Source: Escherichia phage vB_EcoM_Goslar
Sequence record: NC_048170.1
Length of the DNA: 64,000 bases
Reading direction: 5' to 3' (one strand)
In this document: positions 1 through 64,000 of the stretch, piece by piece
Layout: the number at the start of each line of letters is the position of its first letter
How positions within the stretch are numbered: position 1 is the first letter of the stretch
Translations under genes and position numbers: made by a program
The notes under the pieces: model-generated
The model's database searches: none
Told to the model about the DNA's origin: nothing
What the model saw: only the letters and a program-made list of their open reading frames with translations

Positions 1-1081
1 TACGCTGATCGCCAGTAAACGTGATCTTCGCTTTAAAGATCAAACCGAATAACGACGTCATGGGATCATACGCAATACAACCGTGATCCAGCGTATCCGT
101 TGTCCGCCATTCTATCCCGACCAACCCGTTAGCGGTATGGCATCGCATATACGCATTAAGGACCATGTCTTCACTGACAACCGCGAAGTTCTCTGTTGAC
201 TGACCGTTGATAATCCAATACATCGGTTGCCAGAGGTTACGCGTACCTTTTGCGTAGCGGTAGGTTGGTGCGCCTTTAGGGTTGCCATTATTGAGATGGA
301 ATACGGCAGTACCTTGATAATGGTCGTTCGTATTAATCGGAACACTGTAAGCATCACCGAGATCCGTACGTTCCACCTTCGTGACTGTTGCGTTTTCAAA
401 CAACCCACGTAGCGCCGGTAAACCGATATCTTCAGGTGCGTTTTCTCGACGAATCGCATCCGCGATGCGGTGGGCTAAGGCGGGGTAAATGGCCTCACCC
501 TGCTGTAGGTTTGCAAGACCTACAAAGCGATCGGGGTCGATGCCAGCAATCAATAACTCGACATCACCCTTCGTTCTATCGTCGTTAAGATATTTCAGTC
601 CGGTAAGGTCAAGATGCTGAATAAGCGACAACAGGTTGTATTTACGGTTTTCAACAGTTAGTACAAGATCGCCTGCCCAAACCAAACTTCCCTCATCCGC
701 TGTTACTTTAACGGATTGTCGGCCTGTGGTAGACGTTGTTGTCGTTTTATTTAATTGTCCTTGTAGGAAGTCGGTTGCGAGGTCAAAGGCAATGCCGTAA
801 CGGTCAGCGACCGCTTGCATGATTTCACGTAACTGGGTATCTTCTTCAATGATAATCTTGATAGGTATTCCCAAGAACGCTTTAGCGAGGTCTCGTTTAA
901 CCAACGAGACGAATACGGATTTGTAGTATCGGCTTCCATCTTTCCCTTTAAAAAGAATGGAGGTTGTTTCGGGTGCCGATAGAACACGTGCAAATTCAAC
1001 ATCGTCGAATGTAAGAGAAAGTCCGTTTTTCTCGTTGACCAATCTTAGTATTTCATTTTGCGCGGTTTCATGTAACTTCAT
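1..1081 (-). CDS. tail fiber / receptor-binding-like protein, partial (3' end beyond window); N-terminal module shared with 6868..7413 and 49134..50585
   Basis: Hand translation of minus strand from ATG at 1081..1079 (MKLHETAQNEILRLVNEKNGLSLTFDDVEF...VKRDLAKAFLGIPIKIIIEED...) checked codon by codon down to about position 360 with no stop and assumed open to position 1; absent from ORF track because no stop lies in the window; N-terminus aligns with the two paralogs. Confidence 0.6.
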   Translation of the reverse strand, partial: MKLHETAQNEILRLVNEKNGLSLTFDDVEFARVLSAPETTSILFKGKDGSRYYKSVFVSLVKRDLAKAFLGIPIKIIIEEDTQLREIMQAVADRYGIAFDLATDFLQGQLNKTTTTSTTGRQSVKVTADEGSLVWAGDLVLTVENRKYNLLSLIQHLDLTGLKYLNDDRTKGDVELLIAGIDPDRFVGLANLQQGEAIYPALAHRIADAIRRENAPEDIGLPALRGLFENATVTKVERTDLGDAYSVPINTNDHYQGTAVFHLNNGNPKGAPTYRYAKGTRNLWQPMYWIINGQSTENFAVVSEDMVLNAYMRCHTANGLVGIEWRTTDTLDHGCIAYDPMTSLFGLIFKAKITFTGDQR

Positions 1082-1103
1082 TAAAAACCTCTGCCCTTTA
1101 GAA

Positions 1104-1745
1104 TTAGATGTACTGCTTACCGCCCACGAAGGAAGTTAACCAGTTACCCGAAACAAGCTGCGAAGCCCAGCCAGGCACTGCCCTACCGTTCTGACTCATG
1201 ATGTTACCACACCAACCAGGGAATCCGGGACGGATGTAATAGAAAGTTAAATTGTAGAGATGGCAATTCCATACCGCAACGTTATGTTTACCAGAAACCG
1301 CTTTAAAGATAAATGCGACAGGTAACGGAGACGATAACAATTCGGTCACAGGGACGGCTGACCAGTTCGCATTCGCGTTCCATGGCTGCCAGGTATGGCT
1401 ACGCGAGTCACCGTTGACGTTACCGTTGCTACCGCGTCCGCCCGCGTTCCACCATAGCGACGGACTCATGTTCTTAAGTGAGGTAAATTGCTGCGGTGGA
1501 ATATTCGGAATGATAACAGGGTTGGTACCTTGTCCGTGTTTCTTTTCTTTTGCGTTCACATAGCCGTTTATCGATTCCAGGTATTTGACACCAGGATAAT
1601 TGTTCTGGACTTGTGTCGCAATATCACGAACGTCGAACGTCCAGCAGATCATGGTGTTGTAGTAAGCGTCGGTGTTATCGTGCCATGAGTTACCATCTTG
1701 TAAACGTGCGCCACTATTCGGTGTTTTATCTGTACTTATAGCCAT
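1104..1745 (-). CDS. hypothetical protein (213 aa, Trp/Asn/Gly-rich), tail-module associated
   Basis: ORF track; minus strand between lipoprotein gene and partial fiber paralog; no recognisable motif. Confidence 0.5.
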   Translation of the reverse strand: MAISTDKTPNSGARLQDGNSWHDNTDAYYNTMICWTFDVRDIATQVQNNYPGVKYLESINGYVNAKEKKHGQGTNPVIIPNIPPQQFTSLKNMSPSLWWNAGGRGSNGNVNGDSRSHTWQPWNANANWSAVPVTELLSSPLPVAFIFKAVSGKHNVAVWNCHLYNLTFYYIRPGFPGWCGNIMSQNGRAVPGWASQLVSGNWLTSFVGGKQYI

Positions 1746-1884
1746 GGTCTTGTCCTATATGTTGGTGGTTGAGGTGGCGGATATCGGATGCGTGCTGGAC
1801 GTGAACCCTATAGTTCGCGCTATCGCCATTTTCTACCTCGTTTCTATTCTCAAAAAGGAAATTTCATACGATGACGCCATAGCA

Positions 1885-1914
1885 GCTCCTCCTTCCCTGA
1901 CGGGTTGGAGGAGC
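1885..1914 (-). terminator. intergenic hairpin (8-bp stem GCTCCTCC/GGAGGAGC) downstream of lipoprotein gene
   Basis: Inverted repeat read directly; U-rich stretch follows on minus strand only after a spacer. Confidence 0.35.
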
Positions 1915-1922
1915 ATACTTAA

Positions 1923-2426
1923 TTACTTACTGATAACCTCAACGGAATTGGGATCAGCGATCAACGCACGATCGGTAGAACAATTGAAGAAGACCATGCC
2001 AACACCATCGCCGTTCGAGTTCAGGGTTGAACTTGCGTAAGACAATGTTGGTTTATTCATGCGGTAGAAGCGTTCGCTGGTTGCGGTATTGAACCCCAGA
2101 TCAACGTAGTCTTTCACCGTGGTATACAACTGGGTGGACTCGAAAACGGTTACCGGAGAGTCGACGGTAAACTGACTACCTTCATCCACAACCAGAACTT
2201 TATCGTTCCAGATTTCAGTGGTTGAAAACTTCGGTTTCCAATGTTCGAATTCCTGGGTTGCGCCCCAGCAGGAATACACAGCGAGATTGCTGTTCTTCTC
2301 AACAGGTTTCAACCCCACCAGTTGTGTCAGGTCTTTATCCAGGTTCGGTAAGCCTTCCAGCGTAGCGCACCCACCCAGAGAAAGCACCATCAACATACCA
2401 AGAATAATCGCGCAAAGTTTCTTCAT
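1923..2426 (-). CDS. putative lipoprotein (signal peptide with lipobox-like LSLGGC)
   Basis: N-terminus MKKLCAIILGMLMVLSLGGCATLEG: basic residues, hydrophobic core, Cys after LGG; directly downstream of tail fiber assembly gene. Confidence 0.6.
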   Translation of the reverse strand: MKKLCAIILGMLMVLSLGGCATLEGLPNLDKDLTQLVGLKPVEKNSNLAVYSCWGATQEFEHWKPKFSTTEIWNDKVLVVDEGSQFTVDSPVTVFESTQLYTTVKDYVDLGFNTATSERFYRMNKPTLSYASSTLNSNGDGVGMVFFNCSTDRALIADPNSVEVISK

Positions 2427-2470
2427 CGTCGGATTTCCTTATGTGTTAACGGAAGTGATTTCCATAGTAA

Positions 2471-2887
2471 TTACTTAGCAGCAGGAAATTCCGGCCAATC
2501 GATATTTGGTGCAGCATCGGTATCGACAGCCGACACCGCGTCAACGTAATCCAAAACGGCGTTAAGTCGGGTCGTTTCTTCCGGAGTCAGTTTTCGCCCA
2601 GCCCGTAATTTTAACTGAATAAGATCGATGGAAGCCAGCGAAGAATCAATCAAAGATTGTTTTATCTGTTCTGCCTCGGCGACAAGTTCTTCGTGTTGCC
2701 GCTCGGGTTCCGGAGGCGCGATAAACTCGCCGTTTGAGTATAACCAACCTATTCCAGGTGACACAGCTGCCGTATCGCTAATGCTAACCAGCTGCTGATT
2801 GTCGAATATATCGAGCTCTGCTTCACCATCGTAAACAATCGTGTTTACTACCACTCCATTTTCAATAACAGCGTATAATGTACTCAT
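2471..2887 (-). CDS. tail fiber assembly protein (Tfa-type chaperone)
   Basis: C-terminus ...LNAVLDYVDAVSAVDTDAAPNIDWPEFP resembles the conserved C-terminal motif of lambda Tfa / Mu U-type tail fiber assembly proteins; start chosen at ATG 2887 (MSTLYAVIENG) forming TAATG overlap with fiber stop; ORF track gives 2471..2911. Confidence 0.7.
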   Translation of the reverse strand: MSTLYAVIENGVVVNTIVYDGEAELDIFDNQQLVSISDTAAVSPGIGWLYSNGEFIAPPEPERQHEELVAEAEQIKQSLIDSSLASIDLIQLKLRAGRKLTPEETTRLNAVLDYVDAVSAVDTDAAPNIDWPEFPAAK

Positions 2888-5800
2888 TACATAAACTCCT
2901 CGATGATGCAAATCCCATTAGCACCACGCCCACCAGGCTTAGCGGTTCCTGAGTAAGAGTTATCGTAAGCACCACCACCACCCGAACCAGGCGCGAGGCC
3001 GTTATGGGCGGTGCCAACACCAGCGCGACCGCCACCGCCCCAATATGACGCACCCCCACATCCACCGACGGCAATAGTACCGGCTTGTCCATCGCTACCG
3101 TCTCCGCCCGGAATGCGTATATCCCCGGTAGCAGGTGCGCCCCCATAGCCACCGCCAGTGTTTGTGACAGTTGTTTTTCCTGCGCCTTGCCCGCCGGGAG
3201 CAGTTAGCAGGGATGCAAATTTACTATCCCCACCCCCGTTCCCAGACGTCGCCCCAGAGCCACCGGAACCACCAGAACCAATTATAACAGAATAACTAGC
3301 AGCTGTTACCGTTATAACCGAAATTACTGTTCCGCCAGCTCCTCCCCCAGCACCAAAAAACGTTTCGCTGTTGGAATAAGCCTGACAGCCACCGCCGCCA
3401 CCGCCGCCACCGGTTATTGTTACTCTAATCCGTTTTGTTCCTTGTGTTGGAGTGTACGTCCCTGACGATGTGAAAACACGCATGTTCAGTAAACGTCCGA
3501 CATATCCGCTAGAATCGGCTAAACCAAGATCTTTAGCTGCTAACGTGATATTAGCTGTACCATCGAAAGGTTTACCGTTAATCGTGCGCGCAGTTTGCAA
3601 CTTCGTCGCCGTGGCTGCGTTCCCTGATGTATTCTGGTTCCCCGCGACGTTAACACCTGGTAGATTGATGTTCGCACTACCGTCGAAAGACACCCCACCA
3701 ATGGTGCGGGCTGTTTTCAGTTTTGTCGCCGTGGCGGCATTCCCCGTAGTGTCTTGGTTTCCTGCTGCGTTAACACCCGGCAGACTGATATTTGCCGTAC
3801 CATCGAACGCGACACCGCCAATCGTCCTTGCCGTTTGTAGTTTTGTCGCCGTGGCGGCATTACCGGTTGTGCTTTGGTTACCGGTGGTGTTTACCCCAGG
3901 TAGGCTGATATTTGCTGTTCCGTCAAATGAAACGCCGCCAATCGTCCTTGCCGTTTGCAACTTCGTTGCGGATGCCGCGTTCCCCGTGGTGTTTTGGTTA
4001 CCTGTTGCATTCACACCAGGGATACTATCCTTAGATGTATAGATCTGTGCCCATTCCGACCAATTCGAATCGGCTGCATCCCGACGAGAACGAAGATAGG
4101 CTGGCGCATGCGCCCCCGATGTACCAGACCATCCAATAAGGATCTCACCTTCACCTACTGCGGTTGCGCCTTTAAGATGAATAATATTGCCGTACGCTGT
4201 AGGGTATCCGTTATTGTACGCTTCATACATCTGGATACCCGTATTGCTACCCTGGGTCGCATTAGCTAAAGCGGTGACCCGTCCCTTGGAAGCGAGCACG
4301 TTAATGCTAAAGCTAATATCAGTTGTACCGTCAAAGGCGACCCCATTAATCCTCCGTGCCGTTTGGAGTTTCGTGGCAGTAGCCGCATTACCAGAAGTGC
4401 TCTGGTTACCCGCTTTGTTCACACCCGGTAAATCAATGTTGGCAGTCCCATCAAACGACACACCCCCTATGGTTCTCGCCGTCTGGAGTTTTGTTGCTGA
4501 ACCGGCGTTTCCGGAAGTGCTTTGATTGCCCGCGGCGTTGACACCAGGTAGGTTAATGCTAGCAGAACCATCAAAAGAAACTCCACCGATCGTAATGGTC
4601 GTTTGCAACTTCGTGGCTGTCGCAGCGTTACCCGTCGTATTCTGATTACCAGCTGCATTGACGCCAGGTAATGCGATATCAGTTGTACCGTCAAAAGCGA
4701 CACCACCGATTTTACGGGCGGTCTGTAGCTTGGTTGCGCTTCCTGCGTTTCCGCTGGTGTCTTGGTTTCCTGCAGCGTTAACACCCGGTAGACTGATGCT
4801 GACCGAACCATCGAAACTCACACCACCGATCGTAACAGCGGTTTTCAATTTCGTGGCAGTAGCTGCGTTACCGGTTGTATTTTGATTGCCTGTCGCATTA
4901 ACGCCCGGTAATGCAATATCCGCTGTTCCGTCAAAGGCAACGCCACCGATTCTACGTGCAGTTTGTAGCTTGGTCGCTGTAGCGGCATTACCGCTGGTAT
5001 TTTGCGTGCCTGCTTTATTTACACCGGGAAGATCGATGTTAGCAGAACCGTCGAAGCTAACGCCACCTATCGTTCTTGCCGTAGCAAGTTTAGCTGCTGT
5101 AGCAGCGGCGTTACCGACTTTTAACCATTCGCCCCATGGACCATCCTGGCCGTTCCATGATGCCGTTAAACTACGTACGTAAATATTGCCGGTACGTACA
5201 GTGTAACGTTGTGTTCCACCGAATTGCCCGGTTGGGAGCACTTCAATGTAACCTGCGGCGTTTGCTTCAGGGAAATTGTGGGCGACGTCCGCGTTCGTCG
5301 TTATTGGTTTAGACCAAATACCCACAGATGCTTCGACTGGACCGAAGGTATTCAGATTTGCGTCCGTCGCCATAGCACCATTAAATTTCAGGTACGTCTC
5401 TGGCGATAATCCGATCGTTTTAGCAAACGCAACTTTATCTACGATATCACTACCGTTATTCCCTGCCTGCAATGCTGTCTTAGCTGCCTTTATGGTTTCT
5501 GTCAATCCAAGATACAGTAAGACCGCATCAACGCTTCCTTTGCTTAGCAGATTCAGACCTGTTGACGTTACGTTAGTTAGCCCGATTTGGTTCCGTCCAG
5601 TAAAATAAGGGAGTTTATTCGCATCTGTTGTTAGGTTAGACCACGCGGTCAGCAACGCGTTCAACGGTTGTTTACCCGCCAACGCATTGGTTACTGTCGT
5701 TGCGAAATTAGGATCGTTCCCTAAAGCTTGAGCCAGCTCATTAAGCGTATTTAGCGCTTCTGGAGACGAGTCGATCAGCGATGCGATAGCACGCATCACA

Positions 5801-6861
5801 AATTCCGTGTTGGCAATCTGTCGACTGCTATCGTTCTCTGCAGCCGTAGGCGCTGCCGGGATACCGGTGAACACAGGGCTATTAAGATCTGCCTTGAGAG
5901 CGATGAGACGTTTAAGTGCGTCGACATCGACTTTCAGGTTTTCCCATCCGATGAGAGAACCACCACTGGCGTTATGATAACGGTTGTACCAGAAGTCGCC
6001 GTTAACGCCAAAAAAGAATATACCTTTCTCTTCGTATTGTGGGCCAGAACTATTTCGTGATGTTTCGATATATTTGATTTCAATAAGACCGCTAAACACC
6101 ACTCCTGGGATTATATTGTTGTTTCCAGCTGACTGTGATACCTGGTAAATCCCCGGGGTTGCGGCTTTAACCCATGTTAAGAATTCTGTTACTCCAGCGG
6201 CACCGCTAAAATTCTTAACGTCGGTAAGTATCGCCCCATAACCGAACATACCGGGTAGAGCCACTCGTTCGCTGGTACGGTCACGAATATCTGTCGCAAC
6301 AACGGGCAATTGTTTACGAACAGCATTAACCGCTTTAGGCGTGGCCGATTTTGTCTCGTCGTCGCTATCGGTTTCATTACTTAGAATAGTTAAACCGCGT
6401 GTAGCAGTAGTTGCATCAGGAAGAAATGCGTTATCCAACACCTTAAGCTGTATTGCACTCGTATTACTAACAACGACATGCACCTGACAGTTAAGAACGC
6501 TGGTTGCGCCTTCGGCAGGCGTAGGCTTATATCTTTCTGGCGCACTGCAGACGGCAATCAGAACACCTTGGTCATCATACAGACCGATCTCACGTACCCA
6601 GAACCCACCTTGACCAGCGGGAATAATACCCTCAACGATAATCCTGGTTGTGCTATCACCATCCGCATGGATATTAGAAACTTCCCCACGATAAACTTCG
6701 TGAACAAGCGCTGTTTGGCTGGCGGTCGGGGTTGGGATCGAGCCGTTACCATCACCAACGGCAAAGTGTGTGATTTTTAGTTTCTCACCGTCGGGAAGTA
6801 ACGCAGCGGTGATACGTTCTGCTCCTTTATCGGTAACTACCGTTATATATGCTGTACTCAT
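2887..6861 (-). CDS. tail fiber protein (1324 aa): P2 gpH-like N-terminal domain, about 11 tandem 40-aa fiber repeats, glycine-rich C-terminal region
   Basis: N-terminus MSTAYITVVTDKGAERITAALLPDGEKLKITHFAVGDGNGSIP...GGFWVREIGLYDDQGVLIAV resembles P2 gpH N-terminus; repeats of the form TARTIGGVSFDGSANIDLPGVNxAGNQNTxGNAATATKLQ; C-terminal GGGGGGGG and GxGG runs. Confidence 0.85.
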   Translation of the reverse strand: MSTAYITVVTDKGAERITAALLPDGEKLKITHFAVGDGNGSIPTPTASQTALVHEVYRGEVSNIHADGDSTTRIIVEGIIPAGQGGFWVREIGLYDDQGVLIAVCSAPERYKPTPAEGATSVLNCQVHVVVSNTSAIQLKVLDNAFLPDATTATRGLTILSNETDSDDETKSATPKAVNAVRKQLPVVATDIRDRTSERVALPGMFGYGAILTDVKNFSGAAGVTEFLTWVKAATPGIYQVSQSAGNNNIIPGVVFSGLIEIKYIETSRNSSGPQYEEKGIFFFGVNGDFWYNRYHNASGGSLIGWENLKVDVDALKRLIALKADLNSPVFTGIPAAPTAAENDSSRQIANTEFVMRAIASLIDSSPEALNTLNELAQALGNDPNFATTVTNALAGKQPLNALLTAWSNLTTDANKLPYFTGRNQIGLTNVTSTGLNLLSKGSVDAVLLYLGLTETIKAAKTALQAGNNGSDIVDKVAFAKTIGLSPETYLKFNGAMATDANLNTFGPVEASVGIWSKPITTNADVAHNFPEANAAGYIEVLPTGQFGGTQRYTVRTGNIYVRSLTASWNGQDGPWGEWLKVGNAAATAAKLATARTIGGVSFDGSANIDLPGVNKAGTQNTSGNAATATKLQTARRIGGVAFDGTADIALPGVNATGNQNTTGNAATATKLKTAVTIGGVSFDGSVSISLPGVNAAGNQDTSGNAGSATKLQTARKIGGVAFDGTTDIALPGVNAAGNQNTTGNAATATKLQTTITIGGVSFDGSASINLPGVNAAGNQSTSGNAGSATKLQTARTIGGVSFDGTANIDLPGVNKAGNQSTSGNAATATKLQTARRINGVAFDGTTDISFSINVLASKGRVTALANATQGSNTGIQMYEAYNNGYPTAYGNIIHLKGATAVGEGEILIGWSGTSGAHAPAYLRSRRDAADSNWSEWAQIYTSKDSIPGVNATGNQNTTGNAASATKLQTARTIGGVSFDGTANISLPGVNTTGNQSTTGNAATATKLQTARTIGGVAFDGTANISLPGVNAAGNQDTTGNAATATKLKTARTIGGVSFDGSANINLPGVNVAGNQNTSGNAATATKLQTARTINGKPFDGTANITLAAKDLGLADSSGYVGRLLNMRVFTSSGTYTPTQGTKRIRVTITGGGGGGGGCQAYSNSETFFGAGGGAGGTVISVITVTAASYSVIIGSGGSGGSGATSGNGGGDSKFASLLTAPGGQGAGKTTVTNTGGGYGGAPATGDIRIPGGDGSDGQAGTIAVGGCGGASYWGGGGRAGVGTAHNGLAPGSGGGGAYDNSYSGTAKPGGRGANGICIIEEFM
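3520..4030. repeat. tandem approx 120-nt coding repeats (array 1, about 4 units) inside tail fiber gene
   Basis: Recurring ttgtcgccgtggcggcattccc... units at about 3600, 3720, 3840, 3960. Confidence 0.7.
4290..5110. repeat. tandem approx 120-nt coding repeats (array 2, about 7 units) inside tail fiber gene
   Basis: Recurring units at about 4370, 4490, 4610, 4730, 4850, 4970, 5090; separated from array 1 by a non-repeat insert. Confidence 0.7.
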
Positions 6862-6867
6862 GGTGTT

Positions 6868-7413
6868 TTATCCTGGATAAATAGTGATGATATCACCAAT
6901 GACGGTTGTGGCACCGGCGTAAAGATGAGCCGGAGATACATCGTGTTGGTTTGTCACAGTAAGATCCAATCGACCACGCCAAACCACGGAGGTATTCGCG
7001 ATGGGGATAGAAATCTTTTTGGATATATCGTCACGAAAATCAATAACAGTGGCAAGGGTAACCGCATCAAAATCAACGTCGGGGTCAAAGACGAACCCGT
7101 ATTGATCTGAAATCGCCCGAATAATCGCATGTATAGTTGTTGTCTCGACGGACTCTAAAACGATTTTTACCGGTATTCCTAAAAATGCCTTCGCGATATC
7201 GCGTCGAGCGTAAACGATAAAACTTTCACCACACCACTTTGTTCCTTCATTTGCTGTGACGATCACTTTTGCCCTGTTAGCACCAGAACTCCCATCCAAG
7301 GTTAATGTAAGATCGGAGTTGCTGAACACGCTACCGTTACGTTGGTTTATCAACGTAATCAGTTCGTCTTTCCATGGCGGGTAAAGTGAACGCATAAGCG
7401 CACCCTCCTCCAA
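6868..7413 (-). CDS. tail fiber-associated protein (181 aa) consisting of the shared N-terminal module
   Basis: MRSLYPPWKDELITLINQRNG...RRDIAKAFLGIPVKIVLES...YGFVFDPDVDF aligns with N-termini of 1..1081 and 49134..50585 proteins; immediately upstream of fiber gene. Confidence 0.6.
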   Translation of the reverse strand: MEEGALMRSLYPPWKDELITLINQRNGSVFSNSDLTLTLDGSSGANRAKVIVTANEGTKWCGESFIVYARRDIAKAFLGIPVKIVLESVETTTIHAIIRAISDQYGFVFDPDVDFDAVTLATVIDFRDDISKKISIPIANTSVVWRGRLDLTVTNQHDVSPAHLYAGATTVIGDIITIYPG

Positions 7414-7600
7414 TAATCAAATTAAAATGTAAAACGCCTCGAAACCGGAGTGCGATTCGAGGTAAACGTAAACAGTCCAGACGACCGCATAAAATTCCGC
7501 GCATATTGCCCCTCTACCCCGACAAAGCGAGATAGAGGGGAGGATAATACGATTATGCTACTACACTCCAAAGTTCATGGGGCGGTAATCGCCCCATCGG

Positions 7601-10600
7601 TTAAATTGTTGGTTTTACATCGCGTAATAGGGCGATATAATAGCCTAATCCTCGGAGGATCTCCCCGCTCCAGAAACCAAAATACATTCCGTCTCTGCCG
7701 AGATTAGCGCTATCTGGTGCAGGACTCCATCCACCATTCATTACGTCATCAACGGTGTAGCGGTTGATGTAGTTTTCAACGATTTCGTTATAAGCATTAA
7801 CCGCAACAGAATAGCCTTTATCGTTGGGATGTCCGTACAACATTGCTAACGACGCACCCGCCAACCATAATCCTGCCATATGACCAGTAAAGTCGTTCGG
7901 GATAAAAGCAGGAGGTTTATCCATCGGAAAATCCGTAGGTGATTGATAAGCGTTTTCCTGTTGATACGTAAACAAGAAATCAATCCAATGACTGATGTAA
8001 GTGGTTAACTTCTCAGGGACAGCCAAACCACGATCGAGCAGTCCAGCATAAAGCCTCACCGCTGAAAAGAAAGCCCTCGGCTGATAACCAGACCATGCTG
8101 TCTGATCGCCGAAATGGTACATCGTAAAATCATTAACTTTTGATCCGCTTGGCGCATCCCAACGATCCCACACGTACGCACTTGCCCCTGGCCCTAAAAC
8201 CCCGAATTTCTGATAATACCACTGCTGTGAGTCATACCAGAAATTCACAACATTCTGAATCATGAGGTCACGTCGTTCAGCCGATACGTCCATATCCAGG
8301 AAGACCCATGGATGCTGGTAGCCGGGATAAGGCTGACCGCGCCAACTGTCGAACGTCGGTGCGTTAGGGATATAGTTGTTAGAGAACGGAATAATACCCG
8401 GAGTATAAGGCAATGGATCCAGACGTTGGTTGACAATCGTACAATCGCCAACACGCAATGTGCCCTCTGCCTCAAAGATTGCTTTTAACGTAAACAGCAT
8501 GGTATATCCGTCATCCGTGGTGTAAGTTGACGGTGGATTGTTGATGGCGTAAAGCTTAAATACCCCTTCAGCGATATCGCTGCCATCAGGCAAGAACAGA
8601 ATTTCAGTTGAACCGTCGCCCCACACAGGTGCGGAAGGTTTAGGGTCAGTATCAGCATGGCCAGGTTGATACCCTGAGAGCCTCCATCCGTTCGCCGAAA
8701 GCGTCAATGTATTTCTTGCTGTGGTGGCCGGTAGCATATACCACCATCGCCAACCATTTGCATCTTCTACACGAACGTTGTAGTCAATCGACGCGAAATA
8801 ACTGACCTGTCTTACGATCTGTTTTGCGGTTGGATTGAATTCAAATTGCCCGCCTGCCGCAGTAAGCTGCGCTTTTAAGAACAACCCATCCCAGGAATCT
8901 TCCGCTGCTTCGCTGAATTCTGTTGTGATTGCGACATCGTCTTTCCAGCCGACTTTATCAGCCGATATCAACACAGAACCTGTAACAGCATCACCGGTTG
9001 GCGTTGAAACTTCATCAACCGCATCAGCAGGAATCAACGAGCCTATTTTGAAATCCCATCCTTTCGGTTCAGCGCTGGAAGGTAATACCAGCTTGTACGT
9101 TTTGGCTTTCGCTTCGGTTTTGTCCAAAGAAAGCGAAAGTGAAATCTCAACCGGAATTGCAATACCTGCCGTATCCTTACCTCCGCAGGTTACACGAAGA
9201 ATTGAATCACGATTGACGCGGAACGGAATGGCCTGCTGTTCAAGATAAATTTGTGCTGAAGATGCTTGAATCACGATCCAGCCATCGGCATCACGTGTGA
9301 TTGTGAACGGTGCTTTCGATGGATAGGTATACGTGTAAGCGATACCATCGGTGTCGTAACGATCGGTTCCTTTTACCTGACGGAAGAACTTATCGTTGGC
9401 GTCGATACGGGTATATTCTTCAATCGTAAACAAAGATGCCTTGTACGCTTTCTGATAACGCTCCTGCTGCGTTAAACGGTATAAGGTGTAGGCTGCTTCA
9501 CAAAACCACTGTTCAGCGTCTGACGCGTTTCCCATGTAGTCTCTGGTGACCGGCACCTGGATCGGTCGGTTATGCTGACACTCGTTCGTTTTGATGAGGT
9601 ATCCGCCATATTCGACAGGAACGCGGGGTGCCCACGCAACCAAATAAGAACCGCTGACGGATTTATCTTTGAGTACGATGGTACCTACCTCATCGTCAGT
9701 ACACGCTTCAAGATCGTCCCCGTCAGCACTTACGTAACGTTTTGTGCGTAACGCAACTTTCTCGATAGGGAACACCGTACCCTTTGTATCCCAGTCAATC
9801 GTCCCATCATCATTGGTTTTGAACACATCGGCGTTCAAATTCTGCCAGCCGAGTTTACCCTCATAGACCTGAACAACAAGATCCATGTATTCCCCGAACG
9901 TTGGTGCCCCATGTGTTATTTTCCCGATACCGTTGGTGAATGTAACCGCTGTGTCATGGAAACCCCCGTGTGTTGGGTAATCGTCTTTTGCAAGAGGATA
10001 ATGAGCCAACACCGGTTGCTTACCATTAACGATCCAGTTAGCGATCCAGCGTGTCGGTGTATCCGGTGGTTCAAGGCCTGCGTAGAACGCTTTTATATAC
10101 GCATCGAACGATGACTCTGCTAATGCGAGATAATGCGCTTTAAGCTTGGTATCATCCGTTGTATGACTGAATATACCCGCACCCAGAATTAACAACGACT
10201 GTCCTTCTGTTGTTGCGTCACCATCCGGTTGTGCTTCTTGTCGTGTTGCTGCAATGAAATGGCGGTTGTTTACCATCACCCCGCTTTCATTTAACACGTA
10301 ATGATCGGTTTCTGGATCGGTAAACGTTCCTGTGTTTCGGGTTAAGAATCTTGCATGACCATAACCAACGAAATTAACCGGCGACGCTGTAATCATCCAT
10401 TTACCGATAAGTTGAGCAACATCATTATAACGCTCGGATGCGGTGATTTGTTTCACGTACCAGTCTTTATGGTTAAATGTCCAAAGCAGGAAGTAATAAG
10501 TTGTATCGATTTCCATCACCGGGAACGTTGGTGTTAACGGCTCCAATGTTAAGTAGTTGCTCCAGTCAATCTGTCCGCCAACAACCGATGGGGTAATCTC

Positions 10601-11197
10601 TAATAACTGACACCATTCATAACGGTCCGGTACACTACTGGACGTTGTTGGTAAAGGTAACTTGTATACACCAGTACGATTCAGATTGAGTGCTTTTCTA
10701 GCCGATCCTAAATCAACATAAATGCTCGATGATACGCTTGCACTATATGCCCCCAAAGCACCTAGCGTTGACCGATACATTGAGATGAACAACGTATCTT
10801 TCCAGTAAGGGTTATCCTTGGTTGGTTCTAAAGCGATTTGTGCGGAGATGCTGTTCCATGTCCCTAACTGGTATGTTGCATTTAAAGATTCTTCCGTGAA
10901 ATAACTTTCTGCAATTGCCAGATGGAACCGCTCGTTCAATAATGCGAGTGCGGCGCGTCCTGAGATATCTTCATTACCCGTTTCCTTCTTCATGATTGCG
11001 CCGAATGGAAACAGTGTCGCGAATGACCGTTTTGGTTTATTAACCGTAACCGTCCCCGTGTAGTTTCCAACACCGTCAAGTTTTTGACTATCGCCAACAG
11101 CAGTGACTGCGATACCATCAACCGGGATATCTGTTTTGTTTAGTGTATTGAGTTGGTCAACCAGATCCTGCTTATCGTCAGGTAAGAATGTCGCCAT
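7601..11197 (-). CDS. large structural protein (1198 aa), putative tail fiber / baseplate component
   Basis: Long uninterrupted minus-strand ORF in tail module; product assigned by context only. Confidence 0.5.
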   Translation of the reverse strand: MATFLPDDKQDLVDQLNTLNKTDIPVDGIAVTAVGDSQKLDGVGNYTGTVTVNKPKRSFATLFPFGAIMKKETGNEDISGRAALALLNERFHLAIAESYFTEESLNATYQLGTWNSISAQIALEPTKDNPYWKDTLFISMYRSTLGALGAYSASVSSSIYVDLGSARKALNLNRTGVYKLPLPTTSSSVPDRYEWCQLLEITPSVVGGQIDWSNYLTLEPLTPTFPVMEIDTTYYFLLWTFNHKDWYVKQITASERYNDVAQLIGKWMITASPVNFVGYGHARFLTRNTGTFTDPETDHYVLNESGVMVNNRHFIAATRQEAQPDGDATTEGQSLLILGAGIFSHTTDDTKLKAHYLALAESSFDAYIKAFYAGLEPPDTPTRWIANWIVNGKQPVLAHYPLAKDDYPTHGGFHDTAVTFTNGIGKITHGAPTFGEYMDLVVQVYEGKLGWQNLNADVFKTNDDGTIDWDTKGTVFPIEKVALRTKRYVSADGDDLEACTDDEVGTIVLKDKSVSGSYLVAWAPRVPVEYGGYLIKTNECQHNRPIQVPVTRDYMGNASDAEQWFCEAAYTLYRLTQQERYQKAYKASLFTIEEYTRIDANDKFFRQVKGTDRYDTDGIAYTYTYPSKAPFTITRDADGWIVIQASSAQIYLEQQAIPFRVNRDSILRVTCGGKDTAGIAIPVEISLSLSLDKTEAKAKTYKLVLPSSAEPKGWDFKIGSLIPADAVDEVSTPTGDAVTGSVLISADKVGWKDDVAITTEFSEAAEDSWDGLFLKAQLTAAGGQFEFNPTAKQIVRQVSYFASIDYNVRVEDANGWRWWYMLPATTARNTLTLSANGWRLSGYQPGHADTDPKPSAPVWGDGSTEILFLPDGSDIAEGVFKLYAINNPPSTYTTDDGYTMLFTLKAIFEAEGTLRVGDCTIVNQRLDPLPYTPGIIPFSNNYIPNAPTFDSWRGQPYPGYQHPWVFLDMDVSAERRDLMIQNVVNFWYDSQQWYYQKFGVLGPGASAYVWDRWDAPSGSKVNDFTMYHFGDQTAWSGYQPRAFFSAVRLYAGLLDRGLAVPEKLTTYISHWIDFLFTYQQENAYQSPTDFPMDKPPAFIPNDFTGHMAGLWLAGASLAMLYGHPNDKGYSVAVNAYNEIVENYINRYTVDDVMNGGWSPAPDSANLGRDGMYFGFWSGEILRGLGYYIALLRDVKPTI

Positions 11198-11210
11198 TAT
11201 TTACTCCACC

Positions 11211-12041
11211 TTAATCGTAACTAAAATAAAGTTTGCTGCTGACGCCGCTATCGGAACGAGGTTTTAATACCAGAACAGAGCTTCCGAACGACGGAAGTAT
11301 TGGAACATCTAAATCGTTCGCATCGGCAACTTTTCCATTATAAACGACATTGGCTGTTGTGATGAGTTCCCAAGCTAAGGTATAACTCATTGAAATCAGC
11401 GACGAGGCTAAACGGAATGCGTTGTATCCTTCTGGAGTATCTCCAACCGACATCGAACGTATCGCATCTTGCGGCGGTAAATTTAGCTTGATGCCGTAGG
11501 TGCTGAATGTGTGGAAATCCCCTTGTTTACTATCTTCTGGATAATACGAGGTTAGCGGTTCTCGCACCGTAATCAGTTCGCTAATATCGGTACTTACATC
11601 TTTTCGTGCGAGGAATTGAAACGTACCGTGCCATGATGCCGACGCGTCAGAACGAACGGGAACAGATATGGTTTTCTCGCCGCTTTCAAATTTAACCTGT
11701 GACGCTAACGCTGAAGAATCAAAGATCGTTAAATCGATCTTCAACCCATACTTCTTAAACAGCTGCGTTAAGCAGTCTGCTATCGTCGTCTTATCAGCAA
11801 CGACAATAAAAGGTTGGTGTTTGATAAAGAGCTTATTAATGTCTCGACGTTGAAGATAAACCTGTACGGGGTCTTCGACGTAGTAAACCGATTGTGGTGC
11901 AGGGGCTATAGAAAGGCGTAACCGACCCGATGCACCATACCAGGCTGGCGTTAACGTAATGTCTGACAGGGACAACGGATGCTGGAGATAGGCGTTTATT
12001 TTAGATAACACTTCCTCCTGCCATGATGCTTCAGGATACAT
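11211..12041 (-). CDS. hypothetical protein (276 aa), tail-module associated
   Basis: ORF track; first gene after strong terminator at 12098..12161. Confidence 0.5.
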   Translation of the reverse strand: MYPEASWQEEVLSKINAYLQHPLSLSDITLTPAWYGASGRLRLSIAPAPQSVYYVEDPVQVYLQRRDINKLFIKHQPFIVVADKTTIADCLTQLFKKYGLKIDLTIFDSSALASQVKFESGEKTISVPVRSDASASWHGTFQFLARKDVSTDISELITVREPLTSYYPEDSKQGDFHTFSTYGIKLNLPPQDAIRSMSVGDTPEGYNAFRLASSLISMSYTLAWELITTANVVYNGKVADANDLDVPILPSFGSSVLVLKPRSDSGVSSKLYFSYD

Positions 12042-12097
12042 GCTGACCTCATAGATGATCGTTGATAGGAAAGAAACCTAATTCATACCATGGGAAC

Positions 12098-12161
12098 CTC
12101 AAAAAAAAAAACGAAAAAAAAAATAGGAAAACGGTGTTCATCCCTAAAAAGGATGAACACC
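12098..12161 (-). terminator. rho-independent terminator (11-bp perfect stem GGTGTTCATCC, 7-nt loop, long U-tract on minus strand)
   Basis: ggtgttcatcc-ctaaaaa-ggatgaacacc at 12133..12161, preceded on plus strand by A-runs 12098..12130 (U-runs in minus transcript). Confidence 0.75.
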
Positions 12162-12182
12162 GCGTACCGTTATATCGAACGA

Positions 12183-12761
12183 TTAGTAAGGAATCAGATC
12201 GTTAAGCTTTTCTTCTTCAATGACAAAGAAGTTGTTCTGGTCGTCTAAATCTGTTAACATGACTTGTCCGACAGTAAAGCACGTGCCGCCCTTCTTAGGC
12301 ATCCATACCGGCTCATTCGTTACCTTATCGGGATACCATTTGAAACGATTGGTATCCAAGAAGAACGCTGCTTTGTTCGCTTTATCGGTTGAACGATAGC
12401 TAACCAATGCAGGCCACTCAATCCAGGTATTCGTACACGGTACATGTAAAGGATACCAGGCACGCCAGCGTTTGCCTGGGTTGCTAGGATCAACCCAATA
12501 CTCGGCAGTCAATACAGCATCTTTATAGTGTTTCTGCATTAACATTTCGAGCACAAGCTCATTGCCTTTTGATGCATCTAAAGTCACTTCCGCCATATAA
12601 AGAGATTTAGGTAATCCAGACTGTTTTGCGGCTGGCGTTACAACACCGGTAACCAACGGTCTGCTCGGTTTACGTTTCTGTTCTTTCCGACGGGTGTAAA
12701 AGAATAGTCCGACAGATACGGCAACAAGTATAATAAACAACACTACCTTAATCCAATTCAT
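12183..12761 (-). CDS. membrane-anchored protein (192 aa, N-terminal transmembrane helix)
   Basis: MNWIKVVLFIILVAVSVGLFFYTRRKEQKRK hydrophobic N-terminal segment followed by basic stretch. Confidence 0.5.
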   Translation of the reverse strand: MNWIKVVLFIILVAVSVGLFFYTRRKEQKRKPSRPLVTGVVTPAAKQSGLPKSLYMAEVTLDASKGNELVLEMLMQKHYKDAVLTAEYWVDPSNPGKRWRAWYPLHVPCTNTWIEWPALVSYRSTDKANKAAFFLDTNRFKWYPDKVTNEPVWMPKKGGTCFTVGQVMLTDLDDQNNFFVIEEEKLNDLIPY

Positions 12762-13525
12762 TCGTCAATATCTCCTTCTACAAACAGAGTCAATTTGATT
12801 TCAGGGTCATAGAACATAGTAATCACATCATCCTGCTCTACTGAACGTTGCGCTGTCCATATTAACTGTTCATCCCGAATATCAAATTTATGTCGTTCGT
12901 CACTCACCACAGCTTCCGCATCAACGTAATGGTAAACTTCACCGAGAGGATTCTCAATCCAGCCGCGTACCATCAAACGTTCTTTTTGTTTACGTGTAAA
13001 GAAGCGATAAGGATCTTCGCACGTGCGCCATACATCCCCGTTCTCGTTAACCAGTTCATCATAAACTTTAGAGAGTTCGTCAGGTACCGGAATCAAAATG
13101 TTATCTTGATAGTTCGACCAGAAACGACGTACGTCTTGGATCAACTCATCGTCTGGGAGTTTAGTCGCTATGTTACTATAATCGATTTCAACAGTATCGA
13201 TATCAAGACGGGTAAACGGAAGAGCGTCTAGGTTTCCCACCATGACCTCGATATTATCATGATGAACACGAATCCATCCATCGAACCATCTGTACCCATC
13301 AGCTTGATATAACGTTGTATGATAAGTGACGACATTGATGTCTTCGAACGATTCTAATAAGGCTTTAGCTGCTAAAAGCGGTGAAAAGTTCTTCGATTGT
13401 CCTGGTTTACGTATTTCTTCTTTGATAAACAATTTACCAAGTATCGGGTGTTCGATAACAAAACCACAGGAAAGCATGATGCTTCCTTGATAACGTGCTT
13501 CTTGCATTTTCCATTCCTCAAACAA
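12758..13525 (-). CDS. hypothetical protein (255 aa)
   Basis: ORF track; 4-nt overlap with downstream gene. Confidence 0.5.
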   Translation of the reverse strand: MFEEWKMQEARYQGSIMLSCGFVIEHPILGKLFIKEEIRKPGQSKNFSPLLAAKALLESFEDINVVTYHTTLYQADGYRWFDGWIRVHHDNIEVMVGNLDALPFTRLDIDTVEIDYSNIATKLPDDELIQDVRRFWSNYQDNILIPVPDELSKVYDELVNENGDVWRTCEDPYRFFTRKQKERLMVRGWIENPLGEVYHYVDAEAVVSDERHKFDIRDEQLIWTAQRSVEQDDVITMFYDPEIKLTLFVEGDIDE

Positions 13526-13584
13526 AAGATTGTCTTTTACGCGACATGCTTACAAGTACACAGGTTACTGAATTTCTGTAAAAG

Positions 13585-14115
13585 TTAATTCTTGTTCTTT
13601 ACGATCTCTATCGCTTCCAGAATAGCGGTGTTTAATCGTTGACCACGTTCCTCCATTGTCCCGCCATCGCGATGTCTGAAGTTAACCGAGTGGATATCCC
13701 AAGCCCAATAGAGTGTCTCCGACGTGTCGTCTTCTCTGGTGGGATCGCTCAATCTGTTAACCCCAATTTGCCAAATATAATCAGCGGATTGTCGCTGCAA
13801 GCATTCTCCGATAGCGCTTATATAAGACAACCCTTCGGTCGTCACAGCGACGACAACATGTGGGTGTTTTTTGACTTCTTTGGTTGTTTGTTTGCCGTCC
13901 AATGTCACGCTGATCTTTTGAATTTCGTGCCCTTCACATGACCACATCGGTGCAATACCGGGCGCATCCAACAATGCCTGGCATGCGGGTAAAATTCCAG
14001 GTTCTATGATTTCTTCCTCTATAGCGGCACGCGCACGTGCTTTAAAACGGACTAATTGTTCTTCGGTGACAACAAAAGAAAACATGATTACTCCTTTCTG
14101 GTTCTTCCCCTCCAC
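13585..14115 (-). CDS. hypothetical protein (176 aa)
   Basis: ORF track; co-oriented with neighbours. Confidence 0.45.
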   Translation of the reverse strand: MEGKNQKGVIMFSFVVTEEQLVRFKARARAAIEEEIIEPGILPACQALLDAPGIAPMWSCEGHEIQKISVTLDGKQTTKEVKKHPHVVVAVTTEGLSYISAIGECLQRQSADYIWQIGVNRLSDPTREDDTSETLYWAWDIHSVNFRHRDGGTMEERGQRLNTAILEAIEIVKNKN

Positions 14116-14156
14116 AGCCTCAGGAAGAGAAGAACCGTTTGCTAAGTTGTTATGTA

Positions 14157-14414
14157 TTAAAATGCATTGATTGGACTGTTCAACGCTTTATCACGGATTT
14201 GAATCGCCGCCAGCATTGCTTTCTGGTACGAATCGTAGGCATCGACAGAAACAGTCGTATCAACCAATTCCTTTAATGCGGATTCAGCCGCTTTTACGCG
14301 GACGCGGAACTTGGTGATTGCGTTATCTTTGTTACGATAAACCGTGATGTGGTGCAGCGGTTGAACGTTAGTTTTATTGGTTTTAACAGATTTAGTTGCT
14401 TTGATCGTTTTCAT
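14157..14414 (-). CDS. hypothetical protein (85 aa)
   Basis: ORF track. Confidence 0.4.
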   Translation of the reverse strand: MKTIKATKSVKTNKTNVQPLHHITVYRNKDNAITKFRVRVKAAESALKELVDTTVSVDAYDSYQKAMLAAIQIRDKALNSPINAF

Positions 14415-14454
14415 GATGATTTCCTTCTTTATTAGGATGATTACATTTAGTCAG

Positions 14455-14493
14455 TTTAACAGCATAAACCCTTCCTGCGTAAGGCAGGAAGGG
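14455..14493 (-). terminator. rho-independent terminator-like hairpin (10-bp stem CCCTTCCTGC, loop gtaag, then UUUAUGCUGUU on minus strand)
   Basis: Inverted repeat at 14469..14493, just downstream of 14508..15005. Confidence 0.55.
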
Positions 14494-14507
14494 CGTACGG
14501 ATTTGTT

Positions 14508-15005
14508 TTACGTGTGTCGTCGTTTACCAAAGAAAATGTGGCTATCTACCACGGTGATATTGGTAGCATGTTTTCTGAAATGTTTAGGGCGAAGATGTTT
14601 CGCGTTAAAGAATACGGCTCCTCGTGTTGGGTCGGCTTTATGGTAAGCCGCAATGTCAGTATAACGTAATGTTGCGACCTCTCGTGCTATTGCTCTTGCT
14701 CGCTCAAAAGCAGCACGATCGCGTATGACAATACGCCTTTGTTTTGTCCAGGGGAATTGACCTCTTTGCAGTACGACGTCTTTGACGTTCGTAGGGAATC
14801 GGTAGTCCATAGATCGATTATGTATTAAAAACGCCACGGAGTATTGCCCTTTTACAGATTCGCCTCTGGCTTCCATATACACAGCACATGCGACGATCTC
14901 TTTCCGGCAATCGATTCTAGGTCCTGCGTTCACTGATGCTTGACTGAACGGTGTAATAAGCAACATAACAAGCCCTAAAATCAACGTGTGTAAAATACCT
15001 TGCAT
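14508..15005 (-). CDS. SleB-like cell wall hydrolase with N-terminal signal peptide (candidate endolysin)
   Basis: Signal-like N-terminus MQGILHTLILGLVMLLITPFSQASV; CAVYMEARGES...AFLIHNR...QRGQFPW matches SleB/CwlJ-type hydrolase motifs as recalled. Confidence 0.6.
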   Translation of the reverse strand: MQGILHTLILGLVMLLITPFSQASVNAGPRIDCRKEIVACAVYMEARGESVKGQYSVAFLIHNRSMDYRFPTNVKDVVLQRGQFPWTKQRRIVIRDRAAFERARAIAREVATLRYTDIAAYHKADPTRGAVFFNAKHLRPKHFRKHATNITVVDSHIFFGKRRHT

Positions 15006-15257
15006 CTTAATAACCTCACGATAAGGTGCTGTCCACTGGCGTCTTGATAACGCATCCCGTCATCGGGTTGTTCTATTCAGCGGGCAGCAGGTTAGCGTCA
15101 GATGTTTGCCCGACATCCACGACAGAAATAAACGGTACTGAAAATACGGTCTCCTCTGGTTTGGCAATAAACATAACGTTGGATAACAGAACCCATTTCC
15201 CGCATCCAACGCGGTAAAGGTGTACATCGTTTGAAGTCATATAGTTTCTCAAAGATG

Positions 15258-15578
15258 TTAACCTCTACCGTCGAGCCATAGGTTGTATTTATCCCGAAGG
15301 TATGGCTCACGATAAATACGTCGATAGACTTGATGCGGTATAAACTTACAATTTACGAGTTCGTCGCTTAATTTATGCCGTCGCTCCATACCGTTGTGAA
15401 TACGACGTATCTCCCGGATATTAAAGGTTGTTTTATTCAAGAGAATAGACATAATGGCGGATCGATGATCCAGATTAAAGATCGCCATCACGCTTCGTAT
15501 CTCGCGTAAAACAACTTCTCTATCGACAAGGATGCGACTGTTGAGCTTAAGATTCTCCGTGATACCCATAACCTTCAT
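15258..15578 (-). CDS. hypothetical protein (start uncertain)
   Basis: ORF track 15258..15662 overlaps upstream gene by 116 nt; internal ATG at 15578 reduces overlap. Confidence 0.3.
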   Translation of the reverse strand: MKVMGITENLKLNSRILVDREVVLREIRSVMAIFNLDHRSAIMSILLNKTTFNIREIRRIHNGMERRHKLSDELVNCKFIPHQVYRRIYREPYLRDKYNLWLDGRG

Positions 15579-15918
15579 CCTCGACACGACGACACATCGG
15601 TAAAAATAAACACCAGCTTGTTGCACTGAGGATCGCCGTTGCGATGATATTTGCGATATCACTCAGTCGAGCATCGACCTGCCACATAACAAGCATAAAA
15701 AGAACGTACGCGAACCCATACACGACAAACCGTTTTATGTTACGTGTCGACCATGTACAAATATACAAAAGGGGAAGCTGCCCTACAACACAAACGATGG
15801 TTCGGATAACGTAATAAACGCGTTCCGTCGATGTTTCAAAATCGATACCCACAGCAAAAATCCCAATCAGTATAAAAGTGATAAAGCAATAGATTTTTGC
15901 GTATTCTTTTAAACTCAT
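15547..15918 (-). CDS. small membrane protein (123 aa, multiple hydrophobic segments); holin candidate
   Basis: Hydrophobic runs FITFILIGIFAVGI and FAYVLFMLVMW; near SleB-like hydrolase. Confidence 0.5.
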   Translation of the reverse strand: MSLKEYAKIYCFITFILIGIFAVGIDFETSTERVYYVIRTIVCVVGQLPLLYICTWSTRNIKRFVVYGFAYVLFMLVMWQVDARLSDIANIIATAILSATSWCLFLPMCRRVEDEGYGYHGES

Positions 15919-15934
15919 AACTTTTCCTGTTCGT

Positions 15935-16168
15935 TTATTTGCGTTTTCCTACATTCCTCAACAAGGAAACGATAACGAATACCGCTATCATCAAAAAGAC
16001 GAACCATAACCCTACGTTAATTCGGGCAGCCGGTTCATCTACCATGAAGAACATCATTCCACAAAACCCAATCGCCATCCATGCTAAGACCATTCCTGTT
16101 AATCCCCGTAGTAGCATATGTCCCATCATGAACTCCTTCTTACTTTTTCTGATAAAGCGACGATTCAA
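15935..16168 (-). CDS. small membrane protein (77 aa, two hydrophobic segments)
   Basis: LTGMVLAWMAIGFCGMMFFMV and LWFVFLMIAVFVIVSLL. Confidence 0.45.
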   Translation of the reverse strand: MNRRFIRKSKKEFMMGHMLLRGLTGMVLAWMAIGFCGMMFFMVDEPAARINVGLWFVFLMIAVFVIVSLLRNVGKRK

Positions 16169-16310
16169 ATTTTAGAAACACCGCTAACGCGAGTGCGATT
16201 AATAACGCACGTACCCACATACCTCCTTGACAACTGTTATACAACATAAAGACCAGAGCGATGCCGCCCATATGCAGGCGGCACTTATCGAACAGTGTTG
16301 GTTTATACAT
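16140..16310 (-). CDS. small membrane protein (56 aa), below ORF-track length cutoff
   Basis: Hand translation from ATG 16310: MYKPTLFDKCRLHMGGIALVFMLYNSCQGGMWVRALLIALALAVFLKFESSLYQKK, stop TAA at 16142..16140. Confidence 0.35.
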   Translation of the reverse strand: MYKPTLFDKCRLHMGGIALVFMLYNSCQGGMWVRALLIALALAVFLKFESSLYQKK

Positions 16311-16530
16311 AAGAGATTAAACGTTGAATGATTTTTACTTTACCTTTACCTGGGCCTTTCTTGCAGCGATTCAACAGACGGATACGGGTTCGAGTTACCA
16401 CGTCGCCATCATAATCAGCCTGGAACTGTGATAAAAAAGCAGGCTGTATCGGATCGACACCAGGATTGCTATAGAAAGGATTGAGACTTAAAAGAGAGTT
16501 AGCTGGAATCATCGTATTGTCCTTACTCAA
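16303..16530 (-). CDS. small basic protein with K-K-G-P-G-K-G-K motif (family member 1)
   Basis: ...RLLNRCKKGPGKGKVKI; motif shared with 34696..34893, 34920..35126, 35116..35262. Confidence 0.45.
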   Translation of the reverse strand: MSKDNTMIPANSLLSLNPFYSNPGVDPIQPAFLSQFQADYDGDVVTRTRIRLLNRCKKGPGKGKVKIIQRLISYV

Positions 16531-16881
16531 TTATTTACCCAGATAGAGGTATTCACCACCCTGAACAACACCGGTTGCCGGATCGACAAGTATACGAACC
16601 CGTGCGTAGGTCTTGAAAGAGGGGTTGAAAACTTCGAAGTCTGCCACTTTCAATTTCACGCTGGGGTTGGTCGGGTTCTTAACTCCAGGGAGTTCTTTCG
16701 GGGTACCGAAATCAACACCGCATTCTTCAAGGTCTGCTGGTGTCATGCTCTCCATGGCCATGTAGATTGCTTTTGCTTTATCGTAAACTTCTGGGCTATC
16801 CAGCAATCCAGCCTGCGCTGAACCGACAACACTACCGAACAGAATAGCAACAGCAACAAACAATTTAGTTAACGTTTTCAT
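16531..16881 (-). CDS. secreted protein (116 aa, signal peptide)
   Basis: MKTLTKLFVAVAILFGSVVGSAQA-GLLD signal-like N-terminus. Confidence 0.55.
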   Translation of the reverse strand: MKTLTKLFVAVAILFGSVVGSAQAGLLDSPEVYDKAKAIYMAMESMTPADLEECGVDFGTPKELPGVKNPTNPSVKLKVADFEVFNPSFKTYARVRILVDPATGVVQGGEYLYLGK

Positions 16882-16917
16882 GATATTTTCCTCGAAAGTA
16901 AAATGTTACAATACCTA

Positions 16918-17340
16918 TTAACGTACGGCCACTACACTGTTAGCGCATGCCTGAATATCATCGGTATTTACGATGATGGTTTCGTTAAACGCACGAATAC
17001 GCGCACGACGTGCTTCTTTAAGGCTGGCGATTGCATTAGCAGCTTGATCTGTATTCGCAAGGCTAATAACCGGGATCAAACGCATGTCAGGACTACAGAT
17101 ATTCAATGCTTGGTATACACGTCCATTGATTCCTACGGTATCAGACATCGGATAGTGCGCACGGCATTGAAATTGACCCATGACAACAAGCGAACGATCG
17201 GAGATACCAATCTGATAACGACCGTCTTCGCTGTAGGCGTAGCAGTTATTCCCACGAGCCATCCAGTTAGCCTGTGCTTGCGTGCTAACAAAAGCCAGGG
17301 TGGTGACGATAGCGAATACGATATTTTTGAACAGTTTCAT
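16918..17340 (-). CDS. secreted protein (signal peptide)
   Basis: Start placed at ATG 17340 (MKLFKNIVFAIVTTLAFVSTQAQA-NW); ORF track gives longer 16918..17409. Confidence 0.55.
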   Translation of the reverse strand: MKLFKNIVFAIVTTLAFVSTQAQANWMARGNNCYAYSEDGRYQIGISDRSLVVMGQFQCRAHYPMSDTVGINGRVYQALNICSPDMRLIPVISLANTDQAANAIASLKEARRARIRAFNETIIVNTDDIQACANSVVAVR

Positions 17341-17398
17341 GATAAAGATCCTTATTGAAATAAAATCGGTATAAAGGCCCCCATTTAGGGGGACCTGA

Positions 17399-17716
17399 TT
17401 AGTTTGCACGTAAGAAATGACCCAGAACCGTTACGATTGGAAACAGCCCCGTAACAGTATTATCACCCGAAAACATCATCATTGTTCCGTTAACGGTGAT
17501 GAAACGGATGTCGGTTGCGGACCCATCGATAGCGACAAAACGCATCGAGTTCGGTGGAAGGTCCTCAACCACTTCCACGAGGTACTCGCGATTATCAAAG
17601 GCTTCTTTAACACGACGCATGAAACGAATCAAGGTTCCTTCCGCGTCAGCTTCCAAATGACCTAAGATATCGCGATTATTACGAATAGCAAATACAGCCA
17701 TTTTAAACATACTCAT
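17399..17716 (-). CDS. hypothetical protein (105 aa)
   Basis: ORF track; preceded by conserved 20-nt motif. Confidence 0.45.
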   Translation of the reverse strand: MSMFKMAVFAIRNNRDILGHLEADAEGTLIRFMRRVKEAFDNREYLVEVVEDLPPNSMRFVAIDGSATDIRFITVNGTMMMFSGDNTVTGLFPIVTVLGHFLRAN

Positions 17717-17782
17717 CTTGACATCCTTTTATATTGGATTGGTTGCTAATAATTCAAGGTGAAGCTGATTACTGCATTGCTT

Positions 17783-17806
17783 CACCTAAGTAATATAGCC
17801 GTGAAA
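17783..17806 (-). promoter_or_regulatory. conserved 20-nt intergenic motif (copy 1), candidate promoter element
   Basis: taagtaatatagccgtgaaa at 17787..17806, identical to 46790..46809; both 45-70 nt upstream of a minus-strand start; minus-strand reading TTTCACGGCTATATTACTTA contains TATATT. Confidence 0.35.
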
Positions 17807-17824
17807 ATTAATGTATTAACCCAT

Positions 17825-18778
17825 TCACGCTTTTGCTAAGTAGGGTTGGATCTCATTAATCCGTTTAACCACAACCTCAGGGAAAAGTTTGAGTATTTCA
17901 TCAGGTGGTATCGTACCTTCTGTCCAACGATAGCGTTCGACCATCTCGATGCGTGGACTCCCTCCGACATCAGCGATACGAAAGATACAGGCGATGCCTA
18001 AATCGAAGCATACGCTGTAAATATCTTCCGTACCTCCTTTATCAGCAAGTATTTTCGCAAAATGCTCGTTGTCAGGAAGAATGGCTAAATTACGGATACA
18101 CCAAACATTACTACCCATTTCTTCAAGTTTTGGGTAAGTTAAAGTGTGTCCGTATTGTGTTAACCATCGATGACTTTCGAGGTAGAAGTCCTTATCCCCT
18201 GGTCGATAACCCAATATCACTCCCGTGTAGAAGAGATTGGGCATATCGAGCAGTTCTCGAATCGTTGGGCCGGTATGCTCCCAGAGACAGATTTGTTTAC
18301 GGTCTATATCGTAATCTGTGACGTTACTCACCTCCCAACTTATCGTAAGTTCATCGGCAACACGCCAACCTAAAGCATGTTCGCCACCAAGCAGATTAAC
18401 AATGGCCGATATTTCATACTTGTCAAATACGCCTAAATTACGCGGTGGTTGCATCGTACGTAATGGCTCCCACAGCACACTGTAATCATAGAGCAAATGG
18501 CGACATAAACTTTTTGTTAGGGGTGTCTGTTCAGTGAAAAGTGGAAGAATCACCGTATCCAATAACGGGCGTAACGGATGATCGTTCGGTGGTAACGGGG
18601 CAGCCAGCCGACCTCCTTCTTTGGGGTAATCGAGACCAAACCCGTAACGCTCCGAAATAAGCGCAACCAGCACTTTTGCTACGCGGTTACGTAGCATGCG
18701 ATGGATATCATCACTGTAACTGAATTTCGGTTTATTTCCGCAAACGAAGGTGAAGTATCTAGGCGATAGCTTAACCAT
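17825..18778 (-). CDS. hypothetical protein (about 317 aa)
   Basis: ORF track 17825..18835; start moved to ATG 18778 (MVKLSPRYF) preceded by AAGGAAAAG and not overlapping upstream gene. Confidence 0.5.
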   Translation of the reverse strand: MVKLSPRYFTFVCGNKPKFSYSDDIHRMLRNRVAKVLVALISERYGFGLDYPKEGGRLAAPLPPNDHPLRPLLDTVILPLFTEQTPLTKSLCRHLLYDYSVLWEPLRTMQPPRNLGVFDKYEISAIVNLLGGEHALGWRVADELTISWEVSNVTDYDIDRKQICLWEHTGPTIRELLDMPNLFYTGVILGYRPGDKDFYLESHRWLTQYGHTLTYPKLEEMGSNVWCIRNLAILPDNEHFAKILADKGGTEDIYSVCFDLGIACIFRIADVGGSPRIEMVERYRWTEGTIPPDEILKLFPEVVVKRINEIQPYLAKA

Positions 18779-18788
18779 AGTCTTTTCC

Positions 18789-19235
18789 TTAATCCAGATA
18801 GTACGTGATGGATAGGTCTTTTCCATCGAATACAATATCCGTGCAGTCGTGGATGGTCGGTAATACCATTTTTGCTGCTATTGGGACGTATGCTTGCAAC
18901 TCCATGAAGTTATTCATACGGAACGCACGACGTACCATCAACGGCGTTAGTGTAAACGTTACGCTAACGTTACCGCTTGGGAGCAGGTGCATTATCGCAT
19001 GCCCGTGATCGCACCAGCAATGGTTTTCGATCCATCCGGTGTAAATCAGAATATCTTTATCTTCGTCGTAATAAGCAATACCGGTCTGCTTTAAGTGGCT
19101 GGTAAATCGAGAGGCTTGCTCGTAGCCTGCACGCAACATTCGAGCAACCAGTCGAGTATTGTTAGCGATTCGATTCTGTTCGTTGGTTTTTGTGGTTTTG
19201 AAAATTTCGATACGTTCTGCTTTTGTAATTTGCAT
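18789..19235 (-). CDS. hypothetical protein (148 aa)
   Basis: ORF track. Confidence 0.5.
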   Translation of the reverse strand: MQITKAERIEIFKTTKTNEQNRIANNTRLVARMLRAGYEQASRFTSHLKQTGIAYYDEDKDILIYTGWIENHCWCDHGHAIMHLLPSGNVSVTFTLTPLMVRRAFRMNNFMELQAYVPIAAKMVLPTIHDCTDIVFDGKDLSITYYLD

Positions 19236-19237
19236 GG

Positions 19238-19654
19238 TTACTGTCCTATTGAATTGTGTTTAAATAATTGGATAAATGGGGTACCAAATAAAGGGCTATA
19301 TGAATGTATTCGGTTCTCCTCCGATTCGTAATACTCGATAGGCCACGATATTGGTTTAGGTAGACGATCTAATGCTTGCAACACAGCGTGTTTAACATCA
19401 TTACTTTCGATCGGATACGGAAGTACCGTCGACGAACAGAACACGCGTGTTCGATGTAAATAAATGAGATGCTGCTGTAGCTTAGACAAACGCCTACGCT
19501 TGATTAAGAAACCGATTACGCGGCAATCGGGGTGATCGTAGTGATAACGTGCGCTATCGAAATAAGCCCGTTCCCCTTTAGCAATGAGATACTTTATCGC
19601 TTGCATGAAAGAGTAACGGCGTAATTCTCCATCAGCCAACATAACACGAATCAT
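19238..19654 (-). CDS. hypothetical protein (138 aa)
   Basis: ORF track. Confidence 0.45.
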   Translation of the reverse strand: MIRVMLADGELRRYSFMQAIKYLIAKGERAYFDSARYHYDHPDCRVIGFLIKRRRLSKLQQHLIYLHRTRVFCSSTVLPYPIESNDVKHAVLQALDRLPKPISWPIEYYESEENRIHSYSPLFGTPFIQLFKHNSIGQ

Positions 19655-20253
19655 TACTTAGGTTCCAGTGTTGGTCCGAACAACCAGAATGTCAGACGCT
19701 GGTAAACCTGTTCGATGACTGCGGCTTCTGTTTGCTCTTCTAGTGCTTTCCCTTTCTTATGTTGTATTTCTGGCGGGATGTCGCCGTTGTAAACATACTC
19801 TGTTGAGAAGTCCCACGCCAGCCGTTTACCGAAAGTGGGTAAGAACACCTCTTCGAATCGGAACGCTTTCGAATTCCAATGAAGCAGCTGATCGGATTCA
19901 ACATGTAAAGCTTTATTACGTTTGCTTGGCATGTTTCCGAAGTACTGAACGATAGCTGATTTCATAACCTGATCTGCGAAGTCTTTGGCTTCGGCCTCAT
20001 CGAGGGGAGGCAGACGATGCGACAGATTCAGCTTGCGTTGCTCAACATCGATCTTACGCATTGCTTTAATCAAATCACCAGGAACGATTTTACCCTTATG
20101 GCCTTCCTGTCGATGTACGAAACACCCCTGGAATAGCACGCAAAGTTCTTGAGGTGCGGTACTTTCCATTCGTCCGTAAGCAACGATCACCGATCGACGA
20201 CGATCGATAACTTCACGGATAAACCGCGGCTCAGTAATACTCACCACTGTCAT
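19654..20253 (-). CDS. hypothetical protein (199 aa)
   Basis: ORF track. Confidence 0.5.
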   Translation of the reverse strand: MTVVSITEPRFIREVIDRRRSVIVAYGRMESTAPQELCVLFQGCFVHRQEGHKGKIVPGDLIKAMRKIDVEQRKLNLSHRLPPLDEAEAKDFADQVMKSAIVQYFGNMPSKRNKALHVESDQLLHWNSKAFRFEEVFLPTFGKRLAWDFSTEYVYNGDIPPEIQHKKGKALEEQTEAAVIEQVYQRLTFWLFGPTLEPK

Positions 20254-20297
20254 TTAAAGCCCTCTTTATCTTTTTCCATTTCTCTTTACATAACCAC

Positions 20298-20984
20298 TTA
20301 AGACGTTGCCATCTTACCTTCCAGAGACTTCTTCGGTAAACCATGGATAACTCCTTCCGGGGTTAAGAACACACAGTCTGGATTCTGCGTTCGTGAACGG
20401 TCTTCTGGACTGTTCAACGAGAACAACAACGCAGAAATACCTTTTGTCCGATTTAACGTTGCGACGATCACATCAAGCTGCCGTAGCGCATCCGATACGG
20501 TTCGATGTGGAACGATTCGCGACTGTTTGAAGCTGGCTAACCGCCAAGTCTCGAACAAACAACGCAGTTTAAACACGTCGGACGGAATAGCTGTAGATCC
20601 CTGTTCGATAACCTCAACCCGATCAGCTTCAGGATAACCTACAGCAACCGCACTAAAGTGTCTTACCCCATTATGAAAATCATCGATAGACGCTTCAGCG
20701 TATTTACATACCGTACCAGAAACGACCATCACTTTTGCTAAACCGCGATAATTGATCGTTAACGGAATACGAAATACACGTAAAGCATGTTCCGGATTTA
20801 ATGAGACGTCATTCACTTTCGCAGATACCAGCGCACCTCGTTCATATCGAGCTTTGAACGGCAGCCCATTATAAACGGGATTGATCACAACGCCCCCTGG
20901 GGAGGCGTTAGCGTTAAGATGAGTGTTAAGCCAATCGGATACTTCCTGTCTGCTGGTTACGATCAACATAAAACGGTCCTCCAT
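20298..20984 (-). CDS. hypothetical protein (start uncertain)
   Basis: ORF track 20298..21104 overlaps upstream gene; internal Met (MEDRFMLIV) chosen. Confidence 0.45.
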   Translation of the reverse strand: MEDRFMLIVTSRQEVSDWLNTHLNANASPGGVVINPVYNGLPFKARYERGALVSAKVNDVSLNPEHALRVFRIPLTINYRGLAKVMVVSGTVCKYAEASIDDFHNGVRHFSAVAVGYPEADRVEVIEQGSTAIPSDVFKLRCLFETWRLASFKQSRIVPHRTVSDALRQLDVIVATLNRTKGISALLFSLNSPEDRSRTQNPDCVFLTPEGVIHGLPKKSLEGKMATS

Positions 20985-20994
20985 TTCTTTTCCT

Positions 20995-21645
20995 TCATTC
21001 ATGACGCATATCTTCCAAATCATCCTTTTGTTTTGTAAATTCTGATTGCTTGCGATAAACCGTCCATAAGTCGTATATACCGTGAAAGTTAAGATGGCGC
21101 GCATTTAAGTTAACGGTGAATTCTTCCACAGAGGCAAAATCCGAACGAAGCATCGAATGGAAGGTGTCATCTCCAGTGCAGCCTCCGTATCCTTCACCCT
21201 GATAGACCAAAAGCTGGTGAGGTTGGATACGTGCGGCAACCAATGCAGCTTGTGGTTCGTCGTAAGGCGGCCACGACAGTAGAATAACGTCGTACTGTGA
21301 AAGATCGATGTTTGTGTAGTCGGCTTGCTGGATATCATCAATAAACGGATGGGGATGTATTGCGGTGTCGTACGCGGTAACGTCCTCAACACCAAGTTTA
21401 CGTAACACGTAAGTCAGATAACCTGTCCCACAACCCAAGTCAGCGATGCGTCGTCCGTAACAGATGTTCGCTAACTGGAGCGCGGTATCCATGGTTAACA
21501 ACGACCATCCGATGTGCTGAGTGTATTCTTCACGCATATCCCATTGTTGTCGATACGGCATCGGTTCTAAGATAGCAGCAAGCTGCTGGTACGGCAACGG
21601 CATTTTGGTTTCGCCTTGCGTGAGTAATGCGATAACATCGTTCAT
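20995..21645 (-). CDS. class I SAM-dependent methyltransferase-like protein
   Basis: Motif I IADLGCGTG, acidic VTAYD, later SWPPY (atypical xPPY); start at ATG 21645 preceded by AAGGAAA; ORF track start 21693 would run through hairpin. Confidence 0.55.
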   Translation of the reverse strand: MNDVIALLTQGETKMPLPYQQLAAILEPMPYRQQWDMREEYTQHIGWSLLTMDTALQLANICYGRRIADLGCGTGYLTYVLRKLGVEDVTAYDTAIHPHPFIDDIQQADYTNIDLSQYDVILLSWPPYDEPQAALVAARIQPHQLLVYQGEGYGGCTGDDTFHSMLRSDFASVEEFTVNLNARHLNFHGIYDLWTVYRKQSEFTKQKDDLEDMRHE

Positions 21646-21660
21646 TTTGTTTCCTTTTAT

Positions 21661-21688
21661 CGGCATAAGCCCTCCCATGCCGGGAGGG
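21661..21688 (-). terminator. hairpin CCCTCCC-atgcc-GGGAGGG downstream of 21694..22122
   Basis: Inverted repeat 21670..21688; weak U-tract (CUUAUGCC) on minus strand. Confidence 0.45.
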
Positions 21689-21693
21689 TACAA

Positions 21694-22122
21694 TTATTCA
21701 TTTTCAATAACTTTAAGATTCGGTGTACCGAGCGTTTTCTTCACCAACGCTTCGGCAACACGTTTCTCGATGAAATCGGTTGCATTGCTTCCGTCTATCG
21801 TACGCATATCGCCACGGAAATTGCTGAAGACCATAAACAAGTCACAACCATCGATAGGTATCGCAAGATCATAACTGACTTGTGATGCTGTGAAATGGAC
21901 ACCCACGACAACGGCGGGAACGAATTTAACCGCTATGTTATCTCCTTCTTCTCCGGTTCCGAACGGAAGCTCAACACGATCACCGATAGAGAACTGTGAG
22001 ACATCATTAATCGCGTGAGTTAGTGCGATTCGTTGCATGTCGGCGATCTTTTCCTTATTCGCGTCGCAAGGTAGGTCCAAGACTTCTTCCAACGTGAAGA
22101 ATTTACGATCGAACCAGCTCAT
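21694..22122 (-). CDS. hypothetical protein (142 aa)
   Basis: ORF track. Confidence 0.5.
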   Translation of the reverse strand: MSWFDRKFFTLEEVLDLPCDANKEKIADMQRIALTHAINDVSQFSIGDRVELPFGTGEEGDNIAVKFVPAVVVGVHFTASQVSYDLAIPIDGCDLFMVFSNFRGDMRTIDGSNATDFIEKRVAEALVKKTLGTPNLKVIENE

Positions 22123-22123
22123 G

Positions 22124-22657
22124 TTAAGCTCCTTTGTGTTTTACGGACGATGTTAACCAGGACGATCTTACCGTGAAACCCTCAGACTCGTAGAACGCCT
22201 GGGCTTCGTCGTTATCAGCACGAACATCCAGACCGATAGAATGACCACCGCATCGGTAAGCGATGTTACGTGCTTCATTCATCAAGGCGTGGCCGATCCC
22301 GCGTCCACGGTATTCCGGTTTTACAATAATCGATGTAACATCGTGAATACCCATATGGCTCTCTGTATTCACTTCCAAGAGACCCACTGGTACTGAAGCG
22401 ATAGCATCGATCATAACGACCAACTTTGCGGTGTCTGGTAAACGCTTTTCTAATTCTAAAGCATCGTACTCGCGTTTTAAATCGGGGATATTCTCAAACA
22501 TAAACGTGGTAGCCCATGCCTCTGATTCTACATCGTCGAGAATACGGTACAGCTCACGAATCTGTCGTTTATGTGGGTAAAGGTGTGGATCGGCAGCCGT
22601 TGAGGCGATAACGCAATAGAACGGTCGTTCATTAATAACTACTGTTTTGATGCTCAT
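22124..22657 (-). CDS. GNAT family N-acetyltransferase
   Basis: Motif A ...IVKPEYRGRGIGHALM... and motif B ...AQAFYESEGF... Confidence 0.7.
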   Translation of the reverse strand: MSIKTVVINERPFYCVIASTAADPHLYPHKRQIRELYRILDDVESEAWATTFMFENIPDLKREYDALELEKRLPDTAKLVVMIDAIASVPVGLLEVNTESHMGIHDVTSIIVKPEYRGRGIGHALMNEARNIAYRCGGHSIGLDVRADNDEAQAFYESEGFTVRSSWLTSSVKHKGA

Positions 22658-23160
22658 GCTAAAATTCCCTCATTACCTAACAGTCGATTACGATGACGTC
22701 GGTACATTTGACAAAGTGTTGTGATTTGATAATGTTTGTTGTAACGTACCTCGATACGTTTTTGCACCTCTTTCCATGGAAGTTTATCGTATTGCCGATA
22801 ACGATGGATTTCATTTAACATACGAAGACGAGTAGGATCGGTGTTCTTTATCGTCGTGAGCTTCACACGTTGATATCCACGCTGTAGTCCCGATTCGGAA
22901 TACGTGACGTCAAACTCATCTTGAATGATGGTAATGATCTCCCGCCACCGACGGTTCTCGCCGTCACGTAAATGGACAACCCGTGATAAGATATCGTTCC
23001 GATTACGATGACTCAGTTTAATGTTAAGCATTGAAGCAATCGCGCTAATTGCTCTCTGACTCCGTCCTAACGCTTCACCTATTTCTTTCGATGTCATGAC
23101 GCCCGCGTTTCGGCGTATGAATGCGATTTCGGTTGTTGTGTATTCTTTACCTGCTGCCAT
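22654..23160 (-). CDS. HTH-like repeat protein, tandem paralog 6 of 6
   Basis: Module YTTTEIAFIRRN...SKEIGEALGRSQRAIS plus C-terminal W-x-EV...Q-YRR module shared with paralogs. Confidence 0.5.
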   Translation of the reverse strand: MAAGKEYTTTEIAFIRRNAGVMTSKEIGEALGRSQRAISAIASMLNIKLSHRNRNDILSRVVHLRDGENRRWREIITIIQDEFDVTYSESGLQRGYQRVKLTTIKNTDPTRLRMLNEIHRYRQYDKLPWKEVQKRIEVRYNKHYQITTLCQMYRRHRNRLLGNEGILA

Positions 23161-23624
23161 TTCTTACCACGTGTGTTATAATAGTAACGCTGACAAAGAT
23201 GTGTGTGATGGTACTCCCGTTTGAACTCGACGCTGATAATGCGAGCAACTTCTCTCCAGTTAACTCCTTCATGCCGGAGTGCTGTAATACGGTCTGAAAT
23301 TTTGCACCATTCATCTGGATCGTATCGTCGTAGCTTGAGTCGTCGTATTACGGAGGCGACACTCGCTCTCGATCGGCCAAGATGATTTGACAGTTGTTTA
23401 ACCGAGTATCTGTGGATATTGTCACGAATATAGGAAATCTCGTTGTTCGTATATGCCTCATTGGTTCTCGACGAAGGGAACAGCATATACAACTTATTCT
23501 TAATCGCGCTTTCTGTGCGTTGAAATACAGAAGCCAGCTCACTAACCGGTGGTCTGGGTATCTGGTCCGCGTAATTCTCGAGGCGTGAGAGTTCCTCATC
23601 TGTCCAGCGACGGTATTTGCGCAC
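23094..23624 (-). CDS. HTH-like repeat protein, tandem paralog 5 of 6
   Basis: RRWTDEELSRLENY...SELASVFQRTESAIKNK and second module YTNNEISYIRDN...VKQLSNHLGRSRASV; start proposed at GTG 23624 preceded by AAAGGAG (ORF track 23094..23726). Confidence 0.5.
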   Translation of the reverse strand: MRKYRRWTDEELSRLENYADQIPRPPVSELASVFQRTESAIKNKLYMLFPSSRTNEAYTNNEISYIRDNIHRYSVKQLSNHLGRSRASVASVIRRLKLRRYDPDEWCKISDRITALRHEGVNWREVARIISVEFKREYHHTHLCQRYYYNTRGKKWQQVKNTQQPKSHSYAETRAS

Positions 23625-24099
23625 GGGCAACTCCTTTGTTTTTCGTGTAGTAACACCAACGTTGATACAACGCATGTTTATTCGTCGTAATCCCAAATTT
23701 AACAACAACGTCGTATGTGATAACATTCCAATTTTGGGTAACGTTAAGTCGTTCCGCGATAAACGCGATAATCGCTTCCCGTTCTTGCTTTGTTAACGCA
23801 CGACGAATTCCATTAAGCCGTATAAACTGACGAACCGAGTCATACGAACGGTTTAAATCGTACGCAATCTCCCTCAACGATTTTTGTTTGATTACGGACT
23901 TGATGTACGCGCGTTCTTCTTCCGTATACGGTCGATGCTTTTGGCGTTGACGTATTCCCAAACGTCCCAGACGCGCGTCGATGCTGGCGCGTGTTCGTCC
24001 TGTCCGTTGTGCGATTTCATCAATCGTCAGCGACGTGTTCAAGTACAGGTGTATAACATCTTTTAACTCATCGTTACGCCACGGCCGAGGTCGTCCCAT
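23596..24099 (-). CDS. HTH-like repeat protein, tandem paralog 4 of 6
   Basis: PWRNDELKDVIHLY...IDEIAQRTGRTRASIDARL; YTEEERAYIKSV...LREIAYDLNRSYDSVRQ; C-terminal NW...FGITTNKHALYQRW. Confidence 0.55.
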   Translation of the reverse strand: MGRPRPWRNDELKDVIHLYLNTSLTIDEIAQRTGRTRASIDARLGRLGIRQRQKHRPYTEEERAYIKSVIKQKSLREIAYDLNRSYDSVRQFIRLNGIRRALTKQEREAIIAFIAERLNVTQNWNVITYDVVVKFGITTNKHALYQRWCYYTKNKGVARAQIPSLDR

Positions 24100-24577
24100 C
24101 TTGTATCCCTCTTTTCTTTCTATGATGCCACCAACGCTGATAAACAGCCTGCTTCGTACGTGTTATACCGAAATGCGCATTAACCCGTTCAGCAATGTGG
24201 TGCCAATCCTGTGTTTCTTCTAACAATGTATCAACGAAGGCTATGAAGATCTTAGTATCATCCTCGCTTAACCGCTTGAAACCATGACGGTGTGCTATCG
24301 TTCTAATACTGTTTGGATCCCTGTTTAAATCGCGTGCGAGTTGTTTGTAACTTTTGTGTTTGCAGTGCACTCTGATATATTCCAACTCATCGACACTGAA
24401 ACGTTTATGCGGTTTACGACGTTCAACATTTAAGTATATCAACCTCGATTTAATTGCACCGTACGTTGTTTCCATGATTTCTGCGATTTCACGGATTTTT
24501 AATTTCGGGTGACGATAGTACAATTCCAGCAACTGTTCATCATCCTTACGATTCCATCGTCGTACTGGAGGTTTCAC
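24074..24577 (-). CDS. HTH-like repeat protein, tandem paralog 3 of 6
   Basis: RRWNRKDDEQLLELY...IREIAEIMETTYGAIKSRL; FSVDELEYIRVH...YKQLARDLNRDPNSIR; C-terminal DW...FGITRTKQAVYQRW. Confidence 0.55.
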   Translation of the reverse strand: MKPPVRRWNRKDDEQLLELYYRHPKLKIREIAEIMETTYGAIKSRLIYLNVERRKPHKRFSVDELEYIRVHCKHKSYKQLARDLNRDPNSIRTIAHRHGFKRLSEDDTKIFIAFVDTLLEETQDWHHIAERVNAHFGITRTKQAVYQRWWHHRKKRGIQDGTTSAVA

Positions 24578-24590
24578 AACGAGATTTCTC

Positions 24591-25058
24591 CTATTCTACG
24601 CGTTTTAATGCTTGAGTGTAGTAGAGGGCATGAACACCGCTTAACGTGTAATGGGTGTTAAATTCGTTATTGATGATATTCTGTATTCTCTTCCAGGTGT
24701 TATTCTCTTTTCTAAGGGTGTGTATTCGATGATAGATCATCTCTCGACGTTGCGCTTTGCATGCAACAATACCGTAACGGTAGCAGAGTTTAGCGATTGC
24801 GTCCACGCTACGGTTGAACATCGCTGCAGCTTCTTTCACGCTATGTGTCTTAAGATAATCGGCTAACATCACACGTTCTTCGAAACAACAATAGCGGTGA
24901 CGCGACATGAGTTTCCAGCGCTTGCGATTGCGGTTAATTCGACCTTGAACAGAGCCTTCGGTTCGGTCAAGCCGTGCCGCAATCTCTTGCATCGGGATAC
25001 CGTTTCGGTACAGGGTAATCAATATCGCGTCTTCTTCGGGTGTCCAGTCCTTGACCAT
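24591..25058 (-). CDS. HTH-like repeat protein, tandem paralog 2 of 6
   Basis: KDWTPEEDAILITLY...MQEIAARLDRTEGSVQGRI; second module ...VKEAAAMFNRSVDAIAK. Confidence 0.55.
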   Translation of the reverse strand: MVKDWTPEEDAILITLYRNGIPMQEIAARLDRTEGSVQGRINRNRKRWKLMSRHRYCCFEERVMLADYLKTHSVKEAAAMFNRSVDAIAKLCYRYGIVACKAQRREMIYHRIHTLRKENNTWKRIQNIINNEFNTHYTLSGVHALYYTQALKRVE

Positions 25059-25070
25059 AGCGCCACCCCA

Positions 25071-25391
25071 TCAACGTCTTACTTTAAGCGTTATCTTGTT
25101 TCGAAAACAATAACACCGGATGGCGTGTACGCTACGATTCATTATTTCAGCAATCTCTTTTAGCGTATGTTTCTTTGCAAGCGTGGCAACCCTAACCCTT
25201 TCTTCTGGCGTGTATACTCCCCCGCGAGGTGGTAGATCACCCCATCGTTTCCTCAACTTGAGGTAACGTGCGCGAATAGAGCACGGTGTTCGATTCATGC
25301 TTCGCGCTACTTCTTTATAGCTCGCTTTTGGTGATGTACTAAGAATAAGCAGCAACGTTTCATCTTCTTTATCTGTCCAACGTTTACCCAT
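25071..25391 (-). CDS. HTH-like repeat protein, tandem paralog 1 of 6 (two modules only)
   Basis: KRWTDKEDETLLLIL...YKEVARSMNRTPCSIRARY; YTPEERVRVATL...LKEIAEIMNRSVHAIR. Confidence 0.55.
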   Translation of the reverse strand: MGKRWTDKEDETLLLILSTSPKASYKEVARSMNRTPCSIRARYLKLRKRWGDLPPRGGVYTPEERVRVATLAKKHTLKEIAEIMNRSVHAIRCYCFRNKITLKVRR

Positions 25392-25395
25392 TTTC

Positions 25396-28473
<3,078 letters not shown>

Positions 28474-28553
28474 AAAATTGTCAAAATGTACATCAGCATA
28501 ACGCCCGTGCCCGCCCGCGATGGGAGGGACACAGGCAATACGCTTTTATTTCG

Positions 28554-29186
28554 TCAAGACTTCACAACACATTCGACTTCGTCGTTCATATAAGCTTCGT
28601 ATAACGACAGCACTTCCTTCATTTTAATTTCAGGTAGCGCAACGGAACGAATCGCTTTCAGGATATTCCGTGTTTGATGGTGTTTAACCTTCGCTTCACG
28701 TAGTTTACAGAATTGACGGATGCAGGTATTAACCTTACCCCCTTCCGCACGTTCGAGGGCGACATGCAGTTTCAGGTCCAGTAATACTTCCGTGAGTTCC
28801 TGGGTGGCAGGATCGTTACGAATAAGCCGCACTGTACGTTCATCCGGATTCAGCATCTCGAGATACTGAAGCTTGATATGTTCAGGTACGGGTTTCGTGT
28901 TCATCATGATGGCATCAAGCTGTTCCTTAACACCCAACTCATTGAACACGTAACGTTCGATGTTTACGACGTGTGCTTTTCCTGACTCGCCATAAACCGC
29001 CATCGCACGATAGTCATCAAACAACACAGCATACAACAAATCCTGTTCCGGTCCGATGGTACCATCGATGAGCTTCGGCGCATGCTTCTTCAGGAAGCCA
29101 TAGCGAATCGCCTCATCCGGCATGAGCGTCCACGCATTAACGGGTTGCTTTACGAGTTCCATGTAACACCTCATCAAGATTATCAC
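28554..29186 (-). CDS. hypothetical protein (210 aa)
   Basis: ORF track. Confidence 0.45.
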   Translation of the reverse strand: MIILMRCYMELVKQPVNAWTLMPDEAIRYGFLKKHAPKLIDGTIGPEQDLLYAVLFDDYRAMAVYGESGKAHVVNIERYVFNELGVKEQLDAIMMNTKPVPEHIKLQYLEMLNPDERTVRLIRNDPATQELTEVLLDLKLHVALERAEGGKVNTCIRQFCKLREAKVKHHQTRNILKAIRSVALPEIKMKEVLSLYEAYMNDEVECVVKS

Positions 29187-29457
29187 TTACACCTGGCGGT
29201 ACCACGATACCGGTACGAATCACAGCAGCAACTTCCTGCATGCCTTTACCTTTCAACGCGTAGGTTTCATATACCGTATTACGTCGCGTCGTTAATCCAA
29301 CAAATTTACATACAACCATGTTGTTTTCTGAAAGGTAGGCGGTGTCGAGTTCGCCGTGCAACAATTCTTTTTCTTTGGTATCAATGCCTAATAACGCAAT
29401 TTGATAAGCAGAAAGTTTCCAATAGCGCATGTTATCACCCAAACTGTTAAGAAGCAT
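29137..29457 (-). CDS. hypothetical protein (106 aa)
   Basis: ORF track; overlaps neighbours. Confidence 0.35.
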   Translation of the reverse strand: MLLNSLGDNMRYWKLSAYQIALLGIDTKEKELLHGELDTAYLSENNMVVCKFVGLTTRRNTVYETYALKGKGMQEVAAVIRTGIVVPPGVSDNLDEVLHGTRKATR

Positions 29458-29863
29458 CCTGTTTAATGTCGATGACTATTTCCGTTCGAACCGGATTAGT
29501 CAGCACAGCACGCATGCGTTCAAGCATCATTGGGTTATCCGTAACCACCACATCGGCGTAACACAATGGATGACTTTCGAACGCTTCAGTGTCGCTTACT
29601 AACAGAACACCCATCACATTTACGTATTGCGGTATGCGTCCACGGATGCGTTGCCACATGTCTTGAGTAAGGTCTTCGTTTTCTAATGCGACCACGACAA
29701 CAGGACTGATGTTTACCGGGAAACGCGGGTGCACCGTACGACGAAATGTTACCCAGTTTTCGACGTGGGATAATGCAAGTTCAAGAGAACAGCATTTTGG
29801 AGAAATCTGTATGTTTATTTGCTGAATCAATGAAAGGGGGTTTTGTACAGTCGCTTCAGCCAT
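29447..29863 (-). CDS. hypothetical protein (138 aa)
   Basis: ORF track. Confidence 0.45.
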   Translation of the reverse strand: MAEATVQNPLSLIQQINIQISPKCCSLELALSHVENWVTFRRTVHPRFPVNISPVVVVALENEDLTQDMWQRIRGRIPQYVNVMGVLLVSDTEAFESHPLCYADVVVTDNPMMLERMRAVLTNPVRTEIVIDIKQDAS

Positions 29864-30841
29864 TTACTTTTTCCTGAAAATCAATGTCGGTAAGCCGTTT
29901 CTTACAGCATAATACAACACTAAGAGGTTAATCTTGCCTGCGGATACCGTAAGCATTTTACGACGACGTGGTAAACTAACCGGTACGGTAGATGCCATCG
30001 TTGCGCTGTTCTTGAACGTTTGGGAATAACGTCGCAGCGACGCTTCACCTAACAATGGAAGGAACAGATCCTCGGTAAGAATATCATCGCAGATATACGT
30101 AATCGCAAGTAACGGCGGATTCCACTCGTTCAGGAACTCGAAAATCTCGTTTGCGATACCCAACGCATTATTAGGAAGCGGAACCTCACGAACGTATTTC
30201 TGATTGCCTTTATCCAGCAGGATTCTTGACATACAGTAATCGTGGATTATACCCGCGACGTCATCCGCTGTTTCTGCGTTCTGCATCAACGCCTGTGCTT
30301 CTTCCCAGGTCAGCTGACGTTTTGTTTCGTAGTAGGTTGGTTTCAAAACCGCGTAAAAATCATGGATCAAACGACCAACATCCCCACGAGTTTTTGTTGC
30401 TAACGCGACTGCGTACGCTTTCTTCTCCGCATCCGTTAAGATCTGATTACGCCACAGTTCGTATTCGTCTAACAGCTCGGTGTATTTGGCTGTCCATTCA
30501 GAGGAAAGATAATAACCAATACTGTCAATCAATGCGTGCGTTAAAACACCCAGACGCTCGCGTCGGGGATCGACCGACGGCTCATAGACAAAAGGTAGCT
30601 TCGGTTTTTCAAAGCCATTGGCTACGACGGTATCTGAAAAAGCGTTAGCGAAAACACCCATCGGTTTCCATGACGTAAGGAGATCCTGATATAGCATTGG
30701 ATGAACGTTATTAATCGCTGTGAGTTTATCATCGAAAAGACTTACGCTTGGATGTTCGGCATTCGCAAGCTCAAAATAAATTCTTTCGAGCAACGCCTTT
30801 ACCGCATCGCGTGTCTTATCGATTGGGCCAACAGAAGCCAT
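29864..30841 (-). CDS. hypothetical protein (325 aa)
   Basis: ORF track. Confidence 0.5.
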   Translation of the reverse strand: MASVGPIDKTRDAVKALLERIYFELANAEHPSVSLFDDKLTAINNVHPMLYQDLLTSWKPMGVFANAFSDTVVANGFEKPKLPFVYEPSVDPRRERLGVLTHALIDSIGYYLSSEWTAKYTELLDEYELWRNQILTDAEKKAYAVALATKTRGDVGRLIHDFYAVLKPTYYETKRQLTWEEAQALMQNAETADDVAGIIHDYCMSRILLDKGNQKYVREVPLPNNALGIANEIFEFLNEWNPPLLAITYICDDILTEDLFLPLLGEASLRRYSQTFKNSATMASTVPVSLPRRRKMLTVSAGKINLLVLYYAVRNGLPTLIFRKK

Positions 30842-30855
30842 GTAAATTATCCTCG

Positions 30856-31122
30856 TTAAAAAGTACCCATGATCGATAGGGCAATATGGTCTTTGTTCAC
30901 ACGCGCATTTAACGACATATCGAGACCGCTTTTCTTAATATGCCAGCGTGCCACCAGTTCCGGTTGGTCAACGGAATACAGCCCTTCTCGATGTTGATTC
31001 AACCATTTAGCAATCGGATGCAATTTATCGGGATTGACCACACCCAATTCCAAGCCACCCGGGGTTAATGGTTTAGAATAAAAGTCAAGTGCGTTCCGTA
31101 AAAAGTCATCCTCGATACTCAT
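30856..31122 (-). CDS. hypothetical protein (88 aa)
   Basis: ORF track. Confidence 0.4.
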   Translation of the reverse strand: MSIEDDFLRNALDFYSKPLTPGGLELGVVNPDKLHPIAKWLNQHREGLYSVDQPELVARWHIKKSGLDMSLNARVNKDHIALSIMGTF

Positions 31123-31311
31123 CGCAGCATACCCACCATGCCGATTACGGCAAACAGTATACCGACCGCACTATACGCAAGCAGCGCTTTAGCAACCCAA
31201 GATTTTATTTCCGTATACTCTTCATTATTCACCATGTCTCACCTCGTTCGGTTATTGTCTGATCTCATACCTTTACTTAAGCATATCCCCGTCATTAAGA
31301 CGGGGTGTTTA

Positions 31312-31686
31312 TCACCAGAGACGATTACCTTCCTCGTCCCACCAAGCAATCGCTCGTGTCGACTCGAATGTGTTAGGGCGTAACGTCATGCCCTTGCGGT
31401 CAACGATTAACCGCAACTCAGTACCGAACCACTCAATCGAGATAAACAAACCCTTCCGAATGATTGCTTGATAACCTGATAGCCGCTCAAAGAGTCGTTG
31501 AAAGATCTCATCATGCCCACACGACACTAATGCTTCTGAATAGCGTCGCATCGATTTTGCATCGCTAGGTAAACGTGTTTTACAATCCCACCATAACACA
31601 GCGTACATCAGTGCGGCATTACGCAATCGTAACGATTGAACTGGTGTTAGCTGCCGTCCTTCAACATCATCGATAATAACATACAT
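31312..31686 (-). CDS. hypothetical protein (124 aa)
   Basis: ORF track. Confidence 0.4.
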   Translation of the reverse strand: MYVIIDDVEGRQLTPVQSLRLRNAALMYAVLWWDCKTRLPSDAKSMRRYSEALVSCGHDEIFQRLFERLSGYQAIIRKGLFISIEWFGTELRLIVDRKGMTLRPNTFESTRAIAWWDEEGNRLW

Positions 31687-31692
31687 CGCATC

Positions 31693-31947
31693 TTATTCCG
31701 CGCTTGTTTCCTTAACATGGACACATTCCGCATCGATAGTCACACCGGTAGAACGATGGGTCTCGTTGGTAGAATCAAATCCGCTGTTGAACAACACTGC
31801 GAATGTGTTATTATCCATACGAGCAAAGGTCTCCGCAATACGATCGGGATGAAAATCAGTGCGGCTGATGGTCGATTTCACAAAAACTCCTATAAACAAT
31901 TTAATTATTGGTATTAAGATTAAAGCAGGATCTGCGGACAGCAGCAT
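31693..31947 (-). CDS. hypothetical protein (84 aa)
   Basis: ORF track; overlaps upstream gene. Confidence 0.3.
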   Translation of the reverse strand: MLLSADPALILIPIIKLFIGVFVKSTISRTDFHPDRIAETFARMDNNTFAVLFNSGFDSTNETHRSTGVTIDAECVHVKETSAE

Positions 31948-32405
31948 GATTCGTAACCACCTTCATGCGGTAACGTATTGCTGGTGTCAGGCCAAACGAG
32001 CTGAATACCTGTAACTTTTTTACCATATCGAGCGAAAGCCGCTATCGCATACACTTCGTTGAAGGATTCAATATCCTCTATTTCACGCACGTCAAGACGC
32101 AAGGTTTCACCCGTACCTTTCAGAGTTAGATTGCCATCGAACGCGCCTAACGGGATGGTCTTTGCCTTCACCATGAAGTTACCCAGTTTGTTGATTGCTG
32201 AACCGAGAGCAGGGCAATAACCGGATACGAAGATTTCCGGCATTCCGTGTTCGGTTAGACCAACAGTATACATAAAGCCAGGCTCGTCGCTTCCCTCATC
32301 AGGAGCGACACTGATAATAGCCCACTGCTTTTTCTCGATATATTCTTCGATAAAATCGTCCAGTTTTGAAAAATTGTTTTCATTAAGTTTAACTGTGTTA
32401 CTCAT
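31920..32405 (-). CDS. hypothetical protein (161 aa)
   Basis: ORF track. Confidence 0.45.
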   Translation of the reverse strand: MSNTVKLNENNFSKLDDFIEEYIEKKQWAIISVAPDEGSDEPGFMYTVGLTEHGMPEIFVSGYCPALGSAINKLGNFMVKAKTIPLGAFDGNLTLKGTGETLRLDVREIEDIESFNEVYAIAAFARYGKKVTGIQLVWPDTSNTLPHEGGYESCCCPQILL

Positions 32406-32679
32406 GTTCTTTATCCTTTAATGCGTTTTCTAACCAGCGGACATAACTTTCACGATAAAGGTGAATATGTCTTTTACCGTCGCGAAAGTTAGGGTCAATA
32501 AGATGAATCGCAGCATGGGTTGAGGTCGTCGCATGCTGTAAATGTTTTCGTGTTAATCGCCCAAGTTTTACCCAACGTTGAATATACCGTGCGTCTGCCG
32601 CTAAACAGGTACGTTCATCGATGAAAGGTACCAATACCTGAACGATACTACCGTAATACACCATCGAACTGTTGAACAT
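32398..32679 (-). CDS. hypothetical protein (93 aa)
   Basis: ORF track. Confidence 0.4.
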   Translation of the reverse strand: MFNSSMVYYGSIVQVLVPFIDERTCLAADARYIQRWVKLGRLTRKHLQHATTSTHAAIHLIDPNFRDGKRHIHLYRESYVRWLENALKDKEHE

Positions 32680-32709
32680 CTGCGTCTCCGTGCAAATGGA
32701 TGGGGCGGA

Positions 32710-33018
32710 TTAGTGAAGAATTACCGTTTGCGATCCGTTCTCGTATTCGGTAAGTAACTCGTCGTACCGACGATCGACTGCCTTGATTGCATTATCAATC
32801 TCCGACGTGTCTGATACAACAGATCGTTTCGCTTCCAGTCGATATACTAACGCATCACGCATACCCTCGGCTGCAGCGAGTTCACAGGTTGCTTGATGTT
32901 TATTATCCGAAAAGACGAAGAATGGTTTGTTCTCTTCATCAGCCAAGAAGTAGTTACGAATCTCAACCAGCCTTTCATCTGGAACCAGGTTACAACTGTT
33001 TTCGTTCATTCTCATCAT
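32710..33018 (-). CDS. hypothetical protein (102 aa)
   Basis: ORF track. Confidence 0.4.
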   Translation of the reverse strand: MMRMNENSCNLVPDERLVEIRNYFLADEENKPFFVFSDNKHQATCELAAAEGMRDALVYRLEAKRSVVSDTSEIDNAIKAVDRRYDELLTEYENGSQTVILH

Positions 33019-33023
33019 CTCTC

Positions 33024-33356
33024 TTAAAGTTTTAACGTATTGACGCCGCTTATAAAGGCGTTGATTTCATTGTCGATGTTACCGGTTTGCTCGATAATCT
33101 TCTCCACCATCAATCTTGGTTTGTTATAAGCAATACTTACAGCATCGGGACCATTCCCATACATGCTCGCCACGTAAATTCGAAGTTCTTTTAAACGATC
33201 AAGTAACAACTGCGCGATTTCCAGAACTTCTTCTGTGGCGGTCTGTACATTGCATTCGCGTAACTTGTGCTCTAACAGCGATGTCGCGGCATCGAGCATG
33301 GATGTGTATTTACGGTAGTTATAAATATCAATTATAGCTGTCTGATTCATATACAC
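33024..33356 (-). CDS. hypothetical protein (110 aa)
   Basis: ORF track. Confidence 0.4.
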   Translation of the reverse strand: MYMNQTAIIDIYNYRKYTSMLDAATSLLEHKLRECNVQTATEEVLEIAQLLLDRLKELRIYVASMYGNGPDAVSIAYNKPRLMVEKIIEQTGNIDNEINAFISGVNTLKL

Positions 33357-33361
33357 GTTAT

Positions 33362-33730
33362 TTATTTATCGGGGTCTGGAAAATAGTAAAATCGCCAATG
33401 TAACATAGAAATCGCATTTCTTATTCGATTCGCACGAACACGACGTCCGAGAAAGGACTTGTAGCAAGAATCGCAATCCATAAACAACTCATGGCTCGAT
33501 TTCATCAGAACCACGATGTCTCTTATATACGAATTGCAGTACTCGATAAACGGATCTGTATCGTACGTATATTTCCTCGCACTACCTATCCCCAACTCCC
33601 TATTTAACTCACGACAATTTATCATGAGCTTCACATAACGGATAAGCCGAACGAAGTCACGTAAATTACGATTAAACCAATATCGATACCAAAATGACCG
33701 TATATCCCAAACAGTTCTATTTAACTTCAT
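33362..33730 (-). CDS. hypothetical protein (122 aa)
   Basis: ORF track. Confidence 0.4.
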   Translation of the reverse strand: MKLNRTVWDIRSFWYRYWFNRNLRDFVRLIRYVKLMINCRELNRELGIGSARKYTYDTDPFIEYCNSYIRDIVVLMKSSHELFMDCDSCYKSFLGRRVRANRIRNAISMLHWRFYYFPDPDK

Positions 33731-34361
33731 TGATACCTTCTATTAGTTGTACAGCAACTTCTTTTTCGGTGCTATAAAAGAACTTGCGGTGGAACTGAAC
33801 AAGAAGCTTTTCGAATTTACATTGAACGATCTTTTTGCGTTCGATGTGACCCAGGGAGAGCAAAGCACCCATGCAGCGTACCGCTTGTTCGAGAACCTGT
33901 TTCGCGGTATCGTGATCGTCCGGTAACGGTAAATCTTCCTCGTCATCTTTAGCGATAAGACGTCTAATGATATTATCGATACGTATCTCATCACCGTTAA
34001 TGAAAGCGCCTTTCTCCCATTCATCAAATCGTTGATGGATTCGACGTTGTAAGTTGGCCCTGTCTTCCATTAACTCTTTCAACTGGCTTTCTAAGTTGAA
34101 TACGGTACGGCGGTCGGTATCAGTGAAGTTTTCCGATTCTTTGTACCACCAATCATTACGCGCTTGTAAGTCACTAATGCGAGAAATCGTCCGACGACAC
34201 TCGTTAACAAACGCATCACCGTTCGATAGCTCCGTACCGAAATAGCATTTGTATTTATAACGCATAACGCGGATTAGACGTTTCGCTAGAAAACCTTGCT
34301 TTTCCAGTTTCTTCTTCAATTGCGTGTATTTCTCTTCTTTTGTTTCCGCGATATCTTTCAT
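33717..34361 (-). CDS. hypothetical protein (214 aa)
   Basis: ORF track. Confidence 0.45.
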   Translation of the reverse strand: MKDIAETKEEKYTQLKKKLEKQGFLAKRLIRVMRYKYKCYFGTELSNGDAFVNECRRTISRISDLQARNDWWYKESENFTDTDRRTVFNLESQLKELMEDRANLQRRIHQRFDEWEKGAFINGDEIRIDNIIRRLIAKDDEEDLPLPDDHDTAKQVLEQAVRCMGALLSLGHIERKKIVQCKFEKLLVQFHRKFFYSTEKEVAVQLIEGINEVK

Positions 34362-34708
34362 GCCATATTCTCCGTTATATGCTTTAAACTGTTACGTATA
34401 CTTTTCAATCGACGATTAAATCCGGAACGATAACATTTCCGTACAACCCTTGGCGCTCGCGCTTTATTCGCCTGGTGAAGCTGTTCATTCACCTGCGACG
34501 CTATACGTAAACGTTCTAATAAAGACCTCAACCGAACGACAACCAACGGTTGTTCTTTCACCTTCTCTAGTTTGAGTAAAGAGTCAATATGAAACTTTAT
34601 ATCGATAATCTGATTCCTGTTTTTGCGGTACTGATGAATATACCAGCATCGACGAAAATAGGTGATGCTAAGCATAGGGTGGATCCTCTTCAACGCTATC
34701 TCCAACAA
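34358..34708 (-). CDS. small basic protein (116 aa)
   Basis: ORF track; Arg/Lys-rich. Confidence 0.4.
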   Translation of the reverse strand: MLEIALKRIHPMLSITYFRRCWYIHQYRKNRNQIIDIKFHIDSLLKLEKVKEQPLVVVRLRSLLERLRIASQVNEQLHQANKARAPRVVRKCYRSGFNRRLKSIRNSLKHITENMA

Positions 34709-34893
34709 TACATCGGATTAGGTGCTTTATGGCATTTATAAATACCTACTTTCTTCTGTCTACCTTTACCTGGGCCTCGTTTAACGCGTTTGTTATAAAC
34801 ACGATCCAAATATCGAGTGGCGATAAATCGGGATGAATACACCGGGTCGATATATTCTAGCGTACCTGCTTCTGTCACTTCGAGACATTGCAT
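34696..34893 (-). CDS. small basic protein with K-R-G-P-G-K-G-R motif (family member 2)
   Basis: ...YNKRVKRGPGKGRQKKV. Confidence 0.4.
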   Translation of the reverse strand: MQCLEVTEAGTLEYIDPVYSSRFIATRYLDRVYNKRVKRGPGKGRQKKVGIYKCHKAPNPMYCWR

Positions 34894-34919
34894 TCGTAAC
34901 CTCTCTTTCCTCTAAAAAG

Positions 34920-35126
34920 TCAGTCCAACATAAGCCACGGCATCGCTTTCGCGATAGAATCCACCGCAGCATTTGCGATCCTTCGTTCAGTCGTTGGTAC
35001 CACATGCGCAACAAACCGTTTCCCTTTATTGCAACCTTTCTTGTGTTTTCCTTTGACTAAACGAACACCGATCATGTCGCTGATAACATGATTTAGTATG
35101 TGGCGCTGTAGAGAATTAATCATCAC
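34920..35126 (-). CDS. small basic protein with degenerate K-K-G-x-x-K-G-K motif (family member 3)
   Basis: ...LVKGKHKKGCNKGKRF. Confidence 0.35.
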   Translation of the reverse strand: MMINSLQRHILNHVISDMIGVRLVKGKHKKGCNKGKRFVAHVVPTTERRIANAAVDSIAKAMPWLMLD

Positions 35127-35262
35127 TTTTACTCCAGGCTGAGAAGATTCTCGGTTTTAGTTCTATCTGTCCACATATCCAGGTGTATCTCCATTTACCT
35201 TTACGAGGACCTTTCTTATTTTTAACACCTATCAGAATACGGTAGGGGTACGACCAAGTCAT
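35116..35262 (-). CDS. small basic protein (48 aa) with K-K-G-P-R-K-G-K motif (family member 4), below ORF-track cutoff
   Basis: Hand translation from ATG 35262: MTWSYPYRILIGVKNKKGPRKGKWRYTWICGQIELKPRIFSAWSKSDD, stop at 35118..35116. Confidence 0.3.
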   Translation of the reverse strand: MTWSYPYRILIGVKNKKGPRKGKWRYTWICGQIELKPRIFSAWSKSDD

Positions 35263-35291
35263 TCTAACCTCCTAAATAAATCTCAATGTTC

Positions 35292-35618
35292 TTAATGCAG
35301 TTGCTTCTTAAAACCTAATTTAAGAAGCGTCATTCTCTTGTCGATGGTATCTAATGCTTCCAGCAAGGATTCACGCTGTTCTTTCGTAAGCATATCGACG
35401 CGTAGACGTTCGTTAATTTCTGCTTTAAGCTGTATAGGAAGGGTTTGTGTAAGTATGCTATCAGCCTCCATCTCGTAACTATTTTTCGGTATGGGTAATG
35501 CTTCAGTAACACCAGTGAGATAAAAACCGATAGTGGTTACTCGTTCATCCATTGCTTCTAACAGTTCAGAACTTACTTCATCCACGATAGTCCTCCGTAT
35601 TAGGGTGGGCGTACCCAC
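35292..35618 (-). CDS. hypothetical protein (start uncertain)
   Basis: ORF track; first codon is GTG inside a hairpin; alternative ATG at 35552. Confidence 0.4.
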   Translation of the reverse strand: MGTPTLIRRTIVDEVSSELLEAMDERVTTIGFYLTGVTEALPIPKNSYEMEADSILTQTLPIQLKAEINERLRVDMLTKEQRESLLEALDTIDKRMTLLKLGFKKQLH

Positions 35619-35632
35619 CCTCAGTTGTTAAT

Positions 35633-36652
35633 TTACACCGCCACCTTAGCCTTGATAGCGGGGTGTGATTGATATCCGACGAACACAAAGTCTTCGTAAC
35701 GGTAATCCGTAATACTTTCTGGTTTACGTACGATTGTTAGCTTCGGTAATGGATACGGCTCACGACTAAGTTGTTCTTTAACCTGTTCGAAGTGGTTGTG
35801 ATAGATGTGACAATCTCCACCCGTCCACACGAACTCACCAACGTCCATATTCAGCTGTTGGGCAAGCATGTGTGTCAGCAGTGAATATGATGCGATGTTA
35901 AAGGGAGTCCCTAAAACTGTGTCCTGTGATCTTGCGAGTAGCATGCATGATAAGGCGCGTGTCGGTACGTTGTGTGTATTCAACCAAAGTTCCGTTTCAC
36001 TGTGTCGTACATCATCCGTAACCCACTGGGTTCTTAATACGTCGTTGCGTTGAACATAATCAACACGTTCATCGATCGTGAGCTCGTGGGTATAGAACTG
36101 ATAGAAACTGTGGCATGCGGGAAGCGCCATATCGTCTAAATCACCTACGTTCCATGCGCTAACGATGATCCGTCGAGAATCAGGGTCTTCTTTAAGCTGA
36201 CGCATCACGTTTGCGATTTGGTCGTGGTGTTTAACATACAAGAGATGTTTGACCATACCGGCGTCAACAACACCGCAATACTCATAGCCGCGTTGCATCA
36301 ACTCACGAGTACGTTCTGTATCGTGCGGAACAACCACTTTGTAGTCGATCCATTCCCGCCATTGTTTGCCGTAAATCGGTCCTAGATTCCCTTCTTCGTC
36401 AGCCCATTCATTCCAGATACGAACACCGTTATCTTGAAGATAAGCAACGTTTGTGTCGCCGTTAAGAAACCAGAGCAGTTCGTGGATAACGCTCTTAAGG
36501 TGAATCTTCTTGGTGGTTACCAGCGGGAATCCTTTCTTCAAGTCAAAACGCATCTGACGCCCGAATACGGAACGGGTCCCGGTGCCTGTACGATCAGCTT
36601 TATCGCGACCGTTATCCATGATGTCTTGCAAAAGGTCCAAATACTGTTTCAT
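35633..36652 (-). CDS. thyA: thymidylate synthase (ThyA family) with two insertions
   Basis: [15 protein letters not shown]...[59 protein letters not shown] (catalytic Cys), [25 protein letters not shown]; 339 aa versus about 264 aa for bacterial ThyA. Confidence 0.9.
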
Positions 36653-36852
36653 TTTAATCCTCTAAGTGTTTCAAGTAGTTCCTGAAATTTATAACGATAT
36701 TTAGGATCGCTTAACGTGTAGCAGCAACCATGTAACACGTTATACGCGTAATCGGCTTGTAAACCACGAACCTTCGGATCCAATGATAGATTCAACGGTG
36801 CATCATCAAAAATCCACGCTTCAATGTTCTTCTTGGATTCCTTCGTTAACAT
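36649..36852 (-). CDS. hypothetical protein (67 aa)
   Basis: ORF track; ATGA overlap with thyA start. Confidence 0.4.
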
Positions 36853-36972
36853 CGTTTTTCACCTCGTCGTAAAAGTAAATAGAGTTTTGTCGAGACGCCC
36901 TAATTACTTACAACGTCGGTTCTCCCGGCTTCAGAGAATTCTTAAAATCCGTTAGTTTTGATAGATAGGGTA

Positions 36973-37005
36973 AGACGGCATAAAAGCCTCCCATTACGGG
37001 AGGCT
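36973..37005 (-). terminator. rho-independent terminator (8-bp stem AGCCTCCC/GGGAGGCT, loop attac, UUUUAUG on minus strand)
   Basis: Inverted repeat 36985..37005 just downstream of 37018..37566. Confidence 0.6.
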
Positions 37006-37017
37006 CTATTAATCAGC

Positions 37018-37566
37018 TTATTTCACAAGAACAGCGAATTCGAGAACATGAATAGCTTCATCGTCCATCGGATTTGTCGTGGTATAACCGACGAAGCAAT
37101 AGCCCATATCCACGATAAACTCTCTAAGTTTATCGATGACTGATGCCCCGATACGATCGTCAACAGACAGGCGACATTTACGGGTTATGTTTTGCCCGCG
37201 AGGAACGCCAGCTAACACGGATAGGAAATGTACGATCCGGTTATTGGTTGCGAACTGCTTGAAATCATCGTAGTGCTTAAGGTCTTTCATCGCAGACTCT
37301 ACCGTCATACGACGACCAGGCGACACATACTCAGAATAAGAATAAGCTGCAATCGTGCGGCGGTCTTCAGTGAGGTAAGTATTCCCTTCGGGATGATAGC
37401 TCTCGATTGTTCCGTCTTCATAAGCGACGGTCACAACAGGTGCGCCGTACTCGTCGCGACCGAAATCAATTTTACATTTATCCGAAAGCGGTAGAACCGT
37501 GCAAGGTTTTGCGTTGTTCTCATCAGGGAGATCGTAACCACTCATCATTTTCAAGAACATAGACAT
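37018..37566 (-). CDS. hypothetical protein (182 aa), paralog of 37653..38186
   Basis: Shared MS.I.K.M...D.SD.NNAKP and ATYAYS motifs, similar C-terminal ending VLVK/VIVK. Confidence 0.5.
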   Translation of the reverse strand: MSMFLKMMSGYDLPDENNAKPCTVLPLSDKCKIDFGRDEYGAPVVTVAYEDGTIESYHPEGNTYLTEDRRTIAAYSYSEYVSPGRRMTVESAMKDLKHYDDFKQFATNNRIVHFLSVLAGVPRGQNITRKCRLSVDDRIGASVIDKLREFIVDMGYCFVGYTTTNPMDDEAIHVLEFAVLVK

Positions 37567-37604
37567 AATAGAACCTCATGATAATAGATAATAGAAATGA
37601 TAGA

Positions 37605-37642
37605 TAGTACAACAAATTGAGGGGGTATTATCCCACCCCCTC
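37605..37642 (-). terminator. terminator-like hairpin (stem GAGGGGGT/ACCCCCTC) downstream of 37653..38186
   Basis: Inverted repeat 37619..37642 followed on minus strand by CAAUUUGUUGU. Confidence 0.5.
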
Positions 37643-37652
37643 GTAGGGATTA

Positions 37653-38186
37653 CTACTTAACGATCACGATGATTTTTCCGCCCGCACCAGCGTAATATGC
37701 CGTTAAATTACCAGTAAACAACTCTTGTAAAAGACGATTTACGTGACTAACAAAGTTAGGATTGTCTGATTTTACAAACTCGATATTGCGCGTTTGTTTT
37801 ATATCACGATCGATTAAGCGTATTTCCAACAACGCACAAATAAGGCGATCGTCAAGTTTACCACTTGCATCCAGCACTTCTCCATACTTCGTAGCACGGA
37901 CGTCTGCATACATACGGTCAACATCATCCTTCCCAAAACCACAGGAATAGGCGTACGTTGCGATGGTATTACCATTGTCCATCACATAAACGTTACCGCC
38001 TGGGTAATCGATGAATCGTTGATCCTTATCACCATGAGCGACGAACTCCAGTGTCGGTCTACCTAGTGAATCGCGATTGAATTCGATTGTGGTCAAACGG
38101 TCAGGCACCACATGCAATGTAAACGGTTTCGCATTGTTACGATCGCTAGTATCGCAGTTAGCCATTACTTTTACAATAACACTCAT
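37653..38186 (-). CDS. hypothetical protein (177 aa), paralog of 37018..37566
   Basis: See paralog. Confidence 0.5.
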   Translation of the reverse strand: MSVIVKVMANCDTSDRNNAKPFTLHVVPDRLTTIEFNRDSLGRPTLEFVAHGDKDQRFIDYPGGNVYVMDNGNTIATYAYSCGFGKDDVDRMYADVRATKYGEVLDASGKLDDRLICALLEIRLIDRDIKQTRNIEFVKSDNPNFVSHVNRLLQELFTGNLTAYYAGAGGKIIVIVK

Positions 38187-38262
38187 GTTTATTCCTTAGT
38201 AGTCCTAGTAGTAGTAGTATTGAGGAATTTCACCTCATTAGATAATCAACTTTGGTAATGTT

Positions 38263-38595
38263 TTACTGAAACAAGACATTAAATTCGACGAGATACCCAT
38301 CGGATCTATCACCACGATATCTGTTGCAGAAAACACCGAATTTCATCAAGAACGCACATAACTCTTCGGCTTTGTATAGCGGAATACGATTTTCGTCGAG
38401 CAGAGGGCACTTATGGCTAACCCGCTCCGACGAATCAACGCAACACAAATAAAGAAGGAACCGAACGATAGCCCGGTTCTTAGTGAAGCTCTCGAATTCA
38501 CCTGCAGTTCTGAACTCATCGAGGAGCTTTGTCGTTTTCTTCAATCGTTCACGATCAAGCATGTTAACCTCAACACGAACATAACCCTCCTCCAA
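38263..38595 (-). CDS. hypothetical protein (110 aa)
   Basis: ORF track. Confidence 0.4.
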   Translation of the reverse strand: MEEGYVRVEVNMLDRERLKKTTKLLDEFRTAGEFESFTKNRAIVRFLLYLCCVDSSERVSHKCPLLDENRIPLYKAEELCAFLMKFGVFCNRYRGDRSDGYLVEFNVLFQ

Positions 38596-38626
38596 CCCGT
38601 AAGGGAAGGAGGAGGTGATTATGCTG

Positions 38627-38941
38627 TTATTCTGTTTTAGGTGATGAGCCGTTCTTCTTGAAGTCGGATTCGTATTTCACGTTAGAATCGAGAACCTCAC
38701 GAACGGTTTTATCCGTACAGCCACGAGCGATGTATGCATTAAGATCATCACGTAATTTACGCATCGTTGTTTTATCCGCATCAGAAATATCTGACTTGGT
38801 AAGACGGAATGCGATTGCATCACGAATTTTATTCAACGTTGCTGGGTTATTACGCTGCTCTACAAATACCGCTTTGATGAATGTACCGCTATCTTTCGAA
38901 GCGATGGCTGCATCAAGAATCTCAATATGCTTTTCAGACAT
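38627..38941 (-). CDS. hypothetical protein (104 aa)
   Basis: ORF track. Confidence 0.4.
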   Translation of the reverse strand: MSEKHIEILDAAIASKDSGTFIKAVFVEQRNNPATLNKIRDAIAFRLTKSDISDADKTTMRKLRDDLNAYIARGCTDKTVREVLDSNVKYESDFKKNGSSPKTE

Positions 38942-38992
38942 CTTCTTTCCTTTAATAAACGATCATCGTCATATTCATTGCGCAGGACGCTA

Positions 38993-40246
38993 TCACTTCG
39001 GAAGCTTAGAGGCCGCCATGCTTCGCGCCTTCGCAACGTCATACGCATCCATGATTGCATCACCGATAGCGGTATGACGGATCAACGGAATACCCATATC
39101 TGGATACTCTTTGGTACCTAAGATGGATACCGGTTTGTCTTGATATGCGGCAATCATCGAACGGATATCCTGAACCTGGTTATAACGACAAACTGGCTTA
39201 AAGCCTGCTTTACGGAACCAATGCTCTAATTGAGGCCAATCTGTTTCACCGCGAGCAAGATAATAGAAGGTATCCTTACCGTAGTAATCAGTAAACACTT
39301 CACGAATTGTGTTAATAAACTCGTTTACTTCGGCGATGGCTTCTTTATAATCCATCACTTTACTATGTTGAAAACAATAGTCACGCGCTTCCTTCGGTGC
39401 TTTGGTTTGCCACCATTCTACCGTTGATTCACTGATACGACCACCGTCGGCGATTTGACCGTGAACGTCAGGGAAGATATCTATACGTGGACCGTTAGCG
39501 ATGGATTCCGGATTAGCTAGATCAAAGAACACAATACCGATTTCCAGCAGTACCCCGTTCTTTTCCAGACTGAGATTCTCAACATCCAGACAAAAAGCGG
39601 GTTTCTCTACCGTTGAAAGATCAAAACGTCCCTCATATCGTGGTGCTGGCTCGGCACCAAGGAACGTCTCTCGGATGAACTGGGAGAATGTTATATTCTC
39701 TGCTACTAAATCAATACCCAATTTACTTAACAAAGGTATAAGTTCACGATCGTTCTGCTGAATTAGCAACATTACTTGGTCGTTGACACAACAACTAATT
39801 GAGTAAAAGAGATGAACGATATCTAACGGTTTGTACGGAGCCTCAAAAATATGTGTCTGGAACGATTGGGCTAGCGCCTTATGCGTTTCTTCACGATGAT
39901 TCATCAGTTGGAAAATAGCACAGCGCAGATAATGTCGAAGTGTTATCTCGTGAAGATGCGACGTATCTTCTTGAAATAACGTCATGAAACCGTGATACGT
40001 ATAATACTCTCCTCTTTTAATTTCTTCGTGGAGTTCTTTGTTCCCCTTTATTTCTTCTGGCGTTATCGGGTCGATCTGATCACGGATAATGTTGAGTAGA
40101 TCATCGCCGTGTACCTTAAACAGTTTTTCAACGTCAAGATTAGGTAATGTCGCAATCGCCGCGTACATTAATGTTTCTGCGGGATTAAGTTCTTTATTGT
40201 CGATTGTGGTGGTTAAAGCCATTTTATTATACCTCATCGAAATCAA
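38993..40246 (-). CDS. protein with C-terminal DEDDh-type 3'-5' exonuclease domain (DnaQ-like)
   Basis: Exo I-like FCLDVENLSL, Exo III-like IRHTAIGDAIMDAYD (H-x-A-x-x-D-A) in the C-terminal 200 aa. Confidence 0.55.
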   Translation of the reverse strand: MISMRYNKMALTTTIDNKELNPAETLMYAAIATLPNLDVEKLFKVHGDDLLNIIRDQIDPITPEEIKGNKELHEEIKRGEYYTYHGFMTLFQEDTSHLHEITLRHYLRCAIFQLMNHREETHKALAQSFQTHIFEAPYKPLDIVHLFYSISCCVNDQVMLLIQQNDRELIPLLSKLGIDLVAENITFSQFIRETFLGAEPAPRYEGRFDLSTVEKPAFCLDVENLSLEKNGVLLEIGIVFFDLANPESIANGPRIDIFPDVHGQIADGGRISESTVEWWQTKAPKEARDYCFQHSKVMDYKEAIAEVNEFINTIREVFTDYYGKDTFYYLARGETDWPQLEHWFRKAGFKPVCRYNQVQDIRSMIAAYQDKPVSILGTKEYPDMGIPLIRHTAIGDAIMDAYDVAKARSMAASKLPK

Positions 40247-40266
40247 ATTAGTTCAGTTCTGGTTTA

Positions 40267-40602
40267 TCATTCCGGTCTATCAGCAGTCAGACCAAGTCCA
40301 GTCAACATCACGTAGTCGTACCAAGCTTTTACTTTTGCTTTCGCCTCATCTAAACTGAATGCGTTGATGTGTGGAAACTCATCGTTGACTGGGAAAGGTA
40401 AATCGCAGTCGTAGCTTGTATAATCCTTCCAACCTTTCCACTCGATAGTTAGAGAACCAAAAACGGTCTCAGCGACAACATGGTTATAGCGACATTCTTC
40501 ACATGGCGAGCGCTCTTCCGACCAAACAAGCTCATGCTGCGCTAAAAGTTGTTGTATGACCGATAACGGTTGCTCTTCATTAAGTTCGATGCTGTCTATC
40601 AT
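40267..40602 (-). CDS. hypothetical protein (111 aa)
   Basis: ORF track. Confidence 0.4.
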   Translation of the reverse strand: MIDSIELNEEQPLSVIQQLLAQHELVWSEERSPCEECRYNHVVAETVFGSLTIEWKGWKDYTSYDCDLPFPVNDEFPHINAFSLDEAKAKVKAWYDYVMLTGLGLTADRPE

Positions 40603-41195
40603 CGCATACCCTCCTTTTCCTTATCGTAATCGCTGCAAATATTGACAAACGCAGTATTATCAGACAGCGTGGCGACCATCTGACGGATTGCGTCCAACGG
40701 TTCAAGTTTAGGATTGATTGATTCACCGGTCAACGCACTTATTGCTCGTGTGATCTCAACCAAATCGACGTTCGGGTCTTTGTCATCAATAATGAGTAAA
40801 CTCTTCGCCGGTTTCTGACGACGTTTGATAATTAACAGATACGTGATGAGATTCTCACGCCAAGCGTCAGAATCCAGATTGCGTATTACGGTTAACGCAC
40901 GACGTTCTTCCGCCCACGATGGTTTCTCACGGATAACAGGCATGTAAGATAACTGCTCAGCAAGCCCTTTCAAACTGACACGGTTGGTGCCACCGGGATG
41001 CTCACTAATCCGCAACATCTCGGCTAACAGACGGACATAGGCGGCTGTTGTCGAAACACCCCGCAGCGGCAGGAACACATTATGTCCTGGAACCCCATCG
41101 TGACTCAGCGGTGCGATATACGCCATGAATCGCCGAATATCATCATCGGTCTGTTCTCCAGCAACGAACTTAAACGCTTCACGTAAAACGCTCAC
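40599..41195 (-). CDS. hypothetical protein (198 aa)
   Basis: ORF track. Confidence 0.45.
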   Translation of the reverse strand: MSVLREAFKFVAGEQTDDDIRRFMAYIAPLSHDGVPGHNVFLPLRGVSTTAAYVRLLAEMLRISEHPGGTNRVSLKGLAEQLSYMPVIREKPSWAEERRALTVIRNLDSDAWRENLITYLLIIKRRQKPAKSLLIIDDKDPNVDLVEITRAISALTGESINPKLEPLDAIRQMVATLSDNTAFVNICSDYDKEKEGMR

Positions 41196-41481
41196 TATGA
41201 AGTCTCCTTAATGTTTCTTGCATACGTAGTCTCTTCGGCAGAAATAGACGTTTGTATAGATCAATTAACAGATAACGCATAACAGAAGCGACCACCAGGT
41301 ATTCACCTTCAGCTTCCGAATAACGTATCATGTTAATTGGGTAATTCAAATAAGAATAAGAAAAGAGATCATCGTTGGTAAGGTGATGATCTTCAAGATA
41401 CTGACGAAACAATTTTGCTAAGGCATCGTACTCCATTCCGTAGTAACACAACGACACCTGTCTTGCAGATAGTCGTTTCAT
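41179..41481 (-). CDS. hypothetical protein (100 aa)
   Basis: ORF track. Confidence 0.4.
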   Translation of the reverse strand: MKRLSARQVSLCYYGMEYDALAKLFRQYLEDHHLTNDDLFSYSYLNYPINMIRYSEAEGEYLVVASVMRYLLIDLYKRLFLPKRLRMQETLRRLHSERFT

Positions 41482-42320
41482 GCTGGGTTACCTTTTAGTT
41501 TTCCACGTATCATGTCGACAACGCGTGAGGGATCAGAAATAACACTGGCGATAAGATGATCGATAGGTAGGTCGAGAATGATATTCTTCAGCTGGAAAGC
41601 CGTATCTTTACGGCGCACGCCGTAGAACACGCCATCTTTAAACACAACCTCGTACGAAATGGGGAGCTGGCTAATAACCGTGTTAGCGTAATCACCCAAC
41701 CACATCGACCCCGCCATCAGATGCGCACAAACCGCATGACTAATACGCACATCTTTGTTCTTCCGGCTAACGTCTTTGGTTTTCGACATGGTAACCAGAA
41801 GCTCACCGATCTTACTCAGCATATCGTCGTATACCCCAAAGAACTTAATCAGTTGTCGGGCACCTAACGATATATATGTTTCTCGTGGTAAGACACAACA
41901 CACCTGCGGTAACGTTCCAACCCCATAGACACAACTGTGTGGTGATAATGGAAGCAAATCAGCAACCGCGTTCTTGATGTTGTTATACTCAACGATATCG
42001 TTGAACGGCGAAAGACCTTTCGTAATCGGTTTATCAATCGCCACATCGAACTCCGCGAACGTCCATGCTGCTTTACGTGGTTCCCCTTTCTGGTACGGTG
42101 GAGCCAGCACCGCGACAACACGAAGTCGATGTTCATGGGTATCACGTAGCTTAAGTTGGATACCCTCACCGTCACCCACACGCACAAGTGAGTAGCGGCT
42201 TGCGCAGTCATCACATACCACCGTTGGTTCGTGTTGACCGTATGCTGCAAGCATCGGTTTACTAAGATCTTTATCGCAGTGTTTACAGCGATGATCCTGT
42301 TCCTGATAACTGATTTTCAC
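41478..42320 (-). CDS. zinc-ribbon-containing protein (280 aa)
   Basis: N-terminal CKHCDK...VVCDDCASRY Cys pairs. Confidence 0.45.
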   Translation of the reverse strand: MKISYQEQDHRCKHCDKDLSKPMLAAYGQHEPTVVCDDCASRYSLVRVGDGEGIQLKLRDTHEHRLRVVAVLAPPYQKGEPRKAAWTFAEFDVAIDKPITKGLSPFNDIVEYNNIKNAVADLLPLSPHSCVYGVGTLPQVCCVLPRETYISLGARQLIKFFGVYDDMLSKIGELLVTMSKTKDVSRKNKDVRISHAVCAHLMAGSMWLGDYANTVISQLPISYEVVFKDGVFYGVRRKDTAFQLKNIILDLPIDHLIASVISDPSRVVDMIRGKLKGNPA

Positions 42321-42335
42321 ACCGAGACCCCTTTG

Positions 42336-43292
42336 TTAATGCAAGACACGATCTGCTGGAATTATCGAGGCATTGCTGTCGGACAGATTCGTCGCTTTAC
42401 GATCAGGACTGAATCGACGAGCGTTCTCTTCATGGTAGTTGACGGGGTTATCCTGTTTTAACAGTTCCATTGCCTCATCAAACGTTAGTTCCCGAAATCC
42501 TCTTGGATAGAGGAACAGGGGTTCATCAACATCCAACCCTTTAACAAACCCGTGCGACAACCAGACGCTACCATCAGCACTGTAAAGAACCGGCTCAACG
42601 TCATAATCCAAGACGTATTGATACCAATAATTAAACAGTTGGGCAATCCACCGATTACGTAATAAGTAATCGATCATAACCGCACTACGCACGCTGTGGC
42701 ACCAGCCGATCTTGCCATCAACTTTCTGCAACAACGTACCCTCATTTGCTTGATGAATAACCGCATTAAATAACCACGCGAGATCGGTTGCGAAAAGTGC
42801 GGCTTCTTGAATATCGCTAATGTAACGCACGGGTATCGTCAAATGTGTACGGTAATGCGACATCGCCTCTTCGTAGTTGTCTCCTTCGATGCAGAGAGTC
42901 CCGTTTGGTGACAGATGCCCCTGATTCAACGACTGACCAATATAAAGATCAGCGATCGCGTTAATATATTCGACGGTGCCCAAGGTTAACTCAGACATAA
43001 AACAATCGACATCAACAGCCATCGATGTACTGGAAACAAACGGATTGGTTGGGTGAGTTGTATTAGAGAAAATAATCGACCAAACCGCTTCATGTTTTTC
43101 ATCCGACGGCAAAAACGAAATATGGCGTTCTGCGCTATTATCGACAACAAATACCTTTACGGTTTTCAAACAGCTAGTACAAACATAGCACGTGTTCGGC
43201 AACGGCATATCCGAAAACATATCGTAACGAATCGATGCCAGCGAAATGTCATATCCGCAATGAGGGCATGTCGTATCAATAAGCGTTTTCAT
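42336..43292 (-). CDS. zinc-ribbon-containing protein (318 aa)
   Basis: N-terminal CPHCGY...CYVCTSC Cys pairs. Confidence 0.45.
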   Translation of the reverse strand: MKTLIDTTCPHCGYDISLASIRYDMFSDMPLPNTCYVCTSCLKTVKVFVVDNSAERHISFLPSDEKHEAVWSIIFSNTTHPTNPFVSSTSMAVDVDCFMSELTLGTVEYINAIADLYIGQSLNQGHLSPNGTLCIEGDNYEEAMSHYRTHLTIPVRYISDIQEAALFATDLAWLFNAVIHQANEGTLLQKVDGKIGWCHSVRSAVMIDYLLRNRWIAQLFNYWYQYVLDYDVEPVLYSADGSVWLSHGFVKGLDVDEPLFLYPRGFRELTFDEAMELLKQDNPVNYHEENARRFSPDRKATNLSDSNASIIPADRVLH

Positions 43293-43555
43293 TATTGAAT
43301 TCCTTTTGATAAGAATAACTGAATATCGGTAAACTGTTCTTCAGGAACATCGTCAGCGGCCGTTAGAACCTTAGGACCGTGTTCATTGAGGTAAGCTTCC
43401 CGTAGACAATGGTGACGTCGATTGGCCTCCTGGAACTCAGTGTCCGTCATGTAAACCAGCGTAAACTTCGAACGTTTATTCGGATTATATCTCTTATTAC
43501 GTTTCTTTGGTTTCTTCGCCATAATAGCCTCGTGAAGGTGGATGGATACACCCAT
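43292..43555 (-). CDS. hypothetical protein (87 aa)
   Basis: ORF track. Confidence 0.4.
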   Translation of the reverse strand: MGVSIHLHEAIMAKKPKKRNKRYNPNKRSKFTLVYMTDTEFQEANRRHHCLREAYLNEHGPKVLTAADDVPEEQFTDIQLFLSKGIQ

Positions 43556-43570
43556 CCACCTTCCTCCATG

Positions 43571-44092
43571 TTAAAGTGCGTTCAATTCTTCAGGTGTACG
43601 TACAGTACGCGTGTTGGGATCAACCATTGCTGGCACGCCCGCTGGGCATTTACGGACATCGATTCGCATCTCTGGTTCGATCGGACGAACGCGATAAGTT
43701 TTACCGTCGTCGGTTAACACCGAAATGGTCAACGCCTGATTCAATTCACTAACGAAGTTCACCAAACGCTGTTGTCCACCCTTCGACCAGAAGTTAAGAT
43801 CGGTTTCTCCATTGAAATAACTGATTCCATCAGCGGTTCCAATCGTGATTTTAACGATACCCGGATAGTCACGAAGAAGAGGTGCCTGATAACCTTCATC
43901 TTCCGTATCCAGTTTTACCCACGCGCCTCCCGTAGACAAACAGTTAACTTCCAGGGCGGTTGGTGCGCTGACTTCCGCCGATGACCAGGTATACATCGTG
44001 CCCAGTTTAGCGTGTCCGGTTTCCAGTTCGCTATAATCCCAAGCATGTGCTGATGCCGTAATAAATAAAGCCGCAAGAAACAACTTTTTCAT
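43571..44092 (-). CDS. secreted protein (173 aa, signal peptide)
   Basis: MKKLFLAALFITASAHA-WDYS. Confidence 0.5.
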   Translation of the reverse strand: MKKLFLAALFITASAHAWDYSELETGHAKLGTMYTWSSAEVSAPTALEVNCLSTGGAWVKLDTEDEGYQAPLLRDYPGIVKITIGTADGISYFNGETDLNFWSKGGQQRLVNFVSELNQALTISVLTDDGKTYRVRPIEPEMRIDVRKCPAGVPAMVDPNTRTVRTPEELNAL

Positions 44093-44147
44093 TCTTTTCG
44101 ATTCCTATTAAAAGTGACCGATTTCTGTGGTCGAGATTGCTAATAAA

Positions 44148-44609
44148 TTAATTCCGGTTTTGTTTCCGTATTGCACGGTTACGTTTACGTTCTTGGTCTT
44201 TGATGGCACCAAGAAACTTCTTTAATTCTGACGGTTCGAGCGTACCCTCACGTACCACACCGTTTTGTTCGATATGGTACGACCAATAACCAACTTCAGC
44301 CGTTAAGGATAACGTTGTCGGCTGCTCATCGGGTAACGATCTGGGTGAGAAAATAAAGAGTAATTCAAAAGGCGTTTCTCGGCTGATGGTGGGACGGATA
44401 CTAACGTCAAGCCCCTCCCATCGCTGAGGTTTAAATATTCCTCCAGCCGCGACGATTGTCTCCGAGCGTTGTTCTACAAGCTCGGCTAATTCACGATCGT
44501 CATTGAAATAAATATCGTGAAGGATATCCGTATCGATAAAAAACCCGCGATCCGAATCGTGACGAACAATGGAATTCTTCATTCTAACGCCTTTGTTGTT
44601 TGTTTTCAT
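44148..44609 (-). CDS. hypothetical protein (153 aa)
   Basis: ORF track. Confidence 0.4.
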   Translation of the reverse strand: MKTNNKGVRMKNSIVRHDSDRGFFIDTDILHDIYFNDDRELAELVEQRSETIVAAGGIFKPQRWEGLDVSIRPTISRETPFELLFIFSPRSLPDEQPTTLSLTAEVGYWSYHIEQNGVVREGTLEPSELKKFLGAIKDQERKRNRAIRKQNRN

Positions 44610-44656
44610 GTCCTATACGAACATGAAAAACCGTTAATTTTTACCATAGTCGTGTG

Positions 44657-44932
44657 TTAAAAATCCACACCGCGACCCGTCATCGACGAAGGAACCGCGC
44701 GATAATAGAAGTAGATGTAATGGTCACGATGGCTAAAATAGTTTTTGCAAGCATAGAACTCTCCAGATCCAATGAATGATTTAATACGTGTAACTTGAGG
44801 GTGTCGTGCGATTAACGCCCGTATAACGATTTCCATTTGGTGTGCGCTCAAGCCTGGTCGAGCGGCAACATGATAATGAAGCTCCCTAAGAAATTGTTTC
44901 CATGGGTCGGGGTGTGTCGATGATCGAGACAT
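44657..44932 (-). CDS. hypothetical protein (91 aa)
   Basis: ORF track. Confidence 0.4.
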   Translation of the reverse strand: MSRSSTHPDPWKQFLRELHYHVAARPGLSAHQMEIVIRALIARHPQVTRIKSFIGSGEFYACKNYFSHRDHYIYFYYRAVPSSMTGRGVDF

Positions 44933-44961
44933 CTTTATCTCCTTAACAGGTGCTGGTAACG

Positions 44962-44988
44962 CAGCATAAACCCTCCCCGAAGGGAGGG
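44962..44988 (-). terminator. terminator-like hairpin CCCTCCC-(UUCG loop)-GGGAGGG followed by UUUAUG on minus strand
   Basis: Inverted repeat 44971..44988 immediately downstream of 44999..45556. Confidence 0.55.
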
Positions 44989-44998
44989 CGGTTGGCGA

Positions 44999-45556
44999 TT
45001 ACTCCATCCATACTTCTTCGTCGTAATGATTCTCTATCGCATTACGCCAAAAACGCACGGTGTCCAAACTAATCGGTGCGTAAAAATGTTGGTCAACGCC
45101 AACGTTAAGTCCGTTGGCCTTCGCTAACATACAGCGATGAATATGCCCGAATAGATTAAAGTAACCTGGGTTTCTTTCGCTGGGCTTATGGCATAGCCAG
45201 TAGGATTCGTCATTGCTAATCGGCAACACCAACGGGTGTTCATAAACAGCAGCAAACCCCATACCGAGCAGTTTATCACGCCACGCTTCGAAGCTTAATC
45301 CTGTCGCTTTGTATGCGTCTTCGTCCCAATTCCCCATTACCAATTGAACCTGGATATCAGAACGAATGGCTTCCACGAACTCAAACTTACCCCAATCACC
45401 TAAATGCCATAACACACTGTTCTTTGGAAGCTTGTTGATGGCTTTCAGCATATGCTGGTTCATATCGGCGACGCTTGCGAACGGACGGCGTGAATACGTC
45501 CATGTACGCTCGCTATCAAAATGGGTATCCGACATAAAGAAGATGGGTGGGGTCAT
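44999..45556 (-). CDS. metallophosphoesterase (calcineurin-like phosphatase family)
   Basis: Ordered motifs SDTHF (D-x-H), GDWG, GNWDE, GHIH. Confidence 0.75.
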   Translation of the reverse strand: MTPPIFFMSDTHFDSERTWTYSRRPFASVADMNQHMLKAINKLPKNSVLWHLGDWGKFEFVEAIRSDIQVQLVMGNWDEDAYKATGLSFEAWRDKLLGMGFAAVYEHPLVLPISNDESYWLCHKPSERNPGYFNLFGHIHRCMLAKANGLNVGVDQHFYAPISLDTVRFWRNAIENHYDEEVWME

Positions 45557-46035
45557 TGATCTAATTGCTCCAGAAATGCACGACCCGATTTACTTGCTTT
45601 TAAATGCTGTTCTGCGGAAGTAAGCAGAAGATCGGTTGGCGTGTATGCAGCGCTACCTTTCCACTCTGTTTTCAGTTTACCCTCTTCGATACTGAACTGA
45701 ATCAGTTGTTGGGTGCCGAAGTTAAGCGTGTTCGTCGCAGCGCTAAATACACCACCCATCATGCTGTAACCAAAGACTTTCACGTCTTCCGTGTAGAAGT
45801 CATTGTCGATCAATTTGTTCTGGAGTTCGAGTTGGTCGGACGGCAGCAATCCCCCATCAAAGACGCTTAAAATACCCGCCAGGCGATACATACTCACCTT
45901 TCCTGAAACGCCCACCACGTAATTGCCGTACAGTGTCTCTTCCAGTTTAGCAACAACGGTGCGATCGTCGGAGGTTTTCATCGAAACCTCAATACCATCA
46001 CCAACTTCTGTTAACGTTAAATCAACGATACTCAT
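45553..46035 (-). CDS. hypothetical protein (160 aa)
   Basis: ORF track; 4-nt overlap with phosphoesterase start. Confidence 0.45.
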   Translation of the reverse strand: MSIVDLTLTEVGDGIEVSMKTSDDRTVVAKLEETLYGNYVVGVSGKVSMYRLAGILSVFDGGLLPSDQLELQNKLIDNDFYTEDVKVFGYSMMGGVFSAATNTLNFGTQQLIQFSIEEGKLKTEWKGSAAYTPTDLLLTSAEQHLKASKSGRAFLEQLDQ

Positions 46036-46057
46036 TCATTATTCTCCGCTTTCATGA

Positions 46058-46744
46058 TTAACACATGATTTCACCATGTTTCTTTTCAACATACGTATAA
46101 ACGTCATCCAAATAAGCAATGAGTTTATCACGATCCGCACAGAGCGATTTAATCACCGCAATCTCTTTCATATAAAGCTGCTGACCTAACGCCGGATATG
46201 TAATCCACGCGTAGCCGTCAGGCGCAAATTTAGAAATAAGATAATCAGCGGTTTCCTGTAATGCGAACTCTTTACTCATCTGGCCGTAACGATGTTCGAT
46301 TGCGCGGATACCAAAACGTTCGCTATCGAGACGGCCCATATCTGCCAGACGAAGCACCTGAGAAGCAACCGAACTACGTGGACCAGAGTACGAGGCACGA
46401 TGTTCAGCAATAAGTACGCGTATCTCCTCGATGTCCTCCGGTGTGAAAATATGCTGCTCGTTACGAAGCAGGATAACCGACGCACGAATACCCCCGATAA
46501 GGTGGTGGTATGTTCTGTTTTCGTGGCAAGCGATATCATGCATAAAAGCAGCGGTTAATAGACGACGACGTTCCGTGGGTCTGATGATCCCAACCACATC
46601 AGCAAGTTCATTTGCCAGTTCAACAACAGCAAGCACATGTTCTTCTTGATGTGCAAGATCGTTCTTCCGAATATTTTCAATTACTTCGGTGCGTGTTTCC
46701 GGAGATAAGAAATTTAAACAATCCAACGAATATAAAGATTTCAT
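46058..46744 (-). CDS. HD-domain phosphohydrolase-like protein
   Basis: LAHQEEHVLAVVELANE ... AAFMHDIACHE (H...H...HD pattern). Confidence 0.55.
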   Translation of the reverse strand: MKSLYSLDCLNFLSPETRTEVIENIRKNDLAHQEEHVLAVVELANELADVVGIIRPTERRRLLTAAFMHDIACHENRTYHHLIGGIRASVILLRNEQHIFTPEDIEEIRVLIAEHRASYSGPRSSVASQVLRLADMGRLDSERFGIRAIEHRYGQMSKEFALQETADYLISKFAPDGYAWITYPALGQQLYMKEIAVIKSLCADRDKLIAYLDDVYTYVEKKHGEIMC

Positions 46745-46785
46745 CGCACGTACCTCTTTGAATCTATTAATAAATTTTCTTTACT

Positions 46786-46809
46786 CACGTAAGTAATATA
46801 GCCGTGAAA
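46786..46809 (-). promoter_or_regulatory. conserved 20-nt intergenic motif (copy 2), candidate promoter element
   Basis: taagtaatatagccgtgaaa at 46790..46809, identical to 17787..17806; about 45 nt upstream of start of 46058..46744. Confidence 0.35.
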
Positions 46810-46888
46810 GGATTTGTGTTGGTCCGTCTCGATGCCCATCGTATTTTATGGATTGTCGAATGACGTCATTTTAAGGGACATCCCCGGC

Positions 46889-46923
46889 CTCCTCCCCAGG
46901 AAAGGTGTGGGGAGGAGTTTTTA
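46889..46923 (+). promoter_or_regulatory. terminator-like hairpin plus T5 run on plus strand, upstream of helicase gene (possible attenuator or boundary element)
   Basis: ctcctcccc-aggaaaggtgt-ggggaggag followed by ttttt; lies in divergent intergenic region. Confidence 0.4.
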
Positions 46924-46952
46924 TCATACATTCTATTAAATCGAGCGCGATT

Positions 46953-49034
46953 ATGTTGGATAGAATCAATCGTTTAATGAACCGAATAACGGTTAAAAAT
47001 CAGAGTAACAATAGCGTGCATATCGGGGGTATCGATGCCTGGCGTCTTTCAGATGACATTCAGCGAATATGGGGTACCTCCCGATTTATGAAACATATGT
47101 TTCGTAATTTCTCTTCTAGTGGACTCAGTCTCCACAACTTTTACCTTCTCGATTTCGTTTATATTCTCGAAACGATCGTCGAAGCAAAGAATACCCGCAG
47201 TAATAAACGCATGCTGAAACACCTTATTGAGGTACTGCTGCAGGAAACCTGGTTGCAAAATACCACAATCGAGCAACCTGCAATCCTCGATAAAGCACGC
47301 ATGAACAAAATGCTAACGCTCTCCCTGTTCGATTATCAAGATGAGTTTATCGACATCTATAACCGTAACGTACCTAAATATCGACTGAAAGGATACGTGT
47401 GTGCGATGGGTGCGGGTGCTGGTAAAACAATCACCGCATTGGCTTTAAGCGCCGCAATGAACGTCGACGTATTTGTGGTCTGCTGTCCTAAGAACACCAT
47501 GCGTTCAGCATGGCAATCCGATGTAAACAAAGCCATCGTTGACCTCGCGACAGAAACCGCATTCTGGTCAGATACAATGCCACCATCACAGCTGCAGAAA
47601 AGCGATAAGTATTATTTTCTGCATTACGAGTCGATGGGTTTATTAAACGATGTAATGATCAAGCATAAACGCACCGCGAAGCGCGTGTTGATCGTGGTTG
47701 ATGAAAGCCATAACTTCAACGACAAGAACAGCCAACGTTCCCAACGACTGGTTGATCTCGTACAGACGATGCGTCAGACCATGAATGCGGATGTGCATGT
47801 CTTGTTTATGTCGGGTACGCCCGTTAAACAGATGGGTTCTGAGATGATCCCCTGTTTAGGTTGTATCGATCCGATGTTCCAAGGACAAGTGGTCGATAGC
47901 TTCAAAGCAATTTACGGTTTAACCAGCAGTCGCGCTAACGATATCCTCAGACATCGTCTTGGGTTCATGATGCATGTCGTACCTAAAGAGGCTTACCGTA
48001 AAACCCGTCCGGAAGTTCAGGATGTTTACGTGAAGCTTCCTAATGGTAGCGATTATACCATCTCGAGTATCCGCGACGACATGGCGATATTTGTACGCGA
48101 TCGGGCGAAGTATTACAAGGATAACTGGGGGCATTACAGAAAGATTTTTGATGACGCCTTGGACTACTATCGCAAGACTATTCGTACCGATGGTGAACGT
48201 AAAGAGCTATCTCGATACGAATCGATTGTTGCTCGTTTCCAGAAAGGTTACGACCCCGTCAGAGACAAAGAAGATGCGATGTTCTGCAACGTGTTTGAAA
48301 AACGAGCGATCATGCCGGTTCTTCCTTCTGATTTAAGGGTTGCTTTCAAAGACGCCAAGAGCGTCATCAAGTACGTTGGGTTGAAAATTCAGGGTGAAGC
48401 GTTGGCGCGTGTTCTAGGTGCAGCCCGCATTCGGTGTCATGTCGACATGGTGGAGTACATCGACTTCGAAGGGTACATCAACAACGCTGAAGCCAAGGTG
48501 TTGATCTTCACGTCGTACGTTCAGGTGGTTGAGCGCGTCGACAACATGCTTCGTGATGCGGGTTTCTTACCTGAACCCATTTACGGGAAGACCAACAAAA
48601 ACATCAACCAGATACTTGCTCGTCTACGCGATGATCCTGACAGCGGTCCCGCTATCGCAACATTTGATAGCTTAGCTGAAGGGGTTCCGATGCTGATGTG
48701 TAACGTCGGCCTTTTCCTGAACAATCCATGGCGCTCATCCGATGAAATCCAAGCCATCAGCCGTCTCGACCGTGTCGGGCAAACGCAGCCTGTTCGGATT
48801 TATCGTTTCATGTTGGATACAGGAAGCGAGGGTAACGTTTCTACACGTAGCCACGAAATCATGGAGTTAAGTCGACAGCTTGTTGAAGAAATCACGGGTG
48901 TCAAATATGTAGTGAACAAGCAAGACGATGTTAACTTGCAAGAAACGTTGGCGATGGAAGGATACGATCAATACGTTACCGTAAACACCACGGAATACGA
49001 TATTAAACCGCGACCTGCATTCTTGGAATGGTGA
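46953..49034 (+). CDS. SNF2-like superfamily II helicase/ATPase
   Basis: Walker A GAGAGKT, DESH box IVVDESHNF, SGTP motif, motif VI QAISRLDRVGQTQPVRIYRF; start placed at ATG 46953 (ORF track start 46905 is GTG inside hairpin). Confidence 0.75.
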   Translation: MLDRINRLMNRITVKNQSNNSVHIGGIDAWRLSDDIQRIWGTSRFMKHMFRNFSSSGLSLHNFYLLDFVYILETIVEAKNTRSNKRMLKHLIEVLLQETWLQNTTIEQPAILDKARMNKMLTLSLFDYQDEFIDIYNRNVPKYRLKGYVCAMGAGAGKTITALALSAAMNVDVFVVCCPKNTMRSAWQSDVNKAIVDLATETAFWSDTMPPSQLQKSDKYYFLHYESMGLLNDVMIKHKRTAKRVLIVVDESHNFNDKNSQRSQRLVDLVQTMRQTMNADVHVLFMSGTPVKQMGSEMIPCLGCIDPMFQGQVVDSFKAIYGLTSSRANDILRHRLGFMMHVVPKEAYRKTRPEVQDVYVKLPNGSDYTISSIRDDMAIFVRDRAKYYKDNWGHYRKIFDDALDYYRKTIRTDGERKELSRYESIVARFQKGYDPVRDKEDAMFCNVFEKRAIMPVLPSDLRVAFKDAKSVIKYVGLKIQGEALARVLGAARIRCHVDMVEYIDFEGYINNAEAKVLIFTSYVQVVERVDNMLRDAGFLPEPIYGKTNKNINQILARLRDDPDSGPAIATFDSLAEGVPMLMCNVGLFLNNPWRSSDEIQAISRLDRVGQTQPVRIYRFMLDTGSEGNVSTRSHEIMELSRQLVEEITGVKYVVNKQDDVNLQETLAMEGYDQYVTVNTTEYDIKPRPAFLEW

Positions 49035-49133
49035 TTAAGAAGCTCTGCCTGACATCAGGCAGAGCTTCATGCTGTATTTGTTGCAAGATCGTATGACGTA
49101 TATGCGTCGTACTTATTTAATAGGACAGAATAA

Positions 49134-50585
49134 ATGAAACTCAAACAAAGCTGGAAAGACGAACTCCTTGCGCTAGTAAACAGCAAAAACAGCTTACAAC
49201 TGACGTTAGACGATGTAAAATTTGAACTGACGGCACCGGTAAGCGAAGTGCCTGGAACGGTTGTTGTTACGATCAAACCGAACGACGATAGCCGTTACTT
49301 TAACGAGCAATCTCTGACCTACGTTCGTCGAGACATCGCTAAAAACTTCACCGGGATCCCGTTACGGGTTATCGTTAAAAATGATACCGCCGTAAGGGAT
49401 ATCATCAATACGATCGCTGAACGTTACGGATTAGTATTTGACACAACCGTCGACTTCCTCGAATCCGAGCTGAATAAACAAATTACGTTCGCAGACACCG
49501 GTATTAAAGACATTACGGTTCCGGTTGCAAACACGTCTTATGTTTGGGCGGGTAATCTTCAGTTCAATATCGCTAACGATACGTTGAGCTTGATTACGAT
49601 CATCAAGCAAACCAATCTTACGAATCTGGTTTATCTGGATGGTGTTGAAGCTGACACATCGGGTTCGTTACTATTAGCAACAACCTCGGTTATCGGCGAA
49701 AACGGAAATGCCGAAACAACTGAAGGTGTCCTTGACGCCGCGTACTTCCAGAATATCCTGAACGTCATGGTTCGTTATGGTGATATTAACAGCGAACAAA
49801 TGCAACAAGCAATGCAGACAATTAACCAAAGCGAAGACGCTCGTAGAGTAGAAGTGCGGTCATACGGTGACGCCGAGTTACTGGTAACCACCAAGAAAGA
49901 TTGGGTTATCGGTAGCCTTAAGGGTGCTATGGTTGTTGGTCACGCTTCACCTAAACCGATCCAATACGTTCTTAAAACAAAAGGCGGCACCATTATATTG
50001 TCATTAGATGGTTGGACAAATGTCAATATCGATTGGGGTGATGGGAATAAGACGACGCAGGACTCAGGCGATAATGAATATCAGCACAATTATGCTGACA
50101 CTACAGAACGTACAATCGTCGCTACGGGTACCCCTACCAACACTGAAGATACAGACGTACAGCAAAGCTTCACCGGTGGTAACATCACTGAAATCGTTGA
50201 CTGGAACAACGGATTACCTAAGGCCCCATCATTCCTTGCGGCGAACAGTTTAATTAAGGTTCCCGATTATATCCCGGCATATTGGACGTCGTTAGAAAGT
50301 ATGTTTACGCGATGCAGCGCTATTAACGACGTGAGCATCACCAAATGGAACACCCGCAACGTTACTTCAATGAAGGACCTCTTCTACGGTTGCGCTACGT
50401 TCAACCAACCGATCGGTTCGTGGGATGTTTCGTCTGTTAAGAATGCAGACAATATGTTGTCTGGGTGCTTCGCGTTCAATCAGGATCTGAGTGGTTGGAC
50501 ATTCCCGGCAGGCACTTCACACATCAACTACGACGGCATGACCGCCGCATGGCAGCCTGATCACAAACCACGCTTCACCGAGTAA
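49134..50585 (+). CDS. receptor-binding-like protein: shared N-terminal module plus C-terminal DUF285-like repeats
   Basis: N-terminus MKLKQSWKDELLALVNSKNS...RRDIAKNFTGIPLRVIVKND...YGLVFDTTVDF aligns with 6868..7413 and 1..1081; C-terminus WNTRNVTSMKDLFYGCATFNQPIGSWDVSSVKNADNMLSGCFAFNQDLSGW. Confidence 0.6.
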   Translation: MKLKQSWKDELLALVNSKNSLQLTLDDVKFELTAPVSEVPGTVVVTIKPNDDSRYFNEQSLTYVRRDIAKNFTGIPLRVIVKNDTAVRDIINTIAERYGLVFDTTVDFLESELNKQITFADTGIKDITVPVANTSYVWAGNLQFNIANDTLSLITIIKQTNLTNLVYLDGVEADTSGSLLLATTSVIGENGNAETTEGVLDAAYFQNILNVMVRYGDINSEQMQQAMQTINQSEDARRVEVRSYGDAELLVTTKKDWVIGSLKGAMVVGHASPKPIQYVLKTKGGTIILSLDGWTNVNIDWGDGNKTTQDSGDNEYQHNYADTTERTIVATGTPTNTEDTDVQQSFTGGNITEIVDWNNGLPKAPSFLAANSLIKVPDYIPAYWTSLESMFTRCSAINDVSITKWNTRNVTSMKDLFYGCATFNQPIGSWDVSSVKNADNMLSGCFAFNQDLSGWTFPAGTSHINYDGMTAAWQPDHKPRFTE

Positions 50586-50606
50586 AAAAAAAAATAGTTA
50601 GCATAT

Positions 50607-50645
50607 CTTCCTCCCTACCCATAACGGGCGGGGAGGAAGGTTTAT
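50607..50645 (+). terminator. terminator between convergent genes (near-perfect 14-bp stem, loop ataac, then GUUUAU)
   Basis: cttcctccctaccc-ataac-gggcggggaggaag then gtttat; follows stop of 49134..50585. Confidence 0.6.
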
Positions 50646-50656
50646 GACGATTTAAT

Positions 50657-50995
50657 TTAGAACCAGAGTTCTTTCATGAAGTAGGCTTCCACATCGTAGA
50701 TAAGCCATTCGTCAGGGATTTCTAAAGGATCGTCTTCGGTTAAGGTCAGCATGTGTAAGGCGAACGCACGCTTAATATCGTTCAGCAGTTTCTCGTCGTC
50801 GTAACCTTCTGGTAGTTTACGGTCTACCAGCTGGGTTTGTTTATAGACATCGCGGAACGCTTCAGGGTTGTGTTTATCCATCGGGAATTGTTCAGCAGCC
50901 TGAACCATCGAAAGCGTCCAGCTTACAACATTGTAACGCTCACCGTTAATTTCACTGAACTGATCATCGATTAAACAAATTTGTTGTACGTTCAT
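50657..50995 (-). CDS. hypothetical protein (112 aa)
   Basis: ORF track. Confidence 0.4.
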   Translation of the reverse strand: MNVQQICLIDDQFSEINGERYNVVSWTLSMVQAAEQFPMDKHNPEAFRDVYKQTQLVDRKLPEGYDDEKLLNDIKRAFALHMLTLTEDDPLEIPDEWLIYDVEAYFMKELWF

Positions 50996-51912
50996 TCATT
51001 TTCTCCATTCTTATCTTGGTCGCAATCACACTCTTCGACGTCTTTCTTACTTAAACGTAAGACACTGAGTGCAGCACGCTTAAGTTCTTGCAACGCGCTT
51101 TTCAGCTGACCTTCTTCATCGAAATCAAAATACTTCTCGTTGTAGCTTAATGCTGGAATCATATTTACGAGAGGTTCGATGGCGGGCATCAGCATTTCAA
51201 TGACGACCTTAGGATCAACAAAGCGTTCGAACCCTTCAGGAAGTTTGCTCGCTACAACCTTATCGTTTTTGATGTAGAATTTGTTCTTGAACAAATCGTC
51301 AAGAATAGCATTCTCTTCATCCGTACGTTTTGCGTGAGGACGATCGATCATCTGCACAAACACATCGCTCAACGCTTCAGGCAACGTCGGATTTTCACGA
51401 AGATAAGTTCCGGCCGGAATTTCAATATCGATCTTCGTCCACTCAACAACCTGGTGGTCTCGCGTATAGATGACGTCAACTTCCCATGCCAGGCCATCAG
51501 CGCTTTCTACGGTGTAACGTGTTTTCGCCTGGCCTTCAGGAGCCATGCGCTCGATCGCGTCAAACATCTCGACTGGGATTTCGACTTCGCTTTCCGTTGC
51601 ATCACCTGGACCACGATACACCTTCGTGGTCATGATGTATTTCGGCTCTTCGTTATCGATCTGTATCGCACGTGCGCGCACCTGACCTTTCACACCACCA
51701 ACGGCTGTGTTATCAAACAACCATTGATGTTGCACCATATGTTCGATTTTTGATGCGACTTGACGAAGACGTTCAACACCGTCTTCAGCCAGTTTACCAA
51801 AGAAGACCAGCTCACGTTCCTGCTGTGTCTCACCACTTAACATCATTAGATTGGCGATTTGTTTCACGCCTCTTACTTGTGACATACATGCTCCGGTTAT
51901 AAGGGCCTGCAT
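50992..51912 (-). CDS. hypothetical protein (306 aa)
   Basis: ORF track. Confidence 0.45.
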   Translation of the reverse strand: MQALITGACMSQVRGVKQIANLMMLSGETQQERELVFFGKLAEDGVERLRQVASKIEHMVQHQWLFDNTAVGGVKGQVRARAIQIDNEEPKYIMTTKVYRGPGDATESEVEIPVEMFDAIERMAPEGQAKTRYTVESADGLAWEVDVIYTRDHQVVEWTKIDIEIPAGTYLRENPTLPEALSDVFVQMIDRPHAKRTDEENAILDDLFKNKFYIKNDKVVASKLPEGFERFVDPKVVIEMLMPAIEPLVNMIPALSYNEKYFDFDEEGQLKSALQELKRAALSVLRLSKKDVEECDCDQDKNGENE

Positions 51913-51953
51913 CTAGGCCCTTCATTGATTTTTGATTCCACCAAACGCTATCG

Positions 51954-53528
51954 TTACAATTCAAAATCTTCATCGATAACACGCTGGGTAAGCACCTTGT
52001 CGCTGAAGAACTCCACCTTGCGCTGATGGTATTTACGGTGCGCTTCGATAGATGTACATACCAGATACCAGAACGTTGGTGTCATTCCTTCGAACTTCCC
52101 TTTCAGCTGACGTAGGCGTCCCAATACCTGAATGTTACCGGTTCGTGACCCCATCGCTAACGTCATGAACGTCATCACCAAGTCAGGGAGGTCGATACCT
52201 GTACCTGCCGATTTCACCGTCGTAACGCTGATATCGTTATCCAACAAGACCATGAAATCTTCTTCAGCAGTATAAGGACCAATCTCTAACTCAGGAATAC
52301 GTTCACTGAGATAATGCGATAACGACTTACACATATCAACGGTTGCACAATACACCAGCATCTTCATGCCTTCCTGATACTGGTTCATGAAACCTTTGAT
52401 GATAACGGTATAGATAAAGTTGAAATAGGCGAGTTTGAGTTGCTTGTTCTTCATGATAGACTGTTCGAATATCGTGTGAGAATAAGAACCCCCAAAGCCT
52501 TTGTATCTGACTTTATCTGTACTGCGTAATCGATACGTTACCGCATTTACCGCAATGTATTTCTTGTATTCGCATTTCGCATAACGTGCTTCTTTCGGAT
52601 ACATCAAATACAACATCCGTTCGATGAACGGATCGTCGGACACTGCCGTTGCTGACAGATAGATGATTTCCGGAATATTCGCGTAACACTTCACTTTGAA
52701 CAAGAAATGCAATGCTTCGTGACATTCATCATGGATTAACAACCCAATGCCTGTTTTCTCCCAGAACTCGACAGGATGGAAAACATAAGGTGCGACACAG
52801 TTGTTCTTTTCATAATCGGTTATGTATCTCTGAAACATGTTCAGCGAGAATAACGCAATTTTGAAATCCAGCTCACCTTGTTCCACCAACGTCTGGAATT
52901 CCAGCATGCTGTAACGAGGAATGTCTGGATGTGGTGGGTCAGATTGAGCTGTGCCACGTATCTCGATAACATCGCCCGGTTCCATACCGAAGAAACTTAG
53001 CAGTGAGCTACGCCAACCAGGCATGTATCTCGGTGACAGGATAATACCCGTCCGTACACCGCGTCGGAAGGTGATCTCCTGCGACATGGCTGTTTTACCA
53101 GACCCCGTGCCTGCGGTGTTTAAGCTCATTCTGAAGGGGGTATCCTTACCCCCGTCCATGTACTCCAACCATTCTTGTTGATCTTCACGCCACGGAAACT
53201 TCCATTTCTTTACGAACTCCACTTCCTTACCTGGCACTGGATCGTGATAAACGATTTCCAACCACTCTTTTCGGATTCCTCGAGAGAAGATAAAATCCAA
53301 AAACGATTTCAACTGTTCGCGGAGTAAGTATACCTCGCTATAATCGCTTCTCGCTGCGGCATACGTGTTTATGGTATCGGTAACCATTCTCCGTGTACGA
53401 GGGTCACGCCGTTTCCTCAGATGCAAACAACGGTCTCGAAGGTAATGGCCGATAAGATGGGCAAATCGAAGTCCGTATCCGCTCAGCCTCATGCCATGCG
53501 AGAAGACGTCGATACGAGCTAACTTCAT
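51954..53528 (-). CDS. superfamily II DExH-box helicase
   Basis: Motif I GTGSGKT, motif II LIHDECHE, motif III LSATAV, motif V AGTGIDLPD, motif VI QVLGRLRQ. Confidence 0.65.
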   Translation of the reverse strand: MKLARIDVFSHGMRLSGYGLRFAHLIGHYLRDRCLHLRKRRDPRTRRMVTDTINTYAAARSDYSEVYLLREQLKSFLDFIFSRGIRKEWLEIVYHDPVPGKEVEFVKKWKFPWREDQQEWLEYMDGGKDTPFRMSLNTAGTGSGKTAMSQEITFRRGVRTGIILSPRYMPGWRSSLLSFFGMEPGDVIEIRGTAQSDPPHPDIPRYSMLEFQTLVEQGELDFKIALFSLNMFQRYITDYEKNNCVAPYVFHPVEFWEKTGIGLLIHDECHEALHFLFKVKCYANIPEIIYLSATAVSDDPFIERMLYLMYPKEARYAKCEYKKYIAVNAVTYRLRSTDKVRYKGFGGSYSHTIFEQSIMKNKQLKLAYFNFIYTVIIKGFMNQYQEGMKMLVYCATVDMCKSLSHYLSERIPELEIGPYTAEEDFMVLLDNDISVTTVKSAGTGIDLPDLVMTFMTLAMGSRTGNIQVLGRLRQLKGKFEGMTPTFWYLVCTSIEAHRKYHQRKVEFFSDKVLTQRVIDEDFEL

Positions 53529-55531
53529 AACGTGATTACATCCTCCGGTTTAGGTTCTTTACGCGGTAAAAGCATGTAGTCGATCGGATGATCCGGCTTC
53601 ATGGTTGGGATATAACTGTTCGGGTTTTGGAACGCATCCAGTTGCTCTTGGTGAGCGAACTTCATACTCAAGGAGCGCATGTTCATGTTCTTCTTGAAGG
53701 TACTGAAGTATCGTGTTGTTCCCTGTTTCGGCATGCGATAATCTTTCGTGTGTGGTGAACGAATCATGCTGGCGTAGAGAATAACATCGAGATGCGAAAG
53801 GTTCATTCGCAGACGCTGGGCACACAGACGATGCCAATAGTACAGCACGTTTGCAACTTCTTCCGGTGTCGCTTCGTCTTCCGAAAGGAATCCGGCACTG
53901 AAAGAACCTTTCCCGAATTTGAATTCACGTTCGATTTCTTTTGCGTATTCCATCATGTTTTTGTGGATTAACGGCATCTGGAATAACGTACGTGAATTGT
54001 CCCAATGTTTCAAGTCGAAAATCACAATCCCGTCAGACGTCACTTCCCAGCTATGGCGTTTAAGATAACGGATAAACGCTTTACTCGGGACAACGGGACG
54101 TCCACAGAAATCGAAATTGACTTTGAGCTTACGGTAGCTTTCATCTTTCCTGTCGTAAATCTCCATATCACAAAGCGTCATGTTAAACAGGCGTTGCGGT
54201 ATCAGCGAACTGATTTCTTCCGCTTCCGCTACATCGTACAACATGTTCGCAAGACCTAACTTCATCTTAATCAGCACGTGTTTACCTTTCAGCTCACGTG
54301 CGAGTTTGATGTCGTTCATATTCTGGCTGTAGCGAAGGATATGTTGATATTCCGGTGGGATTGGTGCTGTGGATACCGTTGACGAACCATCATGGTGTTT
54401 GGTAGAAAGAATGTTCTGCGTTACCTGTTGCGAACAGGTACGCGCTGCGCCATCGCCGACATTATCGGTTAGTGCGAAGTTATGACTTAATTCACCGTAA
54501 CACGTCGTACATACCCCAGCAGGATCGGGATGATGACAATAGTTAACGGAGCGCATACGCACTGTGGTGCCGATCAATTCTTTCATGTGTGGTTGTATCG
54601 CTACCAACGAACCGTCATCGCGAATAATGAATCGACCGTGGAAGCCACGCAGGTCGGTCTCATCACGGATTGGCATCGGGATGGTCTCTTTACTACCACA
54701 ATCTCCAGGATGGAGTCGTTGTACAACCGCTGTCGCTATCTGAAGTTCACGACCGAAATATTCAGACTTCTTGATCTGCTCTTTGTTGAACAGCAACGAC
54801 TTCGCCGCAGAACGACTTTCTTTCAAGCTGTCGGGAAGAGAGATCAAACCTGCCGCGTACGACCGCATTACTGGATCACGGAATATCTCGGAGTTAATAT
54901 CGGTCAAGAATCCACGCATCCCAATACACTGCAGCACCTGCCCAATCGAAACGTGTTCGGTTCGTACCGCACGCGCAATAGGGTTTGCGTGTAACGTTTT
55001 ATCGGTGCTCAGTACCTTGGTCAGTTTCTTGTATGCGCTTTCGATACCTTCACGGGTGGGTTCCGCTTCGGCGATGATTTTCTTAACTTCAGGATGTACG
55101 GTAATCTGATAAAAATCATCCGCGCAAATAGTCGTTACGTATTCCTCCAGCGCATACGTAAAGAAGTTATATACATTGTTAAACATATCGAACAATGCTT
55201 TCCAGAGAACCTCACGATTCTCTTGTGGATAAGCATACATGCATTGACGATACGCGGCGCTTTGCAACGCAACCGACGAACCAGCAGTAAACTTGCGTTT
55301 ATCGACCAGGTTCTCTTTTGTCAATGGTGTCTCAGGATACATGCGATGCACAGACCAGTGCATGTAACTAAAGAAAATGCGTCGCGCACGCAATTCATGA
55401 ACGCCATCGTCCATCTCGATATATACACGGTCATTAGGCTGTGCCCACTCGAATACTTCATCAACCGGCCAGTGCATAAGCTCGCGTGCCCTCACACGAC
55501 GTTTCGTGGTGGTCGTCTGTGTTATAGTCAT
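53525..55531 (-). CDS. multisubunit RNA polymerase beta-prime-like protein (C-terminal half homolog)
   Basis: VRMRSVNYCHHPDPAGVCTTCYGEL...AARTCSQQVTQNILSTKHHDG parallels E. coli beta-prime [22 protein letters not shown]...[22 protein letters not shown]; upstream IGQVLQCIGMRGFL parallels LNVLQYFISTHGAR; no NADFDGD motif, consistent with a split subunit. Confidence 0.55.
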   Translation of the reverse strand: MTITQTTTTKRRVRARELMHWPVDEVFEWAQPNDRVYIEMDDGVHELRARRIFFSYMHWSVHRMYPETPLTKENLVDKRKFTAGSSVALQSAAYRQCMYAYPQENREVLWKALFDMFNNVYNFFTYALEEYVTTICADDFYQITVHPEVKKIIAEAEPTREGIESAYKKLTKVLSTDKTLHANPIARAVRTEHVSIGQVLQCIGMRGFLTDINSEIFRDPVMRSYAAGLISLPDSLKESRSAAKSLLFNKEQIKKSEYFGRELQIATAVVQRLHPGDCGSKETIPMPIRDETDLRGFHGRFIIRDDGSLVAIQPHMKELIGTTVRMRSVNYCHHPDPAGVCTTCYGELSHNFALTDNVGDGAARTCSQQVTQNILSTKHHDGSSTVSTAPIPPEYQHILRYSQNMNDIKLARELKGKHVLIKMKLGLANMLYDVAEAEEISSLIPQRLFNMTLCDMEIYDRKDESYRKLKVNFDFCGRPVVPSKAFIRYLKRHSWEVTSDGIVIFDLKHWDNSRTLFQMPLIHKNMMEYAKEIEREFKFGKGSFSAGFLSEDEATPEEVANVLYYWHRLCAQRLRMNLSHLDVILYASMIRSPHTKDYRMPKQGTTRYFSTFKKNMNMRSLSMKFAHQEQLDAFQNPNSYIPTMKPDHPIDYMLLPRKEPKPEDVITL

Positions 55532-55676
55532 TATTGCTTTCCGATTTAAATGGTTTTATCATACGGTTTACCAAATCCGTTGGACTTTACTATCGTTGTG
55601 ATAGCATTGGGAATCCCTTCCCTTAGGTTATGTAGGTGTTAATATATCTCCACTGCTGACCTTTATGTCGGCAGCA

Positions 55677-56162
55677 TTATCCAGCTTTCTGTTGTAAAGC
55701 GTATGGATCCATAGCGTCTGACATATCCGCAAAAACGGTGAGAATAAACCCCTTTATCTGTCTCACCTCGGTTACACGAAGCCCTTTATCATTGCGATAT
55801 ACGTTTTCTTCACCGACTAACTTTGGTCGAATAACATAAACTCCATCAACAAGCGGGAATGTCGGATACGGATAAATACCAATACGAATGATGTTTGGGC
55901 GATCGCCTAGAAGGTCACGTCCAAACTTATCGACTCGACCATAAATCGCCCCATCCGCACCTTCCACCTCAATGAGATCGTTTCGAATATCCTGAAATAG
56001 CTGCTCTAACGTGTCGGCGGGATACGCATATGCGACGCCTAACGCTGGATCCTCAATGGTTTTGACACTGAATCCGTTAAGCCAAACAATCCGTTCATCC
56101 GCCCATGTTTCTTCATATACCGTTAATCCATCGCCGTATATGTTGGCGTGTGCTATCTCCAT
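55677..56162 (-). CDS. hypothetical protein (161 aa)
   Basis: ORF track. Confidence 0.45.
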   Translation of the reverse strand: MEIAHANIYGDGLTVYEETWADERIVWLNGFSVKTIEDPALGVAYAYPADTLEQLFQDIRNDLIEVEGADGAIYGRVDKFGRDLLGDRPNIIRIGIYPYPTFPLVDGVYVIRPKLVGEENVYRNDKGLRVTEVRQIKGFILTVFADMSDAMDPYALQQKAG

Positions 56163-56276
56163 AATCTCATTTCCTCTTATACGTTAGGATAGATGACATG
56201 TTTGATATACGTTGCCTTTGCATATATTGCTTTATTTCCGTCAGAAATAACGGAAAATAAAAACAACGACATAGTT

Positions 56277-56306
56277 CCCTCCCACCTCCACATGGGAGAG
56301 GGAGGG
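56277..56306 (-). terminator. hairpin CCCTCCC-acctccacatgggaga-GGGAGGG, U-rich 3' flank on minus strand
   Basis: Inverted repeat; loop shares cacatggg with hairpin at 57135..57163. Confidence 0.45.
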
Positions 56307-56319
56307 CTATTCGTGTTTA

Positions 56320-56682
56320 TTACTCTATGCTGTCTTCTTCAGCACAATCCTCTTCTGAACCATCGAACGTTTTCTGCACTGCAGTGGTATCCCAGTTGGC
56401 AGCGTAATCAGCCATCGCTTCGCGCAGTGCTTCCTCACCAGCATCACCGGCCAGGTCAAGTACAACCAAACCTTGCGCGACGTTTTGAGCGACAGTATCA
56501 ATAACGGTCGCATCTTCTTCAAAACTACGTACCGGTTCAATGGTGCCTACATCAACAGCATAGTTCGTGGTCGCTGTAAGCACGGCGACTTGTAGCGCAT
56601 CACTATCTTCATCGTGCAATGCTGCTTCAATACCGATTGGACGGGCCAGTTCTTGTAGTGTTAATTTGCGAATTAAGTTCAT
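56320..56682 (-). CDS. highly acidic protein (120 aa)
   Basis: Asp/Glu-rich throughout, ends ...DGSEEDCAEEDSIE. Confidence 0.4.
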   Translation of the reverse strand: MNLIRKLTLQELARPIGIEAALHDEDSDALQVAVLTATTNYAVDVGTIEPVRSFEEDATVIDTVAQNVAQGLVVLDLAGDAGEEALREAMADYAANWDTTAVQKTFDGSEEDCAEEDSIE

Positions 56683-56704
56683 TATGTTTTTCCTCAGGTG
56701 AATG

Positions 56705-57055
56705 TTAGCAATCGTTTAAAACTTTTTCGATACGATGGTTGACGAATTCATTGAACGACTCTTCGGCTTGTTCGATAATTTCATCAACATCGATATCTAA
56801 TTGTTGGGGTTGGATGACATGCTCTTTCATGGTTTCTAGCCAGTATTCGGCTTTAACCATAACGTTAGCGACTTGTTCGACCTGACTGCGTATGTCGACG
56901 ATCTGGCAATCAGGATTGTTAATATCGATGATGTGTCCGTGGTGTTTGATAAACCCTAACTTATTCGACGCCCTTACCGCATCGCGGGCAAGCTCTTGCA
57001 AGATTAAATTATTTACATAGTTCACTGCTATGGAACGACTTTCTTTATCACTCAT
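56705..57055 (-). CDS. hypothetical protein (116 aa)
   Basis: ORF track. Confidence 0.4.
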   Translation of the reverse strand: MSDKESRSIAVNYVNNLILQELARDAVRASNKLGFIKHHGHIIDINNPDCQIVDIRSQVEQVANVMVKAEYWLETMKEHVIQPQQLDIDVDEIIEQAEESFNEFVNHRIEKVLNDC

Positions 57056-57134
57056 ACCAGGGATCCTCTTTTAAGTGTTCACATTCTAGTGTTAAGCAGT
57101 TAAAATAAACCGTCCCTTTAATCAGCATAAACAT

Positions 57135-57163
57135 CCTCCTCCCACCACATGGGCAGGAGGAGG
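57135..57163 (-). terminator. hairpin CCTCCTCC-caccacatgggca-GGAGGAGG downstream of 57175..57585
   Basis: Inverted repeat; related to hairpin at 56277..56306. Confidence 0.45.
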
Positions 57164-57174
57164 CGTAATATGCA

Positions 57175-57585
57175 TCAGAAAGGAGGACGATCTTTAAATT
57201 CTAACAACGTGTCTTCGAAGCAAGCGATGAGTTCAGACTGTAATTCGGTACGGCCTTGTTCACCGAAGAGTTCCAGCAACATTAACCCCCGAGCGGTCTT
57301 CGTAGCAACCTCTTCGCAGATGCGGAGATCGTGAACTTCATCATCGTTGACATCTTTACGCAACTGTGCCGCAATGGGCTTAAGATTGCCGTTTTCATCG
57401 TGTTCGTCACGAAATGCATCATAAGCCGCATCGATGTTCGCGATCCGTGTCAATCCTTCAGAATCCCGCCAATCTCGATATAATCCAAGAAGACGATTAT
57501 GATTCTTCGTTTTGACGTTCGGTGCTGGAAGGTTGCGCAACAGATGTGGCGTAATCATTGCTATCACGCTATCCGAATGATTCAT
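57175..57585 (-). CDS. hypothetical protein (136 aa)
   Basis: ORF track. Confidence 0.4.
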   Translation of the reverse strand: MNHSDSVIAMITPHLLRNLPAPNVKTKNHNRLLGLYRDWRDSEGLTRIANIDAAYDAFRDEHDENGNLKPIAAQLRKDVNDDEVHDLRICEEVATKTARGLMLLELFGEQGRTELQSELIACFEDTLLEFKDRPPF

Positions 57586-57596
57586 CGTATACCTCG

Positions 57597-59765
57597 TTAG
57601 CTTTCGCAGTCATCTGCGTCGATGATTTGTCCGCCAGCAACGTTCAGCTGATGATACAGAATCCTCAACGCACGGTTGCCACCAATGGGATACTTCTCGA
57701 AGTTGGTTGCAATAGGAATCGCTGACGGCTTATCGGTCGCATAGATACTTTCAGTGATGCTATCCACCTGTTTTGGATTGTTCGCATAATCCATAAAGAC
57801 GCTTGCGAACCATCCGCCAGCAAAGGCGGTAACTTCGCGATGTTCAGATTCGCCACAGTAACGAGTTGGTTGCTCTTTACCCGGAGAACTGTATTTATCG
57901 CTATTACTGAGTTTCGACGGTAATCCATGCGCTTGCAATTTAGGAATACCCACAGCCGACCAATCGTTCGCCGTCTTCTCCAACATCATGATGTACGTGT
58001 CACCGATCGCAATATCGTTCTTGGTTGTCCGCCACTGCCCAGAACGCCCACGGTATCGTACAGGACCTTTCTTCAACGGGAACTCACGAATCAGATTCTC
58101 CATACGTTCTGAACCTGCTGCGATACTGTCCGTCGGGATATAAACTTCCGTACCGTGGCGTTGTACATACCGTAAATGATCCCATTTATCCTCATCCGTG
58201 ATACAGTATTTTTCAACAACCTGTTCCACGAATTCAGGACTGACGATATAGTAGTAACGCATTAGTGTGTTCCAAGCGGTCTCCAGATCGCCTGCATCCA
58301 TCACTGGTTTCAGTTCACGCATGATCTGATCGCCAACACCGTTGATGTAAGGTGCATTAACACGACTTAAACTCATCCTTTTGATTACCGTGCTATCGTC
58401 AAACATAAAGTCTGCAACGTTACCCCATTGGTCAACCGGCATCTCATCATCTTCCATGATGTCGGTTACGACGAATTTATCACCCGCCATACCAGTGAAT
58501 TTAAACCCGATACCTGGAACAACGTCGTACGTGTACGTGATGGTCACACGCCAATCATCGAGATTCTCTTTGCGGTAATCGCGGGTCGGTAACACATGAC
58601 GTAGCTGTCCATTAGGATTGCGGATATCAATACCATGTTCAGCATCAGCCAGGTTCAACCACCACATCACCGTTTGATGATGACGTATCGGCGTACCAAC
58701 GCGTTCACGTTCATACTTACGAACAGCATCCTGAATTCGGGTGTAAAGCAAACCGATTGCGTTCTCGTATTTCAGGAATTGACGATACGGAGGACGCATC
58801 TTCTCTTCCATCATAATCGCACGCTCGCGGGCTTGACGTCCAGAACGACGATGCCGGTCGCTGACAACATCGATATCCGTTACACGCGCATTCGGTTCAG
58901 CGTAAGTGAGGTCATCGTAAACATAATCCACACGCTGAAGATTACACGTCATCATGTCAACAACGCTGAGGATAGGATCTATTTCGCGTGTTGCTGCAAG
59001 TAACCCATCTTTACGAATACGCTCACCGTTCTCGGGTATTGCTTGATATACCTCATCATCGCCGTAGAGATTGATTGGGTATCGCGATTTACCTGATGTG
59101 ATTGTTCGCTTCTCAATGCCGGTACTGGTGAAATGTTTCAATACACCACGACGGGCAACACCACCATCCTCGATACACTGATAGAAGCTACCGAAACACA
59201 CTTTACAATCGCGACCGTAACCCCACTCGCGTGTTTCTTGATTGATCGCTGGGCTTTCCATCAAACGAGAATATCGCGGTACGATCTGGCCTCGACGGAG
59301 GGAATGGAACAAGTTGGTTGGTCGAAAACGGAAACCGTACTGCTGATGCATGATGTGATGCTCAGGCACTTCAAGCAAGCGTAGTTCGTGGCGGTTACCA
59401 TCCTCTTGGTTTTCATACAGCACGTAATGCATCGTGTTTGTTTTGATGCTGTTTGCTGTATGCCCCGGTTGGAAACGTGGGATGATATCTATGATGCGAG
59501 ATTCGACTGGAAACTCTACTGACCAAGTGTTCTGTCCGTACTGGTATTCAATCCCCGTCGTTAGTCGGGACGGTTTCGCATCTTTGATAACCAACGCTTG
59601 GCTAAGATGTCCACCAAACATCGCAGCGCGCTGTGCTGAGTTATAATGCAATAGCCCGTTAAGTCCAGTCCCTACGCCAGTATACTCCTGTTTAATGGGA
59701 ATGATTTTACCTTCAGCGATTGCCTGCTTCACAGATTCATAAAGAGGTTTTTCTTTATAATGCAT
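57597..59765 (-). CDS. multisubunit RNA polymerase beta-like protein (C-terminal half homolog)
   Basis: FKFTGMAGDKFVVTDIMEDDEMPVDQWGNVADFMFDDSTVIKRMSLSRV parallels E. coli beta [47 protein letters not shown]; also YIMMLEK versus YMYMLKL and a C-terminal segment parallel to GQRFGEMEVWALEAYGA; start placed at ATG 59765 preceded by AGGAAG (ORF track 57597..59930). Confidence 0.6.
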   Translation of the reverse strand: MHYKEKPLYESVKQAIAEGKIIPIKQEYTGVGTGLNGLLHYNSAQRAAMFGGHLSQALVIKDAKPSRLTTGIEYQYGQNTWSVEFPVESRIIDIIPRFQPGHTANSIKTNTMHYVLYENQEDGNRHELRLLEVPEHHIMHQQYGFRFRPTNLFHSLRRGQIVPRYSRLMESPAINQETREWGYGRDCKVCFGSFYQCIEDGGVARRGVLKHFTSTGIEKRTITSGKSRYPINLYGDDEVYQAIPENGERIRKDGLLAATREIDPILSVVDMMTCNLQRVDYVYDDLTYAEPNARVTDIDVVSDRHRRSGRQARERAIMMEEKMRPPYRQFLKYENAIGLLYTRIQDAVRKYERERVGTPIRHHQTVMWWLNLADAEHGIDIRNPNGQLRHVLPTRDYRKENLDDWRVTITYTYDVVPGIGFKFTGMAGDKFVVTDIMEDDEMPVDQWGNVADFMFDDSTVIKRMSLSRVNAPYINGVGDQIMRELKPVMDAGDLETAWNTLMRYYYIVSPEFVEQVVEKYCITDEDKWDHLRYVQRHGTEVYIPTDSIAAGSERMENLIREFPLKKGPVRYRGRSGQWRTTKNDIAIGDTYIMMLEKTANDWSAVGIPKLQAHGLPSKLSNSDKYSSPGKEQPTRYCGESEHREVTAFAGGWFASVFMDYANNPKQVDSITESIYATDKPSAIPIATNFEKYPIGGNRALRILYHQLNVAGGQIIDADDCES

Positions 59766-59796
59766 AGGACTTCCTATTATCGAATTGAGGTACGTC

Positions 59797-60150
59797 ATGT
59801 CTAACACGCCCCTGAACGACTTTCTTAAGACAAACCCCGATGACCTCATCCACGATCTTGATTTCAGGAACGTTGTTGAGATGCATCTGGAATATTTCAA
59901 AAATGCCGGACTGGTCTCTACGATAGACATACCACCCGAACGCGCCTACGAATTCGATGGTAACTTTTATGGATTGTGTCGTGTTCTGCTCGGCGAGGGT
60001 AGCGAACCAATGCACTGGATCACCCTGAGACTCAATGGTTATCGCGACCCTACGGAATACACCGCCGATGTTCTAACCATGAAGATTGTCGATACAAGCG
60101 CAATCAACACATTAAAACAACAGTACCGCACAATCCACTACAGCGCTTAA
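59797..60150 (+). CDS. hypothetical protein (117 aa), lone plus-strand gene
   Basis: ORF track 59785..60150; ATG 59797 preceded by GAGG; followed by hairpin. Confidence 0.4.
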   Translation: MSNTPLNDFLKTNPDDLIHDLDFRNVVEMHLEYFKNAGLVSTIDIPPERAYEFDGNFYGLCRVLLGEGSEPMHWITLRLNGYRDPTEYTADVLTMKIVDTSAINTLKQQYRTIHYSA

Positions 60151-60155
60151 GATAA

Positions 60156-60190
60156 CCCTCCCGCAACGTAAGGCGTAGGGAGGGCATTTA
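60156..60190 (+). terminator. hairpin CCCTCCC-15 nt loop-GGGAGGG then cattt, between convergent genes
   Basis: Inverted repeat read directly. Confidence 0.45.
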
Positions 60191-60215
60191 TGCCGTCGTT
60201 CGATGACTTAATACA

Positions 60216-61496
60216 TCAGAAACGATTTACAGTACGTCCTGTCCACGCGCTCAGGATGTTGTTACGTTCCATCTCAGCACGACGACGTAAACCGTTTGGC
60301 GACTGCGGTGCTGGCGGCATCCCCCATCCGGCAGGTTGCATGCCCATGCCCGGCCAAGCAGCATTATTGAACATCGTACCGTTACGTTCCGCAACACGGT
60401 TCATCAACGCATCAAACGTGCTATTACCTGCCGGTTGGTTACCACCACTTTCCCACTGATTAGGTTGGACAGGTGCGGTTTTACCTAACAGGTTATCGAT
60501 CACACTGCCTGTTGCAGCAGGACGCGGTTGCATACCTTCATGTGCGGCTGCCGATGGATTTGGCTTAACCGTCGGCTGTGGACGACTGTTCAGCGTTACA
60601 CCCATGTTGTATTTCGCTGGCGGAATCTGACCACGATGCTGATTAATCGGTTCAAAATCCTCGACCCAGGTAACATCGCAATAACCGTTCTCTTTACCGT
60701 CGTACTTATCACCAAACAGTTTGATGAGATTGTTCAGCGGTTCCATCAGCTTAGCGAAGCTGTGGATAAGACAGTCGAAATACGGAGCATGGGGATCGCT
60801 TGACCCAGCGTTGTACGTTTCGCTTACTTCACCCGCGTGCGGGATAACATACTCAACCAGGTTTCTCAGCATGTTAAGATCTTTCTTGGAAATCTCAACA
60901 CCACACCAATACGTTTTCTTATCTTTCGTGCTGATGTGTTCTTCTTCCATGAACGGGAAAGTAACGACCGCAACGCGGGTCATCTTCTTACCCATGTAGG
61001 TTGCACCAGTACGACGAAGATAAATTTTGGACAGCGTATACGGCGTATCACGTTTCAGCCAAACGGTGACCAGTTTGCCCAGGGTCGTTAGTGTTTTATC
61101 GCTGGCGTCCGCAAGGATGTTGAAGAACTCTTTTTGCTTCGGCCCGAAACGTTTTGCTTCTTTAGGATTGATTGCGGTTTCAACCATCCAAATCAGCATG
61201 GAGCATAGCGTGGCATTAAAACGAACAACCATCGCACGACGCAGGAACTGAAGGACTTCCGATTCGCCGTTCATCACGTCTTCACTTAGCGGATGGAACA
61301 ACACGCGTTCAGCTAACTGATTTCCGGTACGAACTTCAGAAACCGGCATCAACAACGGCATGCTTTCCACGGTAGCGGCAACTGCAACAACTTTACCATC
61401 CCCATCCGTAAAACGATATTCTAATTCGTGGGCGTCATTCTCAAAATAGTTAACGCTCTGTAGTGCTTTGCGATAAGCTTCGATAAGCTTCGACAT
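60216..61496 (-). CDS. hypothetical protein (426 aa) with Pro/Gly/Gln-rich C-terminal region
   Basis: ORF track. Confidence 0.5.
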   Translation of the reverse strand: MSKLIEAYRKALQSVNYFENDAHELEYRFTDGDGKVVAVAATVESMPLLMPVSEVRTGNQLAERVLFHPLSEDVMNGESEVLQFLRRAMVVRFNATLCSMLIWMVETAINPKEAKRFGPKQKEFFNILADASDKTLTTLGKLVTVWLKRDTPYTLSKIYLRRTGATYMGKKMTRVAVVTFPFMEEEHISTKDKKTYWCGVEISKKDLNMLRNLVEYVIPHAGEVSETYNAGSSDPHAPYFDCLIHSFAKLMEPLNNLIKLFGDKYDGKENGYCDVTWVEDFEPINQHRGQIPPAKYNMGVTLNSRPQPTVKPNPSAAAHEGMQPRPAATGSVIDNLLGKTAPVQPNQWESGGNQPAGNSTFDALMNRVAERNGTMFNNAAWPGMGMQPAGWGMPPAPQSPNGLRRRAEMERNNILSAWTGRTVNRF

Positions 61497-61551
61497 ATTG
61501 TATTTCCTTTTCTTTACGTCAACGGTCCCCCTACAACAGGGGACCTATGGA

Positions 61552-63138
61552 TTAGAAGTTGCCTTTGGTAGTTACCGCATCCACCAGGTTAAACAAATCA
61601 ACACTCAGCTTATACACCTCCTGCTGGCTACGGTTGAGCAGCGGGCTGTATGCGGATGGGTTGATGTTCGGCATGGTGTACGGAATAGGTGCAGAGCCGT
61701 CAACGCTGATCTTGAACTGGCTGTCCAGGAACAGGTTAATCGCGCCGCTCACCATAACCGCATTCGGGTTGTTACCCAACATGGAGGGTAGGATATTGGT
61801 AATCATGTCAGAACGCATTTGTTCAGCAGCACGGTTACAATCGTATCCTTTAATGAACGGTACAGCGTCGGTAACCGCAACCGCCCACTGACCAGGCATG
61901 ATACCGAGTTCTGGGTGACCATGGTTGTCAGCAATGAAACGGAACGACTCCAACATGCGATACGTCATCGCAGCAGGCATCATCGCAGCAAGCGATGAGC
62001 AATACAGCGTTGGATAATCGATCACGTCCCAGCTCTGGCTGTCGGTCGGCATCCAACCAAACTCGGTGGTTGCTGATGTACCACGACGAGCTTCCACATA
62101 CGGGAATAACGTTAAGACGTCACGGATATGTTCACCGAACATCCGTTTCATGTCAGCCCAACTCAGGCTGCCGCTGAAAGCGAATCCTTCATCACGCATA
62201 ATCGCACCGAATACCGGATGTGCAACCAGCGGTTCTTCACGAACAGCTTGAGCGGCTTCTACGTAAATATCCTCGTTCTCTGCGCTACCTGGATGAGACC
62301 CGCTTTCGTACGTCTGACGAATAGCCCCAACATTATCGAAGGCTTTTCTCAGATAGATGGTTGGGATGTTCGTATCGGCACTAGCTGGTTTGATTTTCTC
62401 TGTTGCGAAACACATTGCTGCTTCCACACCACGGAAAACCGGTTCCGGTTGCGGTGGGTAGGATGTACGATGAACCACGTCAGCGTAGGCGGGATCGAAC
62501 TGCTGCATTACGTTCTGCATGGCTGGGTCCATGAACTGGTTATCAAAACCACCATTGCCCACCCAACGTGCTGTCGATGCATAAGTCAGCGTATCCTGAA
62601 CACGAGTACTGAACTGAACATCGCGATTAACAGGGTCGTACGCACCGGTCAAAAGGTTCGTTGCGTCCATCGGGGTCGCGCGAACGATTTGCTTACCGAA
62701 CATGTCCGTTGTGGTTGTTTCGGTTACCTGGATTACGTTCGTGAAGAAGAACACCAGTTCATTCGGCAGATCGATAGCACGCGTTGTAAACGCATCGAGG
62801 CTTACAGAATGGTCGGTGTATCCAGAAATGTAATGGACACGCTTGGTTCCTGGTGCAAGGGCCAAGGATTCTTCTACAGCCATCATGAAATGGAAACGAC
62901 GTGTGCCCCAACCATTCGCAATCTCCGAAACCCCCTCAGGTTCTGCAGACTGCTGCAACAAACCGGTTGCAAGCTTATTGATTGCTGATGGTGTTGTTGC
63001 CGTACCGAACCGCGTCGTGTTAATAAAGTCTTCGATGCTACGCATGCTATCTGCGTGGAATCGTAGTGGACGACGTTGTACGTTGTTGTACGGTGCGGTT
63101 TCAACCATCAGTATTTCACGAACATTCATCGGGATCAT
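61552..63138 (-). CDS. hypothetical protein (528 aa)
   Basis: ORF track; long uninterrupted ORF. Confidence 0.5.
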   Translation of the reverse strand: MIPMNVREILMVETAPYNNVQRRPLRFHADSMRSIEDFINTTRFGTATTPSAINKLATGLLQQSAEPEGVSEIANGWGTRRFHFMMAVEESLALAPGTKRVHYISGYTDHSVSLDAFTTRAIDLPNELVFFFTNVIQVTETTTTDMFGKQIVRATPMDATNLLTGAYDPVNRDVQFSTRVQDTLTYASTARWVGNGGFDNQFMDPAMQNVMQQFDPAYADVVHRTSYPPQPEPVFRGVEAAMCFATEKIKPASADTNIPTIYLRKAFDNVGAIRQTYESGSHPGSAENEDIYVEAAQAVREEPLVAHPVFGAIMRDEGFAFSGSLSWADMKRMFGEHIRDVLTLFPYVEARRGTSATTEFGWMPTDSQSWDVIDYPTLYCSSLAAMMPAAMTYRMLESFRFIADNHGHPELGIMPGQWAVAVTDAVPFIKGYDCNRAAEQMRSDMITNILPSMLGNNPNAVMVSGAINLFLDSQFKISVDGSAPIPYTMPNINPSAYSPLLNRSQQEVYKLSVDLFNLVDAVTTKGNF

Positions 63139-63139
63139 T

Positions 63140-64000
63140 TTATTTTTTTCCTCTTAAATTTACTACGTGTTCATTTAATCGAACAACTAATTGCACAAGC
63201 TGCTGACGGATATCTGCTGGACAAAGCATCAATCCTTTACGGTCAGCTGGGACTTTCTCAAGGATTTCCGGGCCTGCTGCTGAAACATCCCAGTCCCATT
63301 CACAAAACGCATCGGCCACCATGTTAATACCGACAACCGGTAAAGTTGTACGTTCATCTTCATACATGGCGTGTGGATACAATTTATTGACAGTAATGAT
63401 CTCCTGTGGTTTTAATTGGTGGATAATCTGATAAACATCGTCGCGTTTAACCTGGATACCTACGGTCAGCGCTGCCAGTTGAGGAAAACCCCAATGGTCT
63501 AATAAGCAAGCTGCAATCGCTAACGCTTTTGCTTGATGCACGGCTTCAATCGGTGCCAGACTTCTCGCCGGAAGATGGCTATCAAGCAACCATTGTGCCA
63601 GTGCTCGGCATCCGCGGTTGATTGGTTTTAACTCAACGGTGTCATCATGTTTAGCGTACGTGTATCCGTCGTAACGTTTTGCGATACGCGCATACATGTC
63701 TTCAACTTTACCGTAAGGTGCTGTTTCGTCGACGTCGTGTAACACACGTTCCATCTGGGTAAGATACGCGATGTCAAGAATGAGTACACGCGGTGAACGT
63801 TTATCTTTCACCATCAACGCATCAATCACGCCTTGACTGTCTTCATCTTGCGCGTTCCCTCGTGGGGTTTTCTCACGAATCGGTCCGCTGAAACGTCGTT
63901 CCGTACAAAGGTTATTCACGTAGCTAAAGATCAGTGTTACCAGATGCGTACAACTCACCAACACCCCATCTTTAACGACAGGCTGTACGGCTTGGTCCAA
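63140..64000 (-). CDS. hypothetical protein, partial (5' end beyond window)
   Basis: ORF runs to window edge; first codon in window is TTG, so true start lies outside. Confidence 0.45.
   Translation of the reverse strand: MDQAVQPVVKDGVLVSCTHLVTLIFSYVNNLCTERRFSGPIREKTPRGNAQDEDSQGVIDALMVKDKRSPRVLILDIAYLTQMERVLHDVDETAPYGKVEDMYARIAKRYDGYTYAKHDDTVELKPINRGCRALAQWLLDSHLPARSLAPIEAVHQAKALAIAACLLDHWGFPQLAALTVGIQVKRDDVYQIIHQLKPQEIITVNKLYPHAMYEDERTTLPVVGINMVADAFCEWDWDVSAAGPEILEKVPADRKGLMLCPADIRQQLVQLVVRLNEHVVNLRGKK

Follow-up and report, generated by a model that had tools for sequence, protein, structure and literature searches.

A DUF7941 module at the N-terminus of five tail-associated proteins of Escherichia phage vB_EcoM_Goslar

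The window analyzed here, a 64,000-nucleotide stretch of NC_048170.1, is identified by its proteins as belonging to the published genome of vB_EcoM_Goslar, a jumbo phage of E. coli and a nucleus-forming member of the Chimalliviridae. Five window proteins match Goslar RefSeq entries exactly, namely gp88, gp91 (as a 175-aa product; YP_009820776.1), gp92 (YP_009820777.1), gp93 (YP_009820778.1), and gp161 (YP_009820846.1). The computed masses of gp87, gp88, gp89, gp90, gp91, gp92, gp93, and gp161 lie within 2 Da of those in Table S4 of a bioRxiv preprint from April 2026 that is not peer reviewed (10.64898/2026.04.21.720040), as in 133449 versus 133451 for gp90 (gp090 in the table) and 15028.6 versus 15028.8 for gp89 (gp089). 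Megablast with positions 1–12000 gave no match in a phage collection that does not include the Goslar accessions, and the identification accordingly comes from the exact protein matches and the masses. The window also encodes a piece of split RNA polymerase beta of the phiKZ type. The truncated ORF at 1..1081 is assigned to gp86 from its place in the gene order, between gp88 (an exact match) and the edge of the window, together with the preprint's list. The features discussed below are:

1..1081, minus strand: gp86, partial; DUF7941 and the beginning of a distal domain resembling the N4 sheath
2471..2887, minus strand: gp89, tail-fiber assembly chaperone, 138 aa, ATG at 2887 (Pfam Caudo_TAP, E 3e-20)
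2887..6861, minus strand: gp90, long tail fiber, 1324 aa, not a DUF7941 member
6868..7395, minus strand: gp91, 175 aa; DUF7941 N-terminal domain (NTD) and short tail
7601..11197, minus strand: gp92, 1198 aa; divergent DUF7941 NTD and large tail-protein domain
11211..12041, minus strand: gp93, 276 aa; DUF7941 only
49134..50585, plus strand: gp161, 483 aa; DUF7941 and DUF285 LRR

The original prediction held that three ORFs (1..1081, 6868..7413, and 49134..50585), all of which are present at these positions, share an N-terminal module of about 150 residues. Pairwise BLASTP confirmed this, with E values from 3e-22 to 4e-42: 1..1081(−) aligned with 6868..7413(−) at E 3e-22 (31% over 154 aa) and with 49134..50585(+) at E 4e-42 (34% over 247 aa), and the latter two aligned with each other at E 3e-29 (37% over 148 aa). 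The motifs RRDIAK.F.GIP and YG.VFD..VDF, named in the same prediction, were found in the alignment of the three N-termini. By profile comparison, the module is Pfam DUF7941 (PF25613), with gp86, gp161, gp91, and gp93 scoring 155.6, 87.9, 57.4, and 36.9 bits, all above the Pfam gathering cut-off of 27 bits. The three copies stand, but the window holds five, as gp93 (HMM E 1e-17) and gp92 had been overlooked. The Pfam scan of gp92 returned no DUF7941 match; residues ~3–145 nonetheless align as a divergent NTD (hhalign probability 96.2%, E 2.5e-9, 137 columns), and the N-terminus scores 22–26 bits by hmmsearch against a family HMM built here, so that remote homology points to gp92 as a divergent copy. 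A tblastn search with a single N-terminal module gave only four weak phage matches, and single-sequence searches are therefore too insensitive for this family. The preprint lists these five window proteins among ten Goslar DUF7941 paralogs (gp22, gp23, gp31, gp33, gp34, gp86, gp91, gp92, gp93, and gp161; 10.64898/2026.04.21.720040), half of which (5/10) are thus encoded in the window.

The plus-strand copy, gp161, comprises a DUF7941 NTD (Pfam E 1e-24), a disordered linker (residues 151–193), CTD-like helices and strands, a beta domain (276–334), and a BspA/DUF285 LRR at residues 345–483. The DUF285-like repeats predicted for this 483-aa protein were borne out by Pfam DUF285 at E 4.5e-22. Its AF2 model is confident for the NTD, falls below pLDDT 50 for residues 151–193, and then shows helices and strands. 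Among alleles from Goslarvirus relatives, the NTD is 89–98% identical, whereas residues 261–483 are only 42–69% identical. A scan for sigma-70 promoters and terminators around gp161 performed no better than on shuffled sequence. Goslar-type phages transcribe with their own polymerases.

The two overlooked copies are neighbors. gp93 (phrog_1037 over residues 12–275) consists of an NTD (1–150), a disordered linker (151–200), and a CTD, with no distal domain; its AF2 model has pLDDT values of 81–91, <50, and 50–70 for the respective parts, and the CTD parts of both the gp93 and gp161 models are of low confidence (pLDDT 50–70). In gp92, residues 279–1190 form a large tail-protein domain (phrog_2871, E 2e-296) that also occurs in rV5-like and Asteriusvirus phages, and the protein is 49% identical to 'tail protein I' of PCH45. 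The arrangement of a DUF7941-only gene directly upstream of a tail protein with a DUF7941 NTD is found both in Goslar (gp93–gp92) and in PCH45, and the same pair is probably present in SPLA10. A recurrent deletion in relatives removes gp93 together with residues 1–742 of gp92, or two thirds of the latter. Separately, gp92 carries a DUF285 extension in relatives. None of the nine ORFs upstream of gp93 received a baseplate or tail annotation in PHROG scans, and this cluster is an island beside an endolysin-like gene, outside the main baseplate module.

Only the first 360 aa of gp86 lie in the window, the full-length Goslar protein being 98.6 kDa. Residues 2–277 constitute a complete DUF7941 (NTD, linker, and CTD; Pfam E 2.4e-45), and the distal part, of which residues 279–360 are inside the window, gives a weak Pfam match to NCTSP_N (E 0.005). 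The gp86-type relatives P0001 and P0002 reach 42.5 and 65.4 bits against the NCTSP_N (PF23844) and TIM-barrel_NCTSP (PF23845) models, the 42.5 bits being the NCTSP_N score of P0001, a full gp86 homologue (95% identical). The gp86-type distal part also matches the solved N4 Gp64 chain (E 3e-10). The non-contractile sheath of N4 is a receptor-binding organ, in which gp65, the partner of gp64, is the receptor-binding protein (PMC13434306). The resemblance has its limits, as the Goslar domain is fused behind DUF7941 whereas the N4 version wraps a short tail. In gp86 relatives, the N-terminal 220 aa are unchanged and separate internal deletions follow downstream. We considered a domain swap for P0002, which has a 98% identical N-terminus and a different C-terminus, but DNA alignment with P0001 rejected it: the two derive from one longer gene, each with its own internal deletions.

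The remaining copy, gp91, lies next to the fiber locus. The ORF at 6868..7413 has its true start at the ATG at 7395, preceded by a GGAGGAGGG ribosome-binding site, giving a protein of 175 rather than 181 aa. Its DUF7941 match (Pfam E 2e-15) covers profile positions 7–154 only; a short tail follows the NTD, and both CTD and distal domain are absent. This layout, with a stop after a short tail, resembles that of Goslar gp23, and gp91 was detected in virions from two peptides at ~1.2 copies (Table S4, 10.64898/2026.04.21.720040). At about one copy per virion and two peptides, a structural role for gp91 is doubtful. The fiber, gp90, is composed of an N-terminal collar-fiber domain, repeats of ~43 aa, and a glycine-rich C-terminal domain (Pfam PF12571 at E 2.6e-41, Gly_rich_2, and Phage_fiber_2); its N-terminal attachment domain, PF12571, is of its own type and unrelated to DUF7941. 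The original prediction had stressed that one module copy stands directly in front of the long fiber. This position has no evident meaning, given ~1 copy of gp91 versus ~43 of the fiber, and in a close relative the fiber gene is cleanly deleted while gp91 is kept.

A structural anchor for the family comes from phiKZ, whose gp127 and gp126 are DUF7941 proteins by Pfam. The gp127 NTD sits at the outer tip of the baseplate spoke and is the only solved DUF7941 homologue (PMC13250141; PDB 9xqd); a band of gp139 dimers terminates at gp127, of which each star lobe has one (PMC13250141). Foldseek against the PDB returned a sole match at E < 0.001 for each AF2 model, in both cases the gp127 NTD (9xqd chain 0, entry 9xqd_0): E 2e-6 and TM 0.56 for gp93, and E 8e-6, TM 0.65, and rmsd 3.8 Å for gp161. 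The fold of the module is thus preserved as far as phiKZ. A window-derived profile scored gp127 and gp126 at 20–22 bits, with controls below 1 bit, and phmmer with phiKZ gp126–gp146 against all window ORFs yielded one weak gp126 match only. A six-sequence profile found no match among PDB sequences, although gp127 is in the PDB, so the link to gp127 needed structure comparison. The parallels extend to the NTD-linker-CTD layout, shared by gp127 and gp93, and to the adjacency of the gp127 and gp126 genes, as for gp93 and gp92. The differences are that sequence identity to Goslar members is only ~20%, and that phiKZ has three DUF7941 members with no large distal domain, versus ten in Goslar, three of which carry distal domains. 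No homologue of the spoke protein (gp139/gp32) was located in the window, Goslar gp32 being encoded outside it. The PHROG category "head and packaging" had hinted at a capsid-targeting propeptide, a role we rejected because the solved homologue sits in the baseplate.

These comparisons bear on whether the similarity is a mere trace of old gene duplications, with an N-terminal part that has no common function. Pairwise identity among the module paralogs is only 25–37%, as such a trace might show. Positions N16, D67, K70, F72, Y98, S135, W138, and G140 are nevertheless invariant across paralogs and phages, the fold is kept out to phiKZ, and the gp161 alleles show an NTD more constrained than the remainder of the protein, making this explanation extremely improbable.

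All five proteins were detected by mass spectrometry of purified virions (Table S4, 10.64898/2026.04.21.720040), in agreement with the presence in virions that the original prediction implied. Copies per virion were ~111 for gp161, ~4.9 for gp92, ~4.8 for gp93, and ~4.5 for gp86, besides the value for gp91 above, and across the paralogs they range from ~1 to ~2100, for a total of >2500 versus six expected anchoring sites; gp22 and gp23, encoded outside the window, are very abundant (10.64898/2026.04.21.720040). The same work describes the family as virion proteins linked to the baseplate and thought to form filaments for host recognition. Purified gp22 formed filaments in vitro, a behavior demonstrated for gp22 only and not for any of the five paralogs in the window. 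AF3 predicts head-to-tail docking, and unassigned phiKZ density can accommodate a gp126–gp127 dimer; the Goslar baseplate map itself showed no resolved DUF7941 density. The authors propose that polymers, assembled head to tail and attached to the peripheral baseplate, bear carbohydrate-binding, hydrolase, or LRR domains, such extra domains being assigned to gp86, gp92, and gp161 (10.64898/2026.04.21.720040).

The reading offered originally was that the paralogs are alternative receptor-binding proteins, all plugged through the module into the same baseplate adaptor site, forming a branched or interchangeable set as in CBA120, phi92, or K1-5-type phages. Branched multi-receptor-binding-protein systems with conserved N-terminal anchors include TSP1–4 of CBA120 (with T4 gp10-like modules), the multi-fiber phi92 and rV5, the K1-5/SP6 adaptor, and Klebsiella PhiK64-1. 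The Goslar proteins share with them a conserved N-terminal attachment module, fast-evolving and differing distal parts, and, putatively, several host-recognition proteins per particle. A conserved module with a variable distal part is evident between paralogs and, within gp161 alleles and gp86 relatives, between versions of one protein; the gp127 NTD contacts the spoke end, and gp86, gp92, and gp93 are each present at ~5 copies, near one per baseplate sextant. The general pattern, including tail association, therefore survives from the original reading; the single shared site fares less well. Distal domains of host-recognition type occur on three of the five window copies (the BspA-type LRR of gp161, the N4 gp64/gp65-like part of gp86, and the tail-protein domain of gp92), and a receptor-binding or depolymerase domain is missing from gp91 and gp93, which consist of DUF7941 parts only. 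gp161 alone reaches ~111 copies, and individual paralogs number ~1 to ~2100 and together >2500 versus six sites, which argues against all of them competing for a single site. gp22 polymerizes unaided, and phiKZ gp126–gp127 is modeled as an NTD gripped by linker and CTD, that is, paralog to paralog rather than all to an adaptor. The anchors of the branched systems also have an unrelated fold and hold trimeric tailspikes on a defined adaptor in fixed stoichiometry, whereas DUF7941 is a globular domain with a disordered linker, is proposed to self-polymerize head to tail, and is present in thousands of copies per virion. The copy numbers fit polymerization better than a single adaptor site, and we consider the one-adaptor arrangement unlikely.

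The evidence supports a role of the module in virion attachment or assembly of tail-associated proteins. In a further alternative, it is a general tag for virion incorporation or assembly that has no host-recognition role, e.g., as scaffold for a very large peripheral baseplate, with distal domains acting instead in particle stability or in degrading cell wall or capsule at lysis. The PHROG labels read only 'virion structural protein', and lineages without gp93 and two thirds of gp92, and without the gp90 fiber, apparently exist as ~235-kb genomes; from their apparent survival, at least some paralogs are dispensable. Set against this, the distal domains belong to types known from surface binding (BspA LRR and N4 sheath subunits), and rapid change confined to the distal part usually signals selection imposed by host surfaces. 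We judge a pure assembly role very unlikely.

The probable explanation is that DUF7941 proteins form baseplate-attached head-to-tail chains, with some paralogs as chain or adaptor subunits and others bearing putative host-binding or glycan-processing domains. The NTD would be the docking unit, one copy docking at the outer end of a baseplate spoke as the phiKZ gp127 NTD does on the gp139 band; for Goslar itself, this attachment is suggested by analogy with phiKZ. Chains suspended from the peripheral baseplate would then be built from or joined by the DUF7941-only paralogs gp93, gp91, gp22, and gp23, while gp161, gp86, and gp92 would display host-binding or glycan-processing functions through the LRR, the N4 sheath-like part, and the large tail-protein domain, respectively. 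We infer the polarity of the polymer, the binding partners of the paralogs, and any role in host range. More tentatively, the assembly may have fixed wiring rather than forming a random "cloud": gp93 could act as an adaptor in the manner of gp127, gripping the divergent gp92 NTD in a 1:1 pair at ~6 per virion, conserved in PCH45 and SPLA10, with distal-domain paralogs capping or decorating gp22 and gp23 chains. Natural Goslarviruses might in that case adjust their host range through loss or exchange of cassettes, of which the gp93/gp92 1–742 deletion, the loss of the gp90 fiber, and the DUF285 extension on gp92 would be examples. This possibility is worth stating but is doubtful.

The DUF7941 set in the preprint and the window proteins are the very same, with no difference in kind. 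The finding holds up but was known before, and nothing in kind is added to the April 2026 work. The small additions made here are the domain-wise divergence of gp161 alleles and the deletion variants in relatives, along with the resemblance of the gp86 distal part to N4 gp64/gp65 and the conservation of the gp93–gp92 pair in PCH45. Their value lies in independent confirmation of the family from sequence alone and in testable details, such as which paralogs resemble chain units and which carry binding domains, and the adaptor-like gp93–gp92 pair. Natural deletion variants could serve as ready-made mutants for host range. Host finding by nucleus-forming jumbo phages is poorly understood, and DUF7941 proteins are at present the best candidate for the recognition apparatus.

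The three open reading frames (ORFs) named in the original prediction are present, and homology over the N-terminal ~150 residues is far above chance in all three BLASTP pairs (gp86–gp91, E 3e-22, 31% identity; gp86–gp161, E 4e-42, 34% over 247 residues; gp91–gp161, E 3e-29, 37%). Each exceeds the curated Pfam threshold for DUF7941 (PF25613), the motifs quoted in the prediction were recovered in the multiple alignment, and the DUF285 (BspA-type leucine-rich) repeats it assigned to gp161 were confirmed. The count of three copies did not hold. Searching all six-frame ORFs of the window with an HMM of the three N-termini identified gp93 as a fourth copy (HMM E 1e-17; Pfam 36.9 bits), and the first ~145 residues of gp92 matched a broader family profile at 22-26 bits; the latter search returned no further DUF7941 copy in the window. 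When the gp92 N-terminus, aligned with that of its homologue from phage PCH45, was compared with the family alignment, hhalign gave a probability of 96.2% (E 2.5e-9) over 137 collinear columns from residue 3. The true start of gp91, first given as a 181-aa ORF, is the ATG at 7395, downstream of a GGAGGAGGG ribosome-binding site.

DUF7941 proteins and neighboring genes: coordinates, strand, description, mass computed from the window, and copies per virion (median estimates, Table S4 of 10.64898/2026.04.21.720040)
1..1081, minus: gp86, partial; about 4.5 copies
gp87: 23641.2 Da
1923..2426, minus: gp88, 167 aa; 18410.8 Da
2471..2887, minus: gp89, fiber assembly chaperone; 15028.6 Da
2887..6861, minus: gp90, long tail fiber; 133449.1 Da; about 43 copies
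6868..7395, minus: gp91; 19185.6 Da; about 1.2 copies, two peptides
7601..11197, minus: gp92, 1198 aa; 133607.0 Da; about 4.9 copies
11211..12041, minus: gp93, 276 aa; 30735.4 Da; about 4.8 copies
49134..50585, plus: gp161, 483 aa; 53387.1 Da; about 111 copies

By exact-sequence look-up, gp161, gp93, gp92, gp91, and gp88 from the window are identical to RefSeq proteins of Escherichia phage vB_EcoM_Goslar, and the eight window-computed masses lie within 2 Da of those listed in Table S4 of the virion preprint on this phage. The masses and the exact matches of its neighbors identify the partial ORF at the window start as gp86. As expected in a chimallivirus, a phiKZ-type split RNA polymerase beta piece is also encoded in the window. 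That preprint (10.64898/2026.04.21.720040, April 2026) defined DUF7941 as a chimallivirus-specific family with ten Goslar members (gp22, 23, 31, 33, 34, 86, 91, 92, 93, and 161), all 10/10 detected in purified virions, and described gp86, gp92, and gp161 as an N-terminal DUF7941 followed by carbohydrate-binding, glycoside-hydrolase, or LRR domains. The module family has thus already been described for Goslar itself; the feature is real, correctly observed, and already known.

The relationship extends to phiKZ, where Pfam assigns gp127 (97.5 bits) and gp126 (36.6 bits) to DUF7941, with gp143 below threshold. Using a profile built solely from window and PCH45 sequences, all three scored 17-22 bits, while three control phiKZ proteins scored <1 bit. 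In the AlphaFold2 model of gp93, the N-terminal domain (residues 1-150) is confident (pLDDT 81-91), residues 151-200 are disordered, and the C-terminal domain is weaker. The gp161 model has the same N-terminal domain, a disordered stretch at 151-193, and then CTD-like helices and strands, a beta domain, and an LRR solenoid. For each model, Foldseek returned one PDB match with E <0.001, namely 9xqd chain 0 (gp93, E 2e-6, TM 0.56; gp161, E 8e-6, TM 0.65, rmsd 3.8 Å), which is the phiKZ gp127 N-terminal domain in the outer peripheral baseplate. In phiKZ, one gp127 per star lobe terminates a band of gp139 dimers (PMC13250141). The phiKZ gp127-gp126 genes are adjacent, like gp93-gp92 of Goslar, and PCH45 mirrors this pair with a 283-aa DUF7941-only gene directly upstream of a "tail protein I" that itself has a DUF7941-like N-terminus.

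The distal parts differ. Close relatives of gp86 carry the Pfam domains NCTSP_N and TIM-barrel_NCTSP, with the TIM-barrel part matching the solved Gp64 chain of phage N4 (E 3e-10); in N4, a gp64-gp65 heterodimer forms the non-contractile sheath and gp65 is the receptor-binding protein (PMC13434306). Residues 279-1190 of gp92 belong to a tail-protein family common to PCH45, SPLA10, rV5-like phages, and Asteriusviruses. Among Goslarvirus alleles of gp161, the N-terminal domain is 89-98% identical and residues 261-483 fall to 42-69%, a conserved-anchor/variable-tip pattern typical of host-recognition proteins.

Goslarviruses are common among E. coli, Salmonella, and Shigella assemblies (PMC12768965), and we found many 235-243 kb contigs. 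A 116-kb Logan contig (L005), with flanking genes 92-100% identical to Goslar, differs in four ways. First, it lacks window 9006..11811, comprising most of gp93 and gp92 residues 1-742; the junction of this 2.8-kb deletion has a 10-nt overlap (L005 5709..5718). Since five contigs <=235 kb encode a 456-aa remnant of gp92 with the same first residue (protein P0121), the deletion looks like a circulating variant, not an assembly error. Second, the entire 3.96-kb gp90 gene is missing, leaving gp91 directly before gp89. The gp90 and gp89 starts share 14 nt (ATGAGTACA...; window 6848..6861 and 2887..2900, minus strand), both proteins begin MST, and the loss falls exactly between the two copies, its junction lying within the common 14 nt (L005 8153..8166). 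Third, gp92 ends differently, a longer C-terminal extension with DUF285 repeats standing in place of its final residues (L005 6877..7452 versus window 7565..7837; Pfam 149.9 bits, two stretches). The repeat type of the extension is that of gp161, suggesting mobility of the LRR cassette among tail proteins. Fourth, gp86 carries an internal deletion (L005 10660..11008), and a different one occurs in a second relative (L006, Logan SRR21909578). Of these gp86-type proteins, P0001 retains DUF7941 and NCTSP_N before the reading frame is lost, and in P0002 residue 220 is followed immediately by the latter half of the TIM barrel; the mass of gp86 in Goslar is 98.6 kDa. This gene seems to decay or rearrange readily.

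Several neighboring features were also recorded. The product of gp88 has an N-terminal lipoprotein-type signal peptide and lipobox (MKKLCAIILGMLMVLSLGGC; UniRef "Lipoprotein"), lies inside the DUF7941/fiber gene island, and, at about 740 copies per virion, is among the most abundant virion proteins (Table S4, 10.64898/2026.04.21.720040), which is odd for a lipoprotein-like protein in a tailed-phage particle. The lambda gpK-type chaperone gp89 (Caudo_TAP) is present at ~52 copies, similar to the fiber (same table), and may stay bound to the fiber tip in the mature particle. Two G+C-rich hairpins, ccgatggggcg...cgccccatg and cccctctatctcgctttgtcggggtagagggg, lie in the 205-nt gp92-gp91 gap (7396..7600, minus) and suggest that transcription stops or restarts between gp93-gp92 and the gp91-gp90-gp89 genes. 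Several long plus-strand ORFs of 75-196 aa within the fiber-gene repeats (3452..5182) were rejected as mirror-frame artifacts of the ~43-aa repeats.

The original prediction read the module as anchoring interchangeable receptor-binding proteins to one baseplate adaptor. This was partly right, in that the module serves virion attachment or assembly and some of the proteins bearing it resemble receptor-binding proteins. Alternative occupancy of one adaptor fares poorly, because two copies (gp91 and gp93) lack any distal part and abundance per virion ranges over three orders of magnitude, up to about 577 for gp22 and 2144 for gp23 (Table S4, 10.64898/2026.04.21.720040), against six expected anchoring sites. 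The position of gp91 before the long fiber likewise appears incidental, at ~1 copy versus ~43 for a fiber that has its own PF12571 attachment domain, with a relative keeping gp91 without the fiber. On the same grounds of missing distal parts and copy-number spread, the published head-to-tail polymer model fits much better. In that work, purified gp22 forms filaments, a phiKZ gp126-gp127 dimer was fitted to unassigned baseplate density, and the peripheral baseplate is proposed to bear a hanging cloud of DUF7941 filaments (10.64898/2026.04.21.720040). One refinement of the polymer model, in two parts, is reasonable but unproven. Since gp93 and gp92 are equally abundant, each near six copies per virion, and their gene pair is conserved, gp93 could be a gp127-like adaptor for gp92. 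In the second part, gp22 and gp23 would build chains that the domain-bearing paralogs decorate.

Follow-up and report, generated by a model that had tools for sequence, protein, structure and literature searches.

A signal-peptide-bearing SleB-type hydrolase at the end of a conserved, putatively early envelope-protein unit in a phiKZ-like jumbo phage

Genes of the unit and their conservation

The window (the whole 64-kb stretch of DNA that was analyzed) comes from a phiKZ-like jumbo phage of ~236–241 kb. It contains a unit of 8–9 genes with hairpins at both ends; the genes and the promoter, leader, and boundary elements described below are all on the minus strand. The last gene of the unit encodes a hydrolase (14508..15005), and six unit products are predicted to be targeted to the envelope. 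A signal peptide or transmembrane domain (TMD) is predicted in 6/9 unit products versus ~5/87 products elsewhere in the window (Fisher p ~4e-5), which indicates clustering beyond chance. All topology and signal peptide calls are rule-based (hydropathy, Kyte-Doolittle). The unit genes are under frame-specific purifying selection and are intact in 7–10 variants. Variant sequences of this lineage were found in Salmonella enterica isolate assemblies.

The first gene after an early-type promoter, g105 (17399..17716), encodes a 105-aa soluble protein (dN/dS 0.26 in frame) with no family match in PHROGs, NCBIfam, or PADLOC. It is followed by the upstream boundary element (17367..17396), a GC-rich hairpin (17375–17396) and then TTATACCG (17367–17374). 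The element is a variant of the hairpin+TTATGCYG motif, with an A for G that is fixed in all five relatives; the hairpin is kept in these five, with varying stem length. The next two genes encode predicted periplasmic proteins: g140 (16918..17340; 140 aa, five Cys, signal peptide ...STQAQA/N, where the slash marks the cleavage site) and g116 (16531..16881; 116 aa, signal peptide ...GSAQA/G). They have AAGGA and GAGGA ribosome-binding sites and dN/dS values of 0.13 and 0.10, respectively. The g140 protein is homologous to the N-terminal half (E 1e-10) and g116 to the C-terminal part (E 1.5e-4) of a 232-aa signal peptide protein encoded at 5010–5708 in the sister lineage L028, so the two are split here and fused in L028. 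The following gene, g69 (16303..16512), has a ribosome-binding site and an ATG at 16512 and encodes a soluble basic protein (69 aa, also by gene callers) that belongs to a small paralogous family. Its KKGPGKGK motif also occurs in several proteins of L028 and of a second sister lineage, L030.

Upstream of the hydrolase gene are three consecutive small membrane protein genes, as the initial annotation had proposed, all minus-strand ORFs with hydrophobic segments by hydropathy. The smallest, g56 (16140..16310; 56 aa, one long or two short hydrophobic segments), had been noted as an unannotated ORF and proves to be a genuine conserved gene. It is intact in 9/9 variants, has a dN/dS of ~0.32 in its own frame only, and has homologues in both sister lineages (L028:5996–6196 and L030:5203–5403; 35–45% identity, E 7e-13 and 1e-9).

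The second membrane protein gene had been placed at 15935..16168. The gene itself stands, but its TTG start at 16168 is unlikely, judging from a GAAGGAG ribosome-binding site before ATG 16129/16126. With the start at these ATGs the gene (g64, 15935..16129) does not overlap g56. It encodes 63/64 aa (63 aa from other gene callers) with two TMDs, a short DEPAARIN loop, and a basic C-terminus (RNVGKRK). The topology is class-II-holin-like, N-in/C-in by charge, from features that are not holin-specific. A dual-start holin motif was considered and rejected, as the MMGHM start is not conserved: the first ATG is replaced by ACG in one relative (L003), and L008 and L019 have GTG/ATG-IWLK. The g64 homologues found were lineage-specific only, and a profile search gave just three orphan clusters among 1.84 billion representatives.

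The third gene, g123 (15547..15918; 123 aa), encodes a protein with four TMDs by hydropathy and an acidic C-terminus. It is a variable accessory gene in a hypervariable segment and is missing from the close variants L008 and L019 and from both sister lineages, which indicates that it is dispensable. The adjacent g103 (15258..15569) encodes a fast-diverging 103-aa soluble basic protein; its DNA is ~50–65% identical to that of L008/L019, whereas the flanks are above 90%. None of g56, g64, and g123 matched a holin family in Pfam, PHROGs, or NCBIfam, and g64 matched no described holin family in PADLOC either. More generally, the partner proteins of the unit matched nothing in these four collections. 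All eight partner products are ORFans, with no tblastn match in 50,697 phage records (concatenated query).

The unit ends at the downstream boundary element (14460..14494), a hairpin (14468–14494) and then TTATGCTG (14460–14467), a putative TATG-type start of the next unit. The stem has a compensatory T-A to C-G change in L008, and a hairpin with TTATGCCG also follows the module in L028 and L030. Beyond the hairpin, g85 (14157–14414) encodes a soluble protein. No spanin or lipobox partner turned up in or beside the unit in a lipobox scan that covered every frame and every start. One real lipoprotein gene came from the scan (1923–2426), adjoining a tail-fibre assembly gene; it was rejected as a spanin for want of a partner. 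Also rejected was g192 (12183–12761), which has no partner and whose periplasmic region does not look like a coiled coil on reading the sequence.

The hydrolases of the sister lineages L028 and L030 are 47–50% identical to the one in the window, and the g140/g116 family, the g56 family, and a ~65-aa basic-tailed protein with two TMDs are kept along with them. The two membrane proteins keep their place, g56 by homology and the ~65-aa protein by position. In three lineages the unit ends with the hydrolase gene, each time with a conserved leader. This constant last position and dedicated leader argue for functional linkage and against an accidental neighbourhood. The DNA of the locus had no megablast match among GenBank phages, PLSDB plasmids, and complete E. 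coli genomes, and a metagenome scan returned one unrelated chance match (L033), which was discarded. On the basis of a tail protein with 49% identity, Serratia phage PCH45 was taken to be the closest relative. No homologue of the unit genes was found in the whole PCH45 genome, the only phiKZ-like one that was compared over its full length. The RNA polymerase shares no more than about 33% identity with that of any known phage, so there is no annotated close relative.

The hydrolase domain and its signal peptide

The hydrolase gene encodes a 165-aa protein with a predicted signal peptide and a SleB-type catalytic domain (residues ~31–160). It matches Pfam PF07486 (Hydrolase_2) with an E-value of 3.9e-16 and 60 bits against a cut-off of 27, covers profile positions 1–100 of 100, and is assigned to PHROG 938, "endolysin". 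It also matches the SleB catalytic domains 4F55 and 4FET in sequence. An AF2 model built from a 55-sequence alignment has a pLDDT of 87.1 (above 90 for residues 31–160). A Foldseek search with the model returned these same two structures (probability 1.0, TM 0.71–0.73) and nothing else significant. The YMEARGE motif aligns with YGESRGE of 4F55, and its E45 is unchanged across 55 homologues. The Glu of E-[AS]-R-G-E is, as we take it from the SleB literature, the catalytic residue. The profile match and the modeled fold together show a putative single-domain SleB-type peptidoglycan hydrolase with a lytic transglycosylase fold that keeps the Glu of the catalytic motif, and they support the prediction of a SleB-type muralytic domain. 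The earlier reading of this minus-strand ORF as a cell wall hydrolase with a signal peptide is thus borne out by PF07486 and the SleB fold match. A bona fide SleB orthologue is rejected, as the protein lacks the N-terminal peptidoglycan-binding domain and scores 41 bits against a cut-off of 236.5 for full-length SleB (TIGR02869), covering model positions 88–199 only.

Expression of a homologue, CB7_83, was reportedly toxic to E. coli ("data not shown"; PMC7344957), the sole hint of peptidoglycan-degrading activity. In the window and a further ~45 kb of lineage DNA, obtained by end-walking and a promoter-motif search of IMG/VR, the PF07486-type hydrolase is the sole peptidoglycan hydrolase domain that was detected. 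With no second muralytic domain in this total of ~110 kb, out of a genome of ~240 kb, the hydrolase could be the only endolysin.

The predicted signal peptide (residues 1–23, nt 14937–15005) was called by its n-h-c layout. The N-terminus, MQGILHTLILGLVMLLITPFSQA/S, has an h-region with a 12-residue Kyte-Doolittle mean of 2.69, a helix-breaking Pro at -5, and a cleavage site S-Q-A/S; the n-region is atypical in that it has no Lys/Arg. An equivalent N-terminal hydrophobic segment occurs in 51/55 diverse homologues. Cleavage sites of the same kind occur in homologues (AQA/K, TYA/K, VLA/S, SHA/T). From these sequence features, a cleavable Sec/signal-peptidase-I type signal peptide is well supported as a prediction. 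We considered a SAR endolysin and rejected it, as the h-region TLILGLVMLLIT is rich in Leu/Ile/Val and too hydrophobic, has a single Gly, and is followed by a canonical AXA site. A cleavable signal peptide of the Sec type, as opposed to a SAR anchor, is most naturally read as a sign of export that needs no holin pore, and the initial proposal of Sec-dependent export instead of holin-gated release agrees with this and with the segment in the homologues.

An early-type promoter and a conserved leader

A promoter element of the phiKZ-family early type, TTTCACGGCTATATTACTTAGGTGA (17782..17806), lies upstream of g105 and the unit. It matches the early-promoter consensuses of N1M2, OBP, 201phi2-1, and phiKZ, and its class is assigned by this resemblance only (PMC7058600 Table 2). 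The 17-mer core has exactly two copies in the window (17787–17803 and 46790–46806), both intergenic and on the coding strand, where 0.16 would be expected even allowing three mismatches. L003, L004, and L019 keep the element, and L028 and L030 have a variant of it immediately before the module; the unit is behind an early-type promoter in three lineages. No strong terminator was seen between promoter and hydrolase in L028. In the lineage of the window, the other unit genes are set apart from the early promoter and g105 by a hairpin. The sequence evidence points to transcription of the unit from a putative early-type, virion-RNA-polymerase-type promoter. This resemblance to the early consensus bears on the lytic proposal of the initial annotation, against which membrane proteins not expressed late were to count.

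The hydrolase gene is preceded by a conserved leader of ~230 nt (15006..15261) that contains a doubtful ORF, g55 (15073–15240), a conserved TTAAC-N15-TATG element (15257–15261 and 15238–15241), and a helix. Blocks of its nucleotide sequence are shared by lineages whose hydrolases are just 47–50% identical. The helix arms are at 15078–15101 (A) and 15014–15038 (B), and arm B reaches the Shine-Dalgarno sequence GAGG (15014–15017). The duplex energy of -23.8 kcal/mol was matched by 0/1000 shuffles, and a comparison covering three independent lineages only has two compensatory double changes and one GU-to-GC change. The loop enclosed by the helix is replaced in L009. We rejected g55 as a secure protein-coding gene because stops and a frameshift interrupt it in L030. 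An Rfam scan of 13.5–18.5 kb, including the leader, gave no match. The predicted helix at the ribosome-binding site suggests translational control of the hydrolase, and the conserved TATG element could provide the gene with its own later transcript.

Role of the module and comparison with known systems

On this evidence the region is better described as an accessory envelope module with early transcription than as a proven classical lysis cassette. We give a probability of about one half to the reading that the region forms the downstream part of an envelope module conserved in the lineage, in which the hydrolase would be auxiliary and not the enzyme of a canonical lysis cassette. After Sec export and cleavage it would attack the sacculus from the periplasmic side, with no holin pore required. 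A muralytic enzyme is hazardous once exported, and its translation would therefore be restrained by the leader helix at the ribosome-binding site. Its action would be to weaken the wall or remodel it, with a possible contribution to lysis. By analogy with its T5-like and rV5-like homologues it is most likely an auxiliary second wall hydrolase, and it is probably not the enzyme of a canonical late cassette of holin, endolysin, and spanin; such a cassette would be expected at another place in the genome. Two periplasmic and three small inner-membrane proteins, as predicted, would be co-transcribed with it and are probably early envelope-modifying or regulatory proteins. Of these, only g56 and the 2-TMD protein of the g64 type are plausible as partners or regulators of the hydrolase. 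The original idea of an endolysin with holin-like partners holds insofar as a SleB-type enzyme shares a unit with small membrane protein genes; it is weakened in that no holin family match and no spanin were found, and g123 is dispensable.

A self-sufficient Sec-dependent lysis cassette, in which a periplasmic endolysin is unleashed when pinholin-like g64 and/or g56 depolarizes the inner membrane, is a tentative possibility. Analogues are the SAR-endolysin/pinholin systems and the Sec-exported Lys44 of phage fOg44. The g64 protein, with 63–64 aa, two TMDs, a basic C-terminus, and an N-in/C-in topology by charge, would suit the role of trigger, and the g56 family and the 2-TMD basic-tailed protein stay adjacent, upstream of the hydrolase, in the sister lineages. 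No further muralytic domain was found in the ~110 kb examined, and the Vequintavirinae offer a bioinformatic precedent, a SleB-like signal peptide protein by a 65–70-aa 2-TMD protein (PMC7344957; A73_73/74). These points are countered by the absence of holin-family homology, of a conserved dual-start motif, and of spanins, and by the distance from g64 to the hydrolase, 0.9 kb with 2–3 unrelated genes between them, although both are in one unit. The promoter upstream is of the early type, the homologous enzymes elsewhere are not the holin-linked endolysin, and the unit genes have no homologue in PCH45. Somewhat unlikely is a reading in which the small periplasmic and membrane proteins serve early in superinfection exclusion or in takeover of the host envelope, and the hydrolase is a non-lytic remodeler or unrelated neighbour. 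T4 Sp (periplasmic) and Imm (a small membrane protein) are superinfection-exclusion analogues, by analogy only. The early-type promoter, the ORFan status of all eight partner products, and the arms-race-like pattern of the hypervariable segment and of g123 presence or absence are consistent with exclusion; the partners have no homology to exclusion or defence-related families (PHROGs, PADLOC), and the last position of the hydrolase in three lineages with its dedicated leader argues for functional linkage.

We consider it quite unlikely that the phage has no holin-gated endolysin and that lysis instead proceeds through the Sec-exported SleB-type enzyme, with timing by a leader that masks the ribosome-binding site and with g56/g64 as a new trigger family. 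The upstream region might then be translated or read through by ribosomes, which would open the leader, or a late transcript might start at the TATG element. If true, lysis in this phiKZ-like jumbo phage would follow a pathway that is timed by RNA and needs no holin pore. Short hydrophobic ORFs often arise by chance (several spurious ones appeared in the hydropathy scan), so the genes might be no module but a chance co-location beside a degenerate hydrolase gene. This is very improbable and effectively refuted by frame-specific purifying selection, synteny in the sister lineages, and invariant catalytic residues, together with ribosome-binding sites, genes intact in 7–10 variants, and the enrichment at p ~4e-5.

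At least 925 sequenced phage genomes encode SleB-like hydrolases with signal peptides, and these are mainly enterobacterial phages (T5-like, rV5-like, and others). Several of these phage groups have the SleB-like hydrolase beside a canonical endolysin. We found no experimental role in the literature on these phage proteins, and to our knowledge none has been assigned. The locus brings a jumbo-phage hydrolase into the family, adds a conserved group of envelope proteins co-transcribed with it, and offers, in its conserved structured leader, a testable handle on how an exported wall hydrolase may be kept harmless until needed. The presence of the lineage in Salmonella enterica isolate assemblies bears on carrier states and phage therapy genomics. 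If the hydrolase were the sole endolysin, the contrast with the phiKZ cassette would be sharp.

Like phiKZ, this is a jumbo phage; its multisubunit RNA polymerases are split, and its early-type promoters belong to the phiKZ family. The phiKZ lysis cassette that was recently defined (gp141/141.1/142/143/144) is conserved in phiKZ-like phages, separate, and of a different type: a cytoplasmic transglycosylase with a wall-binding domain (the endolysin gp144), a 1-TMD holin with a large cytoplasmic domain (gp142, assayed by lambda Sam complementation), a cytoplasmic regulator (gp143), and a spanin pair (PMC12894885). Judged by inspection of gene content alone, the gp141–144 architectures are not apparent in the unit. 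Bacillus SleB, the germination-specific lytic transglycosylase (4F55, 4FET), shares the fold of the catalytic domain and E-[AS]-R-G-E with the hydrolase. It differs in its N-terminal peptidoglycan-binding domain, absent from the hydrolase, and in context: this is a phage of a Gram-negative host, and the muramic-lactam of the spore cortex cannot be the substrate.

Sec-exported or SAR endolysins that work with holins or pinholins include Lys44 of fOg44, R21 with S21-68 of phage 21, and Lyz of P1. The hydrolase would share with them holin-pore-independent Sec export and possibly a small 2-TMD trigger. It differs from SAR endolysins in its strongly hydrophobic h-region with one Gly and its AXA site. 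The enzyme family is also different, and control by membrane potential would be hypothetical here. The second SleB-like hydrolases of T5-like phages (AKFV33 ORF81, Salmonella phage atrejo gp099) are ~31–33% identical and have a signal peptide. Their genes are in the early region, far from the holin/endolysin pair, and, unlike here, have no small membrane protein neighbours. Another endolysin is demonstrably present in T5-like phages, whereas here ~110 kb of ~240 kb were examined. In T5-like and rV5-like phages, the signal peptide SleB-like enzyme stands alongside a separate holin-linked endolysin (PMC11180984, PMC11370258, PMC3326045).

The Vequintavirinae encode SleB-like hydrolases in Pectobacterium phage CB7 (gp83, with the 2-TMD gp82), Cronobacter phage (CR3_087), and Escherichia phage (A73_73/A73_74). 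They share PF07486 at 33–38% identity, an N-terminal signal peptide of the cleavable type, a small 2-TMD protein nearby, and a location among small hypothetical genes with no classic cassette. In their genomes the 3′ end of the hydrolase gene is overlapped by the gene for the 2-TMD protein. There is no such overlap here, where g85 is soluble and behind a hairpin, and the membrane protein genes are upstream with other genes between. The partner proteins are unrelated in sequence, and the module described here is set apart by its phiKZ-like jumbo phage and by its conserved leader.

The phage and its predicted exported hydrolase

Among the genes of the window are those for split multisubunit RNA-polymerase beta-type subunits (53525-55531 and 57597-59930), long tail fibres, thymidylate synthase, helicases and, based on the Pfam domains of the called gene, an NAD-dependent DNA ligase. 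Its sequence is also present on contigs of 236-241 kb. Based on the polymerase subunits, the other gene content and these contigs, the window is part of a phiKZ-like jumbo phage. We found no DNA-level match among GenBank phages, plasmids and complete E. coli genomes, and the RNA polymerase has at best about 33-34% identity to those of sequenced or cultured phages. Copies of the small proteins at NCBI carry the label Salmonella enterica (serovar Newport and others) and lie on 237-244 kb contigs; contigs of the lineage include L026 (GCA_008106945.1 AAJPWQ010000001.1), P0005, and P0009. These records point to an uncultured lineage that is associated with Salmonella isolates, and the presence of phage contigs of this size inside S. 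enterica assemblies suggests a carrier state or pseudolysogeny.

Multiple DUF7941-containing tail-fibre-associated proteins are encoded (6868-7413, 11211-12041, 49134-50585, and L025:6282-8894). Tail-fibre content varies among otherwise near-identical contigs (L005 versus L002 and L004), indicating apparent host-range module swapping in the lineage. A 167-aa lipoprotein (1923-2426, minus strand; lipobox LGGC, PHROG 9559) is encoded directly after a tail fibre and assembly chaperone, an arrangement that recalls superinfection-exclusion lipoproteins that block the receptor, for example T5 Llp. As no partner gene accompanies it, the lipoprotein was rejected as a spanin. About five paralogous proteins of 106-170 aa are encoded in tandem (22654-25391, minus strand) and have weak Sigma70_r4, HTH or Myb-like matches; these are possible phage transcription factors.

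Every gene around the hydrolase locus is encoded on the minus strand. The 165-aa hydrolase (14508-15005) matches Pfam Hydrolase_2 far over threshold, PHROG 938 and, at the sequence level, the SleB catalytic domains 4F55 and 4FET. An AF2 model built on 55 diverse homologues reached pLDDT 87, compared with an unusable 47 when four near-identical sequences were the input, and the PDB matches of the 55-homologue model were SleB catalytic domains only (probability 1.0, TM 0.71-0.73). E45, within the YMEARGE motif, is invariant in the homologue alignment, as are N63, R64, Q83, F84, W86, and H156. The protein was rejected as a SleB orthologue, scoring 41 bits against the TIGR02869 cut-off of 236.5 and lacking the N-terminal wall-binding domain.

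An n-h-c layout, as in Sec signal peptides, is seen at the N-terminus, MQGILHTLILGLVMLLITPFSQA|S. This layout recurs, with small-x-small sites, in homologues of rV5-like, T5-like, and other phages, and 51 of the 55 diverse family members have an N-terminal signal segment (a few of these with lipoboxes instead). A SAR domain was rejected, as it would need a less hydrophobic h-region. A conserved cysteine pair (C33 and C40) adjoins the catalytic motif and would be compatible with a periplasmic location. The gene very likely encodes a Sec-exported muralytic protein; the initial annotation had proposed a signal-peptide-bearing cell-wall hydrolase and Sec-dependent export, and both stand, the latter as a prediction.

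The hairpin-bounded gene unit

In transcription order, the unit begins with a hairpin at 17375-17396 (minus strand) followed by TTATACCG. Next are g140 and g116 (genes are named by product length in amino acids), both with predicted signal peptides, the soluble basic g69, the predicted membrane proteins g56, g64, and g123, the soluble g103, a conserved leader of ~250 nt with a doubtful 55-codon ORF, and, directly after it, the hydrolase as the final gene. A hairpin at 14468-14494 (minus strand) followed by TTATGCTG closes the unit. Both boundary hairpins are kept in relatives, with compensatory or length changes, and all unit genes are under frame-specific purifying selection. In the unit, 6 of 9 products are envelope-targeted; for the rest of the window the figure is about 5 of 87 (p about 4e-5).

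The three small upstream membrane proteins proposed earlier are confirmed as hydrophobic, with four (g123), two (g64), and one to two (g56) segments. We take ATG 16129/16126, which a GAAGGAG site precedes, as the start of g64, and reject TTG 16168. The 56-aa ORF that had lacked an annotation, g56, is a genuine gene: it is intact in nine of nine variants, its frame-specific dN/dS is about 0.32, and two sister lineages have homologues. A (K/R)(R/K)GPGKG(K/R) motif is common to a family of small basic proteins with several copies per genome (16303-16512 and ~34730-34830 in the window; L028:3942-4265 and 7452-7736; L030:6742-7731).

A hypervariable segment (15256-16155, from the g64 N-terminus through g103) interrupts a region that is elsewhere 90-100% conserved; among close relatives, identity drops to 50-77% in the first TMD of g64 and in g103. 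The four-TMD g123 is missing in L008 and the IMG/VR genome L019, so it is not an essential lysis gene. The eight non-hydrolase products have no match in 50,697 phage records, in Pfam, PHROGs, NCBIfam, and PADLOC, or in phage PCH45, and a g64 profile of 20 sequences retrieved no more than three clusters from 1.84 billion representatives.

A search with a profile of diverse homologues uncovered hydrolases of 47-51% identity on other large phage contigs. The loci of the sister lineages L028 and L030 are syntenic (GNAT acetyltransferase, small genes, hydrolase, tail fibres). Both encode one 230-232-aa signal-peptide protein as the counterpart of g140 and g116 (16531-17340). Of the 232-aa L028:5010-5708, g140 is the equivalent of the N-terminal half and g116 of the C-terminal half, and g140 and g116 each have their own signal peptide; the arrangement is a predicted gene split or fusion relative to the sister lineages. 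In both, the g56 homologue is followed by a ~67-aa two-TMD protein with a basic tail, the positional analogue of g64, and an additional 80-aa two-TMD protein is present. Based on this synteny, the hydrolase is stably linked to one periplasmic and two small membrane-protein families, while the remaining genes turn over.

Leader and possible transcription signals

The leader (15006-15261, minus strand) has higher nucleotide conservation than the flanking genes, with 97-100% identity within the lineage; adjacent g103 falls to 50-65%. L028 and L030 have long leader blocks identical to those of the window, and their hydrolases are only ~50% identical. The ribosome-binding site of the 55-codon ORF called here by some pipelines (“g55”) is poor. 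Stops and a frameshift interrupt the ORF in L030, yet the nucleotide blocks are retained, so the constraint looks like one on RNA or DNA, not protein.

In the RNAalifold prediction, block A (15078-15101) forms a helix with block B (15014-38). The duplex energy of -23.8 kcal/mol was reached by 0 of 1000 shuffles, and between lineages two pairs of the helix differ by compensatory double substitutions and one by a GU-to-GC change. The outer pairs take in two bases of the GAGG Shine-Dalgarno. The enclosed sequence varies between lineages and is replaced in L009. Folding z-scores for the whole leader are modest (-2.4 and -1.9), and there is no Rfam match. A TTAAC-N15-TATG element at the leader 5′ end is invariant and could be a dedicated promoter. 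We consider the leader structure a reasonable hypothesis, resting on sequence from three independent lineages; the leader may be a new cis-regulatory RNA.

Two intergenic copies of TTTCACGGCTATATTACTTAGGTGA occur on the coding (minus) strand, at 17782-17806 and near 46.8 kb (46785-46809), both of the form TTTCACGGCTATATTACTTA(G/C)GTGA; 0.16 were expected, and none of 100 shuffles gave as many as two matches. The element agrees with the early-promoter consensuses published for phiKZ (TATATTAC), 201phi2-1, OBP, and N1M2 (PMC7058600). Exact copies are also found elsewhere in the IMG/VR contigs of the lineage (L020, L022, L023). In the window, the early-type element is followed by g105, a hairpin, and then the unit. 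L028 has a variant, TTTCACGACTACATTACCTAAGTGA, directly upstream of the first module gene, and we found no strong terminator between it and the hydrolase; in L030 the early-type element lies one gene further upstream of the module. Based on the resemblance to published consensuses, the module may be at least partly early-transcribed.

The window has 13 GC-rich hairpins with TTATGCYG immediately behind them, versus 4 expected; most are in intergenic regions on the coding strand. Sites with (C/T)TTATGCYG include 14460-14494, 21661-21690, 28494-28530, 36976-37010, 44962-44990, and 7490-7535. The element resembles the phiKZ late TATG promoter, in which G is the start site (PMC4666361), and these sites look like a combined terminator and TATG-type promoter of the phage's own RNA polymerase. 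One lies downstream of the hydrolase in all three lineages. The copy upstream of g140 has TATA in place of TATG in every relative.

Possible roles and known systems

We predict, with a probability of roughly 0.5, that the hydrolase is an auxiliary exported enzyme in an early envelope module, under translational control. The initial annotation had described a candidate lysis cassette with holin-like partners. The putative Sec-exported muralytic enzyme it included is retained, and it speaks for a cassette that no other muralytic domain was found in the window plus ~45 kb of extra lineage DNA, which together are less than half of the genome. The cassette itself is not established, because g56, g64, and g123 are orphans without holin homology, g123 is dispensable, no spanin was found in the unit, the promoter context looks early, and the homologous enzymes in other phages are secondary hydrolases. 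We regard a true Sec-dependent lysis cassette as unlikely, and a module for exclusion or take-over, in which the enzyme would be non-lytic, as slightly less likely again. The leader and the stable linkage of g56, the two-TMD protein, and the hydrolase are the parts most worth experimental study.

phiKZ has an experimentally defined cassette in which a spanin pair and a regulator accompany a cytoplasmic transglycosylase and a one-TMD holin whose cytoplasmic domain is large; holin and regulator are a conserved pair in phiKZ-like phages (PMC12894885). Judged by inspecting its gene content, the unit does not resemble this architecture. SleB-like signal-peptide hydrolases are widespread in phages (925 phage records matched). 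The SleB-like gene of T5-like phages is an early-region gene, at a distance of about 40 ORFs from the pair of holin and lysozyme genes (PMC3326045; PMC11180984), and Septuagintavirus and other Vequintavirinae encode a SleB-like hydrolase alongside an M15 peptidase (PMC11370258). In Certrevirus, the SleB-like enzyme has a signal peptide and was reportedly toxic in E. coli, and a 65-aa two-TMD protein overlapping the hydrolase gene was proposed to be a class II holin (PMC7344957).

Follow-up and report, generated by a model that had tools for sequence, protein, structure and literature searches.

Four short open reading frames (ORFs) on the minus strand of the window, i.e., the whole 64-kb stretch of DNA that was analysed, are real, conserved genes under purifying selection. 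They encode small basic proteins of 48, 67, 65, and 69 aa (termed A48, B67, C65, and D69, respectively) and are laid out as a tandem trio at 34.7–35.3 kb (A48, B67, and C65) plus a single dispersed copy at 16.3 kb (D69). As judged from the sequences, the conserved working part of these proteins appears to be a lysine-rich loop, [KR]-x-[KR]-[KR]-G-[P/C]-x-K-G-[KR]. The four are tentatively read as small nucleic-acid-binding "finger" proteins, with a confidence that falls somewhat short of even.

The first-pass annotation had placed the ORFs at 16303–16530, 34696–34893, 34920–35126, and 35116–35262, and all four are indeed present there, each on the minus strand. Two of the starts, however, require correction. 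The true start of B67 is the ATG at 35123, not 35126 (67 aa according to public pipelines), and that of D69 is the ATG at 16512, not 16530; the 69-aa orthologs of D69 all begin with MIP, and its orthologs as a whole (31 clusters, 41–96 aa) all start at the ATG equivalent to 16512. A48 (35116–35262, 48 aa, pI 10.2), B67 (34920–35123, 67 aa, pI 10.7), C65 (34696–34893, 65 aa, pI 9.8), and D69 (16303–16512, 69 aa, pI 10.0), all on the minus strand, have Shine-Dalgarno sequences at proper spacing: a strong AGGAGG, GGAG, GAGAGG, and AAGGA, respectively, the last lying 7 nt before the ATG. The A48 stop codon overlaps the B67 start.

Public pipelines call genes of 48, 67, 65, and 69 aa on many contigs of ~240 kb, which, together with pI values of 9.8–10.7, confirms the earlier description of these ORFs as real and as encoding small basic proteins. 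For comparison, the median pI of the larger ORFs in the window is 6.6; the net charge of the four proteins ranges from +6 to +9. In the public collection, 106 blocks index a sequence identical to A48, which is a called gene on 23 of the 23 contigs inspected. A48, B67, and C65 are all kept in each of the 17 related loci whose DNA was compared, where the neighbouring 108-aa protein shows 65% to 98% identity. Regarding selection, dN/dS ratios computed by the Nei-Gojobori method mostly lie between 0.04 and 0.46 across the four genes. Ranges are 0.0–0.46 for A48, 0.05–0.37 for B67, and 0.13–0.38 in 7 of 8 comparisons for C65, with a low-divergence outlier of 1.03; for the C-terminal 38 codons of D69, compared with the related locus L154, dN is 0.088 and dS is 0.409.

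Each protein carries the motif once, as KKGPGKGK in D69 (16339–16362), KRGPGKGR in C65 (34759–34782), KKGCNKGK in B67 (35019–35042), and KKGPRKGK in A48 (35194–35217), all encoded on the minus strand. The near-identical core [KR]-[KR]-G-P-G/R-K-G-[KR] ascribed to all four copies therefore describes three of them, whereas the copy at 34920–35126 has Cys-Asn at the central positions. Basic residues at −2 and −4 of the motif recur in every group. Translation of the window in all six frames shows the relaxed pattern [KR]G..[KR]G[KR] in these four ORFs only. The pattern [KR][KR]G..[KR]G[KR] is observed 4 times. Shuffling the nucleotides (200 replicates) yields 0.08 occurrences on average, and shuffling the residues within ORFs (500 replicates) yields 0.036; the strict 8-mer has zero occurrences in both shuffle sets, the pattern having been set post hoc, from the data. 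A search of the window with an HMM of the 28-residue hairpin module found no degenerate extra members.

As for the codons, one of the differences between copies that had been reported as synonymous (ggt versus cgt) exchanges Gly for Arg. Among orthologs, however, the motif codons do vary synonymously (GGC/GGT/GGA, CCA/CCG/CCT/CCC, and AAA/AAG) with the residues fixed. The 33 nt on either side of the 24-nt core have 12–33% identity between copies, which equals the random level and thus speaks against any longer DNA repeat. Unrelated flanks, synonymous motif codons, and dN/dS ratios together uphold the original argument for conservation at the protein level; the longer non-coding repeat, an alternative raised at the same time, is not found.

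Nearly all long ORFs of the window lie on the minus strand, and their products include a tail fibre, tail proteins, an NAD-dependent DNA ligase, an exonuclease, and helicases, as well as two multisubunit-RNAP beta/beta'-like subunits. This gene content is the signature of a phiKZ-like jumbo phage, and the jumbo phage origin presumed at the outset is thereby borne out. The nearest RNAP subunit in a collection of 50,697 phage records is ~32% identical. Orthologs of the small proteins reside on many metagenome contigs of 235–249 kb, and also in assemblies filed under E. coli, Salmonella Newport, and Enterobacter hormaechei, which makes the source a common lineage of enterobacterial jumbo phages. 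Megablast reported no near-identical DNA among INPHARED phages for the 16.3-kb and trio regions, and no match among PLSDB plasmids and complete E. coli genomes for the region at 33.7–36.7 kb. No tRNA or Rfam elements were found in the window.

The trio follows the thymidylate synthase gene thyA (35633–36652, minus strand; PF00303 on the 339-aa product), with the order thyA, a GC-rich stem-loop, an acidic 108-aa ORFan (35292–35618, minus strand), the trio, and then other ORFans; ligase, exonuclease, and helicase genes occupy the wider region. A GTDB genome scan with the 108-aa protein returned nothing, and on other thyA-bearing viral contigs, whose ThyA is 29–47% identical, motif ORFs are absent within 4 kb. 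The surroundings of D69 consist of a signal-peptide protein upstream (16531–16881), holin-like ORFs with multiple transmembrane segments downstream (15547–15918 and 15935–16168, minus strand), and, ~1.3 kb away, an endolysin (14508–15005, minus strand; PF07486 Hydrolase_2, E = 3.9e-16). Relatives keep the order signal-peptide protein, D69, holin-like ORFs, and Hydrolase_2 endolysin. A 7-bp GC stem-loop (16262–16283), which a 5-pair site overlaps, comes after the D69 stop codon.

In D69, the N-terminal half is variable, disordered, and neutral to acidic, and the C-terminal 38 aa are nearly invariant (ADYDGD-x6-IRLLNRxKKGPGKGKVKIIQRLISYV). The acidic element ADYDG[D/E/N] at 16402–16419 (minus strand) is invariant except for its last position and provides the sole DxDGD in the six frames. 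Its interpretation as a fragment of the RNAP-type NADFDGD/DPBB element was rejected, with the third Asp varying (D/E/N) and no RNA_pol Pfam match; since this Asp varies, a catalytic triad at ADYDGD seems unlikely as well. In B67, the C-terminal AMPWLMLD is invariant. Weak matches of B67 to DUF7439 are reported by Pfam (E = 0.03–0.14), and a literature search on DUF7439 and the motif strings found nothing relevant.

Comparison with Pfam, PHROGs, and NCBIfam yields no significant match for any of the four proteins. A HMMER search of 1.84 billion representative proteins with a profile of the four paralogs and their orthologs returned the D69, B67, and C65 clusters of the same lineage and otherwise two spurious repeat proteins; relatives outside the lineage are undetectable. 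In profile searches of the PDB, D69, A48, and C65 gave nothing below E = 0.7.

The AT-hook, which binds the minor groove of AT-rich DNA, is defined by G-R-P (usually R-G-R-P) flanked by Lys/Arg. The suggestion that the motif is AT-hook-like (PF02178 / SM00384) fails, as none of the four proteins contains this core, their own cores reading GPGKG, GPGKG, GCNKG, and GPRKG, and no AT-hook Pfam model matches. Both are short, basic elements containing Gly and Pro, but here Lys residues flank G-P-x-K-G, and whereas the AT-hook is an extended disordered segment, the phage motif is predicted to lie between beta-strands.

The only PDB matches of the family profile are to the NEIL3 GRF zinc fingers (RKDGENKGRQFYA / KIGPNNGKNFFV), with non-significant E-values of 0.73 and 1.8, and it is precisely the K-x-G-[PE]-N-x-G-[RK]-x-F hairpins of these fingers that are aligned. 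A GRF domain is a three-stranded structure, stabilised by zinc, that binds single-stranded DNA, and residues just before the hairpin turn make contact with the DNA (PMC9561275). The turn K-[KD]-G-[PE]-N-x-G-[RK]-x-F of zf-GRF domains (APE2, NEIL3, and TOP3A) has look-alikes in B67 (HKKGCNKGKRFVAH) and in pelagiphage KKGPNKGK. The four zinc ligands (C/H) that bracket the hairpin in GRF fingers, however, are not conserved in any of the four groups: in orthologs, the motif Cys of B67 is replaced by Tyr or Val and its His41 by Q/R/Y/N, Cys30 of A48 by Tyr, and Cys54 of C65 by Tyr or Ser. B67 N-K-G-K-R-F resembles the GRF G-R-x-F in a shifted register, whereas the other three proteins have no Phe at that spacing, and the distance from the turn to the aromatic residue differs in A48, C65, and D69. 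Moreover, hmmscan reports no match to zf-GRF (PF06839) even at E ≤ 10. Because conserved zinc ligands are absent, the four proteins are not GRF fingers, an identity that was also rejected on the non-significant profile match, and the resemblance is best viewed as a motif-level analogy.

HU/IHF beta-ribbon arms carry R-x-G-R-N-P-x-T-G at the tip. By analogy only, they would share with the phage proteins a two-stranded basic beta-ribbon, a Gly/Pro tip, and a small basic protein context; in contrast, the phage proteins have no similarity to them in sequence or profile (no PF00216 match) and no HU-type dimerisation body, are too short, and have another predicted topology. As for B67 alone, its profile gives borderline matches to glutamyl-tRNA synthetase (GluRS) chains in the PDB (E = 0.042 and 0.24, among six PDB searches). 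The match covers the strand-helix after the HIGH region (GGxFxLRIEDTDxxRS...WLGL), ending in ...AM.WL.LD, with B67 residues 33–67 aligned to GluRS 54–87 and 41–75; among the identical residues are G, F, V, R, A, D, I, M, W, and L as well as the closing L-D. B67 was rejected as a glutamyl-tRNA synthetase, having no HIGH motif and no tRNA-synt_1c (PF00749) match and aligning over a 35-aa fragment, and the similarity is regarded as a lead suggested by the alignment. RiPP precursor and toxin-antitoxin readings were rejected too, since no modifying enzymes are encoded nearby and every member is basic.

A degenerate DNA scan of IMG/VR for KKGPxKGK reported at least 118 loci. About 70 of the 118 matches listed belong to one family of 51–82 aa proteins ending in ...EVEIGATGTQ[RK]YRIKKGPNKGK[IV][LV]. 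This family is phrog_32989, which pelagiphage proteins match at 6e-8 to 6e-16; its members of 54–59 aa are found in HTVC106P, HTVC024P, HTVC027P, Kolga, and HTVC008M, i.e., in podo-, sipho-, and myo-type Pelagibacter phages with varied genomic contexts. Similarly to the window proteins, they are small and basic (pI 10.2); KKGP[N/G]KGK is invariant among them, and position −4 is basic. On the other hand, their motif sits at the extreme C-terminus with only 2–6 residues after it, the rest of the protein (N-terminal helix and EVEIGATGT) is unrelated, and hosts and phage types differ. According to hhalign, phrog_32989 and D69 align with a probability of 83% (E = 8.4e-6) over 22 columns of the motif region only. 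The four window proteins obtain no match to the phrog_32989 profile at E ≤ 1, and the profile search of 1.84 billion proteins leaves the jumbo-phage proteins and the pelagiphage family unconnected.

Among the other matches listed, KKGPRKGK was seen by eye between strand-like flanks in HNH-endonuclease-like proteins (L061, L105, and L107), and the motif was likewise noted with strand-like flanks in portal-like proteins. In two IMG/VR contigs (L157 and L158), KKGCNKGK, again by eye, directly precedes NUMOD3-like WNKGK-x2-SEET repeats. The matches outside phrog_32989 look like background. Taken at the sequence level, the octapeptide recurs in small phage proteins and seemingly in loops of DNA enzymes, and its presence in a small protein of unrelated pelagiphages hints at a reusable motif. 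In the boldest form of this idea, which is considered clearly unlikely, KKG[P/C]xKGK would act as a portable cationic finger, GRF-like but free of zinc, and would mark out a new class of mini-proteins with which phages bind nucleic acids or host factors. Unrelated phages, namely an enterobacterial jumbo phage lineage (4–5 copies by duplication) and podo-, sipho-, and myo-type pelagiphages, would have recruited it independently or exchanged it, with roles in host takeover or genome handling.

AlphaFold2 models were run separately on B67 and D69 and have low to moderate mean pLDDT values of 64 and 56, respectively. For D69 a beta-hairpin is predicted at residues 42–51 and 58–67 (pLDDT 67–81 there) with GPGKGK at its tip. 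The B67 topology is helix, strand, basic loop, strand, helix, and KKGCNKGK occupies the loop between the two predicted strands. With low to moderate confidence, the models thus place the motif at the tip of a two-stranded beta-hairpin in both proteins. Fold searches with the models returned no match.

The nucleic-acid-binding finger is favoured because of the charge, the predicted geometry, the DNA-binding contexts of the look-alikes, and the replication-gene neighbourhood of the trio. Under this reading, the cationic hairpin finger would touch DNA or RNA at the phosphate backbone or in a groove; the trio would act beside the replication and nucleotide-metabolism genes, with D69 as a dispersed copy. 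Several points count against it. Searches of Pfam, PHROGs, and NCBIfam link none of the proteins significantly to a family that binds DNA or RNA, the GRF match is non-significant with no conserved zinc ligands, and the two models are of low to moderate confidence and gave no fold match. D69 adjoins lysis genes, not DNA-metabolism genes. The basic loop could equally bind acidic proteins or membranes, and the placement of the pelagiphage motif at the extreme C-terminus implies that a hairpin tip is not obligatory.

If the loop is indeed a nucleic-acid-binding finger, it would be among the smallest such modules known and would offer an entry point to the early events of a widespread enterobacterial jumbo phage lineage; if it is just another basic loop, the four genes form an ordinary lineage-specific paralog set. 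Short ORFans dominate the genomes of jumbo phages, and annotation pipelines ignore them or label them hypothetical. Here, four to five such mini-proteins are conserved under purifying selection with an eight-residue cationic loop as their sole common feature. It is this unannotated set with its distinctive motif that is new; nothing found so far points to an unusual mechanism.

The interpretation that competes most directly with nucleic-acid binding treats the motif as a short linear peptide that docks on host or phage proteins at an acidic surface, with a polymerase, ribosome, chaperone, or capsid/packaging component as suggested targets, which would make the four proteins adaptors or inhibitors. 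The 8–10 residue motif alone is conserved across otherwise dissimilar scaffolds, and the unrelated phrog_32989 proteins ending in KKGPNKGK fit a portable interaction motif. Most docking motifs, however, have a hydrophobic anchor, which this one does not, and both AlphaFold2 models embed it between strands, not in a disordered tail; docking is held to be rather unlikely. An action on membranes, with the proteins being cationic, partly amphipathic hairpin peptides and D69 an accessory lysis factor, draws on their basic character and on the conserved position of D69 between the signal-peptide protein and the holin-like ORFs, near the endolysin. Disruptin-type cationic peptides replace spanins, and D69 is compared with them by analogy. 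This reading is nevertheless improbable: the other three copies belong to the thyA/replication region, transmembrane segments and signal peptides are absent from all four proteins, D69 begins with a variable half of neutral to acidic character, and on direct reading the strand residues are not cleanly amphipathic.

Homing endonucleases commonly occur near thymidylate synthase genes, and the trio beside thyA might accordingly be an exapted or decaying DNA-binding remnant of such an enzyme (repeated basic, NUMOD-like modules) broken into three ORFs. One motif per ORF in three adjacent ORFs and the KKGCNKGK directly before NUMOD3-like repeats in the two IMG/VR contigs would suit this history. However, each ORF has its own Shine-Dalgarno sequence, start, and fixed length, and dN/dS stays well below 1 in relatives with dS up to ~0.8. 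Pfam profiles for NUMOD3 (PF07460), GIY-YIG (PF01541), and HNH give no match in the four proteins even at E ≤ 10, and neither a GIY-YIG or H-N-H pattern nor a catalytic motif is seen in them, which renders the remnant highly improbable. As for chance ORFs or a non-coding DNA repeat devoid of protein function, the sequences are very short (48–69 aa) and unannotated, as that reading would expect. It is effectively refuted, however: selection is purifying, motif codons vary synonymously, the DNA flanking the copies is unrelated, ORF boundaries are conserved, and the genes are called on many contigs.

Calling the four proteins a family, as was originally done, claims more than the comparisons bear out. 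All four share the motif, the basic residue at −4, and beta-strand-like flanks; each group has, 8–10 positions upstream of the motif, an Arg and, directly after it, an aliphatic or aromatic residue, and hydrophobic residues alternate on both sides of the motif. Against this common motif and these few flanking features, leave-one-group-out HMMs recover D69 (E = 0.0015) and B67 (E = 0.008) weakly, and C65 and A48 effectively not (E = 3 for one, the other not found), while flank-only profiles give no signal. In profile-profile comparisons, A48 and B67 align to the other groups across the motif alone. C65 and D69 align according to hhalign with a probability of 74% (E = 2.7e-5) over 35 columns, a region that takes in an upstream P-x-[FY]-[LS]-S-[QR]-F element. 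C65 is therefore a likely paralog of D69, the only pair in which similarity appears to extend beyond the motif.

The sequences of relatives show that duplication is ongoing. In L026, the relative that has diverged most, a fifth member lies between B67 and C65, 50 aa long with KKGCNKGK and a net charge of +13. In the 96-aa variants of D69, the DxDxD...IRLLxRRK unit occurs twice within the protein, and the first copy is degenerate. The simplest history would be tandem duplication and one dispersal, with rapid divergence outside the loop.

According to the matches in other phages, the KKGPxKGK-type motif of the small basic proteins is found in phrog_32989 proteins, where it takes the form of an invariant C-terminal KKGP[N/G]KGK. 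These proteins, 54-59 aa long (up to 82 aa), are common to podo-, sipho- and myo-type pelagiphages (HTVC106P, HTVC024P, HTVC027P, Kolga, and HTVC008M), and among the matches listed they are also represented by IMG/VR loci within L037-L149, such as L045 (2531-2698) and L086 (550-723). The HTVC008M ORF that matches phrog_32989 carries no annotation. As for the other listed matches, three IMG/VR loci (L061, L105, and L107) have KKGPRKGK flanked by strand-like segments, GYGKMNMRF-KKGPRKGK-VKSALAHR, so placed that the motif forms an apparent expanded turn; judged by eye, their proteins look like HNH_3-type endonucleases. In two further loci, L157 and L158, KKGCNKGK is immediately followed by WNKGK-x2-SEET repeats, which on visual inspection resemble NUMOD3, and the proteins themselves look like putative homing endonucleases.

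Regarding D69, the family member near 16.3 kb, its ADYDG[D/E/N] element (16402-16419, minus strand) is invariant and contains the sole DxDGD of the window. It resembles the metal-binding motif of RNAP beta' (NADFDGD) and RdRP (DbDGD); this likeness is probably coincidental, since the third Asp varies (D/E/N). In some relatives D69 is 83-96 aa long and the DxDxD-V-x4-IRLLxRRK unit is internally duplicated (proteins P0025-P0029 and P0031; loci L151-L153, 3001-3291), with KNSDNY in place of the KKGPGK loop in the first copy.

The region around D69 (14508-17409) looks like a lysis cassette: 14508-15005 encodes a Hydrolase_2 endolysin, the ORFs at 15547-15918 and 15935-16168 are holin-like and multi-TM, and 16531-16881 and 16918-17409 each encode a signal-peptide protein. 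No clear candidate for a lipobox spanin was apparent in this interval. Directly after the D69 stop lies a GC-rich stem-loop (16262-16283, minus strand; TGCCGCC-tgcatat-GGGCGGCA), and another directly follows the stop of thyA (35598-35615, minus strand; GGGTGGGtacgCCCACCC). Both are missing a clear U-tract; possible roles are as terminators typical of the lineage or as hairpins for RNA processing. The thymidylate synthase encoded by thyA (35633-36652) is 339 aa long, compared with ~264 aa for the E. coli enzyme, which implies insertions. Among its viral homologs, one relative reaches 96% identity, and the next closest have at most 47%.

As for B67, the member with KKGCNKGK, its C-terminal half (residues 33-67, 34920-35024; KGKRFVAHVVPTTERRIANAAVDSIAKAMPWLMLD) aligns to the glutamyl-tRNA synthetase strand-helix GGxFxLRIEDTD...WLGL, with E-values of 0.042 and 0.24 against PDB; Pfam did not confirm the likeness. 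In L026, the most divergent relative, an extra fifth family member (3706-3858, 50 aa, ...FKTAKYKKGCNKGKVYTIRVFKPR) with a net charge of +13 is placed between B67 and its neighbour C65. A 79-aa protein from one contig, P0042, is a fusion in which the N-terminal ~50 residues from a B67 ortholog are joined to a tail (...GIYRSGVFVQIYHHSIFGSRL). This tail matches an alternative-frame ORF that overlaps B67/C65 (34793-35014) and stays open in the 4 relatives listed for it; the fused protein appears to be a variant produced by a deletion or a frameshift.

The jumbo phage lineage to which the window belongs (related contigs L001, L017-L032, and L151-L156) has genomes of ~235-249 kb with multisubunit RNAP genes, for which the closest phage match in the August 2025 INPHARED collection is only ~32% identical. 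The lineage is abundant in metagenome assemblies, and assemblies that bear the labels E. coli, Salmonella Newport, and Enterobacter hormaechei contain it as well.

Follow-up and report, generated by a model that had tools for sequence, protein, structure and literature searches.

A twice-repeated intergenic 20-mer as the probable core of phiKZ-like early promoters in an uncultured lineage of jumbo phages

A 64,000-nt stretch of phage DNA (the window) contains the 20-mer TAAGTAATATAGCCGTGAAA in two exact copies, at 17787–17806 and 46790–46809, both on the plus strand, and the question is what kind of element is repeated there. The initial annotation had noted the two copies, in the same orientation and 45–70 nt upstream of minus-strand genes, and a search of the window bore this out: the site 1 copy lies 70 nt upstream of the ATG at 17716 of one minus-strand ORF, and the site 2 copy 45 nt upstream of the ATG at 46744 of another. 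The gaps that hold the copies are intergenic and measure 108 nt (site 1) and 160–216 nt (site 2). The repeat could be extended by 5 nt to 25 nt with 24/25 identity (17782–17806 versus 46785–46809), beyond which the likeness ends abruptly in unrelated sequence. Read on the minus strand, the motif is TTTCACGGCTATATTACTTA[G/C]GTGA. The two copies, with the reading that we propose for them, are:

17782–17806, minus strand: putative early-promoter core, site 1, TTTCACGGCTATATTACTTAGGTGA, in register with the phiKZ, AR9, 201phi2-1, OBP and N1M2 consensus sequences
46785–46809, minus strand: putative early-promoter core, site 2, TTTCACGGCTATATTACTTACGTGA

No third copy of the 20-mer was found in the 64-kb window, even with up to three mismatches, and 100 dinucleotide-preserving shuffles gave no chance matches. 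Both copies contain the inner element TATATTAC, which is otherwise absent from the window, and mismatch pattern searches there for degenerate copies gave no excess. A 32-nt weight matrix was built from 15 instances, with both window sites among the training set, and scored the two sites at 45.9 and 38.5. A further degenerate copy was rejected, since the next match scored 10.7, inside the range of the shuffles (up to 15.1). Three weak motif-like sequences, none of them above the shuffle range, occur on the minus strand at 37685–37708, 38248–38271 and 55617–55648. Of these three, ATTTAACGGCATATTACGCTGGTG is a one-base-deletion variant that falls within an ORF, at its 3′ end, TTTCAGTAAAACATTACCAAAGTT spans the end of the ORF at 38263–38595 and the gap upstream of that at 37653–38186, and GATATATTAACACCTACATAACCTAAGGGAAG lies between genes, ahead of the gp74-like RNA polymerase (RNAP) gene.

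Nearly all genes in the window are on the minus strand. Profile searches identified tail-fibre and tail proteins, an NAD-dependent ligase, a thymidylate synthase, an exonuclease and helicases; searches for known RNA families and tRNAs found none. Split RNAP β/β′ genes were located at 53525–55531 and 57597–59930. Both proteins match about 306–309 jumbo-phage records, and among the matches listed the identity is about 34% or less. The surrounding block is collinear with phiKZ gp68, gp69, gp70, gp71/73, gp74 and gp75, and includes the homologues of gp68, gp71/73 and gp74, in phiKZ order, of a split multisubunit non-virion RNAP (nvRNAP):

51954–64000, minus strand: block syntenic with phiKZ gp68–gp75 (nvRNAP), with gp68-like, gp71/73-like (57597–59930), gp74-like (53525–55531) and gp75-like helicase genes

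No gene for a virion RNAP (vRNAP) was found in the 64-kb window. Megablast against phage records returned no near-identical phage and none that was alike at the DNA level. Relatives were instead found through the motif, as IMG/VR contigs of 183 and 238 kb and as metagenome contigs, four of 238–249 kb and one of 209 kb. Two same-lineage IMG/VR relatives (L008 and L011) encode a homologue of phiKZ gp80, the C-terminal part of the vRNAP β′ subunit (E 3e-45), and relatives that are 84–98% identical also encode homologues of gp55 (nvRNAP) and of gp54 (chimallin, the nuclear-shell protein). Because of the gp68–gp75 block and the gp80, gp55 and gp54 homologues of the relatives, we class the phage as a new and distant phiKZ-like, nucleus-forming jumbo phage, a kind that transcribes its genome with two phage-encoded multisubunit RNAPs.

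Phages of this kind have a known class of early promoter, which in phiKZ-like members can be written as TTT.A-N4-TATATTAC-N5-T-G(+1), and the window motif is in register with this formula base for base. In the first 50 kb of phiKZ, we read TTTAAnnnnTATATTAC-N5-T-G upstream of gp5, gp6, gp10.1, gp31, gp36, gp41.3 and gp54, and this sequence aligns base for base with the TTTCACGGCTATATTAC-TTAGG-T-G of the window. Both window copies carry an A/T-rich, extended −10-like element of the form TATATTA[C/T], namely TATATTAC, which is identical to that of phiKZ. Four nucleotides upstream of it is a T-rich element, TTTCA, at the same spacing as TTTAA in phiKZ and TTTCA/TTTYA in N1M2 and OBP, and a T-G follows six to seven bases downstream, as it does in phiKZ. 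The G 6 nt downstream of the element is a sequence feature of both copies and of all copies in the lineage. The core at site 1 is thereby made up of a −20-type TTTCA, an extended −10-type CTATATTAC and a T-G at the predicted start. Placement agrees as well: the copies are intergenic and co-oriented, lie tens of nucleotides before the first gene of a cluster and are present in several near-identical copies per genome. The phiKZ promoters are likewise intergenic, with 5′ UTRs of tens of nucleotides and a copy before the chimallin gene.

Early promoters predicted for other members of the group (PMC7058600) include TTTCARRYAKATATTATYWAAGTGWA in N1M2 (in its fuller form TBYAWWWWWTTTCARRYAKATATTATYWAAGTGWA), ...TTTYARRYAKATATTATYWWADTG in OBP, ...TTTRARR_BTATATTACDWHDGTG in 201phi2-1 and WTTTYAAACCTACATTATY in EL; the element listed there for phiKZ is TATATTAC. 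Experimental maps of such promoters exist for phiKZ, AR9, phiR1-37 and 201phi2-1. In phiKZ, 32 early promoters were obtained by differential RNA-seq (dRNA-seq), that of gp54 among them; they combine an extended −10 element with a T-rich one that lies upstream of −19 (PMC8244752). Mapping by RNA-seq, dRNA-seq and primer extension has put their number at 28–32, and they depend on the vRNAP. The 201phi2-1 promoters were confirmed by ONT-cappable-seq (PMC11512511). In AR9, the early promoter is AAATATATATTAT-(6N)-G+1, and the 6-nt start rule is common to phiKZ and phiR1-37; early transcription in AR9 survives chloramphenicol and was therefore assigned to the injected vRNAP (PMC5312081). According to a review, bioinformatic motifs of this kind have been borne out as early promoters in all phages of the group that were profiled (PMC7598289).

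The closest published consensus is that of N1M2, TTTCARRYAKATATTATYWAAGTGWA. With OBP, N1M2 and 201phi2-1 the motif shares TTTCA-N5-ATATTA[C/T]-N4-GTG(A), at equal length and in the same register, but positions 6–10 are CGGCT here versus RRYAK there, and the last position of ATATTAY is T in N1M2 and OBP, whereas it is C here as in phiKZ and 201phi2-1. Compared to phiKZ, the segment between the elements is rich in G+C (CGGC) instead of A-rich, and the A/T-rich −30 region upstream is not conserved in the present lineage. The −20 to −15 segment (CACGGC) is indeed richer in G+C than in the published consensus sequences, which counts against an early promoter. With only two copies in the window and about 5–7 per 240-kb genome, the motif is also far less frequent than in phiKZ (32) or AR9 (41), which likewise speaks against this class, though the number is near the 6–8 of 201phi2-1. 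The AR9 (PBS1-like) promoter has the ATATTA[T/C] core in common with the motif, as well as a G start at a spacing of 6 nt and a high sensitivity to deviations; it differs in being longer, purely A/T and without TTTCA, and in belonging to a phage with uracil-containing DNA and a Gram-positive host. Like the promoters of N4 vRNAP and of T7-type polymerases, the motif is long, nearly invariant, phage-specific and associated with a phage-encoded polymerase (carried in the virion in N4). However, N4 uses DNA hairpin promoters and a giant single-subunit vRNAP, and the T7 enzyme is also single-subunit, whereas the polymerases here are split β/β′ multisubunit enzymes and the conserved motif includes no hairpin; no inverted repeat common to the copies, as in an N4-type recognition hairpin, was found within it.

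The initial annotation had named an absence of further copies upstream of genes as part of what would refute it; such copies were found in the relatives. Each genome has 4–6 strict copies, before unrelated genes and always co-oriented with the gene downstream, in support of a promoter for a phage polymerase, one of the readings that the annotation had offered. One variant per genome, TTTCAGGGTTATATTACCTAGGTGA, precedes the chimallin homologue by about 65 nt, a pairing also seen at phiKZ gp54. The strict pattern TTTCAC-N4-ATATTAC-N4-GTG occurs at 24 IMG/VR loci, mostly on contigs of 214–302 kb, which are intergenic with a co-oriented ORF beginning 24–135 nt downstream. All intergenic copies examined were co-oriented with a downstream gene within this range. 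Five matches inside long ORFs (>100 codons) on contigs of 23–48 kb look like chance matches. When 50,697 phage records were searched with a 35-nt query that included the motif, most of what came back was from jumbo phages that encode RNAPs (the SPN3US group, Aeromonas LAh10/D3/D6/D9, Erwinia pEa_SNUABM_37/48, EL and Vibrio phiKT1028). Among the matches listed, nearly all fell in unannotated DNA, and the four that were inspected were all intergenic, 34–96 nt upstream of a co-oriented gene. No bacterial genomes with the motif were found, and single-protein searches for diverged orthologous loci returned the close relative only. In the relatives, the chimallin and gp55 homologues precede the gp68–gp75 block, another early promoter is predicted about 6 kb beyond the end of the window (L034), and the vRNAP gp80 homologue adjoins yet another copy; the loci concerned include L021 1029–4266 and L008 1248–2504.

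Orthologous loci show how far the constrained sequence extends. At site 2, nine orthologues down to 84% overall identity share AAATCC-TTTCACGGCTATATTACTTA[C/A]GTGAGTAAA, invariant except for the bracketed position 21, between flanks that vary over about 20 nt upstream and from +10 to +13. At site 1, seven orthologues share TAATTTTCACGGCTATATTAC[T/C]TAGGTGAAGC, again invariant except for the bracketed position 18, while the −30 region varies. The promoter is thus an island of conservation between variable flanks at both sites.

We conclude that each copy of the 20-mer very probably forms the core of an early promoter in a new phiKZ-like, nucleus-forming jumbo phage, and that it would most likely be read by the vRNAP. 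Direct observation at the two sites and in the relatives gives the sequence itself, the way it lines up with known early promoters, how it recurs, its orientation and conservation, and the type of phage. Where transcription would start, that it would be early and which polymerase would carry it out, we infer from the better-studied relatives. By analogy with these, the polymerase in question is most likely the multisubunit RNAP packaged in the virion, and not the nvRNAP encoded in the window. The starts listed here are predicted because in AR9, phiKZ and phiR1-37 a G lies 6 nt past the consensus; the units that they would serve are given after them:

17783, minus strand: predicted transcription start, site 1, the G 6 nt after TATATTAC, by the "consensus-(6N)-G+1" rule and the phiKZ alignment
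46786, minus strand: predicted transcription start, site 2, a G, by the same rule and alignment
14494–17716, minus strand: transcription unit 1 (predicted extent), running to the GC-rich hairpin+TATG at 14463–14493
44990–46744, minus strand: transcription unit 2 (predicted extent), running to the hairpin+TATG at 44965–44989

In such a scheme, TTTCA would serve as the −20 element (approximately) and CTATATTAC as the extended −10-like element on the minus strand, and transcription would begin at the G six bases beyond it, at 17783 and 46786. This would leave 5′ UTRs of 67 nt (17783–17717) at site 1 and 42 nt (46786–46745) at site 2. A multisubunit RNAP that is carried in the virion and enters the cell together with the DNA would recognize the motif and could work without host RNAP and without new protein synthesis, transcribing two leftward units, one for small proteins and the other for an HD-domain protein, a third protein and a metallophosphoesterase. 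Unit 1 starts with a 105-aa ORF (17399–17716), continues with small ORFs and ends with a cell-wall hydrolase (14508–15005); family searches with its ORFs gave no matches except Hydrolase_2/endolysin-like. A hydrolase would be atypical as an early gene, which counts against an early promoter at site 1. Unit 2 comprises the HD-domain protein (46058–46744), a 160-aa ORF (45553–46035) and the metallophosphoesterase (44999–45556).

We considered the possibility that the motif is a promoter for the nvRNAP (a middle class), or for both phage polymerases, instead of for the vRNAP. The nvRNAP genes are in the window, and the HD phosphohydrolase and metallophosphoesterase at site 2 head a long cluster for nucleotide metabolism and replication, with exonuclease, thymidylate synthase and ligase, which could be middle genes. 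However, known nvRNAP promoters look different (TATG in late phiKZ promoters, TACT centered at −22 in middle ones and AACA-N6-TA/G in late AR9 promoters), the motif fits the early class position for position, and a separate class of hairpin+TATG elements exists in the window; we regard an nvRNAP promoter as improbable. An operator for an HTH-type phage regulator, in place of a promoter or superimposed on it, is suggested by the TTTCAC...GTGAAA arms, which form an imperfect dimer palindrome with the inverted repeat TCAC-N16-GTGA in both copies, and by the identity at site 1, which reaches past a classical −10 region. Yet the invariant center, CTATATTAC, lacks symmetry, related phages show no palindrome in the outer arms (TTTCARR...GTGWA in N1M2, TTTAAA...TTG in phiKZ), and the orientation is fixed in all intergenic copies examined, although a symmetric operator would need none. 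We therefore consider an operator very improbable, and the HTH-protein site offered as an option in the initial annotation found no specific support, given an asymmetric core with a strict dependence on orientation.

A host σ70 promoter with TATATT as its −10 hexamer would be highly unlikely, even though TTAATA-16-TATATT at site 1 scores 9/12. That match is no better than in shuffles (3 found versus 2.3 expected), site 2 has no match, and TTGACA/TATAAT hexamers 16–18 nt apart in both copies were not found. Furthermore, TTAATA varies among the orthologues while TTTCAC, ACTTA and GTGA, which fall outside the hexamers, are invariant, and phages of the phiKZ type transcribe without the host RNAP (PMC10914365; PMC7598289). 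We give almost no credence to an origin without a regulatory role, whether as a coincidental repeat, a duplication remnant or a piece of a mobile element. Such an origin might be suspected from the presence of only two copies in the window, but it is opposed by the expectation of zero matches, by the unrelated flanks, by the conserved island amid diverging flanks and by the occurrence of the element, in register, in phages that share only about 30% identity in their RNAP subunits. An early promoter read by the vRNAP thus remains our preferred reading.

The hairpin+TATG elements, at which both predicted units end, consist of a GC-rich hairpin, in many cases CCCTCCC...GGGAGGG and with at least 8 bp in the stem, and (T)TTATGC a few bases on. 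A hairpin search found 15 in the window versus 3.0 in shuffles; they are mostly intergenic, and 11 are on the coding strand:

1878–1914, 7502–7540, 14463–14493, 21664–21688, 31282–31305 and 36979–37007, minus strand: hairpin+TATG elements
38580–38615, 44965–44989, 50602–50636, 56270–56306 and 57126–57161, minus strand: hairpin+TATG elements

From their sequence, they look like phiKZ-style units of a terminator and a late promoter (TATG), and this agreement with phiKZ in a second class of signal also speaks for the early-promoter reading. In phiKZ, sequences such as GAGGCTTTATGCTG precede early promoters, and the hairpin+TATG class of the window resembles this arrangement.

The type of element is already known, and no new mechanism is involved; what is new is the lineage, which consists of previously undescribed nucleus-forming jumbo phages. 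The result is a first regulatory map for this uncultured lineage, in which the RNAP subunits share only about 30% identity with those of known phages. It comprises two predicted early starts in the window, about six early promoter contexts per genome, that of the nuclear-shell gene included, and late elements of the phiKZ-style hairpin+TATG form. The grammar of the early promoter, TTT.A-N4-TATATTAC-N6-G, holds even in phages between whose polymerases the likeness is now barely detectable. This should be of use in annotating metagenomic jumbo phages and in defining what the vRNAP recognizes.

At site 1, the predicted start is spanned by an inverted repeat:

17758–17786, minus strand: inverted repeat GGTGAAGC-N13-GCTTCACC, spanning the predicted start of site 1

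Its arms are invariant among seven orthologues, in which 5 of the 13 loop positions vary and no compensatory change was found. A compensatory change in L011 relative to site 1 was withdrawn, as the genes that follow the two promoters are not orthologues. In other promoters of the phiKZ-like early type, hairpins are common close to the start, but inconsistent. A preliminary folding counted from position 14 had given a mean z of −1.8. When +1 to +45 was folded for 23 promoters, the mean z was −0.87 (p about 0.02–0.05), the positions were inconsistent and there were none in phiKZ. A 5′-terminal RNA hairpin was consequently rejected as a general rule, and is kept solely as a peculiarity of site 1.

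The divergent intergenic region at site 2 (46745–46960) is identical to that of a 93.6%-identical IMG/VR relative, whereas the adjacent coding DNA differs at 4–10 positions per 100 nt. Directly upstream of the site 2 promoter is a block of about 95 nt (46836–46930) that is invariant in nine genomes down to 84% overall identity. On the plus strand, it consists of TATTTTATG (with TATG at 46847–46850), 73 nt, a 10-bp hairpin and T5, and the ATG of a helicase gene (at about 46955) follows 30 nt on. In the hairpin, 46889–46898 pairs with 46908–46917, with one compensatory change from A-T to G-C (in L044). The block matched no Rfam family and no known phage. Its layout makes it a candidate small RNA, or else a leader attenuator; premature termination in 201phi2-1 reportedly yields small RNAs derived from 5′ UTRs. 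Within the block, AATGACGTCATT is a 12-nt perfect palindrome (46859–46870) that occurs once in the window and recurs in relatives in the 5′ UTR following the chimallin early promoter (L021 at about 985–998; L036). It could be a regulator site common to both loci. The idea that the candidate small RNA pairs with the 5′ UTR of chimallin found no support, since the duplex energy equaled the mean of shuffled sequences. Site 2 might be a compact hub, in which a conserved small RNA, or a leader attenuator together with a shared regulator site, would couple early and late divergent transcription and possibly the nuclear-shell gene; the TATG of the block would then be a late-type start, the 73 nt an RNA and the hairpin its terminator. 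We consider this a speculative and rather unlikely arrangement.

Two other repeats were observed in the window. A 120-nt periodic repeat (3473–5140, minus strand) with 8–11 diverged copies of 62–85% identity lies in the tail-fibre gene (2887–6861, 1324 aa), where it corresponds to protein repeats of 40 residues. A 24-nt family, TTTACCTTTACCTGGGCCTTTCTT, occurs at 16339–16362, 34759–34782, 35194–35217 and 63236–63259 with 75–100% identity; its minus-strand reading, if in frame, would give a peptide rich in Lys and Gly (..KGPGKGK..).
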